Below, in pieces: positions 1-36,421 of a DNA stretch of 36,421 nt. A program made the position numbers and the translations under genes. The notes below the pieces were generated by a model, which was not told the DNA's origin, did no database searches, and saw only the letters and a program-made list of their open reading frames with translations. The DNA comes from Actinomycetota bacterium (GTDB lineage: Bacteria > Actinomycetota > Actinomycetes > BP-191). The stretch is from assembly GCA_040005895.1 (NCBI GenBank), contig JBDTYE010000001.1:1-36421 (forward strand). The letters are read 5' to 3'. Every line of letters starts with the position of its first letter. Positions within the stretch are counted from its first letter, which is position 1.

Positions 1-24
1 GACGCCCGCCGATACGCGCGAAGT

Positions 25-426
25 TCAGTCGATTGGGAATGCGCCGGCGTCGGCTGCGGCTCGCATGGTGGGACAGGTCGTCCAGTCCGGCGCCCGGCAC
101 AGAAGAGCATGCGCGAGCTGTTGCCTCGCTCGCTCGACTTCAGCCTGCCGGACCGTGAGCTCCTCGATCTTTGTGCGTACGAGCTGCTTCCAGGTGTCGC
201 GGCGCTTCCGGTCGTGTAGAAGCTGGGCGATCTCGCGAAGGCTGAACCCGGCGTCCTGCCACATGCGGATCAGGCGCACCCGGTCGGCCGCCGCGGGCGG
301 GTACCGACGTTTGCCGGCGACTCGGGGCGGCAGCGGGAGCAGGCCCCTGCGCTCGTAGAACCGCAGCGCGGACGCCGGCGTGCGGGTCTGCGCTTCGAGT
401 TCTCCGATGCTCAAGCCGGCAATCAT
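25..426 (-). CDS. MerR family transcriptional regulator
   Basis: Internal ATG (M143) of the 25..852 ORF gives a 133-aa product, MIAGLSIGELEAQTRTPASALRFYERRGLL...RRYPPAAADRVRLIRMWQDAGFSLREI. This is a typical MerR N-terminal HTH plus coiled-coil. The upstream part of the long ORF is antisense to the MFS gene. Confidence 0.85.
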   Translation of the reverse strand: MIAGLSIGELEAQTRTPASALRFYERRGLLPLPPRVAGKRRYPPAAADRVRLIRMWQDAGFSLREIAQLLHDRKRRDTWKQLVRTKIEELTVRQAEVERARQQLAHALLCRAPDWTTCPTMRAAADAGAFPID

Positions 427-428
427 TT

Positions 429-450
429 GACATGAACCATAGTTCATGTC
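429..450. promoter_or_regulatory. Perfect 9-4-9 palindrome GACATGAAC-CATA-GTTCATGTC, candidate MerR operator in the divergent merR/MFS promoter region
   Basis: Read directly. It starts 3 nt from the merR ATG and overlaps a TTGACA hexamer at 427..432 that faces the MFS gene. MerR regulators characteristically bind a dyad inside the target promoter spacer. Confidence 0.6.
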
Positions 451-519
451 GGACCGTCGAAACATGACAACGCAACCGCAGTTGATTGACAGGCGCCTCC
501 AGGCTGTTCCGAGTGTGCG

Positions 520-1782
520 ATGAACGGCATCCGCAAGCGCGTCGCAGCGCTCAGCAGCTTCAACGTGCGCTCGTACCTGTTGGGATCTTCGCTGTCGTAC
601 ATCGGCACACGCACCCAGACCTTCGCGCAGTGGTGGCTGGTTCTGAGTATCAGCGGAAACCGATCGGCGCTGCCGATCACAATTGGCCTGCAAGCCGCCC
701 CGCTGCTCCTCTTGGGGACCTGGGCCGGCACGATCGTCGATCGTTTCGACAACCGCCGACTCCTTGGCGTCACCACGCTGCTCAACGCCGTTGCAGCCAT
801 CGGGCTCGGCGGCATGGTCGCTGCGGGCGAAACAACCGTCGACGTCGTGCACCTGTTCTCGCTTCTCAGCGGAGTTCTATTGGCGTTCGAGGGGCCCGCC
901 TTGCAAGCAATTCTCACCGAGCTGGCGCGGCCCGACGAGATCCCCAGCGCCGTCGGGCTCAACGCCATGGTGCAGCCGATCTCCCGGCTCATCGGTCCGC
1001 CGCTGGCCAGCCTGATCATCGCGATGAGCGGCATCGCAGCGTGCTGCTACGTGAACGCGGCGTCCTACCTGCTCTTCTTCGGCTCGCTCACCCTGCTTCG
1101 TCGCCGCGAGATGCTGCCCCGTCGGCAGACCAGTTCACGCAAGGGAATGGCGATGGCCGGGCTGCGCTACGCGCGGCGCGATCCGGTCGTCGGTCCCGTG
1201 CTGCTAGCGATGTTCTTCATAGGGTTGGCCGGGTTCAACTTCCCGCTCGTGATGCCCATGATGGCCAAGTTCACCTTTCACGTCTCCGAGGCCCGCCTTT
1301 CAGTGCCCATGGTCTGCAGCGCTATCGGTTCCCTCGTCGGTGGGATTGTCGTGGCCGGCATGAGGAAGCCCACCGTGCGGATGCTCGGTATCGGTGCCGC
1401 CGCATTCGGCGTGGTTCTCGCGGCATACGGAGGAGCACCGACCTATTTGCTTTGGGTCACCGTCGCGTTCCCCGTCGGCTTCATCACCGCCGTGTACACG
1501 ACCATGGTGTTGCAGCTCCTTCAACAAGCAAGCCAACCCGACATGCTGGGCCGCGTCATGGCGCTCTACAACATCGCCTTCCTCGGCACGACTCCGCTCG
1601 GGGCACTCCTGGTTGCCTGGCTCGCGGGCAGCTTCAACGCCCGCGCACCGTTCCTCGCCGGCGGCAGCGTCGTGCTGCTCACGAGCGCGGCAACGCTCGC
1701 ACTAGCAACCCGAGCGCGACCCTCCCTTAGCTGTTGGCCGCGGTATCTGCTGAAGCGTTTTCCCGGCGCGAGAGCAGGATGA
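520..1782 (+). CDS. MFS transporter (EntS/MFS_3-like exporter)
   Basis: 420-aa ORF, hydrophobic throughout with about 12 predicted TM segments. N-terminus reads FNVRSYLLGSSLSYIGTRTQTFAQWWLVL...GTWAGTIVDRFDNRRLL, typical of this MFS subfamily. Divergent from merR. Confidence 0.85.
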   Translation: MNGIRKRVAALSSFNVRSYLLGSSLSYIGTRTQTFAQWWLVLSISGNRSALPITIGLQAAPLLLLGTWAGTIVDRFDNRRLLGVTTLLNAVAAIGLGGMVAAGETTVDVVHLFSLLSGVLLAFEGPALQAILTELARPDEIPSAVGLNAMVQPISRLIGPPLASLIIAMSGIAACCYVNAASYLLFFGSLTLLRRREMLPRRQTSSRKGMAMAGLRYARRDPVVGPVLLAMFFIGLAGFNFPLVMPMMAKFTFHVSEARLSVPMVCSAIGSLVGGIVVAGMRKPTVRMLGIGAAAFGVVLAAYGGAPTYLLWVTVAFPVGFITAVYTTMVLQLLQQASQPDMLGRVMALYNIAFLGTTPLGALLVAWLAGSFNARAPFLAGGSVVLLTSAATLALATRARPSLSCWPRYLLKRFPGARAG

Positions 1783-3001
1783 AGGGCAGGGCCAGTGCGG
1801 TGATACCGGCTGAAATGACGTACGACGTGCCGTAGCTCCACACGTCCGCCGCTCGGCCCAGCGCGGGCTGGATCACGACGCCGCCGGTCGAGCCCATCAT
1901 CGAGTCGAACGAGAGGATCGTCGCCCGCTGCGCGGACGGGATGAGCCCGTTGATGTAGGCCTGCCGAATCGGCATGGAAGCGGCGAACAGCAACCCCCAC
2001 AGGGTGATCAGCGCGATCGCGACGTAGAAGTTGGCGAAGAACCCCACGCCGGCGAGGGTCAGGGCGCTGATCGCGGTGGTCGTCAGCAGCGCACTCGTAC
2101 GCCGCTTGAAGAGTTTGCGGATGCGCGGGCCGGCGATGCCGCCGACGATCTGGGCGCCCGCAACGATGGCCGCTACCAGGCCCGCGATGCCGTACGCCTT
2201 CTCGTTTCCGTACAGCTTCAGCAGATAGGGCTGCAGAGCGTAGAACGCATAGATGGTGACGCCCGAAATGAACGGCTGCGAGAGCATCAGCCACTTGACC
2301 GAAGGCACCCGCCATCCGTACTCGACGGACGCGCCGACGATGAGCTTCATCTCCTTGACCAGGCCTGTTCCCTTCTTCGGTTCGAAGCCGATGTCATGCA
2401 TCAGCCGGAACGCGACGACGAACATCACCCCCAGCACCACCGCGCGCAGAATGAAGGGCACTCCCAGGTTGGTGGCTTGCGCGATGTAGCCGCCTGCCAC
2501 CGACCCCGAAAGCATCGCTGCGCCGCCGACTATCTGGCCCTTGGCGAAGACCGATTCGAGCGAGCCCTCGAAGCCCGTGGCGCTGAGCGCGTCGACCAGC
2601 CACGCCTCGACCGCGCCGGAGAAGAACGTGAAGCCTAGGCCGAGACCCATCGACACGATTGCCCACGCCCAGAATGGTCCGTGAATCTTCCACAGGAAGA
2701 CGTAGAGGCCGGTCGTCGCTCCCAGCGTGAGGGTTCCGAGGAGGTACGACGCGCGCCGCCCGACCGTGTCGGCGGTGACGCCGGTCGGAACTTCGAAGAT
2801 CACCATGCCCGCTGTGAAAAAGGCGTTAGCCGCGAACGCCTCGAAGTTCGAGAGGCCCGCGTCCAACAGGAAGATCGTGTTGATGCCCCAGATGAACGAC
2901 GCCGCCAGGGTATTTCCGAGCAACAGCAGAAGGTAGGTGCGCTGCACGGTTTCTGGGCTTGGCAGGGACTGGACCCGAGTATCGGTATCGATTGCTCTCA
3001 C
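1727..3001 (-). CDS. MFS transporter
   Basis: 424-aa ORF with a GTG start at 3001. Multi-TM with an MFS-like motif, FEVPTGVTADTVGRRASYLL. Its 3' end overlaps the convergent MFS gene by 56 nt. Confidence 0.8.
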   Translation of the reverse strand: MRAIDTDTRVQSLPSPETVQRTYLLLLLGNTLAASFIWGINTIFLLDAGLSNFEAFAANAFFTAGMVIFEVPTGVTADTVGRRASYLLGTLTLGATTGLYVFLWKIHGPFWAWAIVSMGLGLGFTFFSGAVEAWLVDALSATGFEGSLESVFAKGQIVGGAAMLSGSVAGGYIAQATNLGVPFILRAVVLGVMFVVAFRLMHDIGFEPKKGTGLVKEMKLIVGASVEYGWRVPSVKWLMLSQPFISGVTIYAFYALQPYLLKLYGNEKAYGIAGLVAAIVAGAQIVGGIAGPRIRKLFKRRTSALLTTTAISALTLAGVGFFANFYVAIALITLWGLLFAASMPIRQAYINGLIPSAQRATILSFDSMMGSTGGVVIQPALGRAADVWSYGTSYVISAGITALALPFILLSRRENASADTAANS

Positions 3002-3180
3002 TCCTCGGCGACGTGCGGGTTGTCACCTAACGACGCGGTACCTGAGGTGCGTTATTCCGGGGACAGCACCACTGCCATGACCACGCTCCATGATCCGCGA
3101 GATTTTCCCCGGTCGAGACTGGCACTGATCGGGTACCGAATGGAAGCACCCGCTTAGTTCTGCGTCACCAAGGAGCACGG

Positions 3181-4002
3181 ATGGGTTACTACATCGGCAT
3201 CTCGGGTTGGACCTATCCGCCCTGGCGCGGTGCTTTCTACCCGGCCGGTCTCGCTCACAAGAAGGAGCTCGAATACGCCGCGAGCAAGCTCAACTCCATC
3301 GAGATCAACGGCTCGTTCTACTCGTTGCAGCGGCCGTCGAGCTACGTATCGTGGCGCAACCAGACGCCGCGGGATTTCGTTTTCTCGGTGAAGGCCGGCC
3401 GATTCATCACACACATGAAGAAGCTGAGCGGGGTGCAGATCCCCCTCGCCAACTTCTTCGCTTCCGGACTCCTCGCGTTGGGTCCCAAGCTCGGCCCGAT
3501 CCTGTGGCAACTACCTCCCACTCTCGGGTACGACGTCGACCGGCTTACTCGCTTCTTCGCCCTGCTGCCGCGCACGACCACGGATGCCGTCGAACTGGCC
3601 CGGACCCACGACAGCCGGATGGACGACCGTGCGTATCTCGACACGGATGCCGAGCGGCCGCTGCGGCACGCGCTGGAGGTGCGGCACGCGTCGTACGTCA
3701 ATGCCGGTTTCGTCGAACTGCTGCGCACGCACGACATCGCCCTGGTCACGGCCGACACGGCGGGTAAGTGGCCGTTCCTGCTCGACCAGACCTCGGATTT
3801 CGCCTACGTGCGGCTGCACGGGTCGCAGGAGTTGTACGTCAGCGGCTACTCCGACGAACTGCTCGACGTGTGGGCCGAACGCATCCTGGGCTGGGGTGCC
3901 GGCGGCCGGGACGTGTTCGTCTACTTCGACAACGACGTGAAGGTTCATGCGCCGTACAACGCGATCTGCCTCGCCGAGAAACTACGCGAAGCGATCGACT
4001 GA
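3181..4002 (+). CDS. DUF72 domain-containing protein (YecE-like)
   Basis: 273 aa. The N-terminus YIGISGWTYPPWRGAFYP...LNSIEINGSFYSLQRP is the hallmark DUF72 N-terminus. Confidence 0.85.
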   Translation: MGYYIGISGWTYPPWRGAFYPAGLAHKKELEYAASKLNSIEINGSFYSLQRPSSYVSWRNQTPRDFVFSVKAGRFITHMKKLSGVQIPLANFFASGLLALGPKLGPILWQLPPTLGYDVDRLTRFFALLPRTTTDAVELARTHDSRMDDRAYLDTDAERPLRHALEVRHASYVNAGFVELLRTHDIALVTADTAGKWPFLLDQTSDFAYVRLHGSQELYVSGYSDELLDVWAERILGWGAGGRDVFVYFDNDVKVHAPYNAICLAEKLREAID

Positions 4003-4032
4003 CCGAAGGGGCGGACGGCCCCGAAACCCGAG

Positions 4033-5304
4033 TCAGGGAGCGACGACCTCTGAGATTTCTGCGGGTGACCGCGCTCGCGGGTGTAACCGCTCGTAGCCGA
4101 GCGCGCCGGCCGCGACGACCACTGTCCACAGGACATAGATACCCGTCATGACGAGGAGGACGGTGACTGCGACAAGCGCAATGACTGCCGCGCGCCGGGA
4201 CCAGCTGCCGGGGTCGAGCAGGCGTACGCCGGCGGCCATGCTCAGCACGTAGACGAGGACGAATGAGCCGGTCGTGAGCAGCACCAAGGGGCGTGGACTC
4301 GCTCCTGTCATCGAGACGAGCGCGAGCGAGGCCCAGGACATGACTGCCACAACGGCGAGACTGCGCCGGGGGACCTCGCCAGCGCTGCTGCCGCGCGCGA
4401 ACCAGACGGGCAGGGCGCCGTCGCGACCGAGCGCCGACCCGAGTTTGGCGGCGCCCGCGAAATAGGCGTTCATGGTGCCGAGCGTCAGCAGCAGTGCCGC
4501 GAAGGCAGTGAACACCTTCACCTGCCCTCCGACACCGATGGCGAGCAACTCGGCCAGCGGCGCGGAACTCGAGCCGGTTGCCGGGCCGAGGACGAGGATG
4601 CCGGCGGCGGCGATGCCAAGGTAGAGGGCGCTGATCACCACGACGGCTATCGCGGTCACGCGCGGTATCGCGCGGGCCGGTTCGGCGAAGTCGCCGGCCA
4701 GCGACGTCACCGCCTCCCAGCCGGCGAAACCCCACACCAGCACAGCAGCCGCCGGGCCGATCGCACCAAAACCGTGTGGCGCGAAGGGATGCAGATTGGC
4801 CAGCCGCGCGTGTGGCAGTGACGTGAGCGTGGCCGTCAGCAGCAGCAGGATGAGCAACCCGGCGAGTGCGAGCTGCAGGCGGGCCGAAACACTGAGGCCG
4901 CCGAAGTTGGCTGCGCTGACGACGAGGATCAGGAGTGCCGCGGTGATCAAAGTCGTGGTCCGGCCACCGCCGAAAGCGGCAGCGACGTAGGCGCCGCCGA
5001 ACATTGCGGCGGGCGGCGCGCCGACCGGGATCGCGAAGTAGAAGCACCAGCCGACGACCGCCGCGGCTCGCGCGCCGAAGGCGTTGCGGACGTAGGTCGA
5101 CACTCCGCCTGCGTCCGGATAGCGGGCTCCGAGCGCGGCGAACGTGGCGGCGAGCGGCACCGACAAAGCGATCATCAGGATCCAGGCGAGCAGTGACGCG
5201 GGCCCCGCCGTTTGGGCGGCGAGCGCGGGCAGCGCGATGACTCCGGTGCCGAGCACCGCGCCGATCGACAGCGCCGCACCTTCGGGAACTGTCATCTTGG
5301 CCAC
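4033..5304 (-). CDS. APC family amino acid permease
   Basis: 423 aa, 12-TM-like. The N-terminal segment LSIGAVLGTGVIALPALAAQTAGPASLLAWILM is typical of APC permeases. The codon at 5304 is GTG; an alternative ATG lies at 5295. Confidence 0.8.
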   Translation of the reverse strand: MAKMTVPEGAALSIGAVLGTGVIALPALAAQTAGPASLLAWILMIALSVPLAATFAALGARYPDAGGVSTYVRNAFGARAAAVVGWCFYFAIPVGAPPAAMFGGAYVAAAFGGGRTTTLITAALLILVVSAANFGGLSVSARLQLALAGLLILLLLTATLTSLPHARLANLHPFAPHGFGAIGPAAAVLVWGFAGWEAVTSLAGDFAEPARAIPRVTAIAVVVISALYLGIAAAGILVLGPATGSSSAPLAELLAIGVGGQVKVFTAFAALLLTLGTMNAYFAGAAKLGSALGRDGALPVWFARGSSAGEVPRRSLAVVAVMSWASLALVSMTGASPRPLVLLTTGSFVLVYVLSMAAGVRLLDPGSWSRRAAVIALVAVTVLLVMTGIYVLWTVVVAAGALGYERLHPRARSPAEISEVVAP

Positions 5305-5337
5305 AGAGCATTGTCGCGGTGAGAGGCGACAAGTCGG

Positions 5338-5757
5338 CTAGGCGTTGCCCGCCAGCCGCCGGTCCAACAATTCGGAGAGCGCGATCGACTCGCCGTCGCC
5401 GGCGCCGCGCCCGATTTGCAAAGGCGGGTCGTGCGGTTCGAGATGCACGCCGACAACGTGCGCCCACCAGCTCGTCGGGACCGTGAGCAGGTAGAACTCG
5501 CCGTCGGTGCCCACTGCCATCCGGCCATCGGTGTGCAGCGCCCACCCGCGCAGCCTGGTCCGATAGGTCGACCGGCCGTCGTACCCCCGTGCGCGCAGCG
5601 GCGCCGGCGCAATGCCGAGCCGGATCGCGGCTTGCACGAAGTCGGCAACCACACTGCGGGCGCGCTCGCCGTCGACGGCGCGCTCCCGCCGATGGGCTGC
5701 GGCGTGTTCGGTGGCCGCGTGCCGGCGCCGATCGGTCCATGGATCGGGTGCGGTCAT
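5338..5757 (-). CDS. Hypothetical protein
   Basis: Internal ATG (5755..5757 on the minus strand) of the 5338..6012 ORF gives 139 aa. Codon bias is coding-like and no domain was recognised. The longer version would overlap the divergent oxidoreductase gene. Confidence 0.45.
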   Translation of the reverse strand: MTAPDPWTDRRRHAATEHAAAHRRERAVDGERARSVVADFVQAAIRLGIAPAPLRARGYDGRSTYRTRLRGWALHTDGRMAVGTDGEFYLLTVPTSWWAHVVGVHLEPHDPPLQIGRGAGDGESIALSELLDRRLAGNA

Positions 5758-5830
5758 GCTCGCGACGGTACTAGGCCGCGGATACGGTGATGCATCCGCA
5801 GCATCCGCAGCAACCACGGAGCGAGCCCTT

Positions 5831-6847
5831 ATGACGCCCAGCCAGCAAGCCGAGTACGCCGCCCGGCCGATCCGGTGGGGGATCGCCGGCCCCGGTGGCA
5901 TCGCGGCCAAGTTCGCCGCCGACTTCCCGCACCTGGACGGTGACGCCGAGATCGTTGCCGTCGGATCGCGCCGGCGCGCCACGGCGGATGAGTTCGGCGA
6001 CCGGTTCGGCATCGAACGCCGGCACGCGTCGTACGCCGATCTGGCCGCGGACGGCGGCGTCGACGCGGTCTACGTCGCAACGCCCCACCCCATGCACTAC
6101 GACACGGCGATGCTCGCCATCGAAGCCGGTAAGCACGTTCTCATCGAGAAGCCCTTCACGATCAACGCCGGCGAGGCGGGGCGGCTGGTTGCGGCAGCCC
6201 GCAACGCGGGCGTGCTGCTGATGGAGGCGATGTGGACCCGGTTCCTGCCGCACATGGACGACGTACGGCAGATCCTCGCGAGAGGCGAGCTCGGTGACAT
6301 CCGCACGGTGACCGCCGACCATGGCCAGTGGTTCGCGGAAGACGCGGAGTTCAGGCTCTTCGCGCCGGACCTTGGCGGGGGCGCGCTGCTCGACCTTGGC
6401 GTCTATCCGATCTCGTTCGCTTCGATGGTGCTGGGCAAGCCCGACCGCATCACGGCCGTCAGCGATCCGGCTTTCACCGGCGTCGACGCGCAGACTTCGA
6501 TGATCTTCCAGTACGACGCCGGCCGGCATGCGGTGCTCACGACGACTCTCCAGGCGGCGAGCGCCAATGTGGGCACGATCGTCGGCACCGAAGCGCGCAT
6601 CGAGATCGAGCGGACGTTCTACGCGCCGACGTCGTTCTCAGTGATCAGCCGGGCCGGCGAGGTGAGTCGGCACGAGCACCCGCGGATCGGCAACGGCCTG
6701 CGCTACCAGGCGGCCGAAGTGGCCCGTTGCCTGCGTGCCGGACTGCTGGAGAGCCCGTTGCTGCCGCTGGACGAAACGGTCGAGATCATGGAGACGATGG
6801 ACGAGGTACGTCGCCAGATCGGCCTGGTCTACCCGCAGGAAAAGTAG
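5831..6847 (+). CDS. Gfo/Idh/MocA family oxidoreductase
   Basis: 338 aa from the ATG at 5831. Contains IRWGIAGPGGIAAKFAADF (Rossmann GxGxxA) and VYVATPHPMHYDTAMLAIEAGKHVLIEKP (the EKP motif of the family). Confidence 0.85.
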   Translation: MTPSQQAEYAARPIRWGIAGPGGIAAKFAADFPHLDGDAEIVAVGSRRRATADEFGDRFGIERRHASYADLAADGGVDAVYVATPHPMHYDTAMLAIEAGKHVLIEKPFTINAGEAGRLVAAARNAGVLLMEAMWTRFLPHMDDVRQILARGELGDIRTVTADHGQWFAEDAEFRLFAPDLGGGALLDLGVYPISFASMVLGKPDRITAVSDPAFTGVDAQTSMIFQYDAGRHAVLTTTLQAASANVGTIVGTEARIEIERTFYAPTSFSVISRAGEVSRHEHPRIGNGLRYQAAEVARCLRAGLLESPLLPLDETVEIMETMDEVRRQIGLVYPQEK

Positions 6848-6912
6848 CTCGCCGCGTCTGCGCAGCGGGGCTTTGTGCGCGCAGCGCTTACCGCTTCGGC
6901 TGGCCTCGGTGT

Positions 6913-7827
6913 CTAGGAGTCCGGTTCGGCTGGACCGGTGTGGCCTGCCAGGAAGCGCTCGAGCTCGGCGCCGAGTTCGTCGGCCGTCGGCAGTCGGGTT
7001 GCGCCCTCAGCGAGCAGGTTGCGGCCCTGCCCGCGCAACACGGCGTCGTACTGGGATTCGAGCGCCGCAACAGCGGCAGCGATCTCCTCGGCGCCGGCGA
7101 CCTGCTCGTTGATGGACTCGAGCGCGGACCGGGCCGCGGTCGCGAGTTCGCCGACCGGGAGATCGAGGCCGGACGCGTCGGCGACGGCGCGCACCAGCGC
7201 CTCGGCGGCCGGTGCGAACTCGATCTGGGCGAGGTAATGCGGCACGTGTACAGCGAAACCGATGGCGTCGTGGCCCGCTTGGCCGAGCCGGTACTCGAGC
7301 AGGTTGCCGGCACTGGCGGGCACCTGAACCGTGCTGATCCAGTGCTCTGACGGCGGCACGATCTCCGGTCGGGTGCCGTGCGCAGTCATGCCGATCGGCC
7401 GCGTGTGCGGGACGCCCATCGGGATCGCGTTCAAACCGACAGTCAGGCGCACGCCCAGTGTCTCGATGACGTGGCGCACGGCTTCGCAGAAGCGGTCCCA
7501 CTGGATGTCGGGTTCGGGCCCGGACAGCACCAGGAAATGGGCGCCCTTAGCGTCGGTGAGCGCGGTGATGTCGAGCGAGGGTTCGTCGTACGCCGCCCAG
7601 GTGTCCTCGACGAAAGTCAGCAGCGGGCGCCTGGCCCGGTAGTCGAGCAGCTGGTCCACATCGAAGCGGGCAACGACGATCGCAGGGGAGGACTGCAACA
7701 GGTGGCTGCGAACCAGTTGACGCACCTGCCCAGCATCGACGAAACCGTCGAGTGCCTGGATGAGCACACAGCCGCTCAGGTCGGGCAGGTCGGGGGCCAG
7801 TTCATAGAGATCGGTTGGGTCCAGCAC
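6913..7827 (-). CDS. PAC2 (proteasome assembly chaperone 2-like) family protein
   Basis: The sequence VLDPTDLYEL...LIQALDGFVDAGQV...VLSGPEPDIQWDRF...GMTAHG...AVHVPHYLAQ matches the actinobacterial PAC2 family pattern. The GTG at 7827 is preceded by GGAGG 8 nt upstream. A longer alternative start lies at 7896. Confidence 0.75.
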   Translation of the reverse strand: MLDPTDLYELAPDLPDLSGCVLIQALDGFVDAGQVRQLVRSHLLQSSPAIVVARFDVDQLLDYRARRPLLTFVEDTWAAYDEPSLDITALTDAKGAHFLVLSGPEPDIQWDRFCEAVRHVIETLGVRLTVGLNAIPMGVPHTRPIGMTAHGTRPEIVPPSEHWISTVQVPASAGNLLEYRLGQAGHDAIGFAVHVPHYLAQIEFAPAAEALVRAVADASGLDLPVGELATAARSALESINEQVAGAEEIAAAVAALESQYDAVLRGQGRNLLAEGATRLPTADELGAELERFLAGHTGPAEPDS

Positions 7828-7920
7828 AGCGCTGCCTCCGCAGGTGGTGTTGCGATGTCTGCGCCCTATCCAACGCCAGGTGGACGACCGAGTCATACCT
7901 GCGTACGCCGATTGGCCGGC

Positions 7921-8232
7921 TCAGCCGCCCGCGATAGACGGAACGACGTCGACAAGGATCCCGTCCTGCAGGCGGGTCGTCGGCCCGCCGCTGTCGCGCA
8001 CGTCGATGCCGTCGACGTACACGTTGACGTGCCTTCGCAGGGCGCCTGTGTCGTCGCGCAGCCGTCGGCCAAGAACGGGGTACGCCGACGCGAGTTCGGC
8101 CAGCAGGCCAGCAACGGTCGCATCGTCGGCGGCGAGTTCGACGGGCAGGACACGCGCGCCCGCAACCGTGTCGGCCAGCGCTGCAGGCAGCATCACGCGA
8201 ACGCTGATGCGGTCGCCGGTCAGGGCAGCCAC
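7921..8232 (-). CDS. MoaD/ThiS family beta-grasp protein with C-terminal Gly-Gly
   Basis: 103 aa ending ...LVDVVPSIAGG followed by the stop. The length and the pattern ISVRV...LP...VNVYVDG are typical of sulfur-carrier/ubiquitin-like proteins. Its start overlaps the upstream gene's stop by 13 nt. Confidence 0.7.
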   Translation of the reverse strand: MAALTGDRISVRVMLPAALADTVAGARVLPVELAADDATVAGLLAELASAYPVLGRRLRDDTGALRRHVNVYVDGIDVRDSGGPTTRLQDGILVDVVPSIAGG

Positions 8233-9302
8233 GCGGCGCGCAGGGACAGTACGTCGGGAAGGTGCTCGGCCACGGAGACGAACGAGTCGCCCTCATCGGC
8301 GCTGGCGTAGACGCACCCGTCCCGTGTGCCGACGTAGACACCCGCGGGATCGCCGCTGTCGACACAGGCGGCGTCGCGCAGCACCGACACCCAGCAGTCG
8401 TCGGGCAACCCCGCCCCGAGCTCGCGCCAGGTCGCGCCTGCGTCATCGGTTCGGTGGACGCGCAGTCGCCCAGCAGGCGGGACGCGCTCACCGTCTGCTA
8501 CCAGGGGCACGACCCAGGCCGTGCCGGAACGGGAGGGGTGCGCCAGGATCGTGAATCCGAAGTCGCTCGGCAGACCGTCGGCGATCGAGGCCCAGGAGGC
8601 GCCCGCGTCGTCAGAGCGGTAGACGCCGTGATGGTTCTGCGCGTAGAGCCGCTGCGGCCCGGCCGCATCCGCGACGACCTTGTGCACGCACTGCCCGAAC
8701 TCGGGCTCAGGTCCAGGGATGAAGTAGGCGGAGATGCCGCTGTTGGACGGCCGCCATGAGGCGCCGCGGTCGTCCGAGGCGTAGACGCCTCCTGTCGACA
8801 TCGCGGCGACCACGCGGTCGGAGCGGGGATCCGGGATCACCGTGTGCACGGCGGCGCCACCGAAGCCTGGATGCCATTGCGGCCGGTGCGGGTGGTCCCA
8901 GAGGCCGTCGACGATGGCGAAGGACTGCCCGCCGTCCTGGCTGCGCCACAGCGACGTCGGCTCGCAGCCGGCCCACACCACATCTTCGCGGCCCGCCGAG
9001 TCAGGCTGCAGTTGCCACACCCGTTCGAGACTGGCCCCCGCCGTTTCGTCGAAGCGGATCGCGCCGTTGGGCGTCTCCTCCCACGTGGCGCCCAGATCAT
9101 CCGACCACTTCACTGTCGGGCCCCAGTGCTCGCTGCGTACGCCGACGAGCAATCGGGCGGGCGTCCGCCGGACGTCGAAGGCAACCGCAGGCACTTCGCG
9201 CATCAGGAAATGCGGGCCGTCGAGCCGCCAGTCGGATCGTGCCTCGTCACTGTGCGCGAGCCACAATCCCTTGCGGGTACCGATCGCCAGCACCGTTCGC
9301 AT
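8220..9302 (-). CDS. BNR/Asp-box repeat beta-propeller protein (sialidase-like fold; WD40/YVTN/BNR-like)
   Basis: 360 aa from the ATG at 9302 (MRTVLAIGTRKGLW). Six Asp-box-like motifs: SDDLGATW, SQDGGQSF, SDDRGASW, SDDAGASW, TDDAGATW, SADEGDSF. Confidence 0.8.
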   Translation of the reverse strand: MRTVLAIGTRKGLWLAHSDEARSDWRLDGPHFLMREVPAVAFDVRRTPARLLVGVRSEHWGPTVKWSDDLGATWEETPNGAIRFDETAGASLERVWQLQPDSAGREDVVWAGCEPTSLWRSQDGGQSFAIVDGLWDHPHRPQWHPGFGGAAVHTVIPDPRSDRVVAAMSTGGVYASDDRGASWRPSNSGISAYFIPGPEPEFGQCVHKVVADAAGPQRLYAQNHHGVYRSDDAGASWASIADGLPSDFGFTILAHPSRSGTAWVVPLVADGERVPPAGRLRVHRTDDAGATWRELGAGLPDDCWVSVLRDAACVDSGDPAGVYVGTRDGCVYASADEGDSFVSVAEHLPDVLSLRAAWLP

Positions 9303-9415
9303 CTGCGGTCTCCTCGCGTGCCTGTGCGTGTGCACCGCGGCCATCTGCCGCGCTGCGGTCAGCCAACCGGCGCGCGGCGTACGGGTCAAGGGCAGCGGCC
9401 GGGCATGATGGGCGC

Positions 9416-10003
9416 ATGACGTCAGGCGACGAGTTCACCCTGCGCCGGCACGCAGCGCGCGCCGGCGCCCTCATCGAGGTGACGCAGAGCCTTGCCGATG
9501 CCGGCACCGATCTGCCGCGGCTGGCCGACCTGGTGCTCGACCGGGTCGCGCAGCTCGTGGGTGACGCAGTCACTGTCTGGACGCTGCCTGTGGGCGCTTC
9601 CGATGTCGTCGCGGCCGGCAGCACGCACATTGACGAGCAGGCCCGGCGAATGCTCGCGGACATCCAGGTCAACGCCGGACCGCAGAGTGCCGATGGCATC
9701 ACCCGAGCCGTGATCGACACGGGTGAACCGCTCGTGATCTACGACTTCGCCTACGAGGACTACGTCGAACGCATTCACCACACGTACCGGCCGTGGATGA
9801 AGCAGTACGGAGCGAGCAGCCTGGCGGTGTTGCCGATGCGGGCTCGCGGACGGGTGCTCGGCGCCATCGGCGCAACGCGGGACCGGGGGAGGCCGCAGTA
9901 CACGCAGTTCGAGATCGACTTCATGCAGGCGATCGCAGACATCGCCGCTGTGGCGTTCGACAACGCGCACCTTCTCGCCGGCGAGGGCAACTCCCCGAGC
10001 TGA
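9416..10003 (+). CDS. GAF domain-containing protein
   Basis: 195 aa from the ATG at 9416 (MTSGDEF...). The pattern ...SLAVLPMRARGRVLGAIGATRD...FEIDFMQAIADIAAVAFDNAHL is typical of a stand-alone GAF domain. The rest of the 8756..10003 ORF is antisense shadow of the BNR gene. Confidence 0.75.
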   Translation: MTSGDEFTLRRHAARAGALIEVTQSLADAGTDLPRLADLVLDRVAQLVGDAVTVWTLPVGASDVVAAGSTHIDEQARRMLADIQVNAGPQSADGITRAVIDTGEPLVIYDFAYEDYVERIHHTYRPWMKQYGASSLAVLPMRARGRVLGAIGATRDRGRPQYTQFEIDFMQAIADIAAVAFDNAHLLAGEGNSPS

Positions 10004-10110
10004 TTTCTCCGGGATCGGCTGATTCCGCCGTGAGTACTCGACTTCACCCGACGGTTGGTGGTTCAGCGTGTCGTCAACCGGTGGCTGGTTTGTTCCGTCA
10101 TGCTCAATGC

Positions 10111-10149
10111 GTGAAGGCCCCTCCAAGTATGAGTTGGAGGGGCCTTCAC
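10111..10149 (-). terminator. Hairpin GTGAAGGCCCCTCCAA-GTATGAG-TTGGAGGGGCCTTCAC (perfect 16-bp stem, 7-nt loop)
   Basis: Read directly. There is no U-tract on either strand, which is common for actinobacterial terminators. It could also terminate the GAF gene from the plus strand. Confidence 0.5.
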
Positions 10150-10357
10150 CGGGTCCCGGTTGCCCGCGACCCCTGCCACCGAAAGCGGCACCCGCCGCTG
10201 CCGACTCAGTCCGCTGCGTCGCGCGGGTCGCCCCGTGCATCGCTGCGTCGCTGTGCCTGGCTGCGTCCGTTGCCCCTCCGTTGGCGCCGGCTTCGGTTTC
10301 CCTCCGCCGTGGCGCCTCCGGATGGTCCCGGTAGCGAGCCTCCGTGTTCGGTGACGT
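10111..10357 (-). ncRNA. Candidate structured sRNA, copy A (about 245 nt; boundaries inferred from promoter and hairpin)
   Basis: Lies between a conserved minus-strand promoter (10364..10393) and a perfect 16-bp-stem hairpin (10111..10149). No ORF is conserved with copy B. The 5' CACCGAA can pair with TTCGGTG just upstream of the terminal hairpin. Confidence 0.4.
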
Positions 10358-10363
10358 GCAGCG

Positions 10364-10393
10364 ATTTCTAACGGTCCCGCGAGCGCGTGGCAA
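10364..10393 (-). promoter_or_regulatory. Candidate sigma-70/HrdB-type promoter, unit A: TTGCCA-N17-TAGAAAT
   Basis: On the minus strand the -35 TTGCCA is at 10388..10393 and TAGAAAT is at 10364..10370. Both hexamers and the 17-nt spacing are conserved with unit B, but the spacer sequence is not. An A5 tract lies about 28 nt upstream of the -35. Confidence 0.55.
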
Positions 10394-10601
10394 GAGGGTT
10401 GGCGAACTTTGTTCCGAGAAGTTTTTCTTTCCACAGCTTGCGCAGGGTTTTCCCCTGAACCCAAAGGGTTTTCCACCTCGCCGTGCACAGCTGCATCCAC
10501 ACCCGGACCGTTATGCAGTCCGGCCGGAGGCAGCCGCCGCGCCCTCGCTGACGGGGCGATGAGATGGCGATCATGCGGGCCGAAAAGGTCCGGAAATAGG
10601 T

Positions 10602-10640
10602 GTGAGGGCCCCTCCAAGTATGAGTTGGAGGGACCCTCAC
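10602..10640 (-). terminator. Hairpin GTGAGGGCCCCTCCAA-GTATGAG-TTGGAGGGACCCTCAC (16-bp stem, one mismatch)
   Basis: Paralogue of the 10111..10149 hairpin with an identical loop. Stem position 5/35 changes from A-T to G-C, a compensatory change. Confidence 0.5.
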
Positions 10641-10857
10641 GTGGTCAGCTCTTGCGAACTGACCCAGCCACCGTTTTCGAGCGCCTCACGCGACCTGCTC
10701 GCCTTCGTCCGCCCCTACCGGAGTCGCCTCCGATCAGTACGAACGTCCGCGTGCCTGCCACTCCCTCTGGCGGTCCTGCCATCGCGCCACGACTCCGGTT
10801 GCCCTTCGCCGTGCCACTCCGGAGACCTCCCGGTGCGAGTCGCCGTGCTCGGTGACG
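10602..10857 (-). ncRNA. Candidate structured sRNA, copy B (about 255 nt; boundaries inferred)
   Basis: Same architecture as copy A: promoter at 10864..10893 and hairpin at 10602..10640. The 5' CACCGAGC can pair with GCTC...GGTG before the hairpin, so the A-to-G change relative to copy A is matched on the partner strand. Confidence 0.4.
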
Positions 10858-10863
10858 TGGGTG

Positions 10864-10893
10864 ATTTCTAAACCAGCCGAACCCCCATGGCAA
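10864..10893 (-). promoter_or_regulatory. Candidate sigma-70/HrdB-type promoter, unit B: TTGCCA-N17-TAGAAAT
   Basis: On the minus strand the -35 TTGCCA is at 10888..10893 and TAGAAAT is at 10864..10870, exactly 500 bp from the unit A elements. An A6 tract lies about 25 nt upstream of the -35. Confidence 0.55.
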
Positions 10894-10925
10894 GAGGAAA
10901 TCCGAAGTATTTCCAGGATTTTTTG

Positions 10926-11048
10926 CTGTCCACAGCGGCTGCCTGCTTGTCCCCCGAAATCTCCTCGTTTTCCCCCGGCCGCTCCCCGTTGTCCACCGGT
11001 TGTACACGGGTTCGTCCACAGCGCAGGTTTGCCGGCCCGTTGTCCACA
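10926..11048 (+). promoter_or_regulatory. Cluster of same-orientation TTGTCCACA-type 9-mers (actinobacterial DnaA-box consensus)
   Basis: The 9-mers are:
- CTGTCCACA 10926..10934;
- TTGTCCACC 10989..10997;
- TTGTACACG 11000..11008;
- TCGTCCACA 11012..11020;
- TTGTCCACA 11040..11048 (perfect).
Weaker TCCAC(A/C) cognates sit at the equivalent places in unit A (10427..10435, 10469..10477, 10493..10501). Confidence 0.4.
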
Positions 11049-11123
11049 CCCGGGAAATCCCGAGATGTCGGAGTGGCTAACGTGACGCCCCATGACGGGT
11101 AACCAGCAGTCGCCGGCCCGCTG

Positions 11124-11417
11124 ATGTGCGGCATCGAAGTCCAGGTCGAGTCGCTGGCCGACGTCGGCAGGCGGCTCACGCTCGCCGCCCAGGTGGCCGG
11201 TGACATCGAGAAGCTGTGGGCCGCACCGGATCTGCTGGCGGGCGCCCGTGATTGCGGTGACGAGCAGTTCGCCGGGGCTATCGCCCGCTTCCTCCTCACG
11301 TGGGGCTATGGGTGCGCCGCCCTGCACGCTGACGCCAAGACGCTCGCGGGCCTGCTCAGAAGGGCCGGTGCCATCTACCTCGATGTGGAATCGGCGATCG
11401 CTGCCGGTGCTCCATGA
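11124..11417 (+). CDS. EspC/DUF2580-like small helical protein (type VII secretion target-like)
   Basis: 97 aa. The N-terminal IEVQVESLADVGRRL... and C-terminal ...LAGLLRRAGAIYLDVESAIAAG resemble the EspC-type pattern (L.V.p..L ... aa..Y...d.a). Its stop overlaps the start of the next gene (ATGA at 11414..11417). Confidence 0.5.
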   Translation: MCGIEVQVESLADVGRRLTLAAQVAGDIEKLWAAPDLLAGARDCGDEQFAGAIARFLLTWGYGCAALHADAKTLAGLLRRAGAIYLDVESAIAAGAP

Positions 11418-12880
11418 CCGAGCTCACTGCAGGTGCCGGCGCGACGACGCTCCTTCCCGGTAACCCGGAATCTGTCCGGGATCTGGCCCGGCGACTGGAG
11501 ACCCTTGCCGGCGGGCTCGACGACGCGGCCGTCCACTTGGCTGCAATCCAGTCGGGCACCTGGCGTGGCAGCGCCGGAGACGCGTTCAGGTCGGTGCTCG
11601 ACGAGCAGCCGGCGACCTTCCGTCGTGCGGCGGCGTCCTTCGGCCAGGCGCGCGTGGCGTGCACCCACTACGCGGATGTGCTGGAGGGCGCGCAGCGCAC
11701 GGCCGCTCGGGCTGCGTCGGAATTCGATTAATCGCAGCGGGTCACGCGCGGATGGCAGGCCCAGGTCTCGGCATACCGGTCGGCGATGCATCCCTGCCTG
11801 CCCGTCGGCGCTCCGGCACCTACGCCGCAGTCACTGGGCCCACAGCCGCCGGCCATCGATCCCGGGGCCGGCCAACGGCTGTACGCCGAGTCGTTGCTCG
11901 AGGGGGCACGTGCCGAGGTGCGCGCCACGGGCGGTCGCGCTGCCGCGATGATCGAGGAAGCGGCCCGAAGCGCGCCCAGGCGACCCAACCTCCTGCATCA
12001 GGCGGGACACCAGTTCACGGAATTCGGAGGCGGTCTCGGGCAAGCTGTTGTGGGCATGGCTGACTTCGTCGTCACCTACAGCCCGGAGCGGCTGGCGCTG
12101 GACCCGGACGGATGGGCCGATGACGTGGAGTTGCTCGGCCACGGTCTGAAGAGTTCGGCTCGGCACCCTGACCGGTTCGCGGCAGCCGTGCTCGACCTGA
12201 AGACGTGGGAGACGTCACCGGCACGGGCGCTGGGGCATCTGGCGCCGACCGTGTTCCTGGCGGCCGCTACTGCCGGCGGCAGCGCTGTTGCCACCGCGAG
12301 CGCAGAGGCCGTCACCGCCACCGCCACCGGCGCGGCGGTGGCCGGTGGCATCAGCGAGGTGGCGAAGGGTTCAACCATCGTTCCTGCTCTCGCCGATGTG
12401 GGGGAGCTCGATCGGCTTCGGCACGAGGTGTCCGGGGGCAGCCACCCAGCGGGGTTCACACCTGGTGATGGATCGGCGGCAGCGCGCGCGACCGCGGAGC
12501 ACATCGCACTGGGCGGAAATGTCGAGAGTGCCTGGTACAACACGAGACTGCGCGCAGGCGACGTGATCGCAACAGTCGAATCCGGTACACGCGATGGCGC
12601 CGACAACGTCATGGCCGTGCCGGTCCGCAGCGCGCCCGCGATGGCCGACCGCGAGCAGGGAGCGCCGATGCCTGGCTCGGTCTCTGCGAGACTCACGTCG
12701 ATCACGGTGTACCGGATCAGCAAGGACATCGACGTCGCCGCCGCTCACGCTCGGCAAATCCGACCACCGGGCTTCATCGGGCCGATGGCTGCGAACTCGA
12801 TCCGCATCTACATTCCCGATCTGCGCGACCTCATCGCCCGCGGCGTCCTCACTCCAGTTCAGATCCCGGTCGGCAGCTAG
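11414..12880 (+). pseudogene. T7SS-signal (WXG-like) N-terminal domain polymorphic-toxin-like gene interrupted by an in-frame TAA at 11729..11731
   Basis: ORFs 11414..11731 and 11786..12880 are in the same frame and separated only by the TAA. The N-terminal part, LLPGNPESVRDLARRLETLA...GTWRGSAGDAFRSVL...FGQARVACTHYADVLEGAQRTAARA, matches the family annotated as putative T7SS-secreted proteins. The helical pattern continues straight across the stop (EFD*SQRVTRGWQAQVSAYRSAM...DPGAGQRLYAESLLEGARAEV). Confidence 0.65.
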
Positions 12881-12886
12881 ACCTGC

Positions 12887-15800
12887 TCACTGACGAAGCT
12901 GGTCGATGGCGCGCACTACCCGCTGCTCGGAAACCGGATACGCGGTCTTCAGCACCTGCGCGAAATAGCTGATGCGCAGCTCCTCGATCATCCAGCGGAT
13001 CTGCGTGACCGCCTCGTCGCTCCGGCGAGCGGCCGGCAGGGAGGCGACGAGGTCGGCGTACTGCTGCTGCACGTGTTCGACTGCTTGCATCCACCCGCGG
13101 TCGCGGGCCGGGTTGTCCGGCAGCTTCTCCAACCGGCGTTCTATGCCCTGCACGTAGCGAGCGACGTCACCGAGTCGCGGCACTCCCGTCTCCGTCACGA
13201 ACCCTGGGTAGACCAGCGCCTTGAGCTGGCTGCGCATGTCGGTCAGTGCTGGCAGCACTATCAGACTGGTGGCGTTCCCGAGCCGAGGCTCGAGGTCGGC
13301 GGTTGTCGACAGAATCCGTGCGACCTGGATCACGACGGCGTACGCCGCCTCGGCCAGTCCCGCCCGCACCACCGTCAGCAGCTTTGTCCAGTCGGCTTCG
13401 CTCCAGACGAGCCCGCCGTTGGCCGCGACCAGCGAATCGATCGCGCAGTCGGTGCAATCGGCAAAAAGTGCGGCCGGGCTGTTGTGGGGCGGGTGTGACA
13501 GGGCCAGCTTGGTCTCGTTGGTCAACCGTGACAGTACCGAGCGCGTCGGCGCGGGGGCGTTGAGCGCCAGCAATCGGCGCAACCCAAGACGCATCGAAGC
13601 GAGTTGCTCGGCCGGTGTCGGAAGAACGCGCAGTGCCACCGACTCGCCGGCCGCCACCAGTGCCGGGTAGCCCACGATCCGGTGGCCGTCGCGGGTCTCC
13701 TCGAAGATCTGCGCCACGTCGCCGAAGTCCCAGCTACGCAGGCCGGTTCGCTCGATAGATGCAGCGACCCGCGAGACGGTGGCTCGGACGGTCGGCTGCA
13801 GCTGGTGCTTCAGGGCGTCGAGATCCGGCGACTCGCCCAGGGTGCGACCGTCGTCGGCGACGACCCGGAAGGTCATCAGCAGGTGCGCCGGCACCCGCTC
13901 CGGCGCGAAGTCCGACCCCAGCACGACCACGCCTGCCATCGCGGTGAGCTCTCGTGCCAGAGCGATTGTGAGCTGCTCGGCGTACGGCGTCATCCGCTCG
14001 CGCGCCGCTTTGGCGTAGTTGGGCGCTGGAATGAAGCTGGTGCGGATGGCCTTGGGCAGTGAGCGGATGAGCGCAGTGATCAGGTCCTCGCGCAATGCGG
14101 GGATCTGCCAGCCGAAGGCTTGCGATTCGACCCGGTTGAGGATTGCCAGTGGTAGCACCACGGTGACGCCGTCAGCCGCACCTCCGGGATCGAAATGGTA
14201 GACGAGCCGCAGCGACAGGTCTCCGTAGGGCCAGTTGTCCGGGTAGTCGCTCTCCCGCACGCGCTCGCCTGCGATCAGCATTTCTCGTGAGAACGTCAGA
14301 AGGTCGGGGCGGGTACGCCGCTCCAGTTTCCACCAGGCATCGAAGTGCCGGCCCGAGACCACGTCCGCGGGTATCCGTTCGTCGTAGAACGCGAACAGGT
14401 CGTCGTCCGAGACGAGGATGTCGCGGCGGCGGACCCGGTGCTCGAGCTGCTCGACTTCGTCGAGCAGTTCGCGGTTGCGCGCGAAGAACGCGTGGTGCGT
14501 ACGCCAGTCGCCCTCGACCAGCGCATGCCTGATGAACAGTTCGCGGGCGAGTGCCGGGTCGACCTCCGAGTAGGTCACCTTGCGACCCGTGACCAGCGGT
14601 ACGCCGTAGAGCGTCACCCGCTCGAAGGCGACGACGGCGCCGTGCCGCGCCTCCCAGTGCGGCTCGTTGTAGGTGCGCGCGACGAGGTGCGCCGCAAGGG
14701 GCTCGACCCATTCGGGCTCGATCCGCGCGATGATCCGCCCCCACAGCCGGGAGGTCTCCACGAGCTCGGCCGCCATCGCGAAGCGCGGCGGCTTCTTGTA
14801 GAGCGCGGACCCGGGAAACACCGCGAATCGCGCACCGCGGGCGCCGAGATAGTCCTTCTTCTCGGCATCCCGCAGGCCGATGTGCGAGAGCAGGCCGGCG
14901 AGCAGGGAGATGTGCATGCGCATCGGTGCGGCGACCTGCTTGTCGTCGGTCCGGATACCGATGCTGCGGGCGGCGGAGCGCAGCTGGCTGTAGAGGTCCT
15001 GCCACTCGCGGACGCGCAGGTAATGGAGGAATTCGCCCTTGCACAGCCTGCGAAAGGCGCTCGAGGAAAGCGCCCGCTGCTGCTCCTGCAGGTGGTTCCA
15101 CAGGTTGAGGTAGGCCAGGAAATCCGACGTCGGGTCGGCGAAACGGGCATGGAGCTGGTCGGCGTACTGCTGCTTGTCCACCGGACGCTCCCGCGGGTCC
15201 TGGATCGACAGCCCGGCAGCGATGACGAGGACCTCGTGCACGCAGCCGTTCCGGTCGGCCTCGACGACCATGCGCGCCAGCCGCGGGTCGACCGGCAGTT
15301 GCGCGAGCTGCCTGCCGATCGCAGTCAGTTGCTTCTTCGGGTCGGTCCGGCCCGGCTCGAACGCGCCGAGTTCCTCGAGCAGCTGTACGCCGTCCCGCAC
15401 GTTGCGCCGGTCCGGCGGGTCGAGGAACGGGAACGCGCCGATGTCGCCGAGGCCGAGCGAGGTCATGGCGAGAATGACCGATGCCAGGCTGGTCCTGACG
15501 ATCTCGGGGTCGGTGAACTCGGGCCTCTGGAGGAAGTCTTCTTCCGCGTACAGCCTGATGCAGATGCCGTCGGAAAGCCTGCCACAGCGGCCTTTCCGCT
15601 GGTTCGCCGAGGCCTGCGAGATCGACTCGATCGGCAGTCGCTGCACTTTGAGCCGCTGGCTGTAGCGGGAGATACGCGCGGTGCCGGGATCAACGACGTA
15701 CCGGATGCCAGGGACGGTCAGTGAGGTCTCCGCGACGTTGGTCGCGAGCACGACGCGCCGCTCGGAGTGCCGTTCGAAGACCCGGTGCTGCTCGGCCGAT

Positions 15801-16771
15801 GACAGCCGGGCGTAGAGGGGCAGGATTTCGGTGTCGGGAAGCCGCAGGCCGTTGAGCGCGTCGGCCGTGTCGCGGATCTCCCGCTCGCCGGAGAGGAACA
15901 CCAGGACGTCGCCGGCACCCTCCGTCCAGAGTTCCTCGACGGCGTTGCTGATTGCCTGGATCTGATCGACGTCGATGTCGTCGTCGAAGGGCCGGTAACG
16001 CACTTCGACCGGGTAGGTCCGGCCGGACACTTCGACGACGGGCGCATCGCCGAAGTGCGCAGAGAACCTCAGCGGGTCGATGGTCGCGGACGTGATGACG
16101 ACCTTGAGGTCGGGCCGGCGGGGGAGCAGCGCTTTGAGGTAGCCGAGGATGAAATCGATGTTGAGGCTGCGCTCGTGCGCCTCGTCGATGATCAGCGTGT
16201 CGTACTGCCACAAGGACCGGTCGTTCTGCAGTTCGGCGAGCAGGATCCCGTCGGTCATCACCTTGACCAGCGTGTTGTCGCTGGAGTGATCGGTGAACCT
16301 GATCTTGTATCCGACAGTTTCGCCGATCGTCGTACCCAGCTCCTCGGCGATCCGGTCGGCGACGGATCGCGCGGCGATGCGCCGCGGCTGGGTGTGGCCG
16401 ATGGTGCCGGTGACGCCGCGGCCGAGTTCGAGGCAGATCTTGGGCAGCTGGGTGGTTTTACCCGAGCCGGTTTCGCCCGCGACGATGACGACCTGATGGT
16501 CTCGGATCGCGGCCAGGATCTCGTCCTTGGCCAAGCTGATCGGCAGATCCGGCGGATAGCGGATCTCTGGTATGCCGCCTGAGCGGCTGGCGATCCGGGC
16601 CGCCGCGGCGTCGAACCGGGCCGTGAGATCGGCAAGCGCCGTCTGCGCGCGGGCTGGATCGAGCTTGCGGGTGTGATCGAGGCGACGCGCCAGATCGCGC
16701 TGATCGCGCAACATCAGCCGCGGAATGCGCTCGGCCAGCTCCTCGGCGAGCGTGACGGCTGACATCTCCAT
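12887..16771 (-). CDS. hrpA: ATP-dependent RNA helicase HrpA (DEAH-box)
   Basis: 1294 aa from the ATG at 16771 (MEMSAVTLAEEL...). Motifs: GETGSGKTTQLPK, IIDEAHERS, SATID, TNVAETSLTVPGI, QRKGRCGR, plus the long HrpA C-terminal region. The upstream 149 codons of the ORF are Arg-rich shadow that overlaps the divergent gene. Confidence 0.95.
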   Translation of the reverse strand: MEMSAVTLAEELAERIPRLMLRDQRDLARRLDHTRKLDPARAQTALADLTARFDAAAARIASRSGGIPEIRYPPDLPISLAKDEILAAIRDHQVVIVAGETGSGKTTQLPKICLELGRGVTGTIGHTQPRRIAARSVADRIAEELGTTIGETVGYKIRFTDHSSDNTLVKVMTDGILLAELQNDRSLWQYDTLIIDEAHERSLNIDFILGYLKALLPRRPDLKVVITSATIDPLRFSAHFGDAPVVEVSGRTYPVEVRYRPFDDDIDVDQIQAISNAVEELWTEGAGDVLVFLSGEREIRDTADALNGLRLPDTEILPLYARLSSAEQHRVFERHSERRVVLATNVAETSLTVPGIRYVVDPGTARISRYSQRLKVQRLPIESISQASANQRKGRCGRLSDGICIRLYAEEDFLQRPEFTDPEIVRTSLASVILAMTSLGLGDIGAFPFLDPPDRRNVRDGVQLLEELGAFEPGRTDPKKQLTAIGRQLAQLPVDPRLARMVVEADRNGCVHEVLVIAAGLSIQDPRERPVDKQQYADQLHARFADPTSDFLAYLNLWNHLQEQQRALSSSAFRRLCKGEFLHYLRVREWQDLYSQLRSAARSIGIRTDDKQVAAPMRMHISLLAGLLSHIGLRDAEKKDYLGARGARFAVFPGSALYKKPPRFAMAAELVETSRLWGRIIARIEPEWVEPLAAHLVARTYNEPHWEARHGAVVAFERVTLYGVPLVTGRKVTYSEVDPALARELFIRHALVEGDWRTHHAFFARNRELLDEVEQLEHRVRRRDILVSDDDLFAFYDERIPADVVSGRHFDAWWKLERRTRPDLLTFSREMLIAGERVRESDYPDNWPYGDLSLRLVYHFDPGGAADGVTVVLPLAILNRVESQAFGWQIPALREDLITALIRSLPKAIRTSFIPAPNYAKAARERMTPYAEQLTIALARELTAMAGVVVLGSDFAPERVPAHLLMTFRVVADDGRTLGESPDLDALKHQLQPTVRATVSRVAASIERTGLRSWDFGDVAQIFEETRDGHRIVGYPALVAAGESVALRVLPTPAEQLASMRLGLRRLLALNAPAPTRSVLSRLTNETKLALSHPPHNSPAALFADCTDCAIDSLVAANGGLVWSEADWTKLLTVVRAGLAEAAYAVVIQVARILSTTADLEPRLGNATSLIVLPALTDMRSQLKALVYPGFVTETGVPRLGDVARYVQGIERRLEKLPDNPARDRGWMQAVEHVQQQYADLVASLPAARRSDEAVTQIRWMIEELRISYFAQVLKTAYPVSEQRVVRAIDQLRQ

Positions 16772-16825
16772 GGGTCGGGTCAGAATACCGAGAGCGGTAG
16801 CCTCGGGTGACCCTAGGAGCCACGG

Positions 16826-17443
16826 ATGCCAGCCGTACAGTGCCCGAACTGTGACAGCCACGACATAGATGCGGTCGGCAAGACGCCCGCCGGCGACCTG
16901 CAACTCAAATGCGACGATTGCGGCACGGAGTGGACTCGCACCCCGAATCGTCCCTGCCCGAAGTGCGCCGCAATCGACGTCACGCACACCGACGCGGCTG
17001 GCTACCTGTGCCGCGGCTGCGGGCACAGCTGGCGTGACATCCCGATGGCGCCGCCGGAGCCGGTGCCGGTCAAGGCGACGCGCGCGCGAGCCGTCAAGTC
17101 CACCGCGGCCAAGTCGGCCGCCACGGTCGCCACCGTCGCGGCGACTGAAGCTGGGCGACCGGTCTTGGGCGGTGCGGCGCACCGGGTCGGCGCGGTTTGG
17201 GAAAAACTCGAAACGCATGCCGGCGAGCCGTTCACGCTCAAGAGCGGCCAGCAGTTCAGCTACCAGGTGAGCGCTGACGTGCTGATGCCCACAAGCGCCA
17301 ACTGGGACGTGCCCAAGGGCGAGTTCGCCGAGGCCTTACGCCGGATGCCCATTGCCGGTCCGGCGCAATTGAAGGACCTGCAGGCGGCGGCGTTCATCTT
17401 CGCTCTGCTGCAGGACGTGCGGATCGCTCCGGCCTGGCAGTAA
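16826..17443 (+). CDS. Hypothetical protein with two N-terminal CxxC...CxxC zinc ribbons
   Basis: 205 aa. Contains CPNCDSH..(17)..CDDCG and CPKCAA..(13)..CRGCG, then an Ala/Thr-rich linker and a C-terminal domain I do not recognise (FTLKSGQQFSYQVSADVL...). AGGAG lies 7 nt upstream of the ATG. The gene is divergent from hrpA across a 54-bp gap. Confidence 0.6.
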   Translation: MPAVQCPNCDSHDIDAVGKTPAGDLQLKCDDCGTEWTRTPNRPCPKCAAIDVTHTDAAGYLCRGCGHSWRDIPMAPPEPVPVKATRARAVKSTAAKSAATVATVAATEAGRPVLGGAAHRVGAVWEKLETHAGEPFTLKSGQQFSYQVSADVLMPTSANWDVPKGEFAEALRRMPIAGPAQLKDLQAAAFIFALLQDVRIAPAWQ

Positions 17444-17550
17444 AGCCGGGCCATCACTTCACGGCTACTGCGCCCGGCGGCCCTGGGAAGAGCTGACGCG
17501 ACGCGGATGTTCTGTGTGGCGTCGGTCAACCGAACAGCAGGAGGCAATCC

Positions 17551-18054
17551 GTGCCCATCACCGGTATCAACCACGCTGTCCTCTACGTGCGCGATGTTCA
17601 GACGAGCGCGGCCTTCTACACCGAGGTGCTCGGCTTTCGGGTCATCCCGATGACACCGGCCGGATTCCGCGGCGCTGTCTTCCTGCAGGCCGCTGCGTCG
17701 ACGAATGACCACGACCTCGGGTTGTTCGAGATCGGAGCCGCGGCGGGCCCGTCCGGTGCCGGTCGCTCGACAGTGGGGCTGTACCACCTGGCCTGGGAGG
17801 TCGACACTCTGGCCGAACTCGAGCGGCTGCAGGGTGTGCTGGCCGCCCGCGGCGCCCTGGTTGGCGCCAGTGACCACGGCACGACGAAGAGCTTGTACGG
17901 CAAGGATCCGGACGGTCTCGAGTTCGAGATCGCCTGGCTGGTCCCCGCGTCGTACATCGATGCCGACACGACCGAGGCCCGCCGGCGTATCGGCCACCTG
18001 GATCTCGAGCGCGAGAAGGAGCGGTACGGCGCTACGACGGCGGGCGGCGTCTGA
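17551..18054 (+). CDS. VOC family protein (glyoxalase/extradiol dioxygenase-like)
   Basis: 167 aa, GTG start preceded by GGAGG. Contains ITGINHAVLYVRDVQTSAAFYTEVLGF...LYHLAWEV...DPDGLEFEI, a typical VOC fold signature. Confidence 0.85.
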   Translation: MPITGINHAVLYVRDVQTSAAFYTEVLGFRVIPMTPAGFRGAVFLQAAASTNDHDLGLFEIGAAAGPSGAGRSTVGLYHLAWEVDTLAELERLQGVLAARGALVGASDHGTTKSLYGKDPDGLEFEIAWLVPASYIDADTTEARRRIGHLDLEREKERYGATTAGGV

Positions 18055-18145
18055 CGCGCCCACATGGGTGCCCTCGTCAAGCAGTGCGCGATATCCGCCG
18101 ATAGGCAGACGTCTGCTCAGACCACCACTCGAGACGAGGATTCCG

Positions 18146-18808
18146 GTGCTTACGGCCGTAGCCGGATTGTTCGCGCTGATCACCTGTGTCGTGATCGGAC
18201 ACTGGTACCTGACGCGCGTCGACGAACTCGGGCGGCAGGTCGCATTTCCGAAGTTGTGGGTCGCGCTCCTGGTCGTCCTCAGCCTCTTCGCGGCGACCCC
18301 GGGCGTGCTTCGGGCCAGGCTGGAAAACCGCCTGAGCGGCGTTGCCTCGACCCTCTCCGGACGGCGAGTGCGGGTGCGATGCCAGGCATTCGGCGCCGCG
18401 TTCGTCGACGCCGGCGGTGAGCTGGGCTACGTGAAGTGGAAGCAGGATGGCACGCCAGTGAGCTGGACGCTGATCAAGCGAAATCAGTGCAACGACCTGT
18501 CCGGCTATCTCGACTCAGGTAAGCACGATACGAACTTCAAGCGAATGCTCGCGGTGCACATCCTGACGCACGAGTCGATGCACCTGGCATCGATCACGAA
18601 CGAGGCGGCCGCCGAATGTGCTGCCGTGCAGCGGGATGCCCGGACCGCACGGCTGCTCGGAGCATCCGCGGTCGATGCGCGGGCACTGGCCGCGCAGTAC
18701 TACGCGACGGTTTATCCGCGGATGCCGGATGCCTACCGATCCGCGGACTGTAAGGCGGGCGGCGTACTCGACGAAGGACTTGAGGACGCGCCGTGGTTGG
18801 CGGCCTAA
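18146..18808 (+). CDS. Hypothetical membrane protein with HExxH motif
   Basis: C-terminal 220 codons of the 17705..18808 ORF, starting at the GTG at 18146. Two N-terminal TM helices, VLTAVAGLFALITCVVIGHWY and LWVALLVVLSLFAATPGVL, then a Cys-containing domain with ILTHESMHLASI. The start is uncertain. Confidence 0.5.
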   Translation: MLTAVAGLFALITCVVIGHWYLTRVDELGRQVAFPKLWVALLVVLSLFAATPGVLRARLENRLSGVASTLSGRRVRVRCQAFGAAFVDAGGELGYVKWKQDGTPVSWTLIKRNQCNDLSGYLDSGKHDTNFKRMLAVHILTHESMHLASITNEAAAECAAVQRDARTARLLGASAVDARALAAQYYATVYPRMPDAYRSADCKAGGVLDEGLEDAPWLAA

Positions 18809-18873
18809 CGGCTTGCTAGTGGTCGGAACCGCTCGACCAGCTCATTTTCATGTACGTCCGACACCTTGCGGGG

Positions 18874-19695
18874 TCAACGGGTCCGGATGCGGGCGGCGTA
18901 CCGGCCGTCTCTGCGGTCGATCGTCACCGGCACCCCGAAGCAATCAGAGACAGCAGAATCGGTCAGGACGTCGTCGATGCGGCCCGCGGCGCGCAGCCGC
19001 CCGGCCCGCAGCAGCATGGCGTGCGTGAAGCCGATAGGCACGTCCTCCACGTGGTGCGTGATGAGAACGGTCGCAGGCGCGGCGCGGTCCGCGGCAACGT
19101 CGGCGAGCAGGGCGACGAGTTCCTCGCGCGCCCCGAGGTCGAGGCCGGTGGCCGGCTCGTCGAGCAGCAGCAGCTCCGGATCCGTCATGACAGCGCGCGC
19201 GAGCTGGACCCGCTTGCGCTCGCCTTCGGAGAGGGTGCCGTAGGTGCGGCCGGCGAGTCCGCGGGCGGCAAACGCGTCGAGCACGTCCAAGGCGCGCTCG
19301 TCGTCCATCTCGTCGTACACCTCATGGCCGCGCCGGGTGATGCCATAGCCCGCGATGCGTACGACGTCGAGCGCGGTCGCGTCCGGCTCGAACTGCTCGT
19401 GCGCCAGCAGGCTGACCAGGCCGATTCGGGAGCGCAGGTCGGCTAGCTCCTCGTCATCCTCGCGGCCGCCGGCGCGGACCCGCTCACCGAGCAGGTCGAC
19501 GATTCCGCGCATCGGCGCGAGCCGCGCGCCCGCCACTTCGAGCAGTGTCGTCTTGCCGGCGCCGTTGGGACCGAGGACCACCCAGCGCTCGCCCTCGCGG
19601 ACCGTCCAGGTGATGTGGTCGAGGATCCGGTTGCCGCCGCGCACGACGGTGACGTTGTCGAACCGCACCAACGGGGCGCGCGTCTGCCGATCCAA
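18874..19695 (-). CDS. ABC transporter ATP-binding protein (no adjacent permease)
   Basis: 273 aa. Walker A GPNGAGKTTLL, signature LSEGERKRV, Walker B LLLLDEP, H-loop ITHH. Confidence 0.9.
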   Translation of the reverse strand: MDRQTRAPLVRFDNVTVVRGGNRILDHITWTVREGERWVVLGPNGAGKTTLLEVAGARLAPMRGIVDLLGERVRAGGREDDEELADLRSRIGLVSLLAHEQFEPDATALDVVRIAGYGITRRGHEVYDEMDDERALDVLDAFAARGLAGRTYGTLSEGERKRVQLARAVMTDPELLLLDEPATGLDLGAREELVALLADVAADRAAPATVLITHHVEDVPIGFTHAMLLRAGRLRAAGRIDDVLTDSAVSDCFGVPVTIDRRDGRYAARIRTR

Positions 19696-19785
19696 CCTGC
19701 CAGCTGCTCCCGTCGTGGCCCCGCCGTCGGAGCAGACCCTACCCGGCTGCGTGAGCCGCTTCCGGCAGGCTGCCTCTGCCGGCTT

Positions 19786-20349
19786 TCAGCGGCCGCGGCC
19801 GAACGCGGCGAGGAGTCGCGTCTGCGCGTCGGCGTCCTCAGGTACCGTCGGCCGCGGGCCGATCGCGCCGCCGCCCCGGTACATCTCCTCCCGCTCGCTG
19901 AACCATTCGGCACAGGCCGCGACGAGTTCCGGATCCAACGTGTCGTCGGCCCCGATGGCGGTCGCCAGATCCCAGCCGTGGACCAGGTGGTCGGCGAACA
20001 GCTGGAGGGCGTATTCACTGCCTGGTGTGTCGCCGAAGGACAGGTGGACCGTACTTTCCATGGCGCCGGGCTCGCTCGCCGCCGCGGCGGCGGCACGGGC
20101 CGAGTCGGCGACGGCGGCCCTGGGATCAGCGCCGAGCAGGTCGCCGTCGAACTGGTCCCCGACCTGCTCGATGGTCTGCCCGGCGAACAGCGGCGGCGTC
20201 CAGCGTTCCTCGCCGACGACGTGGTTGACCAACGCCCGGACGTCCCAGTCGGCGCACGGTGTCTGTGTAGACCACTGGTCATCACGGACCGAACTCGCGA
20301 CACCAGCGAAGTACTCGATCGCCCTGCGATGCAGGTCTGCGACGTCCAT
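19786..20349 (-). CDS. DinB/MDMPI-like metal-binding protein (TIGR03086-type)
   Basis: 187 aa. The pattern W..QTPCADWDVRALVNHVVGE...FADHLVHGWDLATAIG is typical of the mycothiol maleylpyruvate isomerase N-terminal-like family. Confidence 0.75.
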   Translation of the reverse strand: MDVADLHRRAIEYFAGVASSVRDDQWSTQTPCADWDVRALVNHVVGEERWTPPLFAGQTIEQVGDQFDGDLLGADPRAAVADSARAAAAAASEPGAMESTVHLSFGDTPGSEYALQLFADHLVHGWDLATAIGADDTLDPELVAACAEWFSEREEMYRGGGAIGPRPTVPEDADAQTRLLAAFGRGR

Positions 20350-20496
20350 GACGGGTCCTCCCGGCTGCGCGGCCTCTGAAATTGACTGGGCACATCGTCG
20401 TACGCCGGACGGGTTTCGTCACGCAGTTGAGGATTGACCGCGCGAGCCGTCGGCGTACGGTGGAATCACCCGATTTTCGGCCGTGAGGGAGCTGTC

Positions 20497-20886
20497 ATGG
20501 ACGCTTTCATCGTGGAACTCAAGAACCAGCCTGGGACTTTCGGGAAGGTGGCTGACGCGATCGCCGCCCGAGGGGTCAACGTCATGTGCGCGGGGGCGGC
20601 CTTCGCGGACTTCGGGATCGCGACGTACGTCGCGGACGACAGCGCCGGCCTGCGCTCCGGACTCGAGGACTGCGGCGCCGACTTCCGCTCGGTTCCCGCA
20701 ATAAAGGTGAGAGTCGACAACCGGCCCGGTTCGGGGGCGGAGCTCGCCCGGATATTGTCGGACGCAGGCGTCAACCTCGACGTGTTCATGCCGATCGAGA
20801 TCTCCGCGGACAAGGCCGTTGTGGCAATCGGCTGCGAGAAGATCGATCGCGCGCGCACCGCGCTCGGGGACCGAGTTATCGCCTAG
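20497..20886 (+). CDS. ACT domain-containing protein
   Basis: 129 aa from the ATG at 20497, with GAGGGAG upstream. Two ACT-like repeats: FIVELKNQPGTFGKVADAIAARGVNV and VRVDNRPGSGAELARILSDAGVNL. Confidence 0.7.
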   Translation: MDAFIVELKNQPGTFGKVADAIAARGVNVMCAGAAFADFGIATYVADDSAGLRSGLEDCGADFRSVPAIKVRVDNRPGSGAELARILSDAGVNLDVFMPIEISADKAVVAIGCEKIDRARTALGDRVIA

Positions 20887-21043
20887 GCGGTCCCCGATGG
20901 GGCGGTGGCAGTAACCGCGCTGTCCGCTGACCCGCCGCTCGATCACAGGCTCTTCTCGCCTGCAATCGAGCAATAGACCTGTCGCCCCGACGGCACTGCA
21001 GGCCGCTGGCGTGTCTGCTGTGTGTCACGGCGCCTGGAGATGG

Positions 21044-21072
21044 CCGGTGACCATGTCATTTGTGGTCACCGG
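21044..21072. promoter_or_regulatory. Perfect 10-bp inverted repeat CCGGTGACCA-N9-TGGTCACCGG in the flp upstream region
   Basis: Read directly. It lies 172 nt upstream of the flp-1 ATG and 158 nt downstream of the ACT gene stop. It could be an operator or a terminator hairpin. Confidence 0.35.
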
Positions 21073-21174
21073 TTCGACTAAACGGAGGACGACCGTCATG
21101 GCCGCGCGTTTTCGATAGTCCGGCCTTTCGACCGGTTACAGACCGGTGCTCGCGCCCCGATAGTTGGCCCCGGC

Positions 21175-21186
21175 CGGCAATTGCCG
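21175..21186. promoter_or_regulatory. 12-bp perfect palindrome CGGCAATTGCCG, 58 nt upstream of flp-1
   Basis: Read directly. It is AT-centred in a GC-rich leader, which makes it a candidate operator. Confidence 0.3.
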
Positions 21187-21243
21187 ATCTTCCTATCTCT
21201 GGCCCCTCAACGGGCGCGGATCATCCTCCGAAAGGGGAGCACC

Positions 21244-21414
21244 ATGCTGGAGCTCATCGTCAAGTTGCAGAACCGTATGGCGAACGAAGACGGCGCGACC
21301 GCCGTTGAGTACGGCATGCTCGTCGCACTGATCGCCGCCGTCATCGTCGGTACCGTCGCCGCTCTCGGCACCCAGATCAACGGTGCTTTCCAGACGATCG
21401 TCACGGCTCTGTAG
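21244..21414 (+). CDS. flp: Flp family type IVb pilin (copy 1)
   Basis: 56 aa, MLELIVKLQNRMANEDG/ATAVEYGMLVALIAAVIVGTVAAL. It has the canonical Flp G/ATAVEY processing motif and hydrophobic helix. GGGGAG lies upstream. Confidence 0.9.
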   Translation: MLELIVKLQNRMANEDGATAVEYGMLVALIAAVIVGTVAALGTQINGAFQTIVTAL

Positions 21415-21488
21415 TTCGCGCAATCAGGATGTCGCAGCGCCCGCAGTTTTCTTGTGGGCGCTGCGACTACTTACAGACAAGGGCTGCC

Positions 21489-21647
21489 ATGCGCGGGTTT
21501 GGTGCATTCCGAAACGTTGACGACCGCGACTCCGGTGCGACGGCGGTCGAATACGCATTGCTGGTGGCGTTCATTGCTACCACTATCGTCGGTGCCGTTG
21601 GCGCGCTCGGCGTAGTGCTCGGCCCGATGTTCGCGATCACGTGGTAG
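21489..21647 (+). CDS. flp: Flp family type IVb pilin (copy 2, divergent)
   Basis: 52 aa, MRGFGAFRNVDDRDSG/ATAVEYALLVAFIATTIVGAVGAL. It has the Flp motif but its C-terminus differs from copy 1. Confidence 0.85.
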   Translation: MRGFGAFRNVDDRDSGATAVEYALLVAFIATTIVGAVGALGVVLGPMFAITW

Positions 21648-21657
21648 GTGCTGAGCG

Positions 21658-22059
21658 ATGTTTCGGTCACTGAGGACACGGCGCATTCGAGACGATGCGG
21701 GAGCGTCCGCCGTCGAGATGGCGATCCTGCTCCCCGTGTTGATGGCCATCCTCTTCGGCGTCCTGGAGTACGGCGCCTATTTCTTCAACCGTATGACGCT
21801 GTCGCAGTCGGCCCGGGAGGGTGTCCGCCTGCTCGCCCTCGGCTCCACCTCGGCCAGCGCGCAGACGCGAGCGACGTCGGCCGCCGCCCCTCTCACGGGA
21901 GTGACCTTCCCGACCACGACCATCTGCCCGGTCGGCGCAGCCTTGACCGCGAACGCGACTCTTGCGGTCCGCCGGACGGTCAATTTCCCGTTCCCGCTGC
22001 CGGGCCTGACCACTTCGACAGTCATTACAGAGACGGCGGTGATGAGATGCGGCGTGTAG
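21658..22059 (+). CDS. tadE: TadE-like pseudopilin
   Basis: 133 aa. The N-terminus DDAGASAVEMAILLPVLMAILFGVLEYG is a TadE/TadF-type N-terminus. Confidence 0.85.
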   Translation: MFRSLRTRRIRDDAGASAVEMAILLPVLMAILFGVLEYGAYFFNRMTLSQSAREGVRLLALGSTSASAQTRATSAAAPLTGVTFPTTTICPVGAALTANATLAVRRTVNFPFPLPGLTTSTVITETAVMRCGV

Positions 22060-23102
22060 TTGGTGACGACAGCGGTGCGGTTGCGATATTCGTGGCAATC
22101 ATGGCCTTCGTCCTCATCGGGTCGTTGGCACTCGCCGTAGACGTCGGCGGTCGGTATCAGGAACGCCGCCAGATGCAGAATGCAGCGGACGCTGGTTCGC
22201 TGGGAGTGGCCAAGGACTGCGCTACGAAGGCTACCTGCCCCGTCGCCCCCGCCACGACTACCGCGAACGGCTACCGGTCGAGCAACACGACGGTCAGCAA
22301 CTCGTCTATCACGCGGGTATGCGGTCCGGCGGCCACGACGTTGCCGGCTTGTCCAGCGAACCAAGGGCCGTGGGACTGTCCGTTATTGCCGGGCGGCGCT
22401 CTTGCGACCGCGCCCTACGTCCAGGTGGAGACAAAGGCCTGGGCCCCGCCGCTGTTCGCTGGCGTATTCGGTAACACCGGAAACTGGGTCCGTTCGTGCG
22501 CTCGTGCGTCCTGGGGCAGCCCGGGCAGCCTCTCAGCCGCTTTGCCGATCACGCTGTCGAAGTGCGAGTTCGACAATGCCTTGCCACTGAAGGCGTTGCC
22601 GATTCCGCCGTACCCCGGCCCGTCCACGGTGATCTACCTGCACGATCCGGATCCAACGCACGTGTGCAAGGACAGCAGGAGTGGTGCGGATCTTCCCGGC
22701 GGATTCGGCTACCTGAGTACGTCGACGTGTACGTCCGTCATCAGTGACCTGCTGGGTTGGTTCGACGACAAGACGGGCAACTCGCCGCCGTCGTCGTGCT
22801 CCAATGCGATCTTCAGTGCGCTCGTCGGCACGACGATTCAGCTTCCGATCTTCAACGATCTGAACGGATCCCCGGGCACGAACGGGGCTTATCGGATGTA
22901 CGGCTACGCGTCGTTCGTCCTCACGGGTTACCAGCTCGGCGGACAGTACAAGCAGAAGGACGCCTCGCGCGGCAACGCCTTTCCTTGCTCGAATCCACAG
23001 AACTGCATCAGCGGTTTCTTCGTCAGCAACCCGGTGCCCACCCAAGGAACCATCGGTGGACCCCCGGGCACGGGCGTTGCCGTCGTCCAATCCAGCGGCT
23101 GA
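22047..23102 (+). CDS. TadG-related pilus assembly protein (Tad_N/TadE-G-like N-terminus)
   Basis: 351 aa from the ATG at 22047. Contains GDDSGAVAIFVAIMAFVLIGSLALAVDVG...QMQNAADAGSL and a Cys-rich C-terminal domain with LPGGFGYL. Overlaps tadE by 13 nt. Confidence 0.75.
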   Translation: MRRVVGDDSGAVAIFVAIMAFVLIGSLALAVDVGGRYQERRQMQNAADAGSLGVAKDCATKATCPVAPATTTANGYRSSNTTVSNSSITRVCGPAATTLPACPANQGPWDCPLLPGGALATAPYVQVETKAWAPPLFAGVFGNTGNWVRSCARASWGSPGSLSAALPITLSKCEFDNALPLKALPIPPYPGPSTVIYLHDPDPTHVCKDSRSGADLPGGFGYLSTSTCTSVISDLLGWFDDKTGNSPPSSCSNAIFSALVGTTIQLPIFNDLNGSPGTNGAYRMYGYASFVLTGYQLGGQYKQKDASRGNAFPCSNPQNCISGFFVSNPVPTQGTIGGPPGTGVAVVQSSG

Positions 23103-23129
23103 TACGCCGAAACGAGGGGAAGATTTCAC

Positions 23130-23978
23130 GTGACGCGAAGGATTGTCCTTTTCATTGTTGCTTTGTTGCTTGCGACGCTCGGCATGCTCGCCGTGCTCGT
23201 TTATGTACGCGACGCGGACTCGCGTGCCGTCGCTGCTAACTCACCGGTCACGGTCGTCGTGGCGAAGAGCGAGATTGCTGAAGGCACAACCGTCGAGGAG
23301 GCGTTGAGTAAAGGCGATCTCGCGACGCAGGAGTTCGCGGCCTCAGCCGTGCCGTCGGAGGCGGCGAGGACAACATCTGAGTTCAGTGGGCAAGCGCTGA
23401 CGACAATTTACAAAGGCCAGATCGTCGCGCCGACCTTATTCGGTTCGCCCCCGGCCGCCCCTCTGAAGTTTCCGATTCCAGCCGGGAAGATGGCGCTGGC
23501 AATTCAGGTGAGCGATGCGCAGCACGTCGGACAGTTCCTGGAGCCGGGTGCACACGTAGCGGTCTTCGATACCTTCACCAGCAGCACCGGCGACAAGGGT
23601 CCGTGGACGCCGAGCGGTGACGGGCTCTCCCAGAATTTCGACAACAACCAGGCGACCCGGCTGCTGCTCGACCGGGTCGACGTCCTCGCCGTGGGCGCAA
23701 CCACCACCGTCGTCGCCCAGAACAGCAGCTCCCCTGACACCAGCTCCCCCGGAACCGGCTCGAAGGACAAGACGGCGTCCGACGCCGCTAAGAGCGCGGC
23801 TGCGACACCTGTCGCGACAACCTCGGTTCTGCTGACGCTTGCAGTCGATCAGGCGCAGGCTCAGAAGCTGATTCACGCCTCGCAGACCGGCAGTCTGTAC
23901 TTCACGTTGCTGTCGGACAGCTACACCCCGAAACCTGCTCCCGGAGTCGACAACCGCAACCTCTTCGACGGGAAGTAG
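23130..23978 (+). CDS. cpaB: Flp pilus assembly protein CpaB/RcpC (SAF domain)
   Basis: 282 aa, GTG start. Signal-anchor IVLFIVALLLATLGMLAVLVY, then VTVVVAKSEIAEGTTV (SAF-like), typical of CpaB. Confidence 0.85.
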   Translation: MTRRIVLFIVALLLATLGMLAVLVYVRDADSRAVAANSPVTVVVAKSEIAEGTTVEEALSKGDLATQEFAASAVPSEAARTTSEFSGQALTTIYKGQIVAPTLFGSPPAAPLKFPIPAGKMALAIQVSDAQHVGQFLEPGAHVAVFDTFTSSTGDKGPWTPSGDGLSQNFDNNQATRLLLDRVDVLAVGATTTVVAQNSSSPDTSSPGTGSKDKTASDAAKSAAATPVATTSVLLTLAVDQAQAQKLIHASQTGSLYFTLLSDSYTPKPAPGVDNRNLFDGK

Positions 23979-23980
23979 TC

Positions 23981-25162
23981 GTGACAATTCTCGTCGAAGC
24001 GAACCAGGAAACGGCCGGCTACCTGCGGTCGGCACTCGGTCCGGGAACCACCGTTGAAGGCATCACCTCCCTGCGCCGGACACTTGAGCATGCGCCCGAG
24101 GATGTGATCGTCTTCGGCCCGGAGACGGACTTCGATGCGGCGTGCGAGTTCGCTGCGGCGGAGCGGGTGGCCAACCCCACCCGCGGTGTGGTGCTCGTCC
24201 GGCGGCGGGTCGACACGGCAGTTCTGGCTCAGGCGATGCGAGCGGGCATCCGTGAGGTGGTTTCAGCCGACAATCTCCAGCAGGTGAACGAAGCGTGCCG
24301 GGCCGTCGCGAGTGTTTCGAATGAATTGCGAGCCGCGCAGCGACTGCCTGGAGTCGTCGACCCTGGCGCGGGCGCCGGACAGGTGATCACGGTCTTCTCC
24401 GCAAAAGGCGGTTCAGGCAAGACCACGATCTCGACCAACCTGGGTGCGGCATTGAATCTCCAGGGCAGCAAGGTCTGTGTCGTAGACATAGATCTCGGCT
24501 TCGGTGACGTCGCCATCTCCATGCAGTTGTTCCCCACCCGCACCGTCGCTGACGCGGTGGCGTTGACACACCTCGACCAGACGGCCGTGCAGTCGCTCGT
24601 CACGCGCTACCGCGACCAGCTGGACACGATCCTCGCTCCGGTCGAGCCGGGCATGTCGGAGAGTATTCCAGGGCAGACGATCGTCGGCCTGCTGCGGGTT
24701 CTGAAGACGATGTACGACTACGTCGTCATCGATACGCCGCCTGCGTTCACCGAGCATGTCCTGTCAGCCTTGGACGAAACGGACTGGCTGCTGCTACTCG
24801 CGACGCTCGACGTACCCGCACTGAAGAACCTCAAGCTCGCACTCGAGACGCTCGACATCTTGAACTACCCGGAATCCCAGCGCCTGCTCGTGCTGAACCG
24901 GGCCGACTCTCAAGTGGGCCTGAACATGGGGGATGTCCTGAAAATTCTCGGCACCCCAATCGCGCTGGAGGTGCCCTCGAGCCGGGCCGTGCCTGCATCG
25001 ATCAACCGCGGAGTCCCGCTCGTCTACGACCAGCCGAACCATCCGGTCAGCCAGGCGATACGCAGGTTCGCGAAAGCGCAGTTTCCCCGAGGACTTGCAC
25101 CCGCCATAGCCGGACACGGACGGCGTGGCTTTGCATTGCACCGTAAGGGGGGTGCCGCATGA
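23981..25162 (+). CDS. tadZ: TadZ/CpaE ParA/MinD-like ATPase with receiver-like N-domain
   Basis: 393 aa. Deviant Walker A VFSAKGGSGKTTISTNLG, then VDIDLGFGDV. The position between cpaB and cpaF fits. Confidence 0.9.
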   Translation: MTILVEANQETAGYLRSALGPGTTVEGITSLRRTLEHAPEDVIVFGPETDFDAACEFAAAERVANPTRGVVLVRRRVDTAVLAQAMRAGIREVVSADNLQQVNEACRAVASVSNELRAAQRLPGVVDPGAGAGQVITVFSAKGGSGKTTISTNLGAALNLQGSKVCVVDIDLGFGDVAISMQLFPTRTVADAVALTHLDQTAVQSLVTRYRDQLDTILAPVEPGMSESIPGQTIVGLLRVLKTMYDYVVIDTPPAFTEHVLSALDETDWLLLLATLDVPALKNLKLALETLDILNYPESQRLLVLNRADSQVGLNMGDVLKILGTPIALEVPSSRAVPASINRGVPLVYDQPNHPVSQAIRRFAKAQFPRGLAPAIAGHGRRGFALHRKGGAA

Positions 25163-26535
25163 CCAGCCTCGCCGACCGAATGGCAGCAGCACGTCGCGCC
25201 CAGTTGGCACCCGAGGCCATCGCGCCCGCAGCCGGCCCGCGTCGAGCCGTCCGCACAGTCGACCCGTTCGCGGCAGTCAAACGGAGCGTCCACGCCGCCC
25301 TTGTCGAGACTCTCGGGCCGCGGCTGTACGACGCGCACATGACCCAGTCGGAACTGCAGGCCCAGGTCAGGCAGAGCCTGCAGATGGTGCTGGAGAAGGA
25401 GGAAACGCCGCTCACGCTGGTGGACCGGACTCGCATCGCCCAGGAAGTAGCGGACGACATCCTCGGATACGGCCCGTTGGAACCGTTTCTGCGCGACCCG
25501 GATGTCACCGAGATCATGGTGAACGGACCCTCTCAGATCTACGTCGAAGTCGGCGGTCGCCTCCGCTGGGTGGATGCGAGCTTCTCGGACGACATTCATC
25601 TCCGCCGCACCATCGACAAGATCGTCGGTCGCGTCGGCCGCCGCGTCGACGAATCCAGCCCCATGGTCGACGCGCGGCTGCCCGATGGCAGCCGTGTCAA
25701 CGCAGTCGTCCCGCCCATCGCGCTGGACGGCTGCATGCTCACGATTCGCAAGTTCGCTGCGGAGCCGCTAACGGCGCGCGACCTCGTGGGCCTCGGCACG
25801 ATAACGACGGCGGCGTGGCAGTTCATCGAGGCCGCGATCCGTGGCCGGGCGAACATCCTGATCGCCGGCGGAACGGGATCCGGCAAGACAACGACGTTGA
25901 ACGTCCTGTCTTCAGCGATTCCGGATGATGAGCGCATCGTCACGATCGAGGATGCCGCCGAGCTGCAACTGTTCCAGGCGCACGTGCTTCGACTGGAATC
26001 GCGCCCCTCGAACGTCGAGGACCGCGGTGAAATCACCATCCGGGAGCTGGTGCGCAACTCGTTGCGCATGCGTCCGGACCGGATCGTCGTCGGAGAGGTT
26101 CGCGACGGCGCGGCTCTCGACATGCTGCAGGCCATGAACACAGGTCATGACGGATCGCTGTCGACAGTCCATGCCAACTCGGCGCGTGACGCACTGGCTC
26201 GACTGGAAACGATGGTCTTGATGGCCGGCGTCGACCTGCCGATCCGAGCGATCCGAGAACAGGTCGCGAGCGCGCTCGACCTGGTAGTCCATCAGATGCG
26301 GATGAAGGACGGCTCGCGACGAATCGTGCAAGTGAGCGAAGTCATCGGCATGGAAGGCGACGTCATCACGATGCAGGACATCTTCGTCTGCGACTACTCC
26401 GCCGGCTTCGACGCCAACGGACTTTTCCGCGGCGTCCTGCGGCCGACCGGCCTGCGCCCGCACTTGTTGCAGCGCATGTCGGACCACGGGGTCACGGTCG
26501 ACGCCAGCCTATTCTTTGATCGGCTGCAGGCATGA
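25159..26535 (+). CDS. cpaF: CpaF/TadA secretion ATPase
   Basis: 458 aa. Walker A GGTGSGKTTTLN, TIEDAAEL, RPDRIVVGEVRD, GHDGSLSTVHAN. ATGA start/stop overlaps with both neighbouring genes. Confidence 0.95.
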   Translation: MTSLADRMAAARRAQLAPEAIAPAAGPRRAVRTVDPFAAVKRSVHAALVETLGPRLYDAHMTQSELQAQVRQSLQMVLEKEETPLTLVDRTRIAQEVADDILGYGPLEPFLRDPDVTEIMVNGPSQIYVEVGGRLRWVDASFSDDIHLRRTIDKIVGRVGRRVDESSPMVDARLPDGSRVNAVVPPIALDGCMLTIRKFAAEPLTARDLVGLGTITTAAWQFIEAAIRGRANILIAGGTGSGKTTTLNVLSSAIPDDERIVTIEDAAELQLFQAHVLRLESRPSNVEDRGEITIRELVRNSLRMRPDRIVVGEVRDGAALDMLQAMNTGHDGSLSTVHANSARDALARLETMVLMAGVDLPIRAIREQVASALDLVVHQMRMKDGSRRIVQVSEVIGMEGDVITMQDIFVCDYSAGFDANGLFRGVLRPTGLRPHLLQRMSDHGVTVDASLFFDRLQA

Positions 26536-28556
26536 GGGCCGTCCGGCGCGGTCTGTCTGTTGTCGGTATCGGCGGCGTCGCGATGTGTCTTGCTTTCGCG
26601 GCGGCAGCGACCGCGGCAACGCCCGACGTACGGATAGTCAGCGCCACGGCCGCCGATGGCAATGCCATGGTCGTGGTCGAGGTGGAGCTGCCTTCCTCGC
26701 AGCAGCTCGACGTCTCGCGAGTCACGGTCAGAGTTGCCGGCCAAGCAGCGCCCGCGACACTTACGTCGGTGCCCCGGGCCGCTCCCGAAGTTGTCCGTAC
26801 CGTTTTACTCGTCATTGACACCAGCGGGTCGATGCAGGGCCCTGGGCTGACCGGGGCGGTCCAGGCGGCCCGCAGTTTCATCGCGCCGTTGCCGGCGGAC
26901 GTGCGCGTGGGTCTGCTGACGTTTGCCAGCCAGACCAAGTTGGTGGTGTCGCCGACTCGGGACCGCGCAAGCGTCGATGCGGGTCTCGGCGCGCTGAATG
27001 CGGCTGGCGAGACCCGGCTGTACGACGGTCTGGCGGCGGCACTCACCAGGCTCGGTTCGGTCGGCGAGCGACACGTCCTCGTACTCAGTGACGGTGGTGA
27101 CACGCTGAGCACCGGCACTCTCGCGTCCGTGACCGGCGAGCTGAAGGCCTCAGGTGTAAAGCTCGATGCCGTGGCGTTCCGGACCTCGGAGCAGCAGCGC
27201 AAGGTTCTCCAGCAGCTGGCGCAAGCCACCGGAGGCACAGTTGTCTCCGCCGCGGACGCCAAGCAGGTCGCCGCCGCGTTCGAATCGGTTGCGCAGACGT
27301 ACAAGCCCCGGGCGACATTGGACGTTGCGTTGCCGGCCGGTTTGAAGGGCGTGGTGCCGCTCGAGGTCCGGGTCGAGACGCCGACGGGTGCGCTGGTAGC
27401 CAGCGCCGACATCACAATTGCCGACCGCGCACCGGCAGCGGTGACGGCGACGCCGACGCCGACGCCGACACCGACACCGACCGCGAGTACGGCCGTCGCG
27501 GCCCCGCCCGCGACGAGGCCGGCGTTCTCGTCGACGGCGCCGTCGGGGCTCGCCCCCCGAGTGTCTGTCCGGCTCCCGCGACCACTCGTCTGGGCGGCTG
27601 TAGCCATGGTGGCCGGACTCTTCATTCTGTTCGTGCTGCTGCTCGACCTGGGAGCGACGACAGCTCGCAGGCGGCGGCGAATGGCGGGAATACAGCAGTT
27701 CACCATCAACGCCGATACCGCCGACGAGTCGGCAGCGGGGCTGCCGACGACTACTGGAATCGCCGCCTGGCCCCGGCGGCTCGCCCGCTCCGCAGCGCAT
27801 TCGGATCGCATTGAAGCCAGGTTGATTCGCCTGCTGAGCCAGGCCGGCGCCGCGATCTCGCCCGAGGAGTTCGTGCTCGTGATCTTCGTGAGCATGCTCG
27901 CCGCGGCTACGCTGATCGTTTGGATCTCCGGCATTTTCGTGCTCGGCGCCGCGATCGGCCTGCCGGTGGGTGCGCTCGTGCCGATCCTGGTGATGCGGTT
28001 CCGAGCGCAGAGGCGCAGGGCGGCGTTCATCATGGAATTGCCGGAGACGCTGCAACTGGTCGCGGGCGCACTGCGATCGGGGTTCTCGCTCGGTCAGGCG
28101 CTCGACTCGGTCGTCAAGCAAGGAGCTGGACCGGCAGCTACGGAATTTGGCCGCGCACTTGCTCAGGCGAGGCTCGGAGTGCCCGTCGAGGAGGCGCTCG
28201 AGCAGGTAGGCGAACGCATGCAGAGCGACGACTTCCAGTGGGTCGTCATGGCGATCGGTATCAACAGGGATGTCGGCGGAAACCTGGCCGAAGTCCTGGA
28301 GACGGTTGCCGAGACGCTACGCGAACGGGAACGCCTGCGACGCCACGTCCGGGCGCTTTCGGCAGAAGGCCGCCTGTCGTCCTACATCCTTACTGGAATG
28401 CCGATCGTCATGGGTGCCTACCTGTTTCTGGTCCGGCCCGACTACGTCCGACCGCTCTACACAACTTCGATCGGCGTCGGTATGTCCATCTCGGCGGTTC
28501 TCATGGTTGCCGTCGGGTGGATCTGGATGCGCAAACTCGTTCAGTCGGAGATGTGA
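26532..28556 (+). CDS. tadB: Fusion protein: secreted vWA domain, (TP)5 linker, TM segment and TadB-type (T2SS F family) platform domain
   Basis: 674 aa, in four parts:
- signal peptide (VVGIGGVAMCLAFAAAATAA);
- MIDAS motif VLLVIDTSGSMQG...LSDGGDT;
- linker TATPTPTPTPTPTAST;
- TM segments plus the TadB pattern ELPETLQLVAGALRSGFSLGQAL...AIGINRDVGGNLAEVLE. Confidence 0.85.
   Translation: MRAVRRGLSVVGIGGVAMCLAFAAAATAATPDVRIVSATAADGNAMVVVEVELPSSQQLDVSRVTVRVAGQAAPATLTSVPRAAPEVVRTVLLVIDTSGSMQGPGLTGAVQAARSFIAPLPADVRVGLLTFASQTKLVVSPTRDRASVDAGLGALNAAGETRLYDGLAAALTRLGSVGERHVLVLSDGGDTLSTGTLASVTGELKASGVKLDAVAFRTSEQQRKVLQQLAQATGGTVVSAADAKQVAAAFESVAQTYKPRATLDVALPAGLKGVVPLEVRVETPTGALVASADITIADRAPAAVTATPTPTPTPTPTASTAVAAPPATRPAFSSTAPSGLAPRVSVRLPRPLVWAAVAMVAGLFILFVLLLDLGATTARRRRRMAGIQQFTINADTADESAAGLPTTTGIAAWPRRLARSAAHSDRIEARLIRLLSQAGAAISPEEFVLVIFVSMLAAATLIVWISGIFVLGAAIGLPVGALVPILVMRFRAQRRRAAFIMELPETLQLVAGALRSGFSLGQALDSVVKQGAGPAATEFGRALAQARLGVPVEEALEQVGERMQSDDFQWVVMAIGINRDVGGNLAEVLETVAETLRERERLRRHVRALSAEGRLSSYILTGMPIVMGAYLFLVRPDYVRPLYTTSIGVGMSISAVLMVAVGWIWMRKLVQSEM
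27450..27479 (+). repeat. In-frame hexanucleotide repeat (ACGCCG x3, ACACCG x2) encoding (Thr-Pro)5
   Basis: Read directly. It lies in the linker between the vWA and TadB parts. Confidence 0.9.
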
Positions 28557-29485
28557 TGAACCCAAATCTGTTGCTGTGGCTCGGAGCCGGCTCCGTGGGG
28601 CTAGCTGTGCTGGCGGCGATCTCGGCGTTCGGCGTACTGGACGCGCATCGGCGCGATGTGTCAAAGACGCTGGTTGTCGCCCACCGGATGCGAATCGCAG
28701 CAGGTCGCAGCGCGGTCGTTGATGAGTCGGCCAGTTTCTTCGATCGGGTTCTCCGGCCGGCCGGCGGCTCTATGCTGCGGATAGGCCTGCGTCTGTCGCC
28801 CGCCGGAGCGGTGGACCAGATCCAGAAACGTCTGGATACGGCCGGAAATCCGGTGGGCTGGTCGGTGGATCGGATCTTCGCTTGCAAGGGTCTCGGGCTC
28901 CTGATCGGCGCCTTCATCGGACTTCTCTACGGTCACAGCACAGTTGGTCTCGCGGTGTTCCTCGCTGGCGGGTTCGGCGCGTTCGGTTTCTTCACGCCCA
29001 ACATCCTTCTCTACAACGCCGGCCTCAAGCGTCAGCTGCTGGTCCGGTCGACAATGGCGGATTCGATCGACCTGTTGGTGGTCTGCGTCCAGGCTGGTCT
29101 GGGATTCGACGCCGGTCTCTCGCAGGTCGCACGCCGCGGTGACGGTCCGATCGCCAGTGAGTTCTCGCGAGTGCTGCAGGAAATTCAGATCGGCAAGCGG
29201 CGCAGCGAGGCGCTCGGCGACTTCGGCGAACGAGTCAACGTGGCAGAAGCACGCAACTTCGCGCAGGCCATTGTGCAAGCAGATGCCCTGGGCATTCCGG
29301 TGGCGAGGGTCCTGCACGAGCAGGCCAAAGAACTGCGCGTGAAGCGGCAGCAGCTCGCAGAGGAGAGAGCCCAGAAACTTCCCGTCAAGTTGCTGTTCCC
29401 GATGCTCTTCCTCATCTTCCCCGCCCTCATGGTGCTGGTCGCGGGTCCGGCCGCCATAAACGTGTCGCACCTGTTCTCGCACTGA
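28556..29485 (+). CDS. tadC: TadC (type II secretion system F family platform protein)
   Basis: 309 aa. The ATG overlaps the upstream TGA by 1 nt. Contains MADSIDLLVVCVQAGLGFDAGL...QADALGIPVARVL...KLPVKLLFPMLFLIFPALMVL. Confidence 0.9.
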   Translation: MNPNLLLWLGAGSVGLAVLAAISAFGVLDAHRRDVSKTLVVAHRMRIAAGRSAVVDESASFFDRVLRPAGGSMLRIGLRLSPAGAVDQIQKRLDTAGNPVGWSVDRIFACKGLGLLIGAFIGLLYGHSTVGLAVFLAGGFGAFGFFTPNILLYNAGLKRQLLVRSTMADSIDLLVVCVQAGLGFDAGLSQVARRGDGPIASEFSRVLQEIQIGKRRSEALGDFGERVNVAEARNFAQAIVQADALGIPVARVLHEQAKELRVKRQQLAEERAQKLPVKLLFPMLFLIFPALMVLVAGPAAINVSHLFSH

Positions 29486-29534
29486 CCGGTCGGCGCGGAT
29501 CCGCTTCGGAGCCCCTGCGGCCAATTGGGTAGAG

Positions 29535-30227
29535 CTAGAGGAGGAACGGAATCAGGCGTCTCTTAGTTGCCAGCCGGTAGGCAGCGTACGCCGGCAGGTT
29601 CGCGGCCAGTACCCGCTCTTCGTGGAGCGCCCGGAACAACTGCAGGCTAACCAACCCGAGCCACATCGTGATCGAGGCGAAGCCCGGCCGGGCCAGCGTC
29701 AACCCGAGAGAACCAGCTATCTCGCCGAAGTAGACGGGGTGCCGAACGAACCGGTACGGGCCCGCACTCACGACCTTGCGCGCTTGCGCAAGCACGCTGA
29801 AGCTGCGACCCAGCGTCGAGAGGCTCCAGATCGACCAGGCCAACCCCGTGAGGATCAGCAGATCGGCCAGGACGCCGATCGCGCGGCCGTGGTGCCCGCG
29901 CGGCAGAAAGACGAATGCGAAAGGCAGCCAGGTCGCAACGATCGCCGCGACGTGGCTCGACCACGATTTGGTCGTCGCCCCCGCAGTCGAGCGTCTGAGA
30001 TAGGCGAATATCACGACGGCGTAGAAGAGAGCTGTGAGCAGGGCGCCGGCGAGCGCCACCGCGTCGAATTGCTTCCTTGCGTTGGCAATCGCCCCGAGGA
30101 GGTTGAGCGTCAGCAGCCCACAGGCGAGCGGGACCATCAGAAGTCGGCCTAGGTCGATCCGCGCTTTGCGCCGGAGCGGAACTGCTTCGTCGTCGGGCGT
30201 GCTGTGAAGGCTCGGGGTCGTCGTCAT
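29535..30227 (-). CDS. Isoprenylcysteine carboxyl methyltransferase (ICMT/PEMT) family membrane protein
   Basis: 230 aa from the ATG at 30227. Multi-TM, with a C-terminal GPYRFVRHPVYFGEI...LHEERVLAANLPAYAAYRLATKRRLIPFLL, the classic ICMT-family signature. ATGA overlap with the upstream ATPase gene. Confidence 0.8.
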   Translation of the reverse strand: MTTTPSLHSTPDDEAVPLRRKARIDLGRLLMVPLACGLLTLNLLGAIANARKQFDAVALAGALLTALFYAVVIFAYLRRSTAGATTKSWSSHVAAIVATWLPFAFVFLPRGHHGRAIGVLADLLILTGLAWSIWSLSTLGRSFSVLAQARKVVSAGPYRFVRHPVYFGEIAGSLGLTLARPGFASITMWLGLVSLQLFRALHEERVLAANLPAYAAYRLATKRRLIPFLL

Positions 30228-31219
30228 TCGCGAAAGATCCTGTCTATCAGCTCTTCCCGGACCAGCCGCCCACACGGGTCGAAGCGGCTGTGACTGAACT
30301 GCTTCTGGAACTCGATGTCGATGTCGGCTCTGCCCGTGCGGTTCTTCTCGATCGAACAGATCACCCACTCTCGAAACTGTTCGGCGTTGACGGTCGAATA
30401 CATGAGATGGTGCCTGGCGACCGCATGCCATTTGTCATTGAGCATCAGCGCGATGTCGGCTTCGTAGGCGATTGCCGTCGACCCGCGCATGTGCGCCAGC
30501 GTTGTCCTACCAGCGGCCAGTCCGTGGTGGTCTGCGGCGCAAATGGCAATGACGGGTACGCCGAATTCCATCGCGCAGTCCTTGAGCGATTCGACGACGA
30601 CACTGACTCGGTCATCTTCGGTGCCTGCCGAGTTCCCGACCGCAACCTTCTGCAGGTAGTCGACGAGGACGACGCCGCCGCCATCCAGTCCGGCTGCTAT
30701 GGCGCGTATCTCCTCCGGCCCCGTCGATCGCCCTGATGCGCTGACAAGCTGCATGCGGTCGGCGTACGACGCGATGTGCACGAGCGCTGCCGCAGCGCCG
30801 GGAAGTCGGCCGATCCGCCCGAGGAGCCCTTGGTCGGTAGCCCCTGGGGCGCGCAGTGACGTGGCCAACTGTGCCAGCGTGGCGCCGTCCACCGGATCTG
30901 CGAGCCCTGCCTCCATCGCTACCAGCTTCTGCAGGAGGACTCGCTCTTCGTGCTCGTAGCACACGTACGCCGCCCTGCCTCCGGCCGACACGATGTTGCG
31001 CGCTATCTGGAGGGCGAACGTGGTCTTTCCCAACCCCGGCGCGCCTCCCACGACAATCAGTTCACCGGCCCGAAGCCCGCCGGCCAACTCCCGGTCGAGC
31101 GGGGAGAATCCGGTCGGCCACGGTGCTGCGCTGTAGGGTTCGCCGGCACGCGCCGCGGCGTCGGCTGTCGCCACGACGTCGCTAAGATGCCTCACTCGCC
31201 CAGCGACCGGATCAGGCAC
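30224..31219 (-). CDS. DnaB-helicase C-terminal-domain-like (RecA/KaiC superfamily) ATPase, stand-alone
   Basis: 331 aa, GTG start (uncertain). Contains GFSPLDRELAGGLRAGELIVVGGAPGLGKTTFALQIARN (Walker A), VCYEHEERVLLQKL and VVLVDYLQ (Walker B). There is no DnaB N-terminal domain. Confidence 0.7.
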   Translation of the reverse strand: MPDPVAGRVRHLSDVVATADAAARAGEPYSAAPWPTGFSPLDRELAGGLRAGELIVVGGAPGLGKTTFALQIARNIVSAGGRAAYVCYEHEERVLLQKLVAMEAGLADPVDGATLAQLATSLRAPGATDQGLLGRIGRLPGAAAALVHIASYADRMQLVSASGRSTGPEEIRAIAAGLDGGGVVLVDYLQKVAVGNSAGTEDDRVSVVVESLKDCAMEFGVPVIAICAADHHGLAAGRTTLAHMRGSTAIAYEADIALMLNDKWHAVARHHLMYSTVNAEQFREWVICSIEKNRTGRADIDIEFQKQFSHSRFDPCGRLVREELIDRIFRE

Positions 31220-31299
31220 TGATCAGCCGATCCGTCGAAAGAGCCTGCGCGAGGGATTGACGCCCATCCGCCCTGCTGCCGTACGTCCAACCGCGGGCA

Positions 31300-31929
31300 C
31301 TACGAGGCGAGCAATCCGAGGCGAAGGGCTTCCATAATGGCTTGTGTCCGGTTCTCGACGCCGAGCTTCTCGTAGACCTTCGAGATGTGCGCCTTCGCCG
31401 TCGAAGAGCTGATGCAGAGACGCGCCGCGACACTGCTCACGGGAATTCCCAGCTTCAGGAGATCGAGGACATCTCGCTCGCGGGCGGTCAAGGTGACTCC
31501 TCTACCCGCAGCCATCCTCCGGCGCATGGCGCCGGCGAGGTCAGCTGCCGTGAACGCGTGCGGCGATGCTGCTGCGTGGCGCACCGCGGCAACGAGCTCG
31601 CAGGATGCAGCGCTTTTTGTGACGAATGCCGAAGCACCTCCATCGAGCGCGCGCAGCAAGTGCTCATCCGAGTCGAGCATGGTCAAAACCACGATCCCCA
31701 TGTTCGGGGCCAGTTCCCGCAATTGCGGTACGAGATCCAGGCCGCTGCCATCCGGCAGGTTCACGTCGACGACCGTCACAAGTGCCGGCCCCGTCCACAC
31801 GGCTGCGCGCGCCTGTGCGCACGTCGAGAGCTCCGCGACGACAGTCATGTCGTCCTGGGCCTCGAACGTCCGGCGCAAGCCGGATCTGATGAGTTCGTGA
31901 TCGTCGATGAGCACCAGGTCCATCGTCAT
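31300..31929 (-). CDS. NarL/LuxR family response regulator
   Basis: 209 aa. The receiver has LIDDH, VVDVNLPDGSG, VLT and FVTK. The C-terminal LuxR HTH reads LTARERDVLDLL...ISSSTAKAHISKVYEKLGV. Confidence 0.9.
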   Translation of the reverse strand: MTMDLVLIDDHELIRSGLRRTFEAQDDMTVVAELSTCAQARAAVWTGPALVTVVDVNLPDGSGLDLVPQLRELAPNMGIVVLTMLDSDEHLLRALDGGASAFVTKSAASCELVAAVRHAAASPHAFTAADLAGAMRRRMAAGRGVTLTARERDVLDLLKLGIPVSSVAARLCISSSTAKAHISKVYEKLGVENRTQAIMEALRLGLLAS

Positions 31930-33491
31930 GAGAAGTCCTCTCCGATCGAGGCTTCAACCAGCAGGCCGCTCGGTGCGCGTTCCGCAACGAGCAAACGGCC
32001 GCCGACCATTGCCAGACGCTGCGCGGAGTGGCGCTGCCCAAGATCCCTGGGATGGAAATCGCCGTCGTGCTGCAACCGCAGGAACGCGGTCGGCGGCTCC
32101 ACGACCAGTGTCACCCATAGATTTCGGGCGCTCCCGCCCTCGCAGGCCTGCTTCGTGAAGTCGTGTGCGACCCGGAACAACTCGATCTCCGCGCCGGCCG
32201 GGAGCCGAAACGAACTCTCGTCCAGGGTGAGATGCACGGCGAGTGGTCCGGCGGCGCCTGCATTGCGGACGCAACTGCTGAGGGCAGAACCCAATCCGCG
32301 CTCGACCGACCGACTGGATCTCAGGTCCGTGATCGAGGCACGTATGTCCTGGATGATGCGCGTGGTTCGTGACCGCAATTGGGTGATCGAATCAGCGAGG
32401 GCATCGTCGACTCGAGCCGCCTTCGTATGCAGCAGATCGAGCTCGAACCCTATGTAGGCAACATCTTGGGCGACACCGTCGTGCATGTCATGGGCGAGTC
32501 GGCTGCGCTCCTCGACCGTCACGGCTGACCGGACTTGTTCGAAGAGCGTCGCCGTCTCGAGCCGGATCGCGTATTCCTCCACGGTCGCCCGGACAGCTTT
32601 CATCGCTTCTTCGGTGAACTGCGCGGCATTAGGTACTTGGAGCGCGACAAGCGCGAGCACACCGTCCGGAGAAAGCACGGGAACCACGAACAGCGTGGAG
32701 CCGGCGCGTCGACCTGGATTCCCGGCGCTGACATCCGCCGGTCGGGTGTCGATTACCGGCTGACCGGTCTCCCACGCGATCTGCATCGGCCCTGGTCCCA
32801 CTGAAGGATGCCGCCAGGGGACGCGCGTCACTCCACGCATCGTGATCGGCACCAGGTACGCATCCCCGACGTGAAGCAGCACCGCGCCGACAGTCGCGTG
32901 ACATGCGTCGAGACAGGATTCGAGGAGCACTTCGCAGGTCGTCGCGACGTCGAGACTGCCGGGGAGCTTCGTGGTGACCGAGCGCAGTTGTTCTATTAGG
33001 GCTCGCGCCTCGGCATATCGCTGCGCCGAACCGAACTCGGTGGAGGTGTTGTGTCGGCCTATCCAGCTCCCGGCCGAGCCGAAGCCGACACTCAAGAGAA
33101 CCCACTGCGCGGACATGCCCAAGTAGTCGTGTGTTGATTCATGCAGCTGGCCATGCCCGACGAGCCACACTCCGAGGAGCAGCGCCGAACACAACCCACT
33201 TGCCTCCAGGGAAGCGAAGAACCCGCCGCCAAGACCGGCGAAGAACACACCGACGGCGGTGGCAGGCAGCATGGGGCTGTGACCGCCGCCGGTCCATAAG
33301 ACCGCGAGCGCCGATAGTGACGTCCACCAGAACCCGAGTAGCGACAGCTGTCGATCGGGGACAATTCGACCGCGGATGTACAGCTCCGGGGCGGCAAGCG
33401 GTATGACCCAACATCCTGAGAGCGTGTTCGGCTGCGTGAGCACGATCACGACGAGTGAGAGTGCGAGAAGGCAGCTGCGGAAAACAGCCAT
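31926..33491 (-). CDS. Membrane sensor histidine kinase (TM region, GAF, HisKA_3, HATPase-like domain)
   Basis: 521 aa from the ATG at 33491; a longer start at 33665 is possible. Hydrophobic N-terminus, GAF-like middle region, and H-box ERSRLAHDMHDGVAQ. ATGA overlap with the regulator gene. The C-terminal catalytic domain motifs look degenerate (see findings). Confidence 0.8.
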   Translation of the reverse strand: MAVFRSCLLALSLVVIVLTQPNTLSGCWVIPLAAPELYIRGRIVPDRQLSLLGFWWTSLSALAVLWTGGGHSPMLPATAVGVFFAGLGGGFFASLEASGLCSALLLGVWLVGHGQLHESTHDYLGMSAQWVLLSVGFGSAGSWIGRHNTSTEFGSAQRYAEARALIEQLRSVTTKLPGSLDVATTCEVLLESCLDACHATVGAVLLHVGDAYLVPITMRGVTRVPWRHPSVGPGPMQIAWETGQPVIDTRPADVSAGNPGRRAGSTLFVVPVLSPDGVLALVALQVPNAAQFTEEAMKAVRATVEEYAIRLETATLFEQVRSAVTVEERSRLAHDMHDGVAQDVAYIGFELDLLHTKAARVDDALADSITQLRSRTTRIIQDIRASITDLRSSRSVERGLGSALSSCVRNAGAAGPLAVHLTLDESSFRLPAGAEIELFRVAHDFTKQACEGGSARNLWVTLVVEPPTAFLRLQHDGDFHPRDLGQRHSAQRLAMVGGRLLVAERAPSGLLVEASIGEDFS

Positions 33492-33874
33492 GGCTTTCGG
33501 GTGCTGATCATTCAGCCGAGAGGAGCGGCTCGCAGGCTTGGCTGTCTGTAGTTTGGTCGGAGCGCCGGCGTGGACTTGCCGGCGTCCATCGTGCTGAACT
33601 GACCCTCGGCCGCTCGCGAGAGCGCCGGAGCGCCGACCCGCCGACACGCCAGTGGTTACGCCCATGCGCCCCCCTCAGAGCGTTCACCGGACTGCAGAGT
33701 CCGATGATTCACGCGAACGAAGGGCCATGAGGTTGCATCCGCAAACACCATCATTTCGAGCTACTCGAGCTCTGAGACCCGGCCGAAAGTGACTGACCGA
33801 TGCCCCCTGTTGTGGGCACCCTGGCTGCGCAGATGGAGTAACGCTGGTCAGCGGTTAGTGGGGAGTCGGACTTC

Positions 33875-36421
33875 TCACACCTCGTACGCCGACGGGGCGG
33901 GACAACTGCAGATGAGGTTGCGGTCGCCGTACGCGCCGTCGATGCGGCGCACCGGCGACCACCACTTGCCGGCTCGCAGGGACGGCAGCGGGTAGGCCGC
34001 GACCTGCCGCGAGTAGGGATGACTCCACTCGCCGGCAATCATGGCTGCGGTGTGGGGAGCGTTGTGCAGCGGGTTGTCGACGTTGCCCGGTGCGACGGCG
34101 GCGATCTCCGCGCGGATCGCGATCATGGCGTCGCAGAACCGGTCGATCTCGGCCAGGTCCTCGGACTCGGTCGGTTCGATCATCAGCGTCCCGGGGACGG
34201 GGAAGCTCATAGTCGGCGCGTGGAACGCGTAGTCGACGAGCCGTTTGGCGACGTCGTCGACGGTCACAGCCGTGTCTTTGGTGATCTGTCGCAGGTCGAT
34301 GATGCATTCGTGCGCGACCAGGTCGTGCCTTCCGGTGTAGAGGACCGGGAAGTGCGGTGCCAGCCGCCGGGCGATGTAGTTGGCGCCGAGGATCGCGACC
34401 TGGGTCGCGTGAGTCAGCCCGTCGCCTCCCATCAGCCGGATGTAGGCCCAGGAGATCGGCAGGATTCCGGCGGAACCCCAGGGCGCGGACGACACCGGGC
34501 CCGGTCCGGTGGCGGGGCCGGCTTCGGGCGTGAGCGGGTGGTTGGGGAGAAACGGCGCGAGATGCGCGCGCACGGCGACCGGGCCGATGCCCGGTCCGCC
34601 GCCGCCGTGCGGGATGCAGAACGTCTTGTGCAGGTTGAGGTGGGAGACGTCGGCGCCGAACTTGCCCGGCTGCGCGAGCCCGACGAGCGCATTCAGATTG
34701 GCGCCGTCGACGTAGACCTGTCCGCCTGCGTCGTGGACCAGCCCGCAGATCTCGGTGATCGTCGACTCGAAGACGCCGTGGGTTGACGGATACGTGACCA
34801 TCAGCGCCGCGAGTTGATCGCCGTGCTTAGCGATCTTTGCCCGCAGGTCACCGACGTCGACGTTGCCGCGGTCGTCACAGGCGACGACTACCACGCGCAG
34901 GCCGGCCATGACCGCGGAGGCCGCGTTGGTGCCATGCGCACTCGACGGGATCAGGCAGACGTCCCGGTTGTGGTTGCCCTGCGCGGTATGCCATTCGTGA
35001 ATGGCCAGCAGACCGGCGAGCTCGCCCTGCGAGCCGGCGTTGGGCTGCAGCGAGACCGCGTCGTAGCCGGTGATCTCGGCCAGCCACGATTCGAGATCCT
35101 GCACGATCCTGCGGTAGCCGGCGGCCTGGTCGAGCGGGGCGAACGGGTGCATCCCGGCGAACTCCGGCCAGGTCACCGGGATCATCTCGGTGGTCGCGTT
35201 GAGCTTCATCGTGCACGAACCCAGTGGGATCATCGACCGGTCCAGGGCGACGTCCTTGTCTGCGAGCAGCCGCAGATAGCGCAGCATCCCAGTCTCGCTG
35301 CGATGCGAGTGAAACGTCTGGTGCGTAAGGAAAGCCGACTCCCTTGTGAGCTCGGGCGGGATCACTTGGGAGGTCGTCGTCTGGTCGAGCGTCGCGATGT
35401 CAGCAGTGACGCCGAACGCCGCCCAGACGGCTTCGATGTGCGCCCTGGTCGTCGCCTCGTCGGCGCAGATCCCGACCAGGTCGTCGTCGACGAGGCGCAG
35501 GTTGATGCCGCGTTCCCGCGCCCGCTCGACGGCTTGGATTGCGCCACCGGCCGTCCGCACCTGAATCGTGTCGAAGAAGGCTTCGTGTACGACGTCGAGG
35601 CCGCCGGCCTCGAGACCGGCCGTGAGCAGAGCGGCGTACCGATGCACGCGTTGGGCGATAGCCGTGAGGCCGTCGGGGCCGTGATAGACGGCGTACATGC
35701 TGGCCATCACGGCGAGCAGGACCTGCGCCGTGCAGATGTTGCTGGTCGCCTTCTCCCTGCGGATGTGCTGCTCGCGCGTCTGCAGCGCAAGCCGGTAGGC
35801 AGGCGCGCCGTCCGCGTCGATGGTGACGCCGACCAGCCGCCCGGGCAGTGAGCGCTCCAGACCGGTCCGCACCGACATGAATGCCGCGTGCGGACCGCCA
35901 TAGCCCAGTGGTACGCCGAAGCGCTGGCTGGTGCCGACGGCGATGTCGGCGCCGAATTCGCCCGGCGCCTTCAGGAGTGTGAGAGCAAGCAGGTCAGTTG
36001 CGACCGTGACGATGGCGCCGCGCGCATGTGCCGCTTCGACGACCGGGCCGAGATCGCGAACCTGTCCGCTGGTGCCGGGGTACTGGAGCAGCACGCCGAA
36101 GATCTCGCCTTCCGGCAGGCCGGCGGCTGTGTCCGCGACGACGACTTCGATGCCGAGCGGCCGGGCACGCGTGCGTACCACTGCGATCGTCTGCGGATGC
36201 GTGTCCGAGTCGATGATGAACGCGCCGCCGCTCTTGGCAGTGCGGCGCGCCAGCGACATGGCCTCCGCGGCCGCAGTGCCCTCGTCGAGGAGGGACGCGT
36301 TGGAGATCGGCAGGGCGGTCAGGTCCGAGACCATGGTCTGGAAGTTGAGCAGCGCCTCGAGGCGGCCTTGCGAGATCTCCGGCTGGTACGGCGTGTAGGC
36401 CGTGTACCAGGCCGGGTTCTC
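33875..36421 (-). CDS. gcvP: Glycine dehydrogenase (decarboxylating) GcvP, 5'-truncated by the window edge
   Basis: The reading frame stays open to position 36421 ([34 protein letters not shown]...). Also contains [18 protein letters not shown] (PLP-lysine region). The stop TGA is at 33875..33877. Confidence 0.95.

Follow-up and report, generated by a model that had tools for sequence, protein, structure and literature searches.

To our knowledge, Hfq and CsrA are absent from actinobacteria, and most of the abundant structured RNAs in this group are poorly understood. Two of these, Ms1 and CoRP, were recognised only recently. Some bacteria carry two paralogues of 6S RNA (e.g., 6S-1 and 6S-2 in B. 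subtilis). Tandemly duplicated sRNA genes include PrrF1/PrrF2 in Pseudomonas, OmrA/OmrB in E. coli and AbcR1/AbcR2 in alpha-proteobacteria, and clusters of DnaA boxes occur outside oriC, as at datA and DARS1/2 of E. coli and the D78 cluster of Streptomyces. The existence of 6S paralogues is also supported by a published study (PMC11077062). In Ms1, a long hairpin carries a conserved bubble at its centre, and two short hairpins are found close to the ends (PMC4191392). Its gene lies between an oxidoreductase, glycoside hydrolase, Fic or PH gene and a gene for a HAD-IB hydrolase/phosphoserine phosphatase, which is followed by a CpaE-like gene (PMC9130861, Tables 1-3). CoRP is encoded in tRNA-Gln/tRNA-Glu synteny, as one 516-nt transcript that is cleaved and detected as pieces of 318 and 198 nt (PMC11077062). 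The consensus of the actinobacterial high-affinity DnaA box is TTGTCCACA (PMC4285127, Table 1).

We analysed a stretch of 36,421 nucleotides from an actinobacterial genome (hereafter, the window). A gene-free gap of about 1.1 kb, with a gene for a GAF protein and a WXG-like cassette beside hrpA as its neighbours, contains two side-by-side units (A and B) on the minus strand. These are probably tandem, independently transcribed genes for a structured small RNA of an unannotated family, and not homologues of Ms1 or 6S RNA. Each unit reads from an upstream module through a CTCTTGCCA-N17-TAGAAATC block and a GC-rich body of 250-260 nt to a 16-bp hairpin with the loop CUCAUAC. A first-pass annotation had described two units of about 500 bp on this strand, and all of their sequence features were found in place. 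The interval assigned to them (10101-10893) proved too short, as about 165 bp more of upstream repeat array per unit extends the feature to approximately 10107-11050. It comprises:

10859-11050, minus strand: unit B regulatory module (profile match from other lineages at 11026-10864, plus box positions)
11048-11040, 11020-11012 and 11008-11000, minus strand: unit B array boxes TGTGGACAA, TGTGGACGA and CGTGTACAA
10997-10989, 10955-10947 and 10934-10926, minus strand: further unit B array boxes GGTGGACAA, GGGGGACAA and TGTGGACAG
10893-10888 and 10870-10864, minus strand: unit B promoter-like elements following an A/T-rich stretch, -35-like CTCTTGCCA (TTGCCA at 10893-10888) and -10-like TAGAAAT (10870-10864)
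10598-10858, minus strand: unit B RNA, about 257-261 nt, with a putative start 6-7 nt after TAGAAAT
10643-10664, minus strand: unit B penultimate hairpin (D2) with a GNRA tetraloop, GGUCAGUUC-GCAA-GAGCUGACC
10602-10640, minus strand: unit B terminal hairpin (D3), 16-bp stem, loop CUCAUAC at 10624-10618
10360-10512, minus strand: unit A regulatory module, in which the array is present in weaker form (e.g., GGTGGAAAA, TGTGGAAAG; profile match from other lineages at 10506-10362)
10393-10388 and 10370-10364, minus strand: unit A promoter-like elements, -35-like TTGCCA and -10-like TAGAAAT
10107-10358, minus strand: unit A RNA, predicted at about 247-252 nt
10172-10151, minus strand: unit A D2, GGGUCGCGG-GCAA-CCGGGACCC
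10111-10149, minus strand: unit A D3, perfect 16-bp stem, loop CUCAUAC at 10133-10127

The CTCTTGCCA-N17-TAGAAATC block occurs only at 10896-10863 and 10396-10363, 500 bp apart (shuffled expectation 0.00). The 5' motif CACGTCACCGA(A/G)CACGG is present in two copies (10859-10843 and 10358-10342) against 0.06 expected, and the 16-bp hairpins with their identical 7-nt loop have a chance expectation of 0.00. The promoter-like hexamer block, the conserved 5' motif and the pair of same-loop hairpins reported earlier were each confirmed. There are just two copies of the D3-type hairpin in the 36-kb window. The units share an exact 24-nt D3 core and align with 70-79% identity. The D3 of unit A sits 108 nt beyond the stop codon of the convergent GAF gene, and therefore may terminate that gene as well. 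The D3 loop has the format of an anticodon loop (C-U-CAU-A-C), and the helix under it, CCCCUCC/GGAGGGG, resembles a Shine-Dalgarno/anti-Shine-Dalgarno duplex.

On comparative sequence grounds, the units are members of an unannotated RNA family of soil actinobacteria in which tandem pairs are usual. Exact copies of the D3 core were identified by a scan at 56 metagenome loci, and the family was recovered at approximately 60 other loci, all in metagenomes or metagenome-assembled genomes (MAGs), from Pseudonocardiales, Mycobacteriales and Streptosporangiaceae. The family appears to be new: it has no model in Rfam 15, and full-text literature searches with strings of the hairpin, the 5' motif and the GNRA hairpins gave only chance matches in unrelated papers. 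A tandem arrangement had been considered unusual, but pairs are the norm in this family (26 loci, compared with nine true singles; 25 loci are without assignment). Two MAG loci (L001 and L002) are syntenic with the window and have the same two-unit layout, which is thus common to three lineages whose flanking proteins are only 65-87% identical.

Across the family the bodies are 130-270 nt long and diverge fast in sequence, and they retain a closing helix (P1), two to six GNRA-capped hairpins and D2. D3 has 15-18 bp, with a covarying stem, the upper stem CCUCCAA/UUGGAGG and the loop CUCAUAC. When bodies from other lineages were stripped of D3 and promoter and used as an nhmmer profile, no significant match to the window was obtained (E > 0.3). 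Because similarity of body sequence is undetectable, membership of the window units rests on the module, D3 and the shared architecture; both have the module, D3 and a GNRA-rich body with P1. Genes for an ABC transporter, a TrmH-like protein, an acyl-CoA dehydrogenase and PAC2 are found in the flanks of family loci. Downstream genes are convergent and flanking genes vary between lineages, which points to a stand-alone gene, and no partner protein is implied by conserved neighbours. The distribution is patchy, as one of five contigs retrieved via the linked PAC2 gene carries a unit (L064, a Streptosporangiaceae MAG), and none was found within 10 kb on L059, L061, L062 and L063.

The family module spans about 165 bp, in which five to six helically phased direct repeats in the same orientation (core TGTGGA) precede an A/T-rich stretch and CTCTTGyGC-N17/18-TAGAAAT. 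A profile built on 36 units of other lineages, covering their upstream and promoter regions, matches unit B at full length (11026-10864, E = 1.2e-14) and unit A at 10506-10362 (E = 6.8e-12), with no third significant match in the window. All of the 45 non-redundant units have TTGnnn-N17/18-TA(G/C)A(A/C)AT and alignable upstream arrays. Boxes with at most two mismatches to TGTGGACAA number 3.6 per 117 nt in the orientation of the RNA, compared with 0.27 in the opposite orientation and 0.29 in shuffles, and their positions are fixed across the family (-77, -88, -98, -119, -130 and -142). The unit B array has one box that is a perfect TTGTCCACA on the plus strand (11040-11048, written TGTGGACAA on the minus strand) and five that match at 7-8 of 9 positions. 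Perfect DnaA boxes are scarce, with four in 61 upstream regions. An OmpR-type response regulator is also compatible with phased direct repeats. Literature searches for DnaA boxes together with a small RNA in actinobacteria found no papers. We infer that the block ending in TAGAAAT is a promoter from its conservation in about 60 units and not from a consensus fit, as TTGCCA/TAGAAAT does not score as a canonical sigma-70 promoter; the A2/T6 register of the sigma-70 hexamer is missing from the heptamer. In this respect the earlier description of a real promoter needs correction.

Both units are predicted to fold strongly, with a minimum free energy (MFE) of -144.4 kcal/mol for unit B (z = -6.7 relative to dinucleotide shuffles) and -151.8 kcal/mol for unit A (z = -9.0). 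The corresponding bodies have z-scores of -4.8 and -6.0, and three GNRA-capped hairpins each, where about 0.5 are expected. P1 of unit B is predicted to pair GUCACCG (10856-10850) with CGGUGGC (10673-10667), enclosing a multibranch domain with GNRA-type hairpins; in unit A, GUCACCGAA (10355-10347) would pair with UUCGGUGGC (10183-10175). Family-wide, bodies without D3 have a median z of -5.2 (29 of 31 fall below -3) and encode 105 GNRA-capped hairpins compared with 12.7 expected, an approximately 8-fold enrichment.

Substitutions preserve much of this pairing. RNAalifold on the three unit B orthologues (window, L001 and L002) predicted 91 pairs, eight of which are changed on both sides, and five of the nine D2 pairs have compensatory double changes. 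In D3, the A-T to G-C compensatory change between units A and B was confirmed; among 37 units of the family, 99.8% of cells in this stem are paired and eight of 15 pairs covary, and none of 500 shuffles attains the observed score. Invariance of the D3 core is partly built in, since the family was collected with an exact 21-mer. Units recovered through the promoter have variant stems in which the loop-closing pair is A-U, U-A or C-G, and all keep CUCAUAC. Pairs changed on both sides were also identified in hairpin H1, in subfamily II (18 of 54) and in subfamily III (11 of 68). The first-pass annotation had proposed that the 5' end pairs with a segment ahead of the 3' hairpins, and this is supported by better pairing of cognate than of non-cognate P1 strands across the family (permutation p = 0.0006, restricted to the 20 nt before D2) and by a switch from A-U to G-C between window unit A and its L001 counterpart. 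A previous test of the 5' strand against the whole body gave no signal (p = 0.49). P1 registers are not the same between subfamilies, and RNAalifold on a cross-subfamily MAFFT alignment recovered three short hairpins and nothing more. The minus strand as the sense of the RNA is supported by the G-U pairs of D3 and the T-rich tails, which are seen in that sense only; the U-G pair in D3 of unit B, for example, would be a C-A mismatch on the plus strand. Behind D3, unit B has a weak U-tail and unit A has none. Compensatory changes in the terminal hairpin, the penultimate hairpin and internal helices, in both orthologue and subfamily alignments, substantiate the proposed selection on structure, and the comparative evidence as a whole supports a pair of minus-strand paralogous genes for structured non-coding RNAs, promoted independently of each other.

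The units resemble Ms1 (M. smegmatis Ms1, M. tuberculosis MTS2823, S. coelicolor scr3559), an actinobacterial stand-alone single-gene unit of about 230-300 nt, rich in GC, that folds strongly, has its ends paired and carries a 3' hairpin. They also resemble 6S RNA (Rfam RF00013 and relatives), a protein decoy whose structure, in an sRNA of about 200 nt, includes a closing stem. The units could be RNAs of this class, either homologues or convergent analogues, abundant in stationary phase and binding the RNA polymerase (RNAP) core or holoenzyme via an open-promoter-like bubble. Consistent with this are the length of 250-260 nt, the own promoter and 3' hairpin, the paired ends and the strong folding, all as in Ms1 (PMC4191392, PMC9130861). 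Moreover, verified Ms1 and the units are not distinguished by how many hairpins, multiloops and internal loops their MFE folds contain, and unrelated RNAP-binding RNAs arose more than once in actinobacteria (e.g., CoRP; PMC11077062). We nevertheless consider membership of this class unlikely. Rfam 15 gave no match at gathering score in the window and 14 loci, and permissive scans, 6S models included, gave no relevant match in 9900-11250 (E<=10) or in L018, L038 and L053 (E<=1). BLASTN (word size 7, +1/-1 scoring, as in PMC9130861) with the RACE-verified Ms1 sequences of M. smegmatis and S. coelicolor from paper supplements left units A and B unmatched and gave nothing better than E = 0.08 in the window and loci, although these two references find each other in colinear matches (E = 3e-6 and 0.004). 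The nhmmer family profile had no match in verified Ms1, and the Ms1 motifs GCACCCACGCG and ACGCTTGGT were not found in the window.

Context also argues against Ms1. Its synteny is absent from the window and about 60 related loci, the window encodes no HAD gene, and the units have no HAD-IB hydrolase or oxidoreductase flank. The nearby Tad locus, which had been taken as an Ms1-like setting, is of a different type (RcpC/CpaB-containing) and lacks a HAD-IB neighbour. For Pseudonocardiaceae and Streptosporangiaceae, a separate Ms1 has been reported at the HAD-hydrolase locus (PMC9130861, Table 4, Table S2). Verified Ms1 have 0-1 GNRA-capped hairpins compared with a median of three in the units, which further differ from Ms1 in the invariant CUCAUAC terminal loop, the DnaA-box-like array upstream and the usual tandem pairing. 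Unlike the 6S rod with its central bubble, the predicted fold is multibranched with GNRA hairpins, and the paralogues are adjacent rather than dispersed. By these comparisons the units are not homologues of Ms1 or 6S, as the first-pass annotation had suggested they might be. A canonical Ms1 beside the Tad locus of the window was also considered and rejected (a coding gene occupies the apparent gap at 18.1-18.8 kb, and a HAD-IB gene is missing), as was kinship with CoRP. CoRP of Corynebacterium is comparable as an abundant structured RNA that an actinobacterial lineage has of its own, unrelated to the others, and it binds RNAP (PMC11077062). It differs in being a single cleaved 516-nt transcript, AT-richer and located between tRNA genes; the window has no tRNA genes, and C. 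glutamicum CoRP gave no BLASTN or nhmmer match.

The functional element could instead be DNA, i.e., a chromosomal DnaA-box cluster that titrates or reactivates DnaA in the manner of datA or DARS, with auxiliary transcription and an RNA product that has no function of its own. Like the datA, DARS and D78 clusters, the array has several closely spaced DnaA-box-like 9-mers away from dnaA and dnaN. The boxes are phased, in a single orientation and near TTGTCCACA, with one perfect box in the window, and the array and promoter module is the part best conserved across lineages (E = 1e-14), where body sequence similarity is undetectable. Unlike those clusters, this one lies at a fixed distance upstream of the conserved putative promoter of a structured RNA gene, and its boxes, candidate DnaA sites by sequence, are mostly imperfect (7-8 of 9 positions, perfect ones being rare). 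An incidental transcript is improbable because the compensatory changes that preserve body folding, the 8-fold enrichment of GNRA hairpins and the invariant D3 loop on its covarying stem would not be maintained. We therefore regard a purely DNA-based function as very unlikely.

Highly improbable, and largely refuted by the comparative data, is a recent non-functional intergenic duplication or a REP-like pair of terminator hairpins with chance promoter-like motifs. In its favor, unit A decays in relatives, where its counterparts are 44-60% identical (192 nt in L002; about 121 nt, without a promoter module, in L001), and window unit A is nearer to window unit B (70% identity) than to its own orthologues. 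However, the layout is found in the three diverged syntenic lineages and recurs at 26 loci from distant lineages, the hairpin is present just twice in the window, and plasmid and phage collections yielded no match to the units. Unit B is conserved (77-83% identity to its L001 and L002 orthologues), with substitutions that preserve structure.

Small proteins encoded in the gap, with RNA structure as a mere by-product, are barely credible, despite long ORFs on both strands (e.g., 10063-10617 on the minus strand, 184 aa, and 10409-10855 on the plus strand, 148 aa). Gap ORFs have no Pfam match at E<=0.1 and a GC3 of 0.58-0.74, compared with 0.82-0.88 for the genes on either side. In tblastn against L001 and L002 they switch frame, unlike the GAF control (one continuous 77-79% match), and the units differ in length by non-multiples of three, all in agreement with the initial view that there is no conserved coding sequence here.

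We thus return to two tandem genes for a structured RNA. In the window lineage, unit B is the conserved copy and unit A a drifting duplicate, partly re-homogenised against B. The two resemble the PrrF, Omr and AbcR pairs in being neighbouring sRNA paralogues that each have a putative promoter and terminator and that would answer to a common upstream regulator site. Those RNAs, however, are about 90-150 nt long and act by base-pairing through single-stranded seeds, whereas the units are 180-270 nt long and almost fully paired, with a hairpin loop as the most conserved part. In the mechanism that we propose, the block ending in TAGAAAT would serve as promoter and D3 as terminator and likely transcript end, the start, end and abundance of the RNA being predictions from sequence. 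The repeat array may be the binding site of a regulator that gates transcription. DnaA would be the best candidate, because the boxes match the actinobacterial consensus TTGTCCACA at 7-9 of 9 positions. The RNAs would act in trans, with a protein or RNP partner bound both by D3, through its invariant loop and upper stem, and by the GNRA hairpins that recur along the body; they would be decoys or sponges, as are 6S/Ms1 and CsrB. In short, we propose an RNA that binds protein in trans and whose expression is controlled through the repeat array, possibly by DnaA. A more specific version, which is rather unlikely, is a riboregulator tied to replication status. In this case a DnaA oligomer on the phased array would gate one or two decoy RNAs, and the invariant hairpin would capture a conserved component of translation or RNA processing.

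The locus cautions against annotating Ms1 from shape and neighbourhood alone, since Ms1-like size and context are insufficient. It adds a conserved, typically tandem RNA family without an Rfam model, in which a regulatory module is combined with a closing helix, GNRA hairpins and a loop that does not vary. Binding of DnaA or another regulator to the array, if it occurs, would connect a global DNA-binding regulator to a structured RNA in a direct and testable way. Should the replication-coupled riboregulator be real, it would constitute a new class of structured RNA that links DnaA to gene expression in Actinomycetota.

The gap beside the GAF-domain gene holds two tandem predicted small-RNA genes, units A and B, on the minus strand. 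They are members of a conserved, non-coding, strand-specific gene family that is under structural constraint, in which an upstream module is conserved and the terminal hairpin (D3) has an invariant loop. The relevant features of the window are as follows.

6913-7896, minus strand: PAC2-family (proteasome-assembly-chaperone-like) gene
8220-9389, minus strand: BNR/Asp-box repeat ORF
8756-10003, plus strand: long GAF-domain ORF, convergent with the units
10107-10358, minus strand: unit A (252 nt)
10111-10149: D3 of unit A, loop at 10127-10133
10396-10363, minus strand: promoter-like block of unit A
10602-10640: D3 of unit B, loop at 10618-10624
10896-10863, minus strand: promoter-like block of unit B
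11040-11048, plus strand: perfect DnaA box
11124-12880, plus strand: small cassette of three genes (97 aa, no Pfam match; 105 aa, T7SS_signal/WXG100-like; 364 aa, no Pfam match)
12887-17218, minus strand: hrpA
21181-28556, plus strand: Tad/Flp pilus locus

The layout described in the first-pass annotation was recovered. The promoter-like block, CTCTTGCCA-N17-TAGAAATC, occurs in two copies exactly 500 bp apart, with no third copy in the window (0.00 expected from shuffles), and the motif CACGTCACCGA(A/G)CACGG lies downstream of each (2 found, 0.06 expected). An A-T to G-C double change distinguishes the two 16-bp hairpins, whose 7-nt loops are identical; the hairpin of unit B includes a T-G position paired only in minus-sense RNA. 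The units align at 70-79% identity and fold well beyond dinucleotide shuffles (z = -6.7 for unit B, -9.0 for unit A). No convincing CDS is present in the gap, as had been noted: the ORFs lack Pfam matches and a GC3 coding signature, and their matches in relatives switch reading frame. For the adjacent GAF gene, by contrast, the match is unbroken (77-79%).

A GAF protein search identified two MAG contigs, L001 (Pseudonocardiales) and L002 (Mycobacteriales), both with the order hrpA, repeat array, promoter block, unit B, hairpin, unit A, hairpin and convergent GAF gene. Across the window and these two loci, unit B identity is 77-83%. Unit A is shorter in L002 (192 nt, 6639-6830) and in L001 (~121 nt, 2492-2612), where the promoter module is lost. 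Window unit A resembles window unit B (70%) more than it does its positional orthologues (60% in L001, 44% in L002), which suggests that gene conversion or a renewed duplication took place in the window lineage. Homology of the GAF ORF in relatives is restricted to residues 182-414, thus the true gene probably starts near 9290; the long ORF overlaps the BNR/Asp-box ORF by ~630 bp. Only ~30-60 nt separate the end of hrpA from the first repeat in L001 and L002, so the WXG-like cassette, which separates hrpA from the unit B repeat array in the window, is an insertion in the window lineage. Its transcription is divergent, from the same repeat-array region as unit B.

An exact scan of contigs with the 21-nt hairpin core yielded 56 metagenome loci, and a Streptosporangiaceae MAG contains an additional member (L064). 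PAC2-based searches place the carriers in uncultured Mycobacteriales, Pseudonocardiales, Frankiales-like and Streptosporangiaceae lineages. Eleven related loci (L001, L002, L012, L013, L019, L021, L028, L029, L040, L041 and L044) have a PAC2-family gene (42-80% protein identity) no more than ~6 kb from the RNA units, a linkage that marks a conserved chromosomal neighbourhood. The family is patchy, as four PAC2-linked contigs have no unit within 10 kb; plasmid and phage collections gave no match. Tandem pairs on the same strand occur at 26 loci (loop-to-loop spacing 187-1729 nt) and a lone unit, flanked on each side by >=900 nt of free sequence, at 9; contigs of 25 further loci are too short to count units. 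Many pairs are old, clearly different paralogues (e.g., a ~225-nt form starting CACCACC upstream of a ~265-nt form starting CACCGCUAAAGCGG). Four loci (L005, L039, L046 and L051) may represent longer or diverged members of the family: some lack a TAGAAAT block within 340 nt and others have unusually long, repetitive GNRA-hairpin bodies, with several CCGGGCAACCGG copies, for example, in those of L005 and L051.

Across 37 units, 99.8% of D3 cells are paired, both sides have changed in 8/15 pairs, and shuffles and slid registers all score well below the observed value. The many G-U pairs in D3 and the T-rich tails of most members fix the RNA strand. The CUCAUAC loop is invariant in all related loci; the family was ascertained via the exact hairpin core, so invariance of that core is by construction of the search. 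Units found via the promoter have variant stems (CCUGCAU/AUGUGGG, CCCCCAU/AUGGAGG, CCUCCAU/AUGGAGG, CCUCCAC/GUGGAGG and CCUCCAA/UUGGGGG) and an A-U, U-A or C-G loop-closing pair, and all have the loop CUCAUAC. The format of this loop resembles that of an anticodon loop (Y32-U33-CAU-R37-N38), with CAU corresponding to the anticodon for Met, and AUG occurs in the complement of the loop. The upper part of the stem (CCCCUCC/GGAGGGG) is conserved and resembles a Shine-Dalgarno/anti-Shine-Dalgarno duplex, and some unit 5' ends (AUCACCU, CACCACCUAA) seem faintly reminiscent of the 16S rRNA 3' tail.

A body profile from other lineages did not detect the window units; body sequence turns over quickly, with folding nevertheless maintained. 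Without the terminal hairpin, the median z of the body is -5.2 (31 representatives). GNRA-capped hairpins, typically CCGG-GCAA-CCGG, GGGG-GAAA-CUCC or CCGA-GCAA-UCGG, are 8-fold enriched (105 seen, 12.7 expected). Both-side changes are present in 5/9 pairs of the penultimate hairpin (D2) among unit B orthologues, in pairs of H1, and in 18/54 and 11/68 pairs of subfamilies II and III; because the alignments are MAFFT-based, these counts, like that for D3, are indicative rather than calibrated. The proposed pairing of the 5' strand with the 20 nt immediately preceding D2 is supported (cognate -10.1 vs. non-cognate -8.6 kcal/mol, p = 0.0006); a cruder version of the test gave no signal. In this closing helix (P1), an A-U to G-C switch distinguishes window unit A (GUCACCGAA/UUCGGUGGC) from its counterpart in L001 (GUCACCGGA/UCCGGUGGC). 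P1 registers vary between subfamilies.

The suggestion that the units are homologous to the RNA-polymerase-binding RNAs Ms1 and 6S is rejected, because the Rfam, Ms1 sequence, motif and synteny tests were all negative. For the window and for more canonical family members, Rfam 15 gave no match at gathering score, and no meaningful match was added at E<=10. Neither RACE-verified M. smegmatis Ms1 nor S. coelicolor scr3559/Ms1 (PMC4191392 and PMC9130861 supplements) matched the units, the rest of the window or related loci, by BLASTN at the Ms1 paper's settings or by nhmmer; as a control, the two Ms1 RNAs match one another colinearly (E = 3e-6 and 0.004). Motifs common to both are lacking in the window, and Ms1 synteny (PMC9130861, Tables 1-3) was not found at the units. 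The Tad locus, which encodes a Flp pilin, TadE/G-like protein, RcpC/CpaB, CpaE-like ATPase, CpaF and a 674-aa protein with a VWA domain fused to a T2SSF (TadB/C-like) domain, differs from the helicase/secretion neighbourhood adjoining Ms1, and no HAD-IB hydrolase is adjacent to it. The CoRP RNA of Corynebacterium is unrelated to the units. MFE shape statistics do not separate Ms1 from the units, and RNA polymerase is a possible partner by functional analogy.

TTGnnn-N17/18-TA(G/C)A(A/C)AT is present in 45/45 non-redundant units first extracted; a simple sigma-70 scanner did not call the TAGAAAT block a promoter. The conserved array upstream comprises three direct repeats (yTGTGGAy, spacing 11-12 bp), a GGGGGATAAC box, two more TGTGGA repeats 11 bp apart, AAAGAATCTTGAAA and CCTCTTGyGC. 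A module profile built without the window lineage matches exactly the two window units (E = 1.2e-14 and 6.8e-12). TGTGGACAA is the reverse complement of TTGTCCACA, the DnaA box of M. tuberculosis and S. coelicolor (PMC4285127, Table 1). Sites within two mismatches of TGTGGACAA number 3.6 per 117 nt in RNA orientation, vs. 0.27 in the opposite orientation and 0.29 in shuffles, and occupy fixed positions (-77, -88, -98, -119, -130 and -142). Upstream of unit B are five 7-8/9 boxes and one perfect box, the sole perfect actinobacterial DnaA box in the 36-kb window; perfect boxes are rare, as 61 upstream regions contain 4 and 749 kb of other DNA contains none. No dnaA or dnaN gene lies near the perfect box of the window. 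A reading of the locus as a DNA-level DnaA-titration site is disfavoured because the transcribed part is structurally conserved. Disfavoured for the same reason are a dead duplication and small proteins encoded in the gap.

We infer that the repeat array would be bound by a regulator. On sequence, the best candidate would be DnaA, but an OmpR-type response regulator would fit the direct-repeat phasing equally well. The TAGAAAT block would serve as promoter and D3 as terminator, and the RNAs of this family would work in trans, as protein-binding decoys via D3 and the repeated GNRA hairpins.

Follow-up and report, generated by a model that had tools for sequence, protein, structure and literature searches.

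A two-component pair, a DnaB-derived ATPase and an ICMT-like membrane methyltransferase as probable accessory units beside an actinobacterial Tad pilus operon

Four minus-strand genes at the end of a Tad operon in an uncultured soil actinobacterium probably constitute an accessory and regulatory flank of this Tad (Flp) type IVc pilus locus, and they appear to be three units rather than one module; this reading is favored, though with some reserve. The three units, i.e. a sensor kinase and response regulator (HK-RR) pair, a DnaB-derived ATPase and a membrane methyltransferase of the ICMT/PEMT superfamily (here ICMT), recur beside Tad genes in soil actinobacteria, and the ATPase and ICMT seem not to have been described previously as pilus partners. 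The DNA analyzed is from Actinomycetota bacterium assembly GCA_040005895.1, contig JBDTYE010000001.1, positions 1 to 36,421; this whole stretch of 36,421 nucleotides is called the window (W), and related loci are designated by L numbers.

The four genes (Table 1) are disposed as the initial annotation described them: the kinase and RR genes overlap by ATGA at 31929..31926 and the ATPase and ICMT genes by ATGA at 30227..30224, both read directly from the sequence, and 80 nt lie between the RR stop (31300) and the ATPase start (31219). The ICMT stop (29535) is convergent with the tadC stop (29485) at a measured distance of 49 nt, previously given as 50 bp. Homologues agree with the assigned start codons, and Pfam agrees with the earlier domain calls, GAPGLGKT and VVLVDYLQ being seen in the ATPase. 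The adjoining + strand Tad operon (21181-29485) encodes Flp, Flp, TadE/G-like, RcpC, TadZ, TadA, VWA-TadB and TadC; both Flp pilins are short and Cys-free with a G/ATAVEY processing motif, and no prepilin peptidase gene is encoded within the window. The operon shares its gene set (Flp with G/XXXXEY motif, TadE/G-like, RcpC, TadZ, TadA, TadB, TadC) with Tad/Flp loci that have dedicated two-component regulators, e.g. the PprAB-controlled tad of P. aeruginosa and Caulobacter cpa, and a sensor kinase and response regulator are likewise encoded at the window locus. Unlike these, the window has a monoderm actinobacterial version in which VWA is fused to TadB, a fusion also found in 24 related loci; its regulator is a HisKA_3/NarL-type pair with a kinase lacking the ATP-binding boxes; and two genes are additional to the canonical tad set, one for the DnaB-CTD ATPase and one for the ICMT-like methyltransferase.

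Table 1. Genes of the Tad operon and of its minus-strand flank in the window
Feature	Position	Strand	Length	Pfam matches
Flp/Fap pilin	21181-21414	+		Flp_Fap 7.6e-14
Flp/Fap pilin	21429-21647	+		Flp_Fap 1.7e-08
TadE/G-like pseudopilin or assembly protein	21648..23102	+		Tad (PF13400) 3.3e-09
RcpC/CpaB	23130..23978	+		RcpC 1e-17
TadZ/CpaE-type ParA/MinD-like ATPase	23981..25162	+		AAA_31, CbiA, ParA
TadA/CpaF secretion ATPase	25159..26535	+		T2SSE 1.3e-65
VWA domain fused to TadB platform protein	26532..28556	+		VWA_2 4.9e-15, T2SSF 6.6e-20
TadC platform protein, final tad-operon gene	28553..29485	+		T2SSF 2.1e-18
ICMT/PEMT-superfamily membrane methyltransferase	29535-30227	minus	230 aa	PEMT 1.3e-10, ICMT 9.8e-09 (both above gathering scores)
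Stand-alone DnaB C-terminal-domain ATPase	30224-31219	minus	331 aa	DnaB_C 9.3e-27 (94.5 bits), AAA_25, KaiC
NarL/GerE-type response regulator	31300-31929	minus		Response_reg 1.3e-20, GerE 6.5e-14
Membrane GAF-HisKA_3 sensor kinase	31926-33491	minus		GAF_2 and HisKA_3 only

Relatives of the ATPase are encoded in 477 GTDB species genomes, and neighborhoods were counted in the best 80 loci. In 28 of these 80 the gene has HK-RR (often HK-RR-flp) on one side and tadC on the other. A connection with the pilus locus had been suspected from the window itself, and it proves stronger than was then proposed: in 24 related loci the ATPase gene is next to HK-RR, with tad genes alongside wherever the contig reaches. 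This placement is kept at 43-63% protein identity despite changes of HK-RR orientation and genes inserted before tadC, and outside the HK-RR/ATPase/tad block gene content is not conserved. Since flp is directly downstream of HK-RR in at least 15 loci, and in many relatives on the strand of the RR, Tad-related genes occur on both sides of the ATPase.

The initial annotation's "GAF histidine kinase" does contain GAF_2 and HisKA_3 domains, but HATPase_c was not detected in the window protein by Pfam, and the orthologue alignment points to a probable pseudokinase with a degenerate ATP-binding domain in the window lineage. W, L001, L008, L009 and L011 have lost the N, G1 and G2 boxes, which are canonical in the remaining full-length orthologues; the window kinase keeps the His + DxxxQ motif. 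HATPase_c is present in 10 of 15 kinase orthologues scanned and absent too from the precomputed Pfam lists of L082 and L088. In the RR the phospho-acceptor pocket is intact, its DD...D...T...K residues being conserved among orthologues. The two genes are co-directional in W, L001, L002, L008, L009 and L011 and divergent elsewhere. The pair would be a locus-specific transcriptional controller of flp/tad, in which the window-lineage kinase probably has the role of a phosphatase or scaffold and not that of an autokinase. Two-component control of pilin production is common, and tad loci are under such control, according to a paper on transformation in Micrococcus luteus (PMC8467076).

The ATPase consists of a linker helix and a RecA-like core without an N-terminal domain. 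The DnaB C-terminal/KaiC-like core lacking the helicase N-domain that had been recognized at the outset is upheld by Pfam, profile alignment and fold search, and the best match in both sequence and fold is the DnaB C-terminal RecA-like domain with its linker helix. PDB profile matches to 2vye/2r6a have E about 1e-24, and the strongest single-copy match is DnaB (4e-24, aligned from DnaB residue 159). The AF2 model has a pLDDT of 88.7, and the top 50 Foldseek matches are DnaB-family helicases without exception (50/50; best 2.9e-19, 4esv, TM about 0.70). Both proteins have Walker A, the Walker B "DYLQ", the R-x-S...E-x-D-A-D loop and the K-x-R-x-G motif; in the ATPase the Walker A, Walker B, catalytic Glu and KNR motifs are intact, and part of the DnaB DNA-binding loop motif is kept. 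Family invariants are GxxGxGKT, E89, D187-Y-L-Q-K, R245-G-S...Y-E-x-D and K292-N-R. Differences from DnaB are the complete loss of its N-terminal domain (about 150 aa), which binds primase and forms a collar, loss of the H3 "SQL(S/N)R" motif, an extra helical insertion at residues ~107-155, identity of about 22%, and a score far under every DnaB equivalog cut-off. The family is small and sharply bounded, with 345 representatives at E<=1e-30 among 1.84 billion proteins and lengths of ~320-370 aa in nearly all members. Because the RecA fold, catalytic motifs and linker helix are retained, the ATPase is probably ring-forming.

A likeness of another kind is to the FlaH/ArlH and KaiC-like ATPases of the archaeal archaellum and type IV pilus (including Epd), likewise single RecA-superfamily domains without DNA-replication partners, encoded beside genes for a TadA-like ATPase and a TadB/C-like platform. 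KaiC/FlaH-like ATPases and vWA proteins occur in archaeal type IV pilus loci (PMC4858521), and for Epd pili, which are the archaeal sister of Tad, FlaH has been termed the "secondary ATPase" (PMC6668835). The window ATPase resembles DnaB more closely than it does FlaH or KaiC, and it is no FlaH orthologue: the NCBIfam FlaH model gives 22.7 bits against a cut-off of 194, DnaB models up to 87 bits. Unlike the archaeal arrangement, its gene is convergent or divergent to the tad genes in most loci and not inside the operon, and TadZ is still encoded at the window locus; the ATPase is therefore additional to TadZ, not its counterpart. We infer the biochemical role of each unit from its sequence and context; the ATPase may serve the pilus system as an additional cytoplasmic NTPase that modulates the TadA/TadB/TadC motor or the HK-RR signal, a role functionally analogous to that of the archaeal pilus ATPases.

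ICMT belongs to a subfamily specific to Tad loci of actinobacteria; each of the 8 homologues examined is found within a Tad locus or next to one. ICMT directly follows tadC on the same strand in L083, L084, L087 and L089 (abutting Peptidase_A24, the prepilin peptidase TadV, in L089), is divergent from flp in L086, and in L003 has its start overlapped by the flp stop in a translational coupling. The protein has at least 4 predicted TM helices, an all-helical AF2 model (pLDDT 83) and profile matches to the ICMT structures 4a2n and 5v7p (E 3e-07 to 1e-06). With Ste14, M. acetivorans ICMT 4a2n, Tribolium ICMT 5v7p and PEMT it shares a multi-pass membrane form and a C-terminal cofactor-binding half with the R-H-P-x-Y...E-E motif, invariant in the subfamily; it differs from the ICMTs in an unrelated N-terminal TM region and an NCBIfam ICMT equivalog score of 32.9 against a cut-off of 160. 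No Cys occurs in the Flp pilins read at the ICMT-bearing loci W, L003 and L085-L087, so that there is no CaaX-type cysteine to prenylate. PilD is a bifunctional prepilin peptidase/N-methyltransferase, and TadV-type enzymes are peptidases only, without the methyltransferase domain. The likeness to PilD is conceptual, in that genes for pilin processing and assembly are accompanied by one for a membrane methyltransferase; the fold and family of the PilD methyltransferase region are unrelated to ICMT/PEMT. ICMT would be an independent Tad accessory, most likely methylating a membrane-embedded Tad substrate, with the Flp pilin as best candidate for methylation on either N or a carboxylate; a methylated Flp pilin was not documented in the literature searched.

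The initial annotation had instead joined ATPase and ICMT in a dedicated, translationally coupled pair serving a new envelope-modification or signaling pathway under HK-RR control, and had staked this on a neighborhood survey. ICMT does directly follow the ATPase gene in W, L001 and L002, and the 4-nt overlap of the window is identical in L082 and L088. However, the survey found an ICMT gene in only 4 of the 80 ATPase loci, all in the window's own subclade; it is on the opposite strand in L011 and separated from the ATPase by flp in L003, and the position following the ATPase gene in other Tad-linked loci is empty or taken by unrelated genes. Conversely, 6 of the 8 ICMT homologues are in or beside Tad loci without HK-RR nearby or an ATPase within 6-7 kb, following tadC or flanking flp instead. 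ATPase and ICMT are thus each linked to Tad but not to one another, and the dedicated pair, largely refuted by these neighborhoods, is now highly improbable.

Weightier, though still unlikely, is the proposal that the ATPase is a housekeeping DnaB-derived helicase or translocase (repair, recombination, DNA uptake or processing). Its place beside Tad would then be a matter of inherited synteny and not of pilus control, with Tad-dependent DNA uptake as the most that could connect the two. Its nearest relatives are DnaB C-terminal domains, with the H4-like loop R-G-S...Y-E-x-D and KNR motifs kept, and Tad-type pili are used for natural transformation by Micrococcus luteus. Moreover, 52 of the 80 loci have no Tad context, and conserved housekeeping neighborhoods are among them. 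In other actinobacterial lineages the gene lies between rplJL and rplKA (32 loci) or, in 1-3 tandem copies, upstream of dxr-rseP-ispG (14 loci), and in four loci it has a UvrD-like helicase gene on one side and an XPB-like one on the other. Its core function is therefore not necessarily confined to pili, and since genomic context follows the ATPase tree and the taxonomy of the genome records, some of the linkage to Tad may be synteny by descent. Tad loci that have the VWA-TadB fusion but no ATPase also exist, L084 being one. Yet the protein has neither an N-terminal domain nor a fused nucleic-acid-binding module, the genes in the helicase context are on opposite strands, and in Tad-linked lineages the gene keeps its place inside the HK-RR-flp/tad block even where there have been inversions or insertions, whereas the outer flanks vary; in L003 it is co-directional within tadB-tadC-ATPase-flp-ICMT. 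It is barely credible that the genes form an anti-phage defense system or belong to a mobile island integrated next to the Tad locus. P-loop ATPase and membrane protein pairs are common in defense islands, and there is a weak PADLOC mad8 match (8.3e-05, 20 bits, ~50 residues around the P-loop), but PADLOC gave no meaningful match for any of the four proteins, and the finding of no tRNA and no Rfam family at the locus argues against a mobile element. GC content is like that of the surroundings, the flanks are ordinary chromosomal genes, and position within the locus is stable across divergent genomes.

The methyltransferase, ATPase, response regulator (RR) and histidine kinase (HK) genes of the window are best read, with reasonable though not high confidence, as accessory genes that flank a Tad pilus locus and fall into three units: the HK-RR pair would act as the regulator of the locus, the DnaB-derived ATPase would be a further cytoplasmic NTPase of the pilus system, and the methyltransferase is a candidate for modifying the pilin. 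The gene arrangement described in the initial annotation is borne out; i.e. ORF listing and Pfam scans give four consecutive minus-strand genes, both ATGA overlaps (kinase/regulator and ATPase/methyltransferase) are read directly from the sequence, the regulator and ATPase genes lie 80 nt apart, and the block ends convergently beside the tad operon, 49 nt from the tadC stop codon.

Coordinates and supporting matches of the four minus-strand genes
Gene product	Position	Strand	Evidence
ICMT/PEMT-like membrane protein, 230 aa	29535-30227	-	ORF listing and Pfam
DnaB_C ATPase, 331 aa	30224-31219	-	DnaB_C 9.3e-27, the sole strong domain; AAA_25 and KaiC weaker
NarL/GerE response regulator	31300-31929	-	Response_reg 1.3e-20, GerE 6.5e-14
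Membrane GAF-HisKA_3 sensor	31926-33491	-	Pfam, HisKA_3 4.2e-11

The convergent operon on the plus strand is a complete Tad operon encoding two Flp pilins, a TadE/G-like protein, RcpC, TadZ, TadA, a VWA-TadB fusion and TadC. Both Flp_Fap genes carry the G/XXXXEY processing motif (DGATAVEYG, read directly), and the machinery is represented by a TadA/CpaF ATPase (T2SSE 1.3e-65), two T2SSF proteins (TadB and TadC), a ParA-like TadZ/CpaE and RcpC/CpaB (1e-17). No match to the prepilin peptidase TadV (Peptidase_A24) was found among the window genes scanned, and its gene may lie in another part of the genome. Otherwise the window holds ordinary chromosomal genes (for transporters, HrpA, GcvP and the like); its GC content is even, and tRNA and Rfam scans of it were both empty. 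The stretch is present in four soil/root metagenome DNA runs, and the run search found no RNA runs containing it. A promoter and terminator scan of 29300-33950, uninformative for a high-GC actinobacterium, gave no promoter-like site and two terminator-like sites, both intragenic and no more than in shuffled sequence; a k-mer count for a shared regulator-binding motif over 16 HK-ATPase intergenic regions returned GC-rich words only.

By sequence and by fold the nearest relatives of the ATPase are DnaB C-terminal domains. The family profile matches Geobacillus DnaB in the PDB at ~1e-24, followed by KaiC at ~1e-18, and because the DnaB alignment (ATPase residues 5-102 with DnaB 159-258) begins at residue 159 it includes the linker helix. 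The structure predicted by AF2 is confident (pLDDT 88.7), and its top 50 Foldseek matches are all DnaB-family helicases, the best being 4esv (2.9e-19, 22% identity). The family is well conserved, with a mean column identity of 58% and invariant motifs G59xxGxGKT66, E89-H90, D187-Y-L-Q-K191, R245-G-S...Y252-E-x-D255 and K292-N-R294-x-G. Thus the Walker A, Walker B, trans-acting arginine and linker helix elements of the RecA-like C-terminal ATPase of the replicative helicase are all present (K65/T66, E89, D187 and K292-N293-R294 are invariant); R294, by comparison with the DnaB motifs, would be the arginine finger. With its catalytic residues intact and the linker helix retained, the ATPase is probably oligomeric. 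The N-terminal helical (primase-binding/collar) domain of DnaB, in contrast, is absent from the 331-residue protein: alignments begin at DnaB ~159-185 and DnaB_C alone is detected, in agreement with the first description of a DnaB C-terminal core that lacks the helicase N-domain. The ATPase falls short of the equivalog cut-offs for DnaB (TIGR00665, 86.7 bits against 385), FlaH (NF004723, 22.7 against 194) and the KaiC_arch models (31-34 against about 248), and its Pfam KaiC match is limited to residues 35-103. Since all of these cut-offs are missed and the N-terminal domain is lacking, the protein is, as judged from its sequence, a DnaB-derived N-domain-less ATPase and not a replicative helicase, and the label "replicative DNA helicase" that JGI gives to family members is wrong. 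An exhaustive profile search of 1.84 billion proteins yielded 345 representatives (50% identity) at E<=1e-30, almost all of 320-370 aa, and so delimits a small, sharply bounded family of stand-alone N-domain-less DnaB-like ATPases; look-up of the window's own ATPase gene call returned no record.

When one genome per GTDB species was scanned, 477 proved to encode a relative of the ATPase, and the neighbourhoods of the best 80 loci were compared by tblastn with window probes, de novo ORF clustering and Pfam searches of cluster representatives. Twenty-eight of these 80 loci (context A) carry Tad genes, as in the window. In 32 loci of Nocardioidaceae type (context B) the ATPase gene is solitary, flanked by rplJL and rplKA-nusG-secE and adjacent to an Mce operon; in 14 of Dermatophilaceae/Intrasporangiaceae type (context C) one to three tandem copies lie upstream of dxr-rseP-ispG; in four (context D) the gene is found on the opposite strand between UvrD-like and XPB/ERCC3-like helicase genes; and two further loci were uninformative. 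In a neighbour-joining tree the genomic context tracks the phylogeny of the ATPase, with the Tad-linked proteins as a basal grade under a provisional midpoint root, and context likewise tracks taxonomy as given by the organism names of the genome records. The UvrD/XPB-type loci (L057, L068, L076 and L079, about 5600-14300) also contain Helicase_C_3 and CGNR zinc-finger genes. Among the Dermatophilaceae-type loci, L038, L044, L046 and L051 (about 6800-10450) have two to three tandem ATPase paralogues upstream of dxr-rseP-ispG. A barnase-barstar (ribonuclease and inhibitor) pair is found between the ATPase and dxr in L020 (8990-9822) and L034, with barstar also in L025.

Within context A an HK-RR pair is present in 24 of 28 loci, and the ATPase gene separates this pair from the end of the Tad operon (tadC, VWA-tadB, tadA, tadZ, rcpC). 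Most loci run flp<-(flp<-)RR<-HK, ATPase-> ... <-tadC<-tadB, with one to three flp pilin genes immediately after RR, so that with the tad operon at the other end the ATPase is flanked by Tad-related genes on both sides. The HK-RR pair is inverted, co-directional with and upstream of the ATPase, in the window and in L001, L002, L008, L009 and L011. The slot between ATPase and tadC may be empty, or may be taken by the ICMT gene or by one for an unrelated protein (REC-like, Pro/Ala-rich linker, GAF-like), and the genes beyond the block vary between loci. That slot protein (L004:7606-9045, L012:9071-10549, L072:2136-3680 and equivalents in L053, L061 and L075) is cytoplasmic, its receiver-like N-terminus being joined through a long Pro/Ala-rich linker to a C-terminus that is GAF-like (GAF_2 8e-05 in L012); that of L061 has long PAPPKK and AEEAR repeats.

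The ICMT gene is much more restricted among the ATPase loci, occurring in 4 of 80 (L001, L002, L003 and L011), all of the window's own subclade, and L011 carries it on the opposite strand. Approached from the methyltransferase side, database search defines a subfamily that is small, with about 25 full-length clusters, and all eight members looked up (L082-L089) lie in or beside Tad loci. Two of these (L082, L088) have the architecture of the window; four (L083, L084, L087, L089) have the ICMT gene immediately after tadC on the same strand, with neither ATPase nor HK-RR nearby, and in L089 the gene that follows is the prepilin peptidase (Peptidase_A24, TadV); in L086 the ICMT gene is divergent from flp, and in L085 it lies upstream of flp at a distance of 4.4 kb. 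In L003, which belongs to the ATPase survey and not to these eight, a short flp gene ends in a stop codon that overlaps the start of the ICMT gene. The methyltransferase is thus a Tad accessory in its own right; where it is coupled to the ATPase, as in the window, two genes each linked to Tad have come to lie side by side in a particular lineage.

The methyltransferase scores above the Pfam gathering thresholds of both PEMT (42.1 vs 25) and ICMT (36 vs 24), and its subfamily keeps the cofactor motif RHPxY...EE (R162-H163-P164-x-Y166, E169 and E203-E204 invariant) and aligns as a profile to the solved ICMTs 4a2n and 5v7p. It is not an orthologue of the true protein-S-isoprenylcysteine O-methyltransferases, reaching 32.9 bits with model NF040696 against a cut-off of 160. 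The AF2 prediction is all-helical (pLDDT 83); Foldseek gave no hit at E<=0.001, and of the meaningful matches the related steroid 5-alpha-reductases were the best (TM 0.46-0.51). Flp pilins from ICMT-bearing loci (the window, L003 and L085-L087) are free of cysteine, so none has a CaaX-type cysteine. From the constant position of the gene by tadC, flp or TadV, the membrane topology and the cytoplasm-facing SAM chemistry, we infer that Flp pilin would be the most economical substrate. The Flp proteins of the ICMT-bearing loci (window 21181-21647, L003:3685-3939, L085, L086 and L087) are also shorter than those encoded next to RR in L012, L030, L043, L045, L050, L053 and L071-L077, loci with a canonical HK-RR, where the pilins mostly have two cysteines in the C-terminal tail.

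The regulator retains the acidic pocket, Thr and Lys in the orthologue alignment, together with a highly conserved GerE recognition helix, and the kinase retains the phospho-accepting His and DxxxQ (MHDGVAQD in the alignment; H337, G339, A341 and Q342 invariant). HATPase_c gave no match in the window kinase even at E<=0.1; it is detected in exactly 10 of 15 kinase orthologues scanned and is not detected in the L082 and L088 kinases. Canonical N (QEAxxNxxKH), G1 (DDGxG) and G2 (GLxxMxER) boxes are present in the other full-length orthologues, and all three are replaced in the window, L001, L008, L009 and L011. The loss of these ATP-binding boxes (window 31926-32330, the C-terminal part of the kinase) coincides exactly with the clade in which HK-RR is co-directional upstream of the ATPase. 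That the pair would regulate the locus is suggested by the position of flp downstream of RR in the relatives, together with known two-component control of tad loci (PMC8467076).

The main rival to an accessory flank takes the ATPase for a housekeeping nucleic-acid motor and explains its position by Tad genes in some orders as inherited synteny. The DnaB-like loop motif of the protein and contexts B-D speak for such a motor; however, the embedding seen in context A survives rearrangements, and L003 has tadB-tadC-ATPase-flp-ICMT on a single strand, so that we regard the motor as unlikely, if still a serious competitor. The dedicated ATPase-ICMT pathway put forward in the initial annotation fails the refutation test proposed with it and is very improbable, given that the neighbourhood survey confines the pairing to one subclade and that the four ICMT genes following tadC have no ATPase nearby. 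Its further suggestion of a link to the neighbouring pilus locus fared better, both for the ATPase and for the methyltransferase (Tad context in 28/80 and 8/8 loci). Anti-phage defence was also considered and rejected: PADLOC on the four proteins gave weak short matches only, of the ATPase P-loop to mad8 (20 bits) and of the regulator GerE helix-turn-helix to two CARF-type models (21 bits), with no match for the ICMT-like protein or the kinase.

For the ATPase as part of an accessory Tad flank, the closest functional analogy is provided by FlaH/ArlH and KaiC-like ATPases, an analogy and not a membership. These, together with vWA proteins, are associated with archaeal type IV pilus loci (Makarova et al., PMC4858521), and the Epd pili, from which Tad derives, have FlaH as their secondary ATPase (PMC6668835). 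Like these ATPases, that of the window and its relatives in 28 of 80 loci have their genes in or next to a type IV filament cluster. A bolder and rather doubtful extension is that actinobacterial Tad pili acquired two components not previously described, a third cytoplasmic NTPase and an ICMT-fold methyltransferase acting on Flp. The DnaB-CTD NTPase would then convergently fill the FlaH/KaiC-like role of archaeal type IV filaments, and in the window's lineage, where the kinase lacks an ATP-binding domain and HK-RR-ATPase form one putative operon, it may supply or gate an ATP-dependent signalling step. TadV lacks the N-methyltransferase domain of PilD, and the ICMT-fold enzyme, by methylating Flp, would replace that missing function.

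Tad pili serve in adhesion and biofilm formation, and some actinobacteria also take up DNA with them. Tad loci, and the two-component systems that regulate them, are already known; little is known of the accessory and regulatory parts of these pili in monoderm bacteria. In the literature searched, whose incomplete coverage leaves novelty unproven, neither a DnaB-CTD-only or KaiC-like ATPase as a Tad/Flp partner in Actinobacteria nor an ICMT-fold methyltransferase as a Flp/Tad neighbour was found. If the linkage is functional, it becomes testable whether a separate ICMT-fold enzyme methylates Tad pilins and so fills the gap between TadV and PilD, whether bacterial Tad machines use a RecA-superfamily secondary ATPase like their archaeal relatives, and how a two-component pair signals once its kinase is without an ATP-binding domain.

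Elsewhere in the window, positions 10100-10860 hold a tandemly duplicated non-coding unit of roughly 500 nt, and at the start of each copy is a 40-nt hairpin that forms a near-perfect palindrome (GAAGGCCCCTCCAAGTATGAGTTGGAGGGGCCTTC); the region around it, 10.0-11.1 kb, has no ORF of normal codon bias and no Rfam match. At 11414-12880, next to an HrpA-type helicase gene (12887-17218), lie two co-directional ORFs, one of 105 aa and one of 364 aa, the latter without a Pfam domain.
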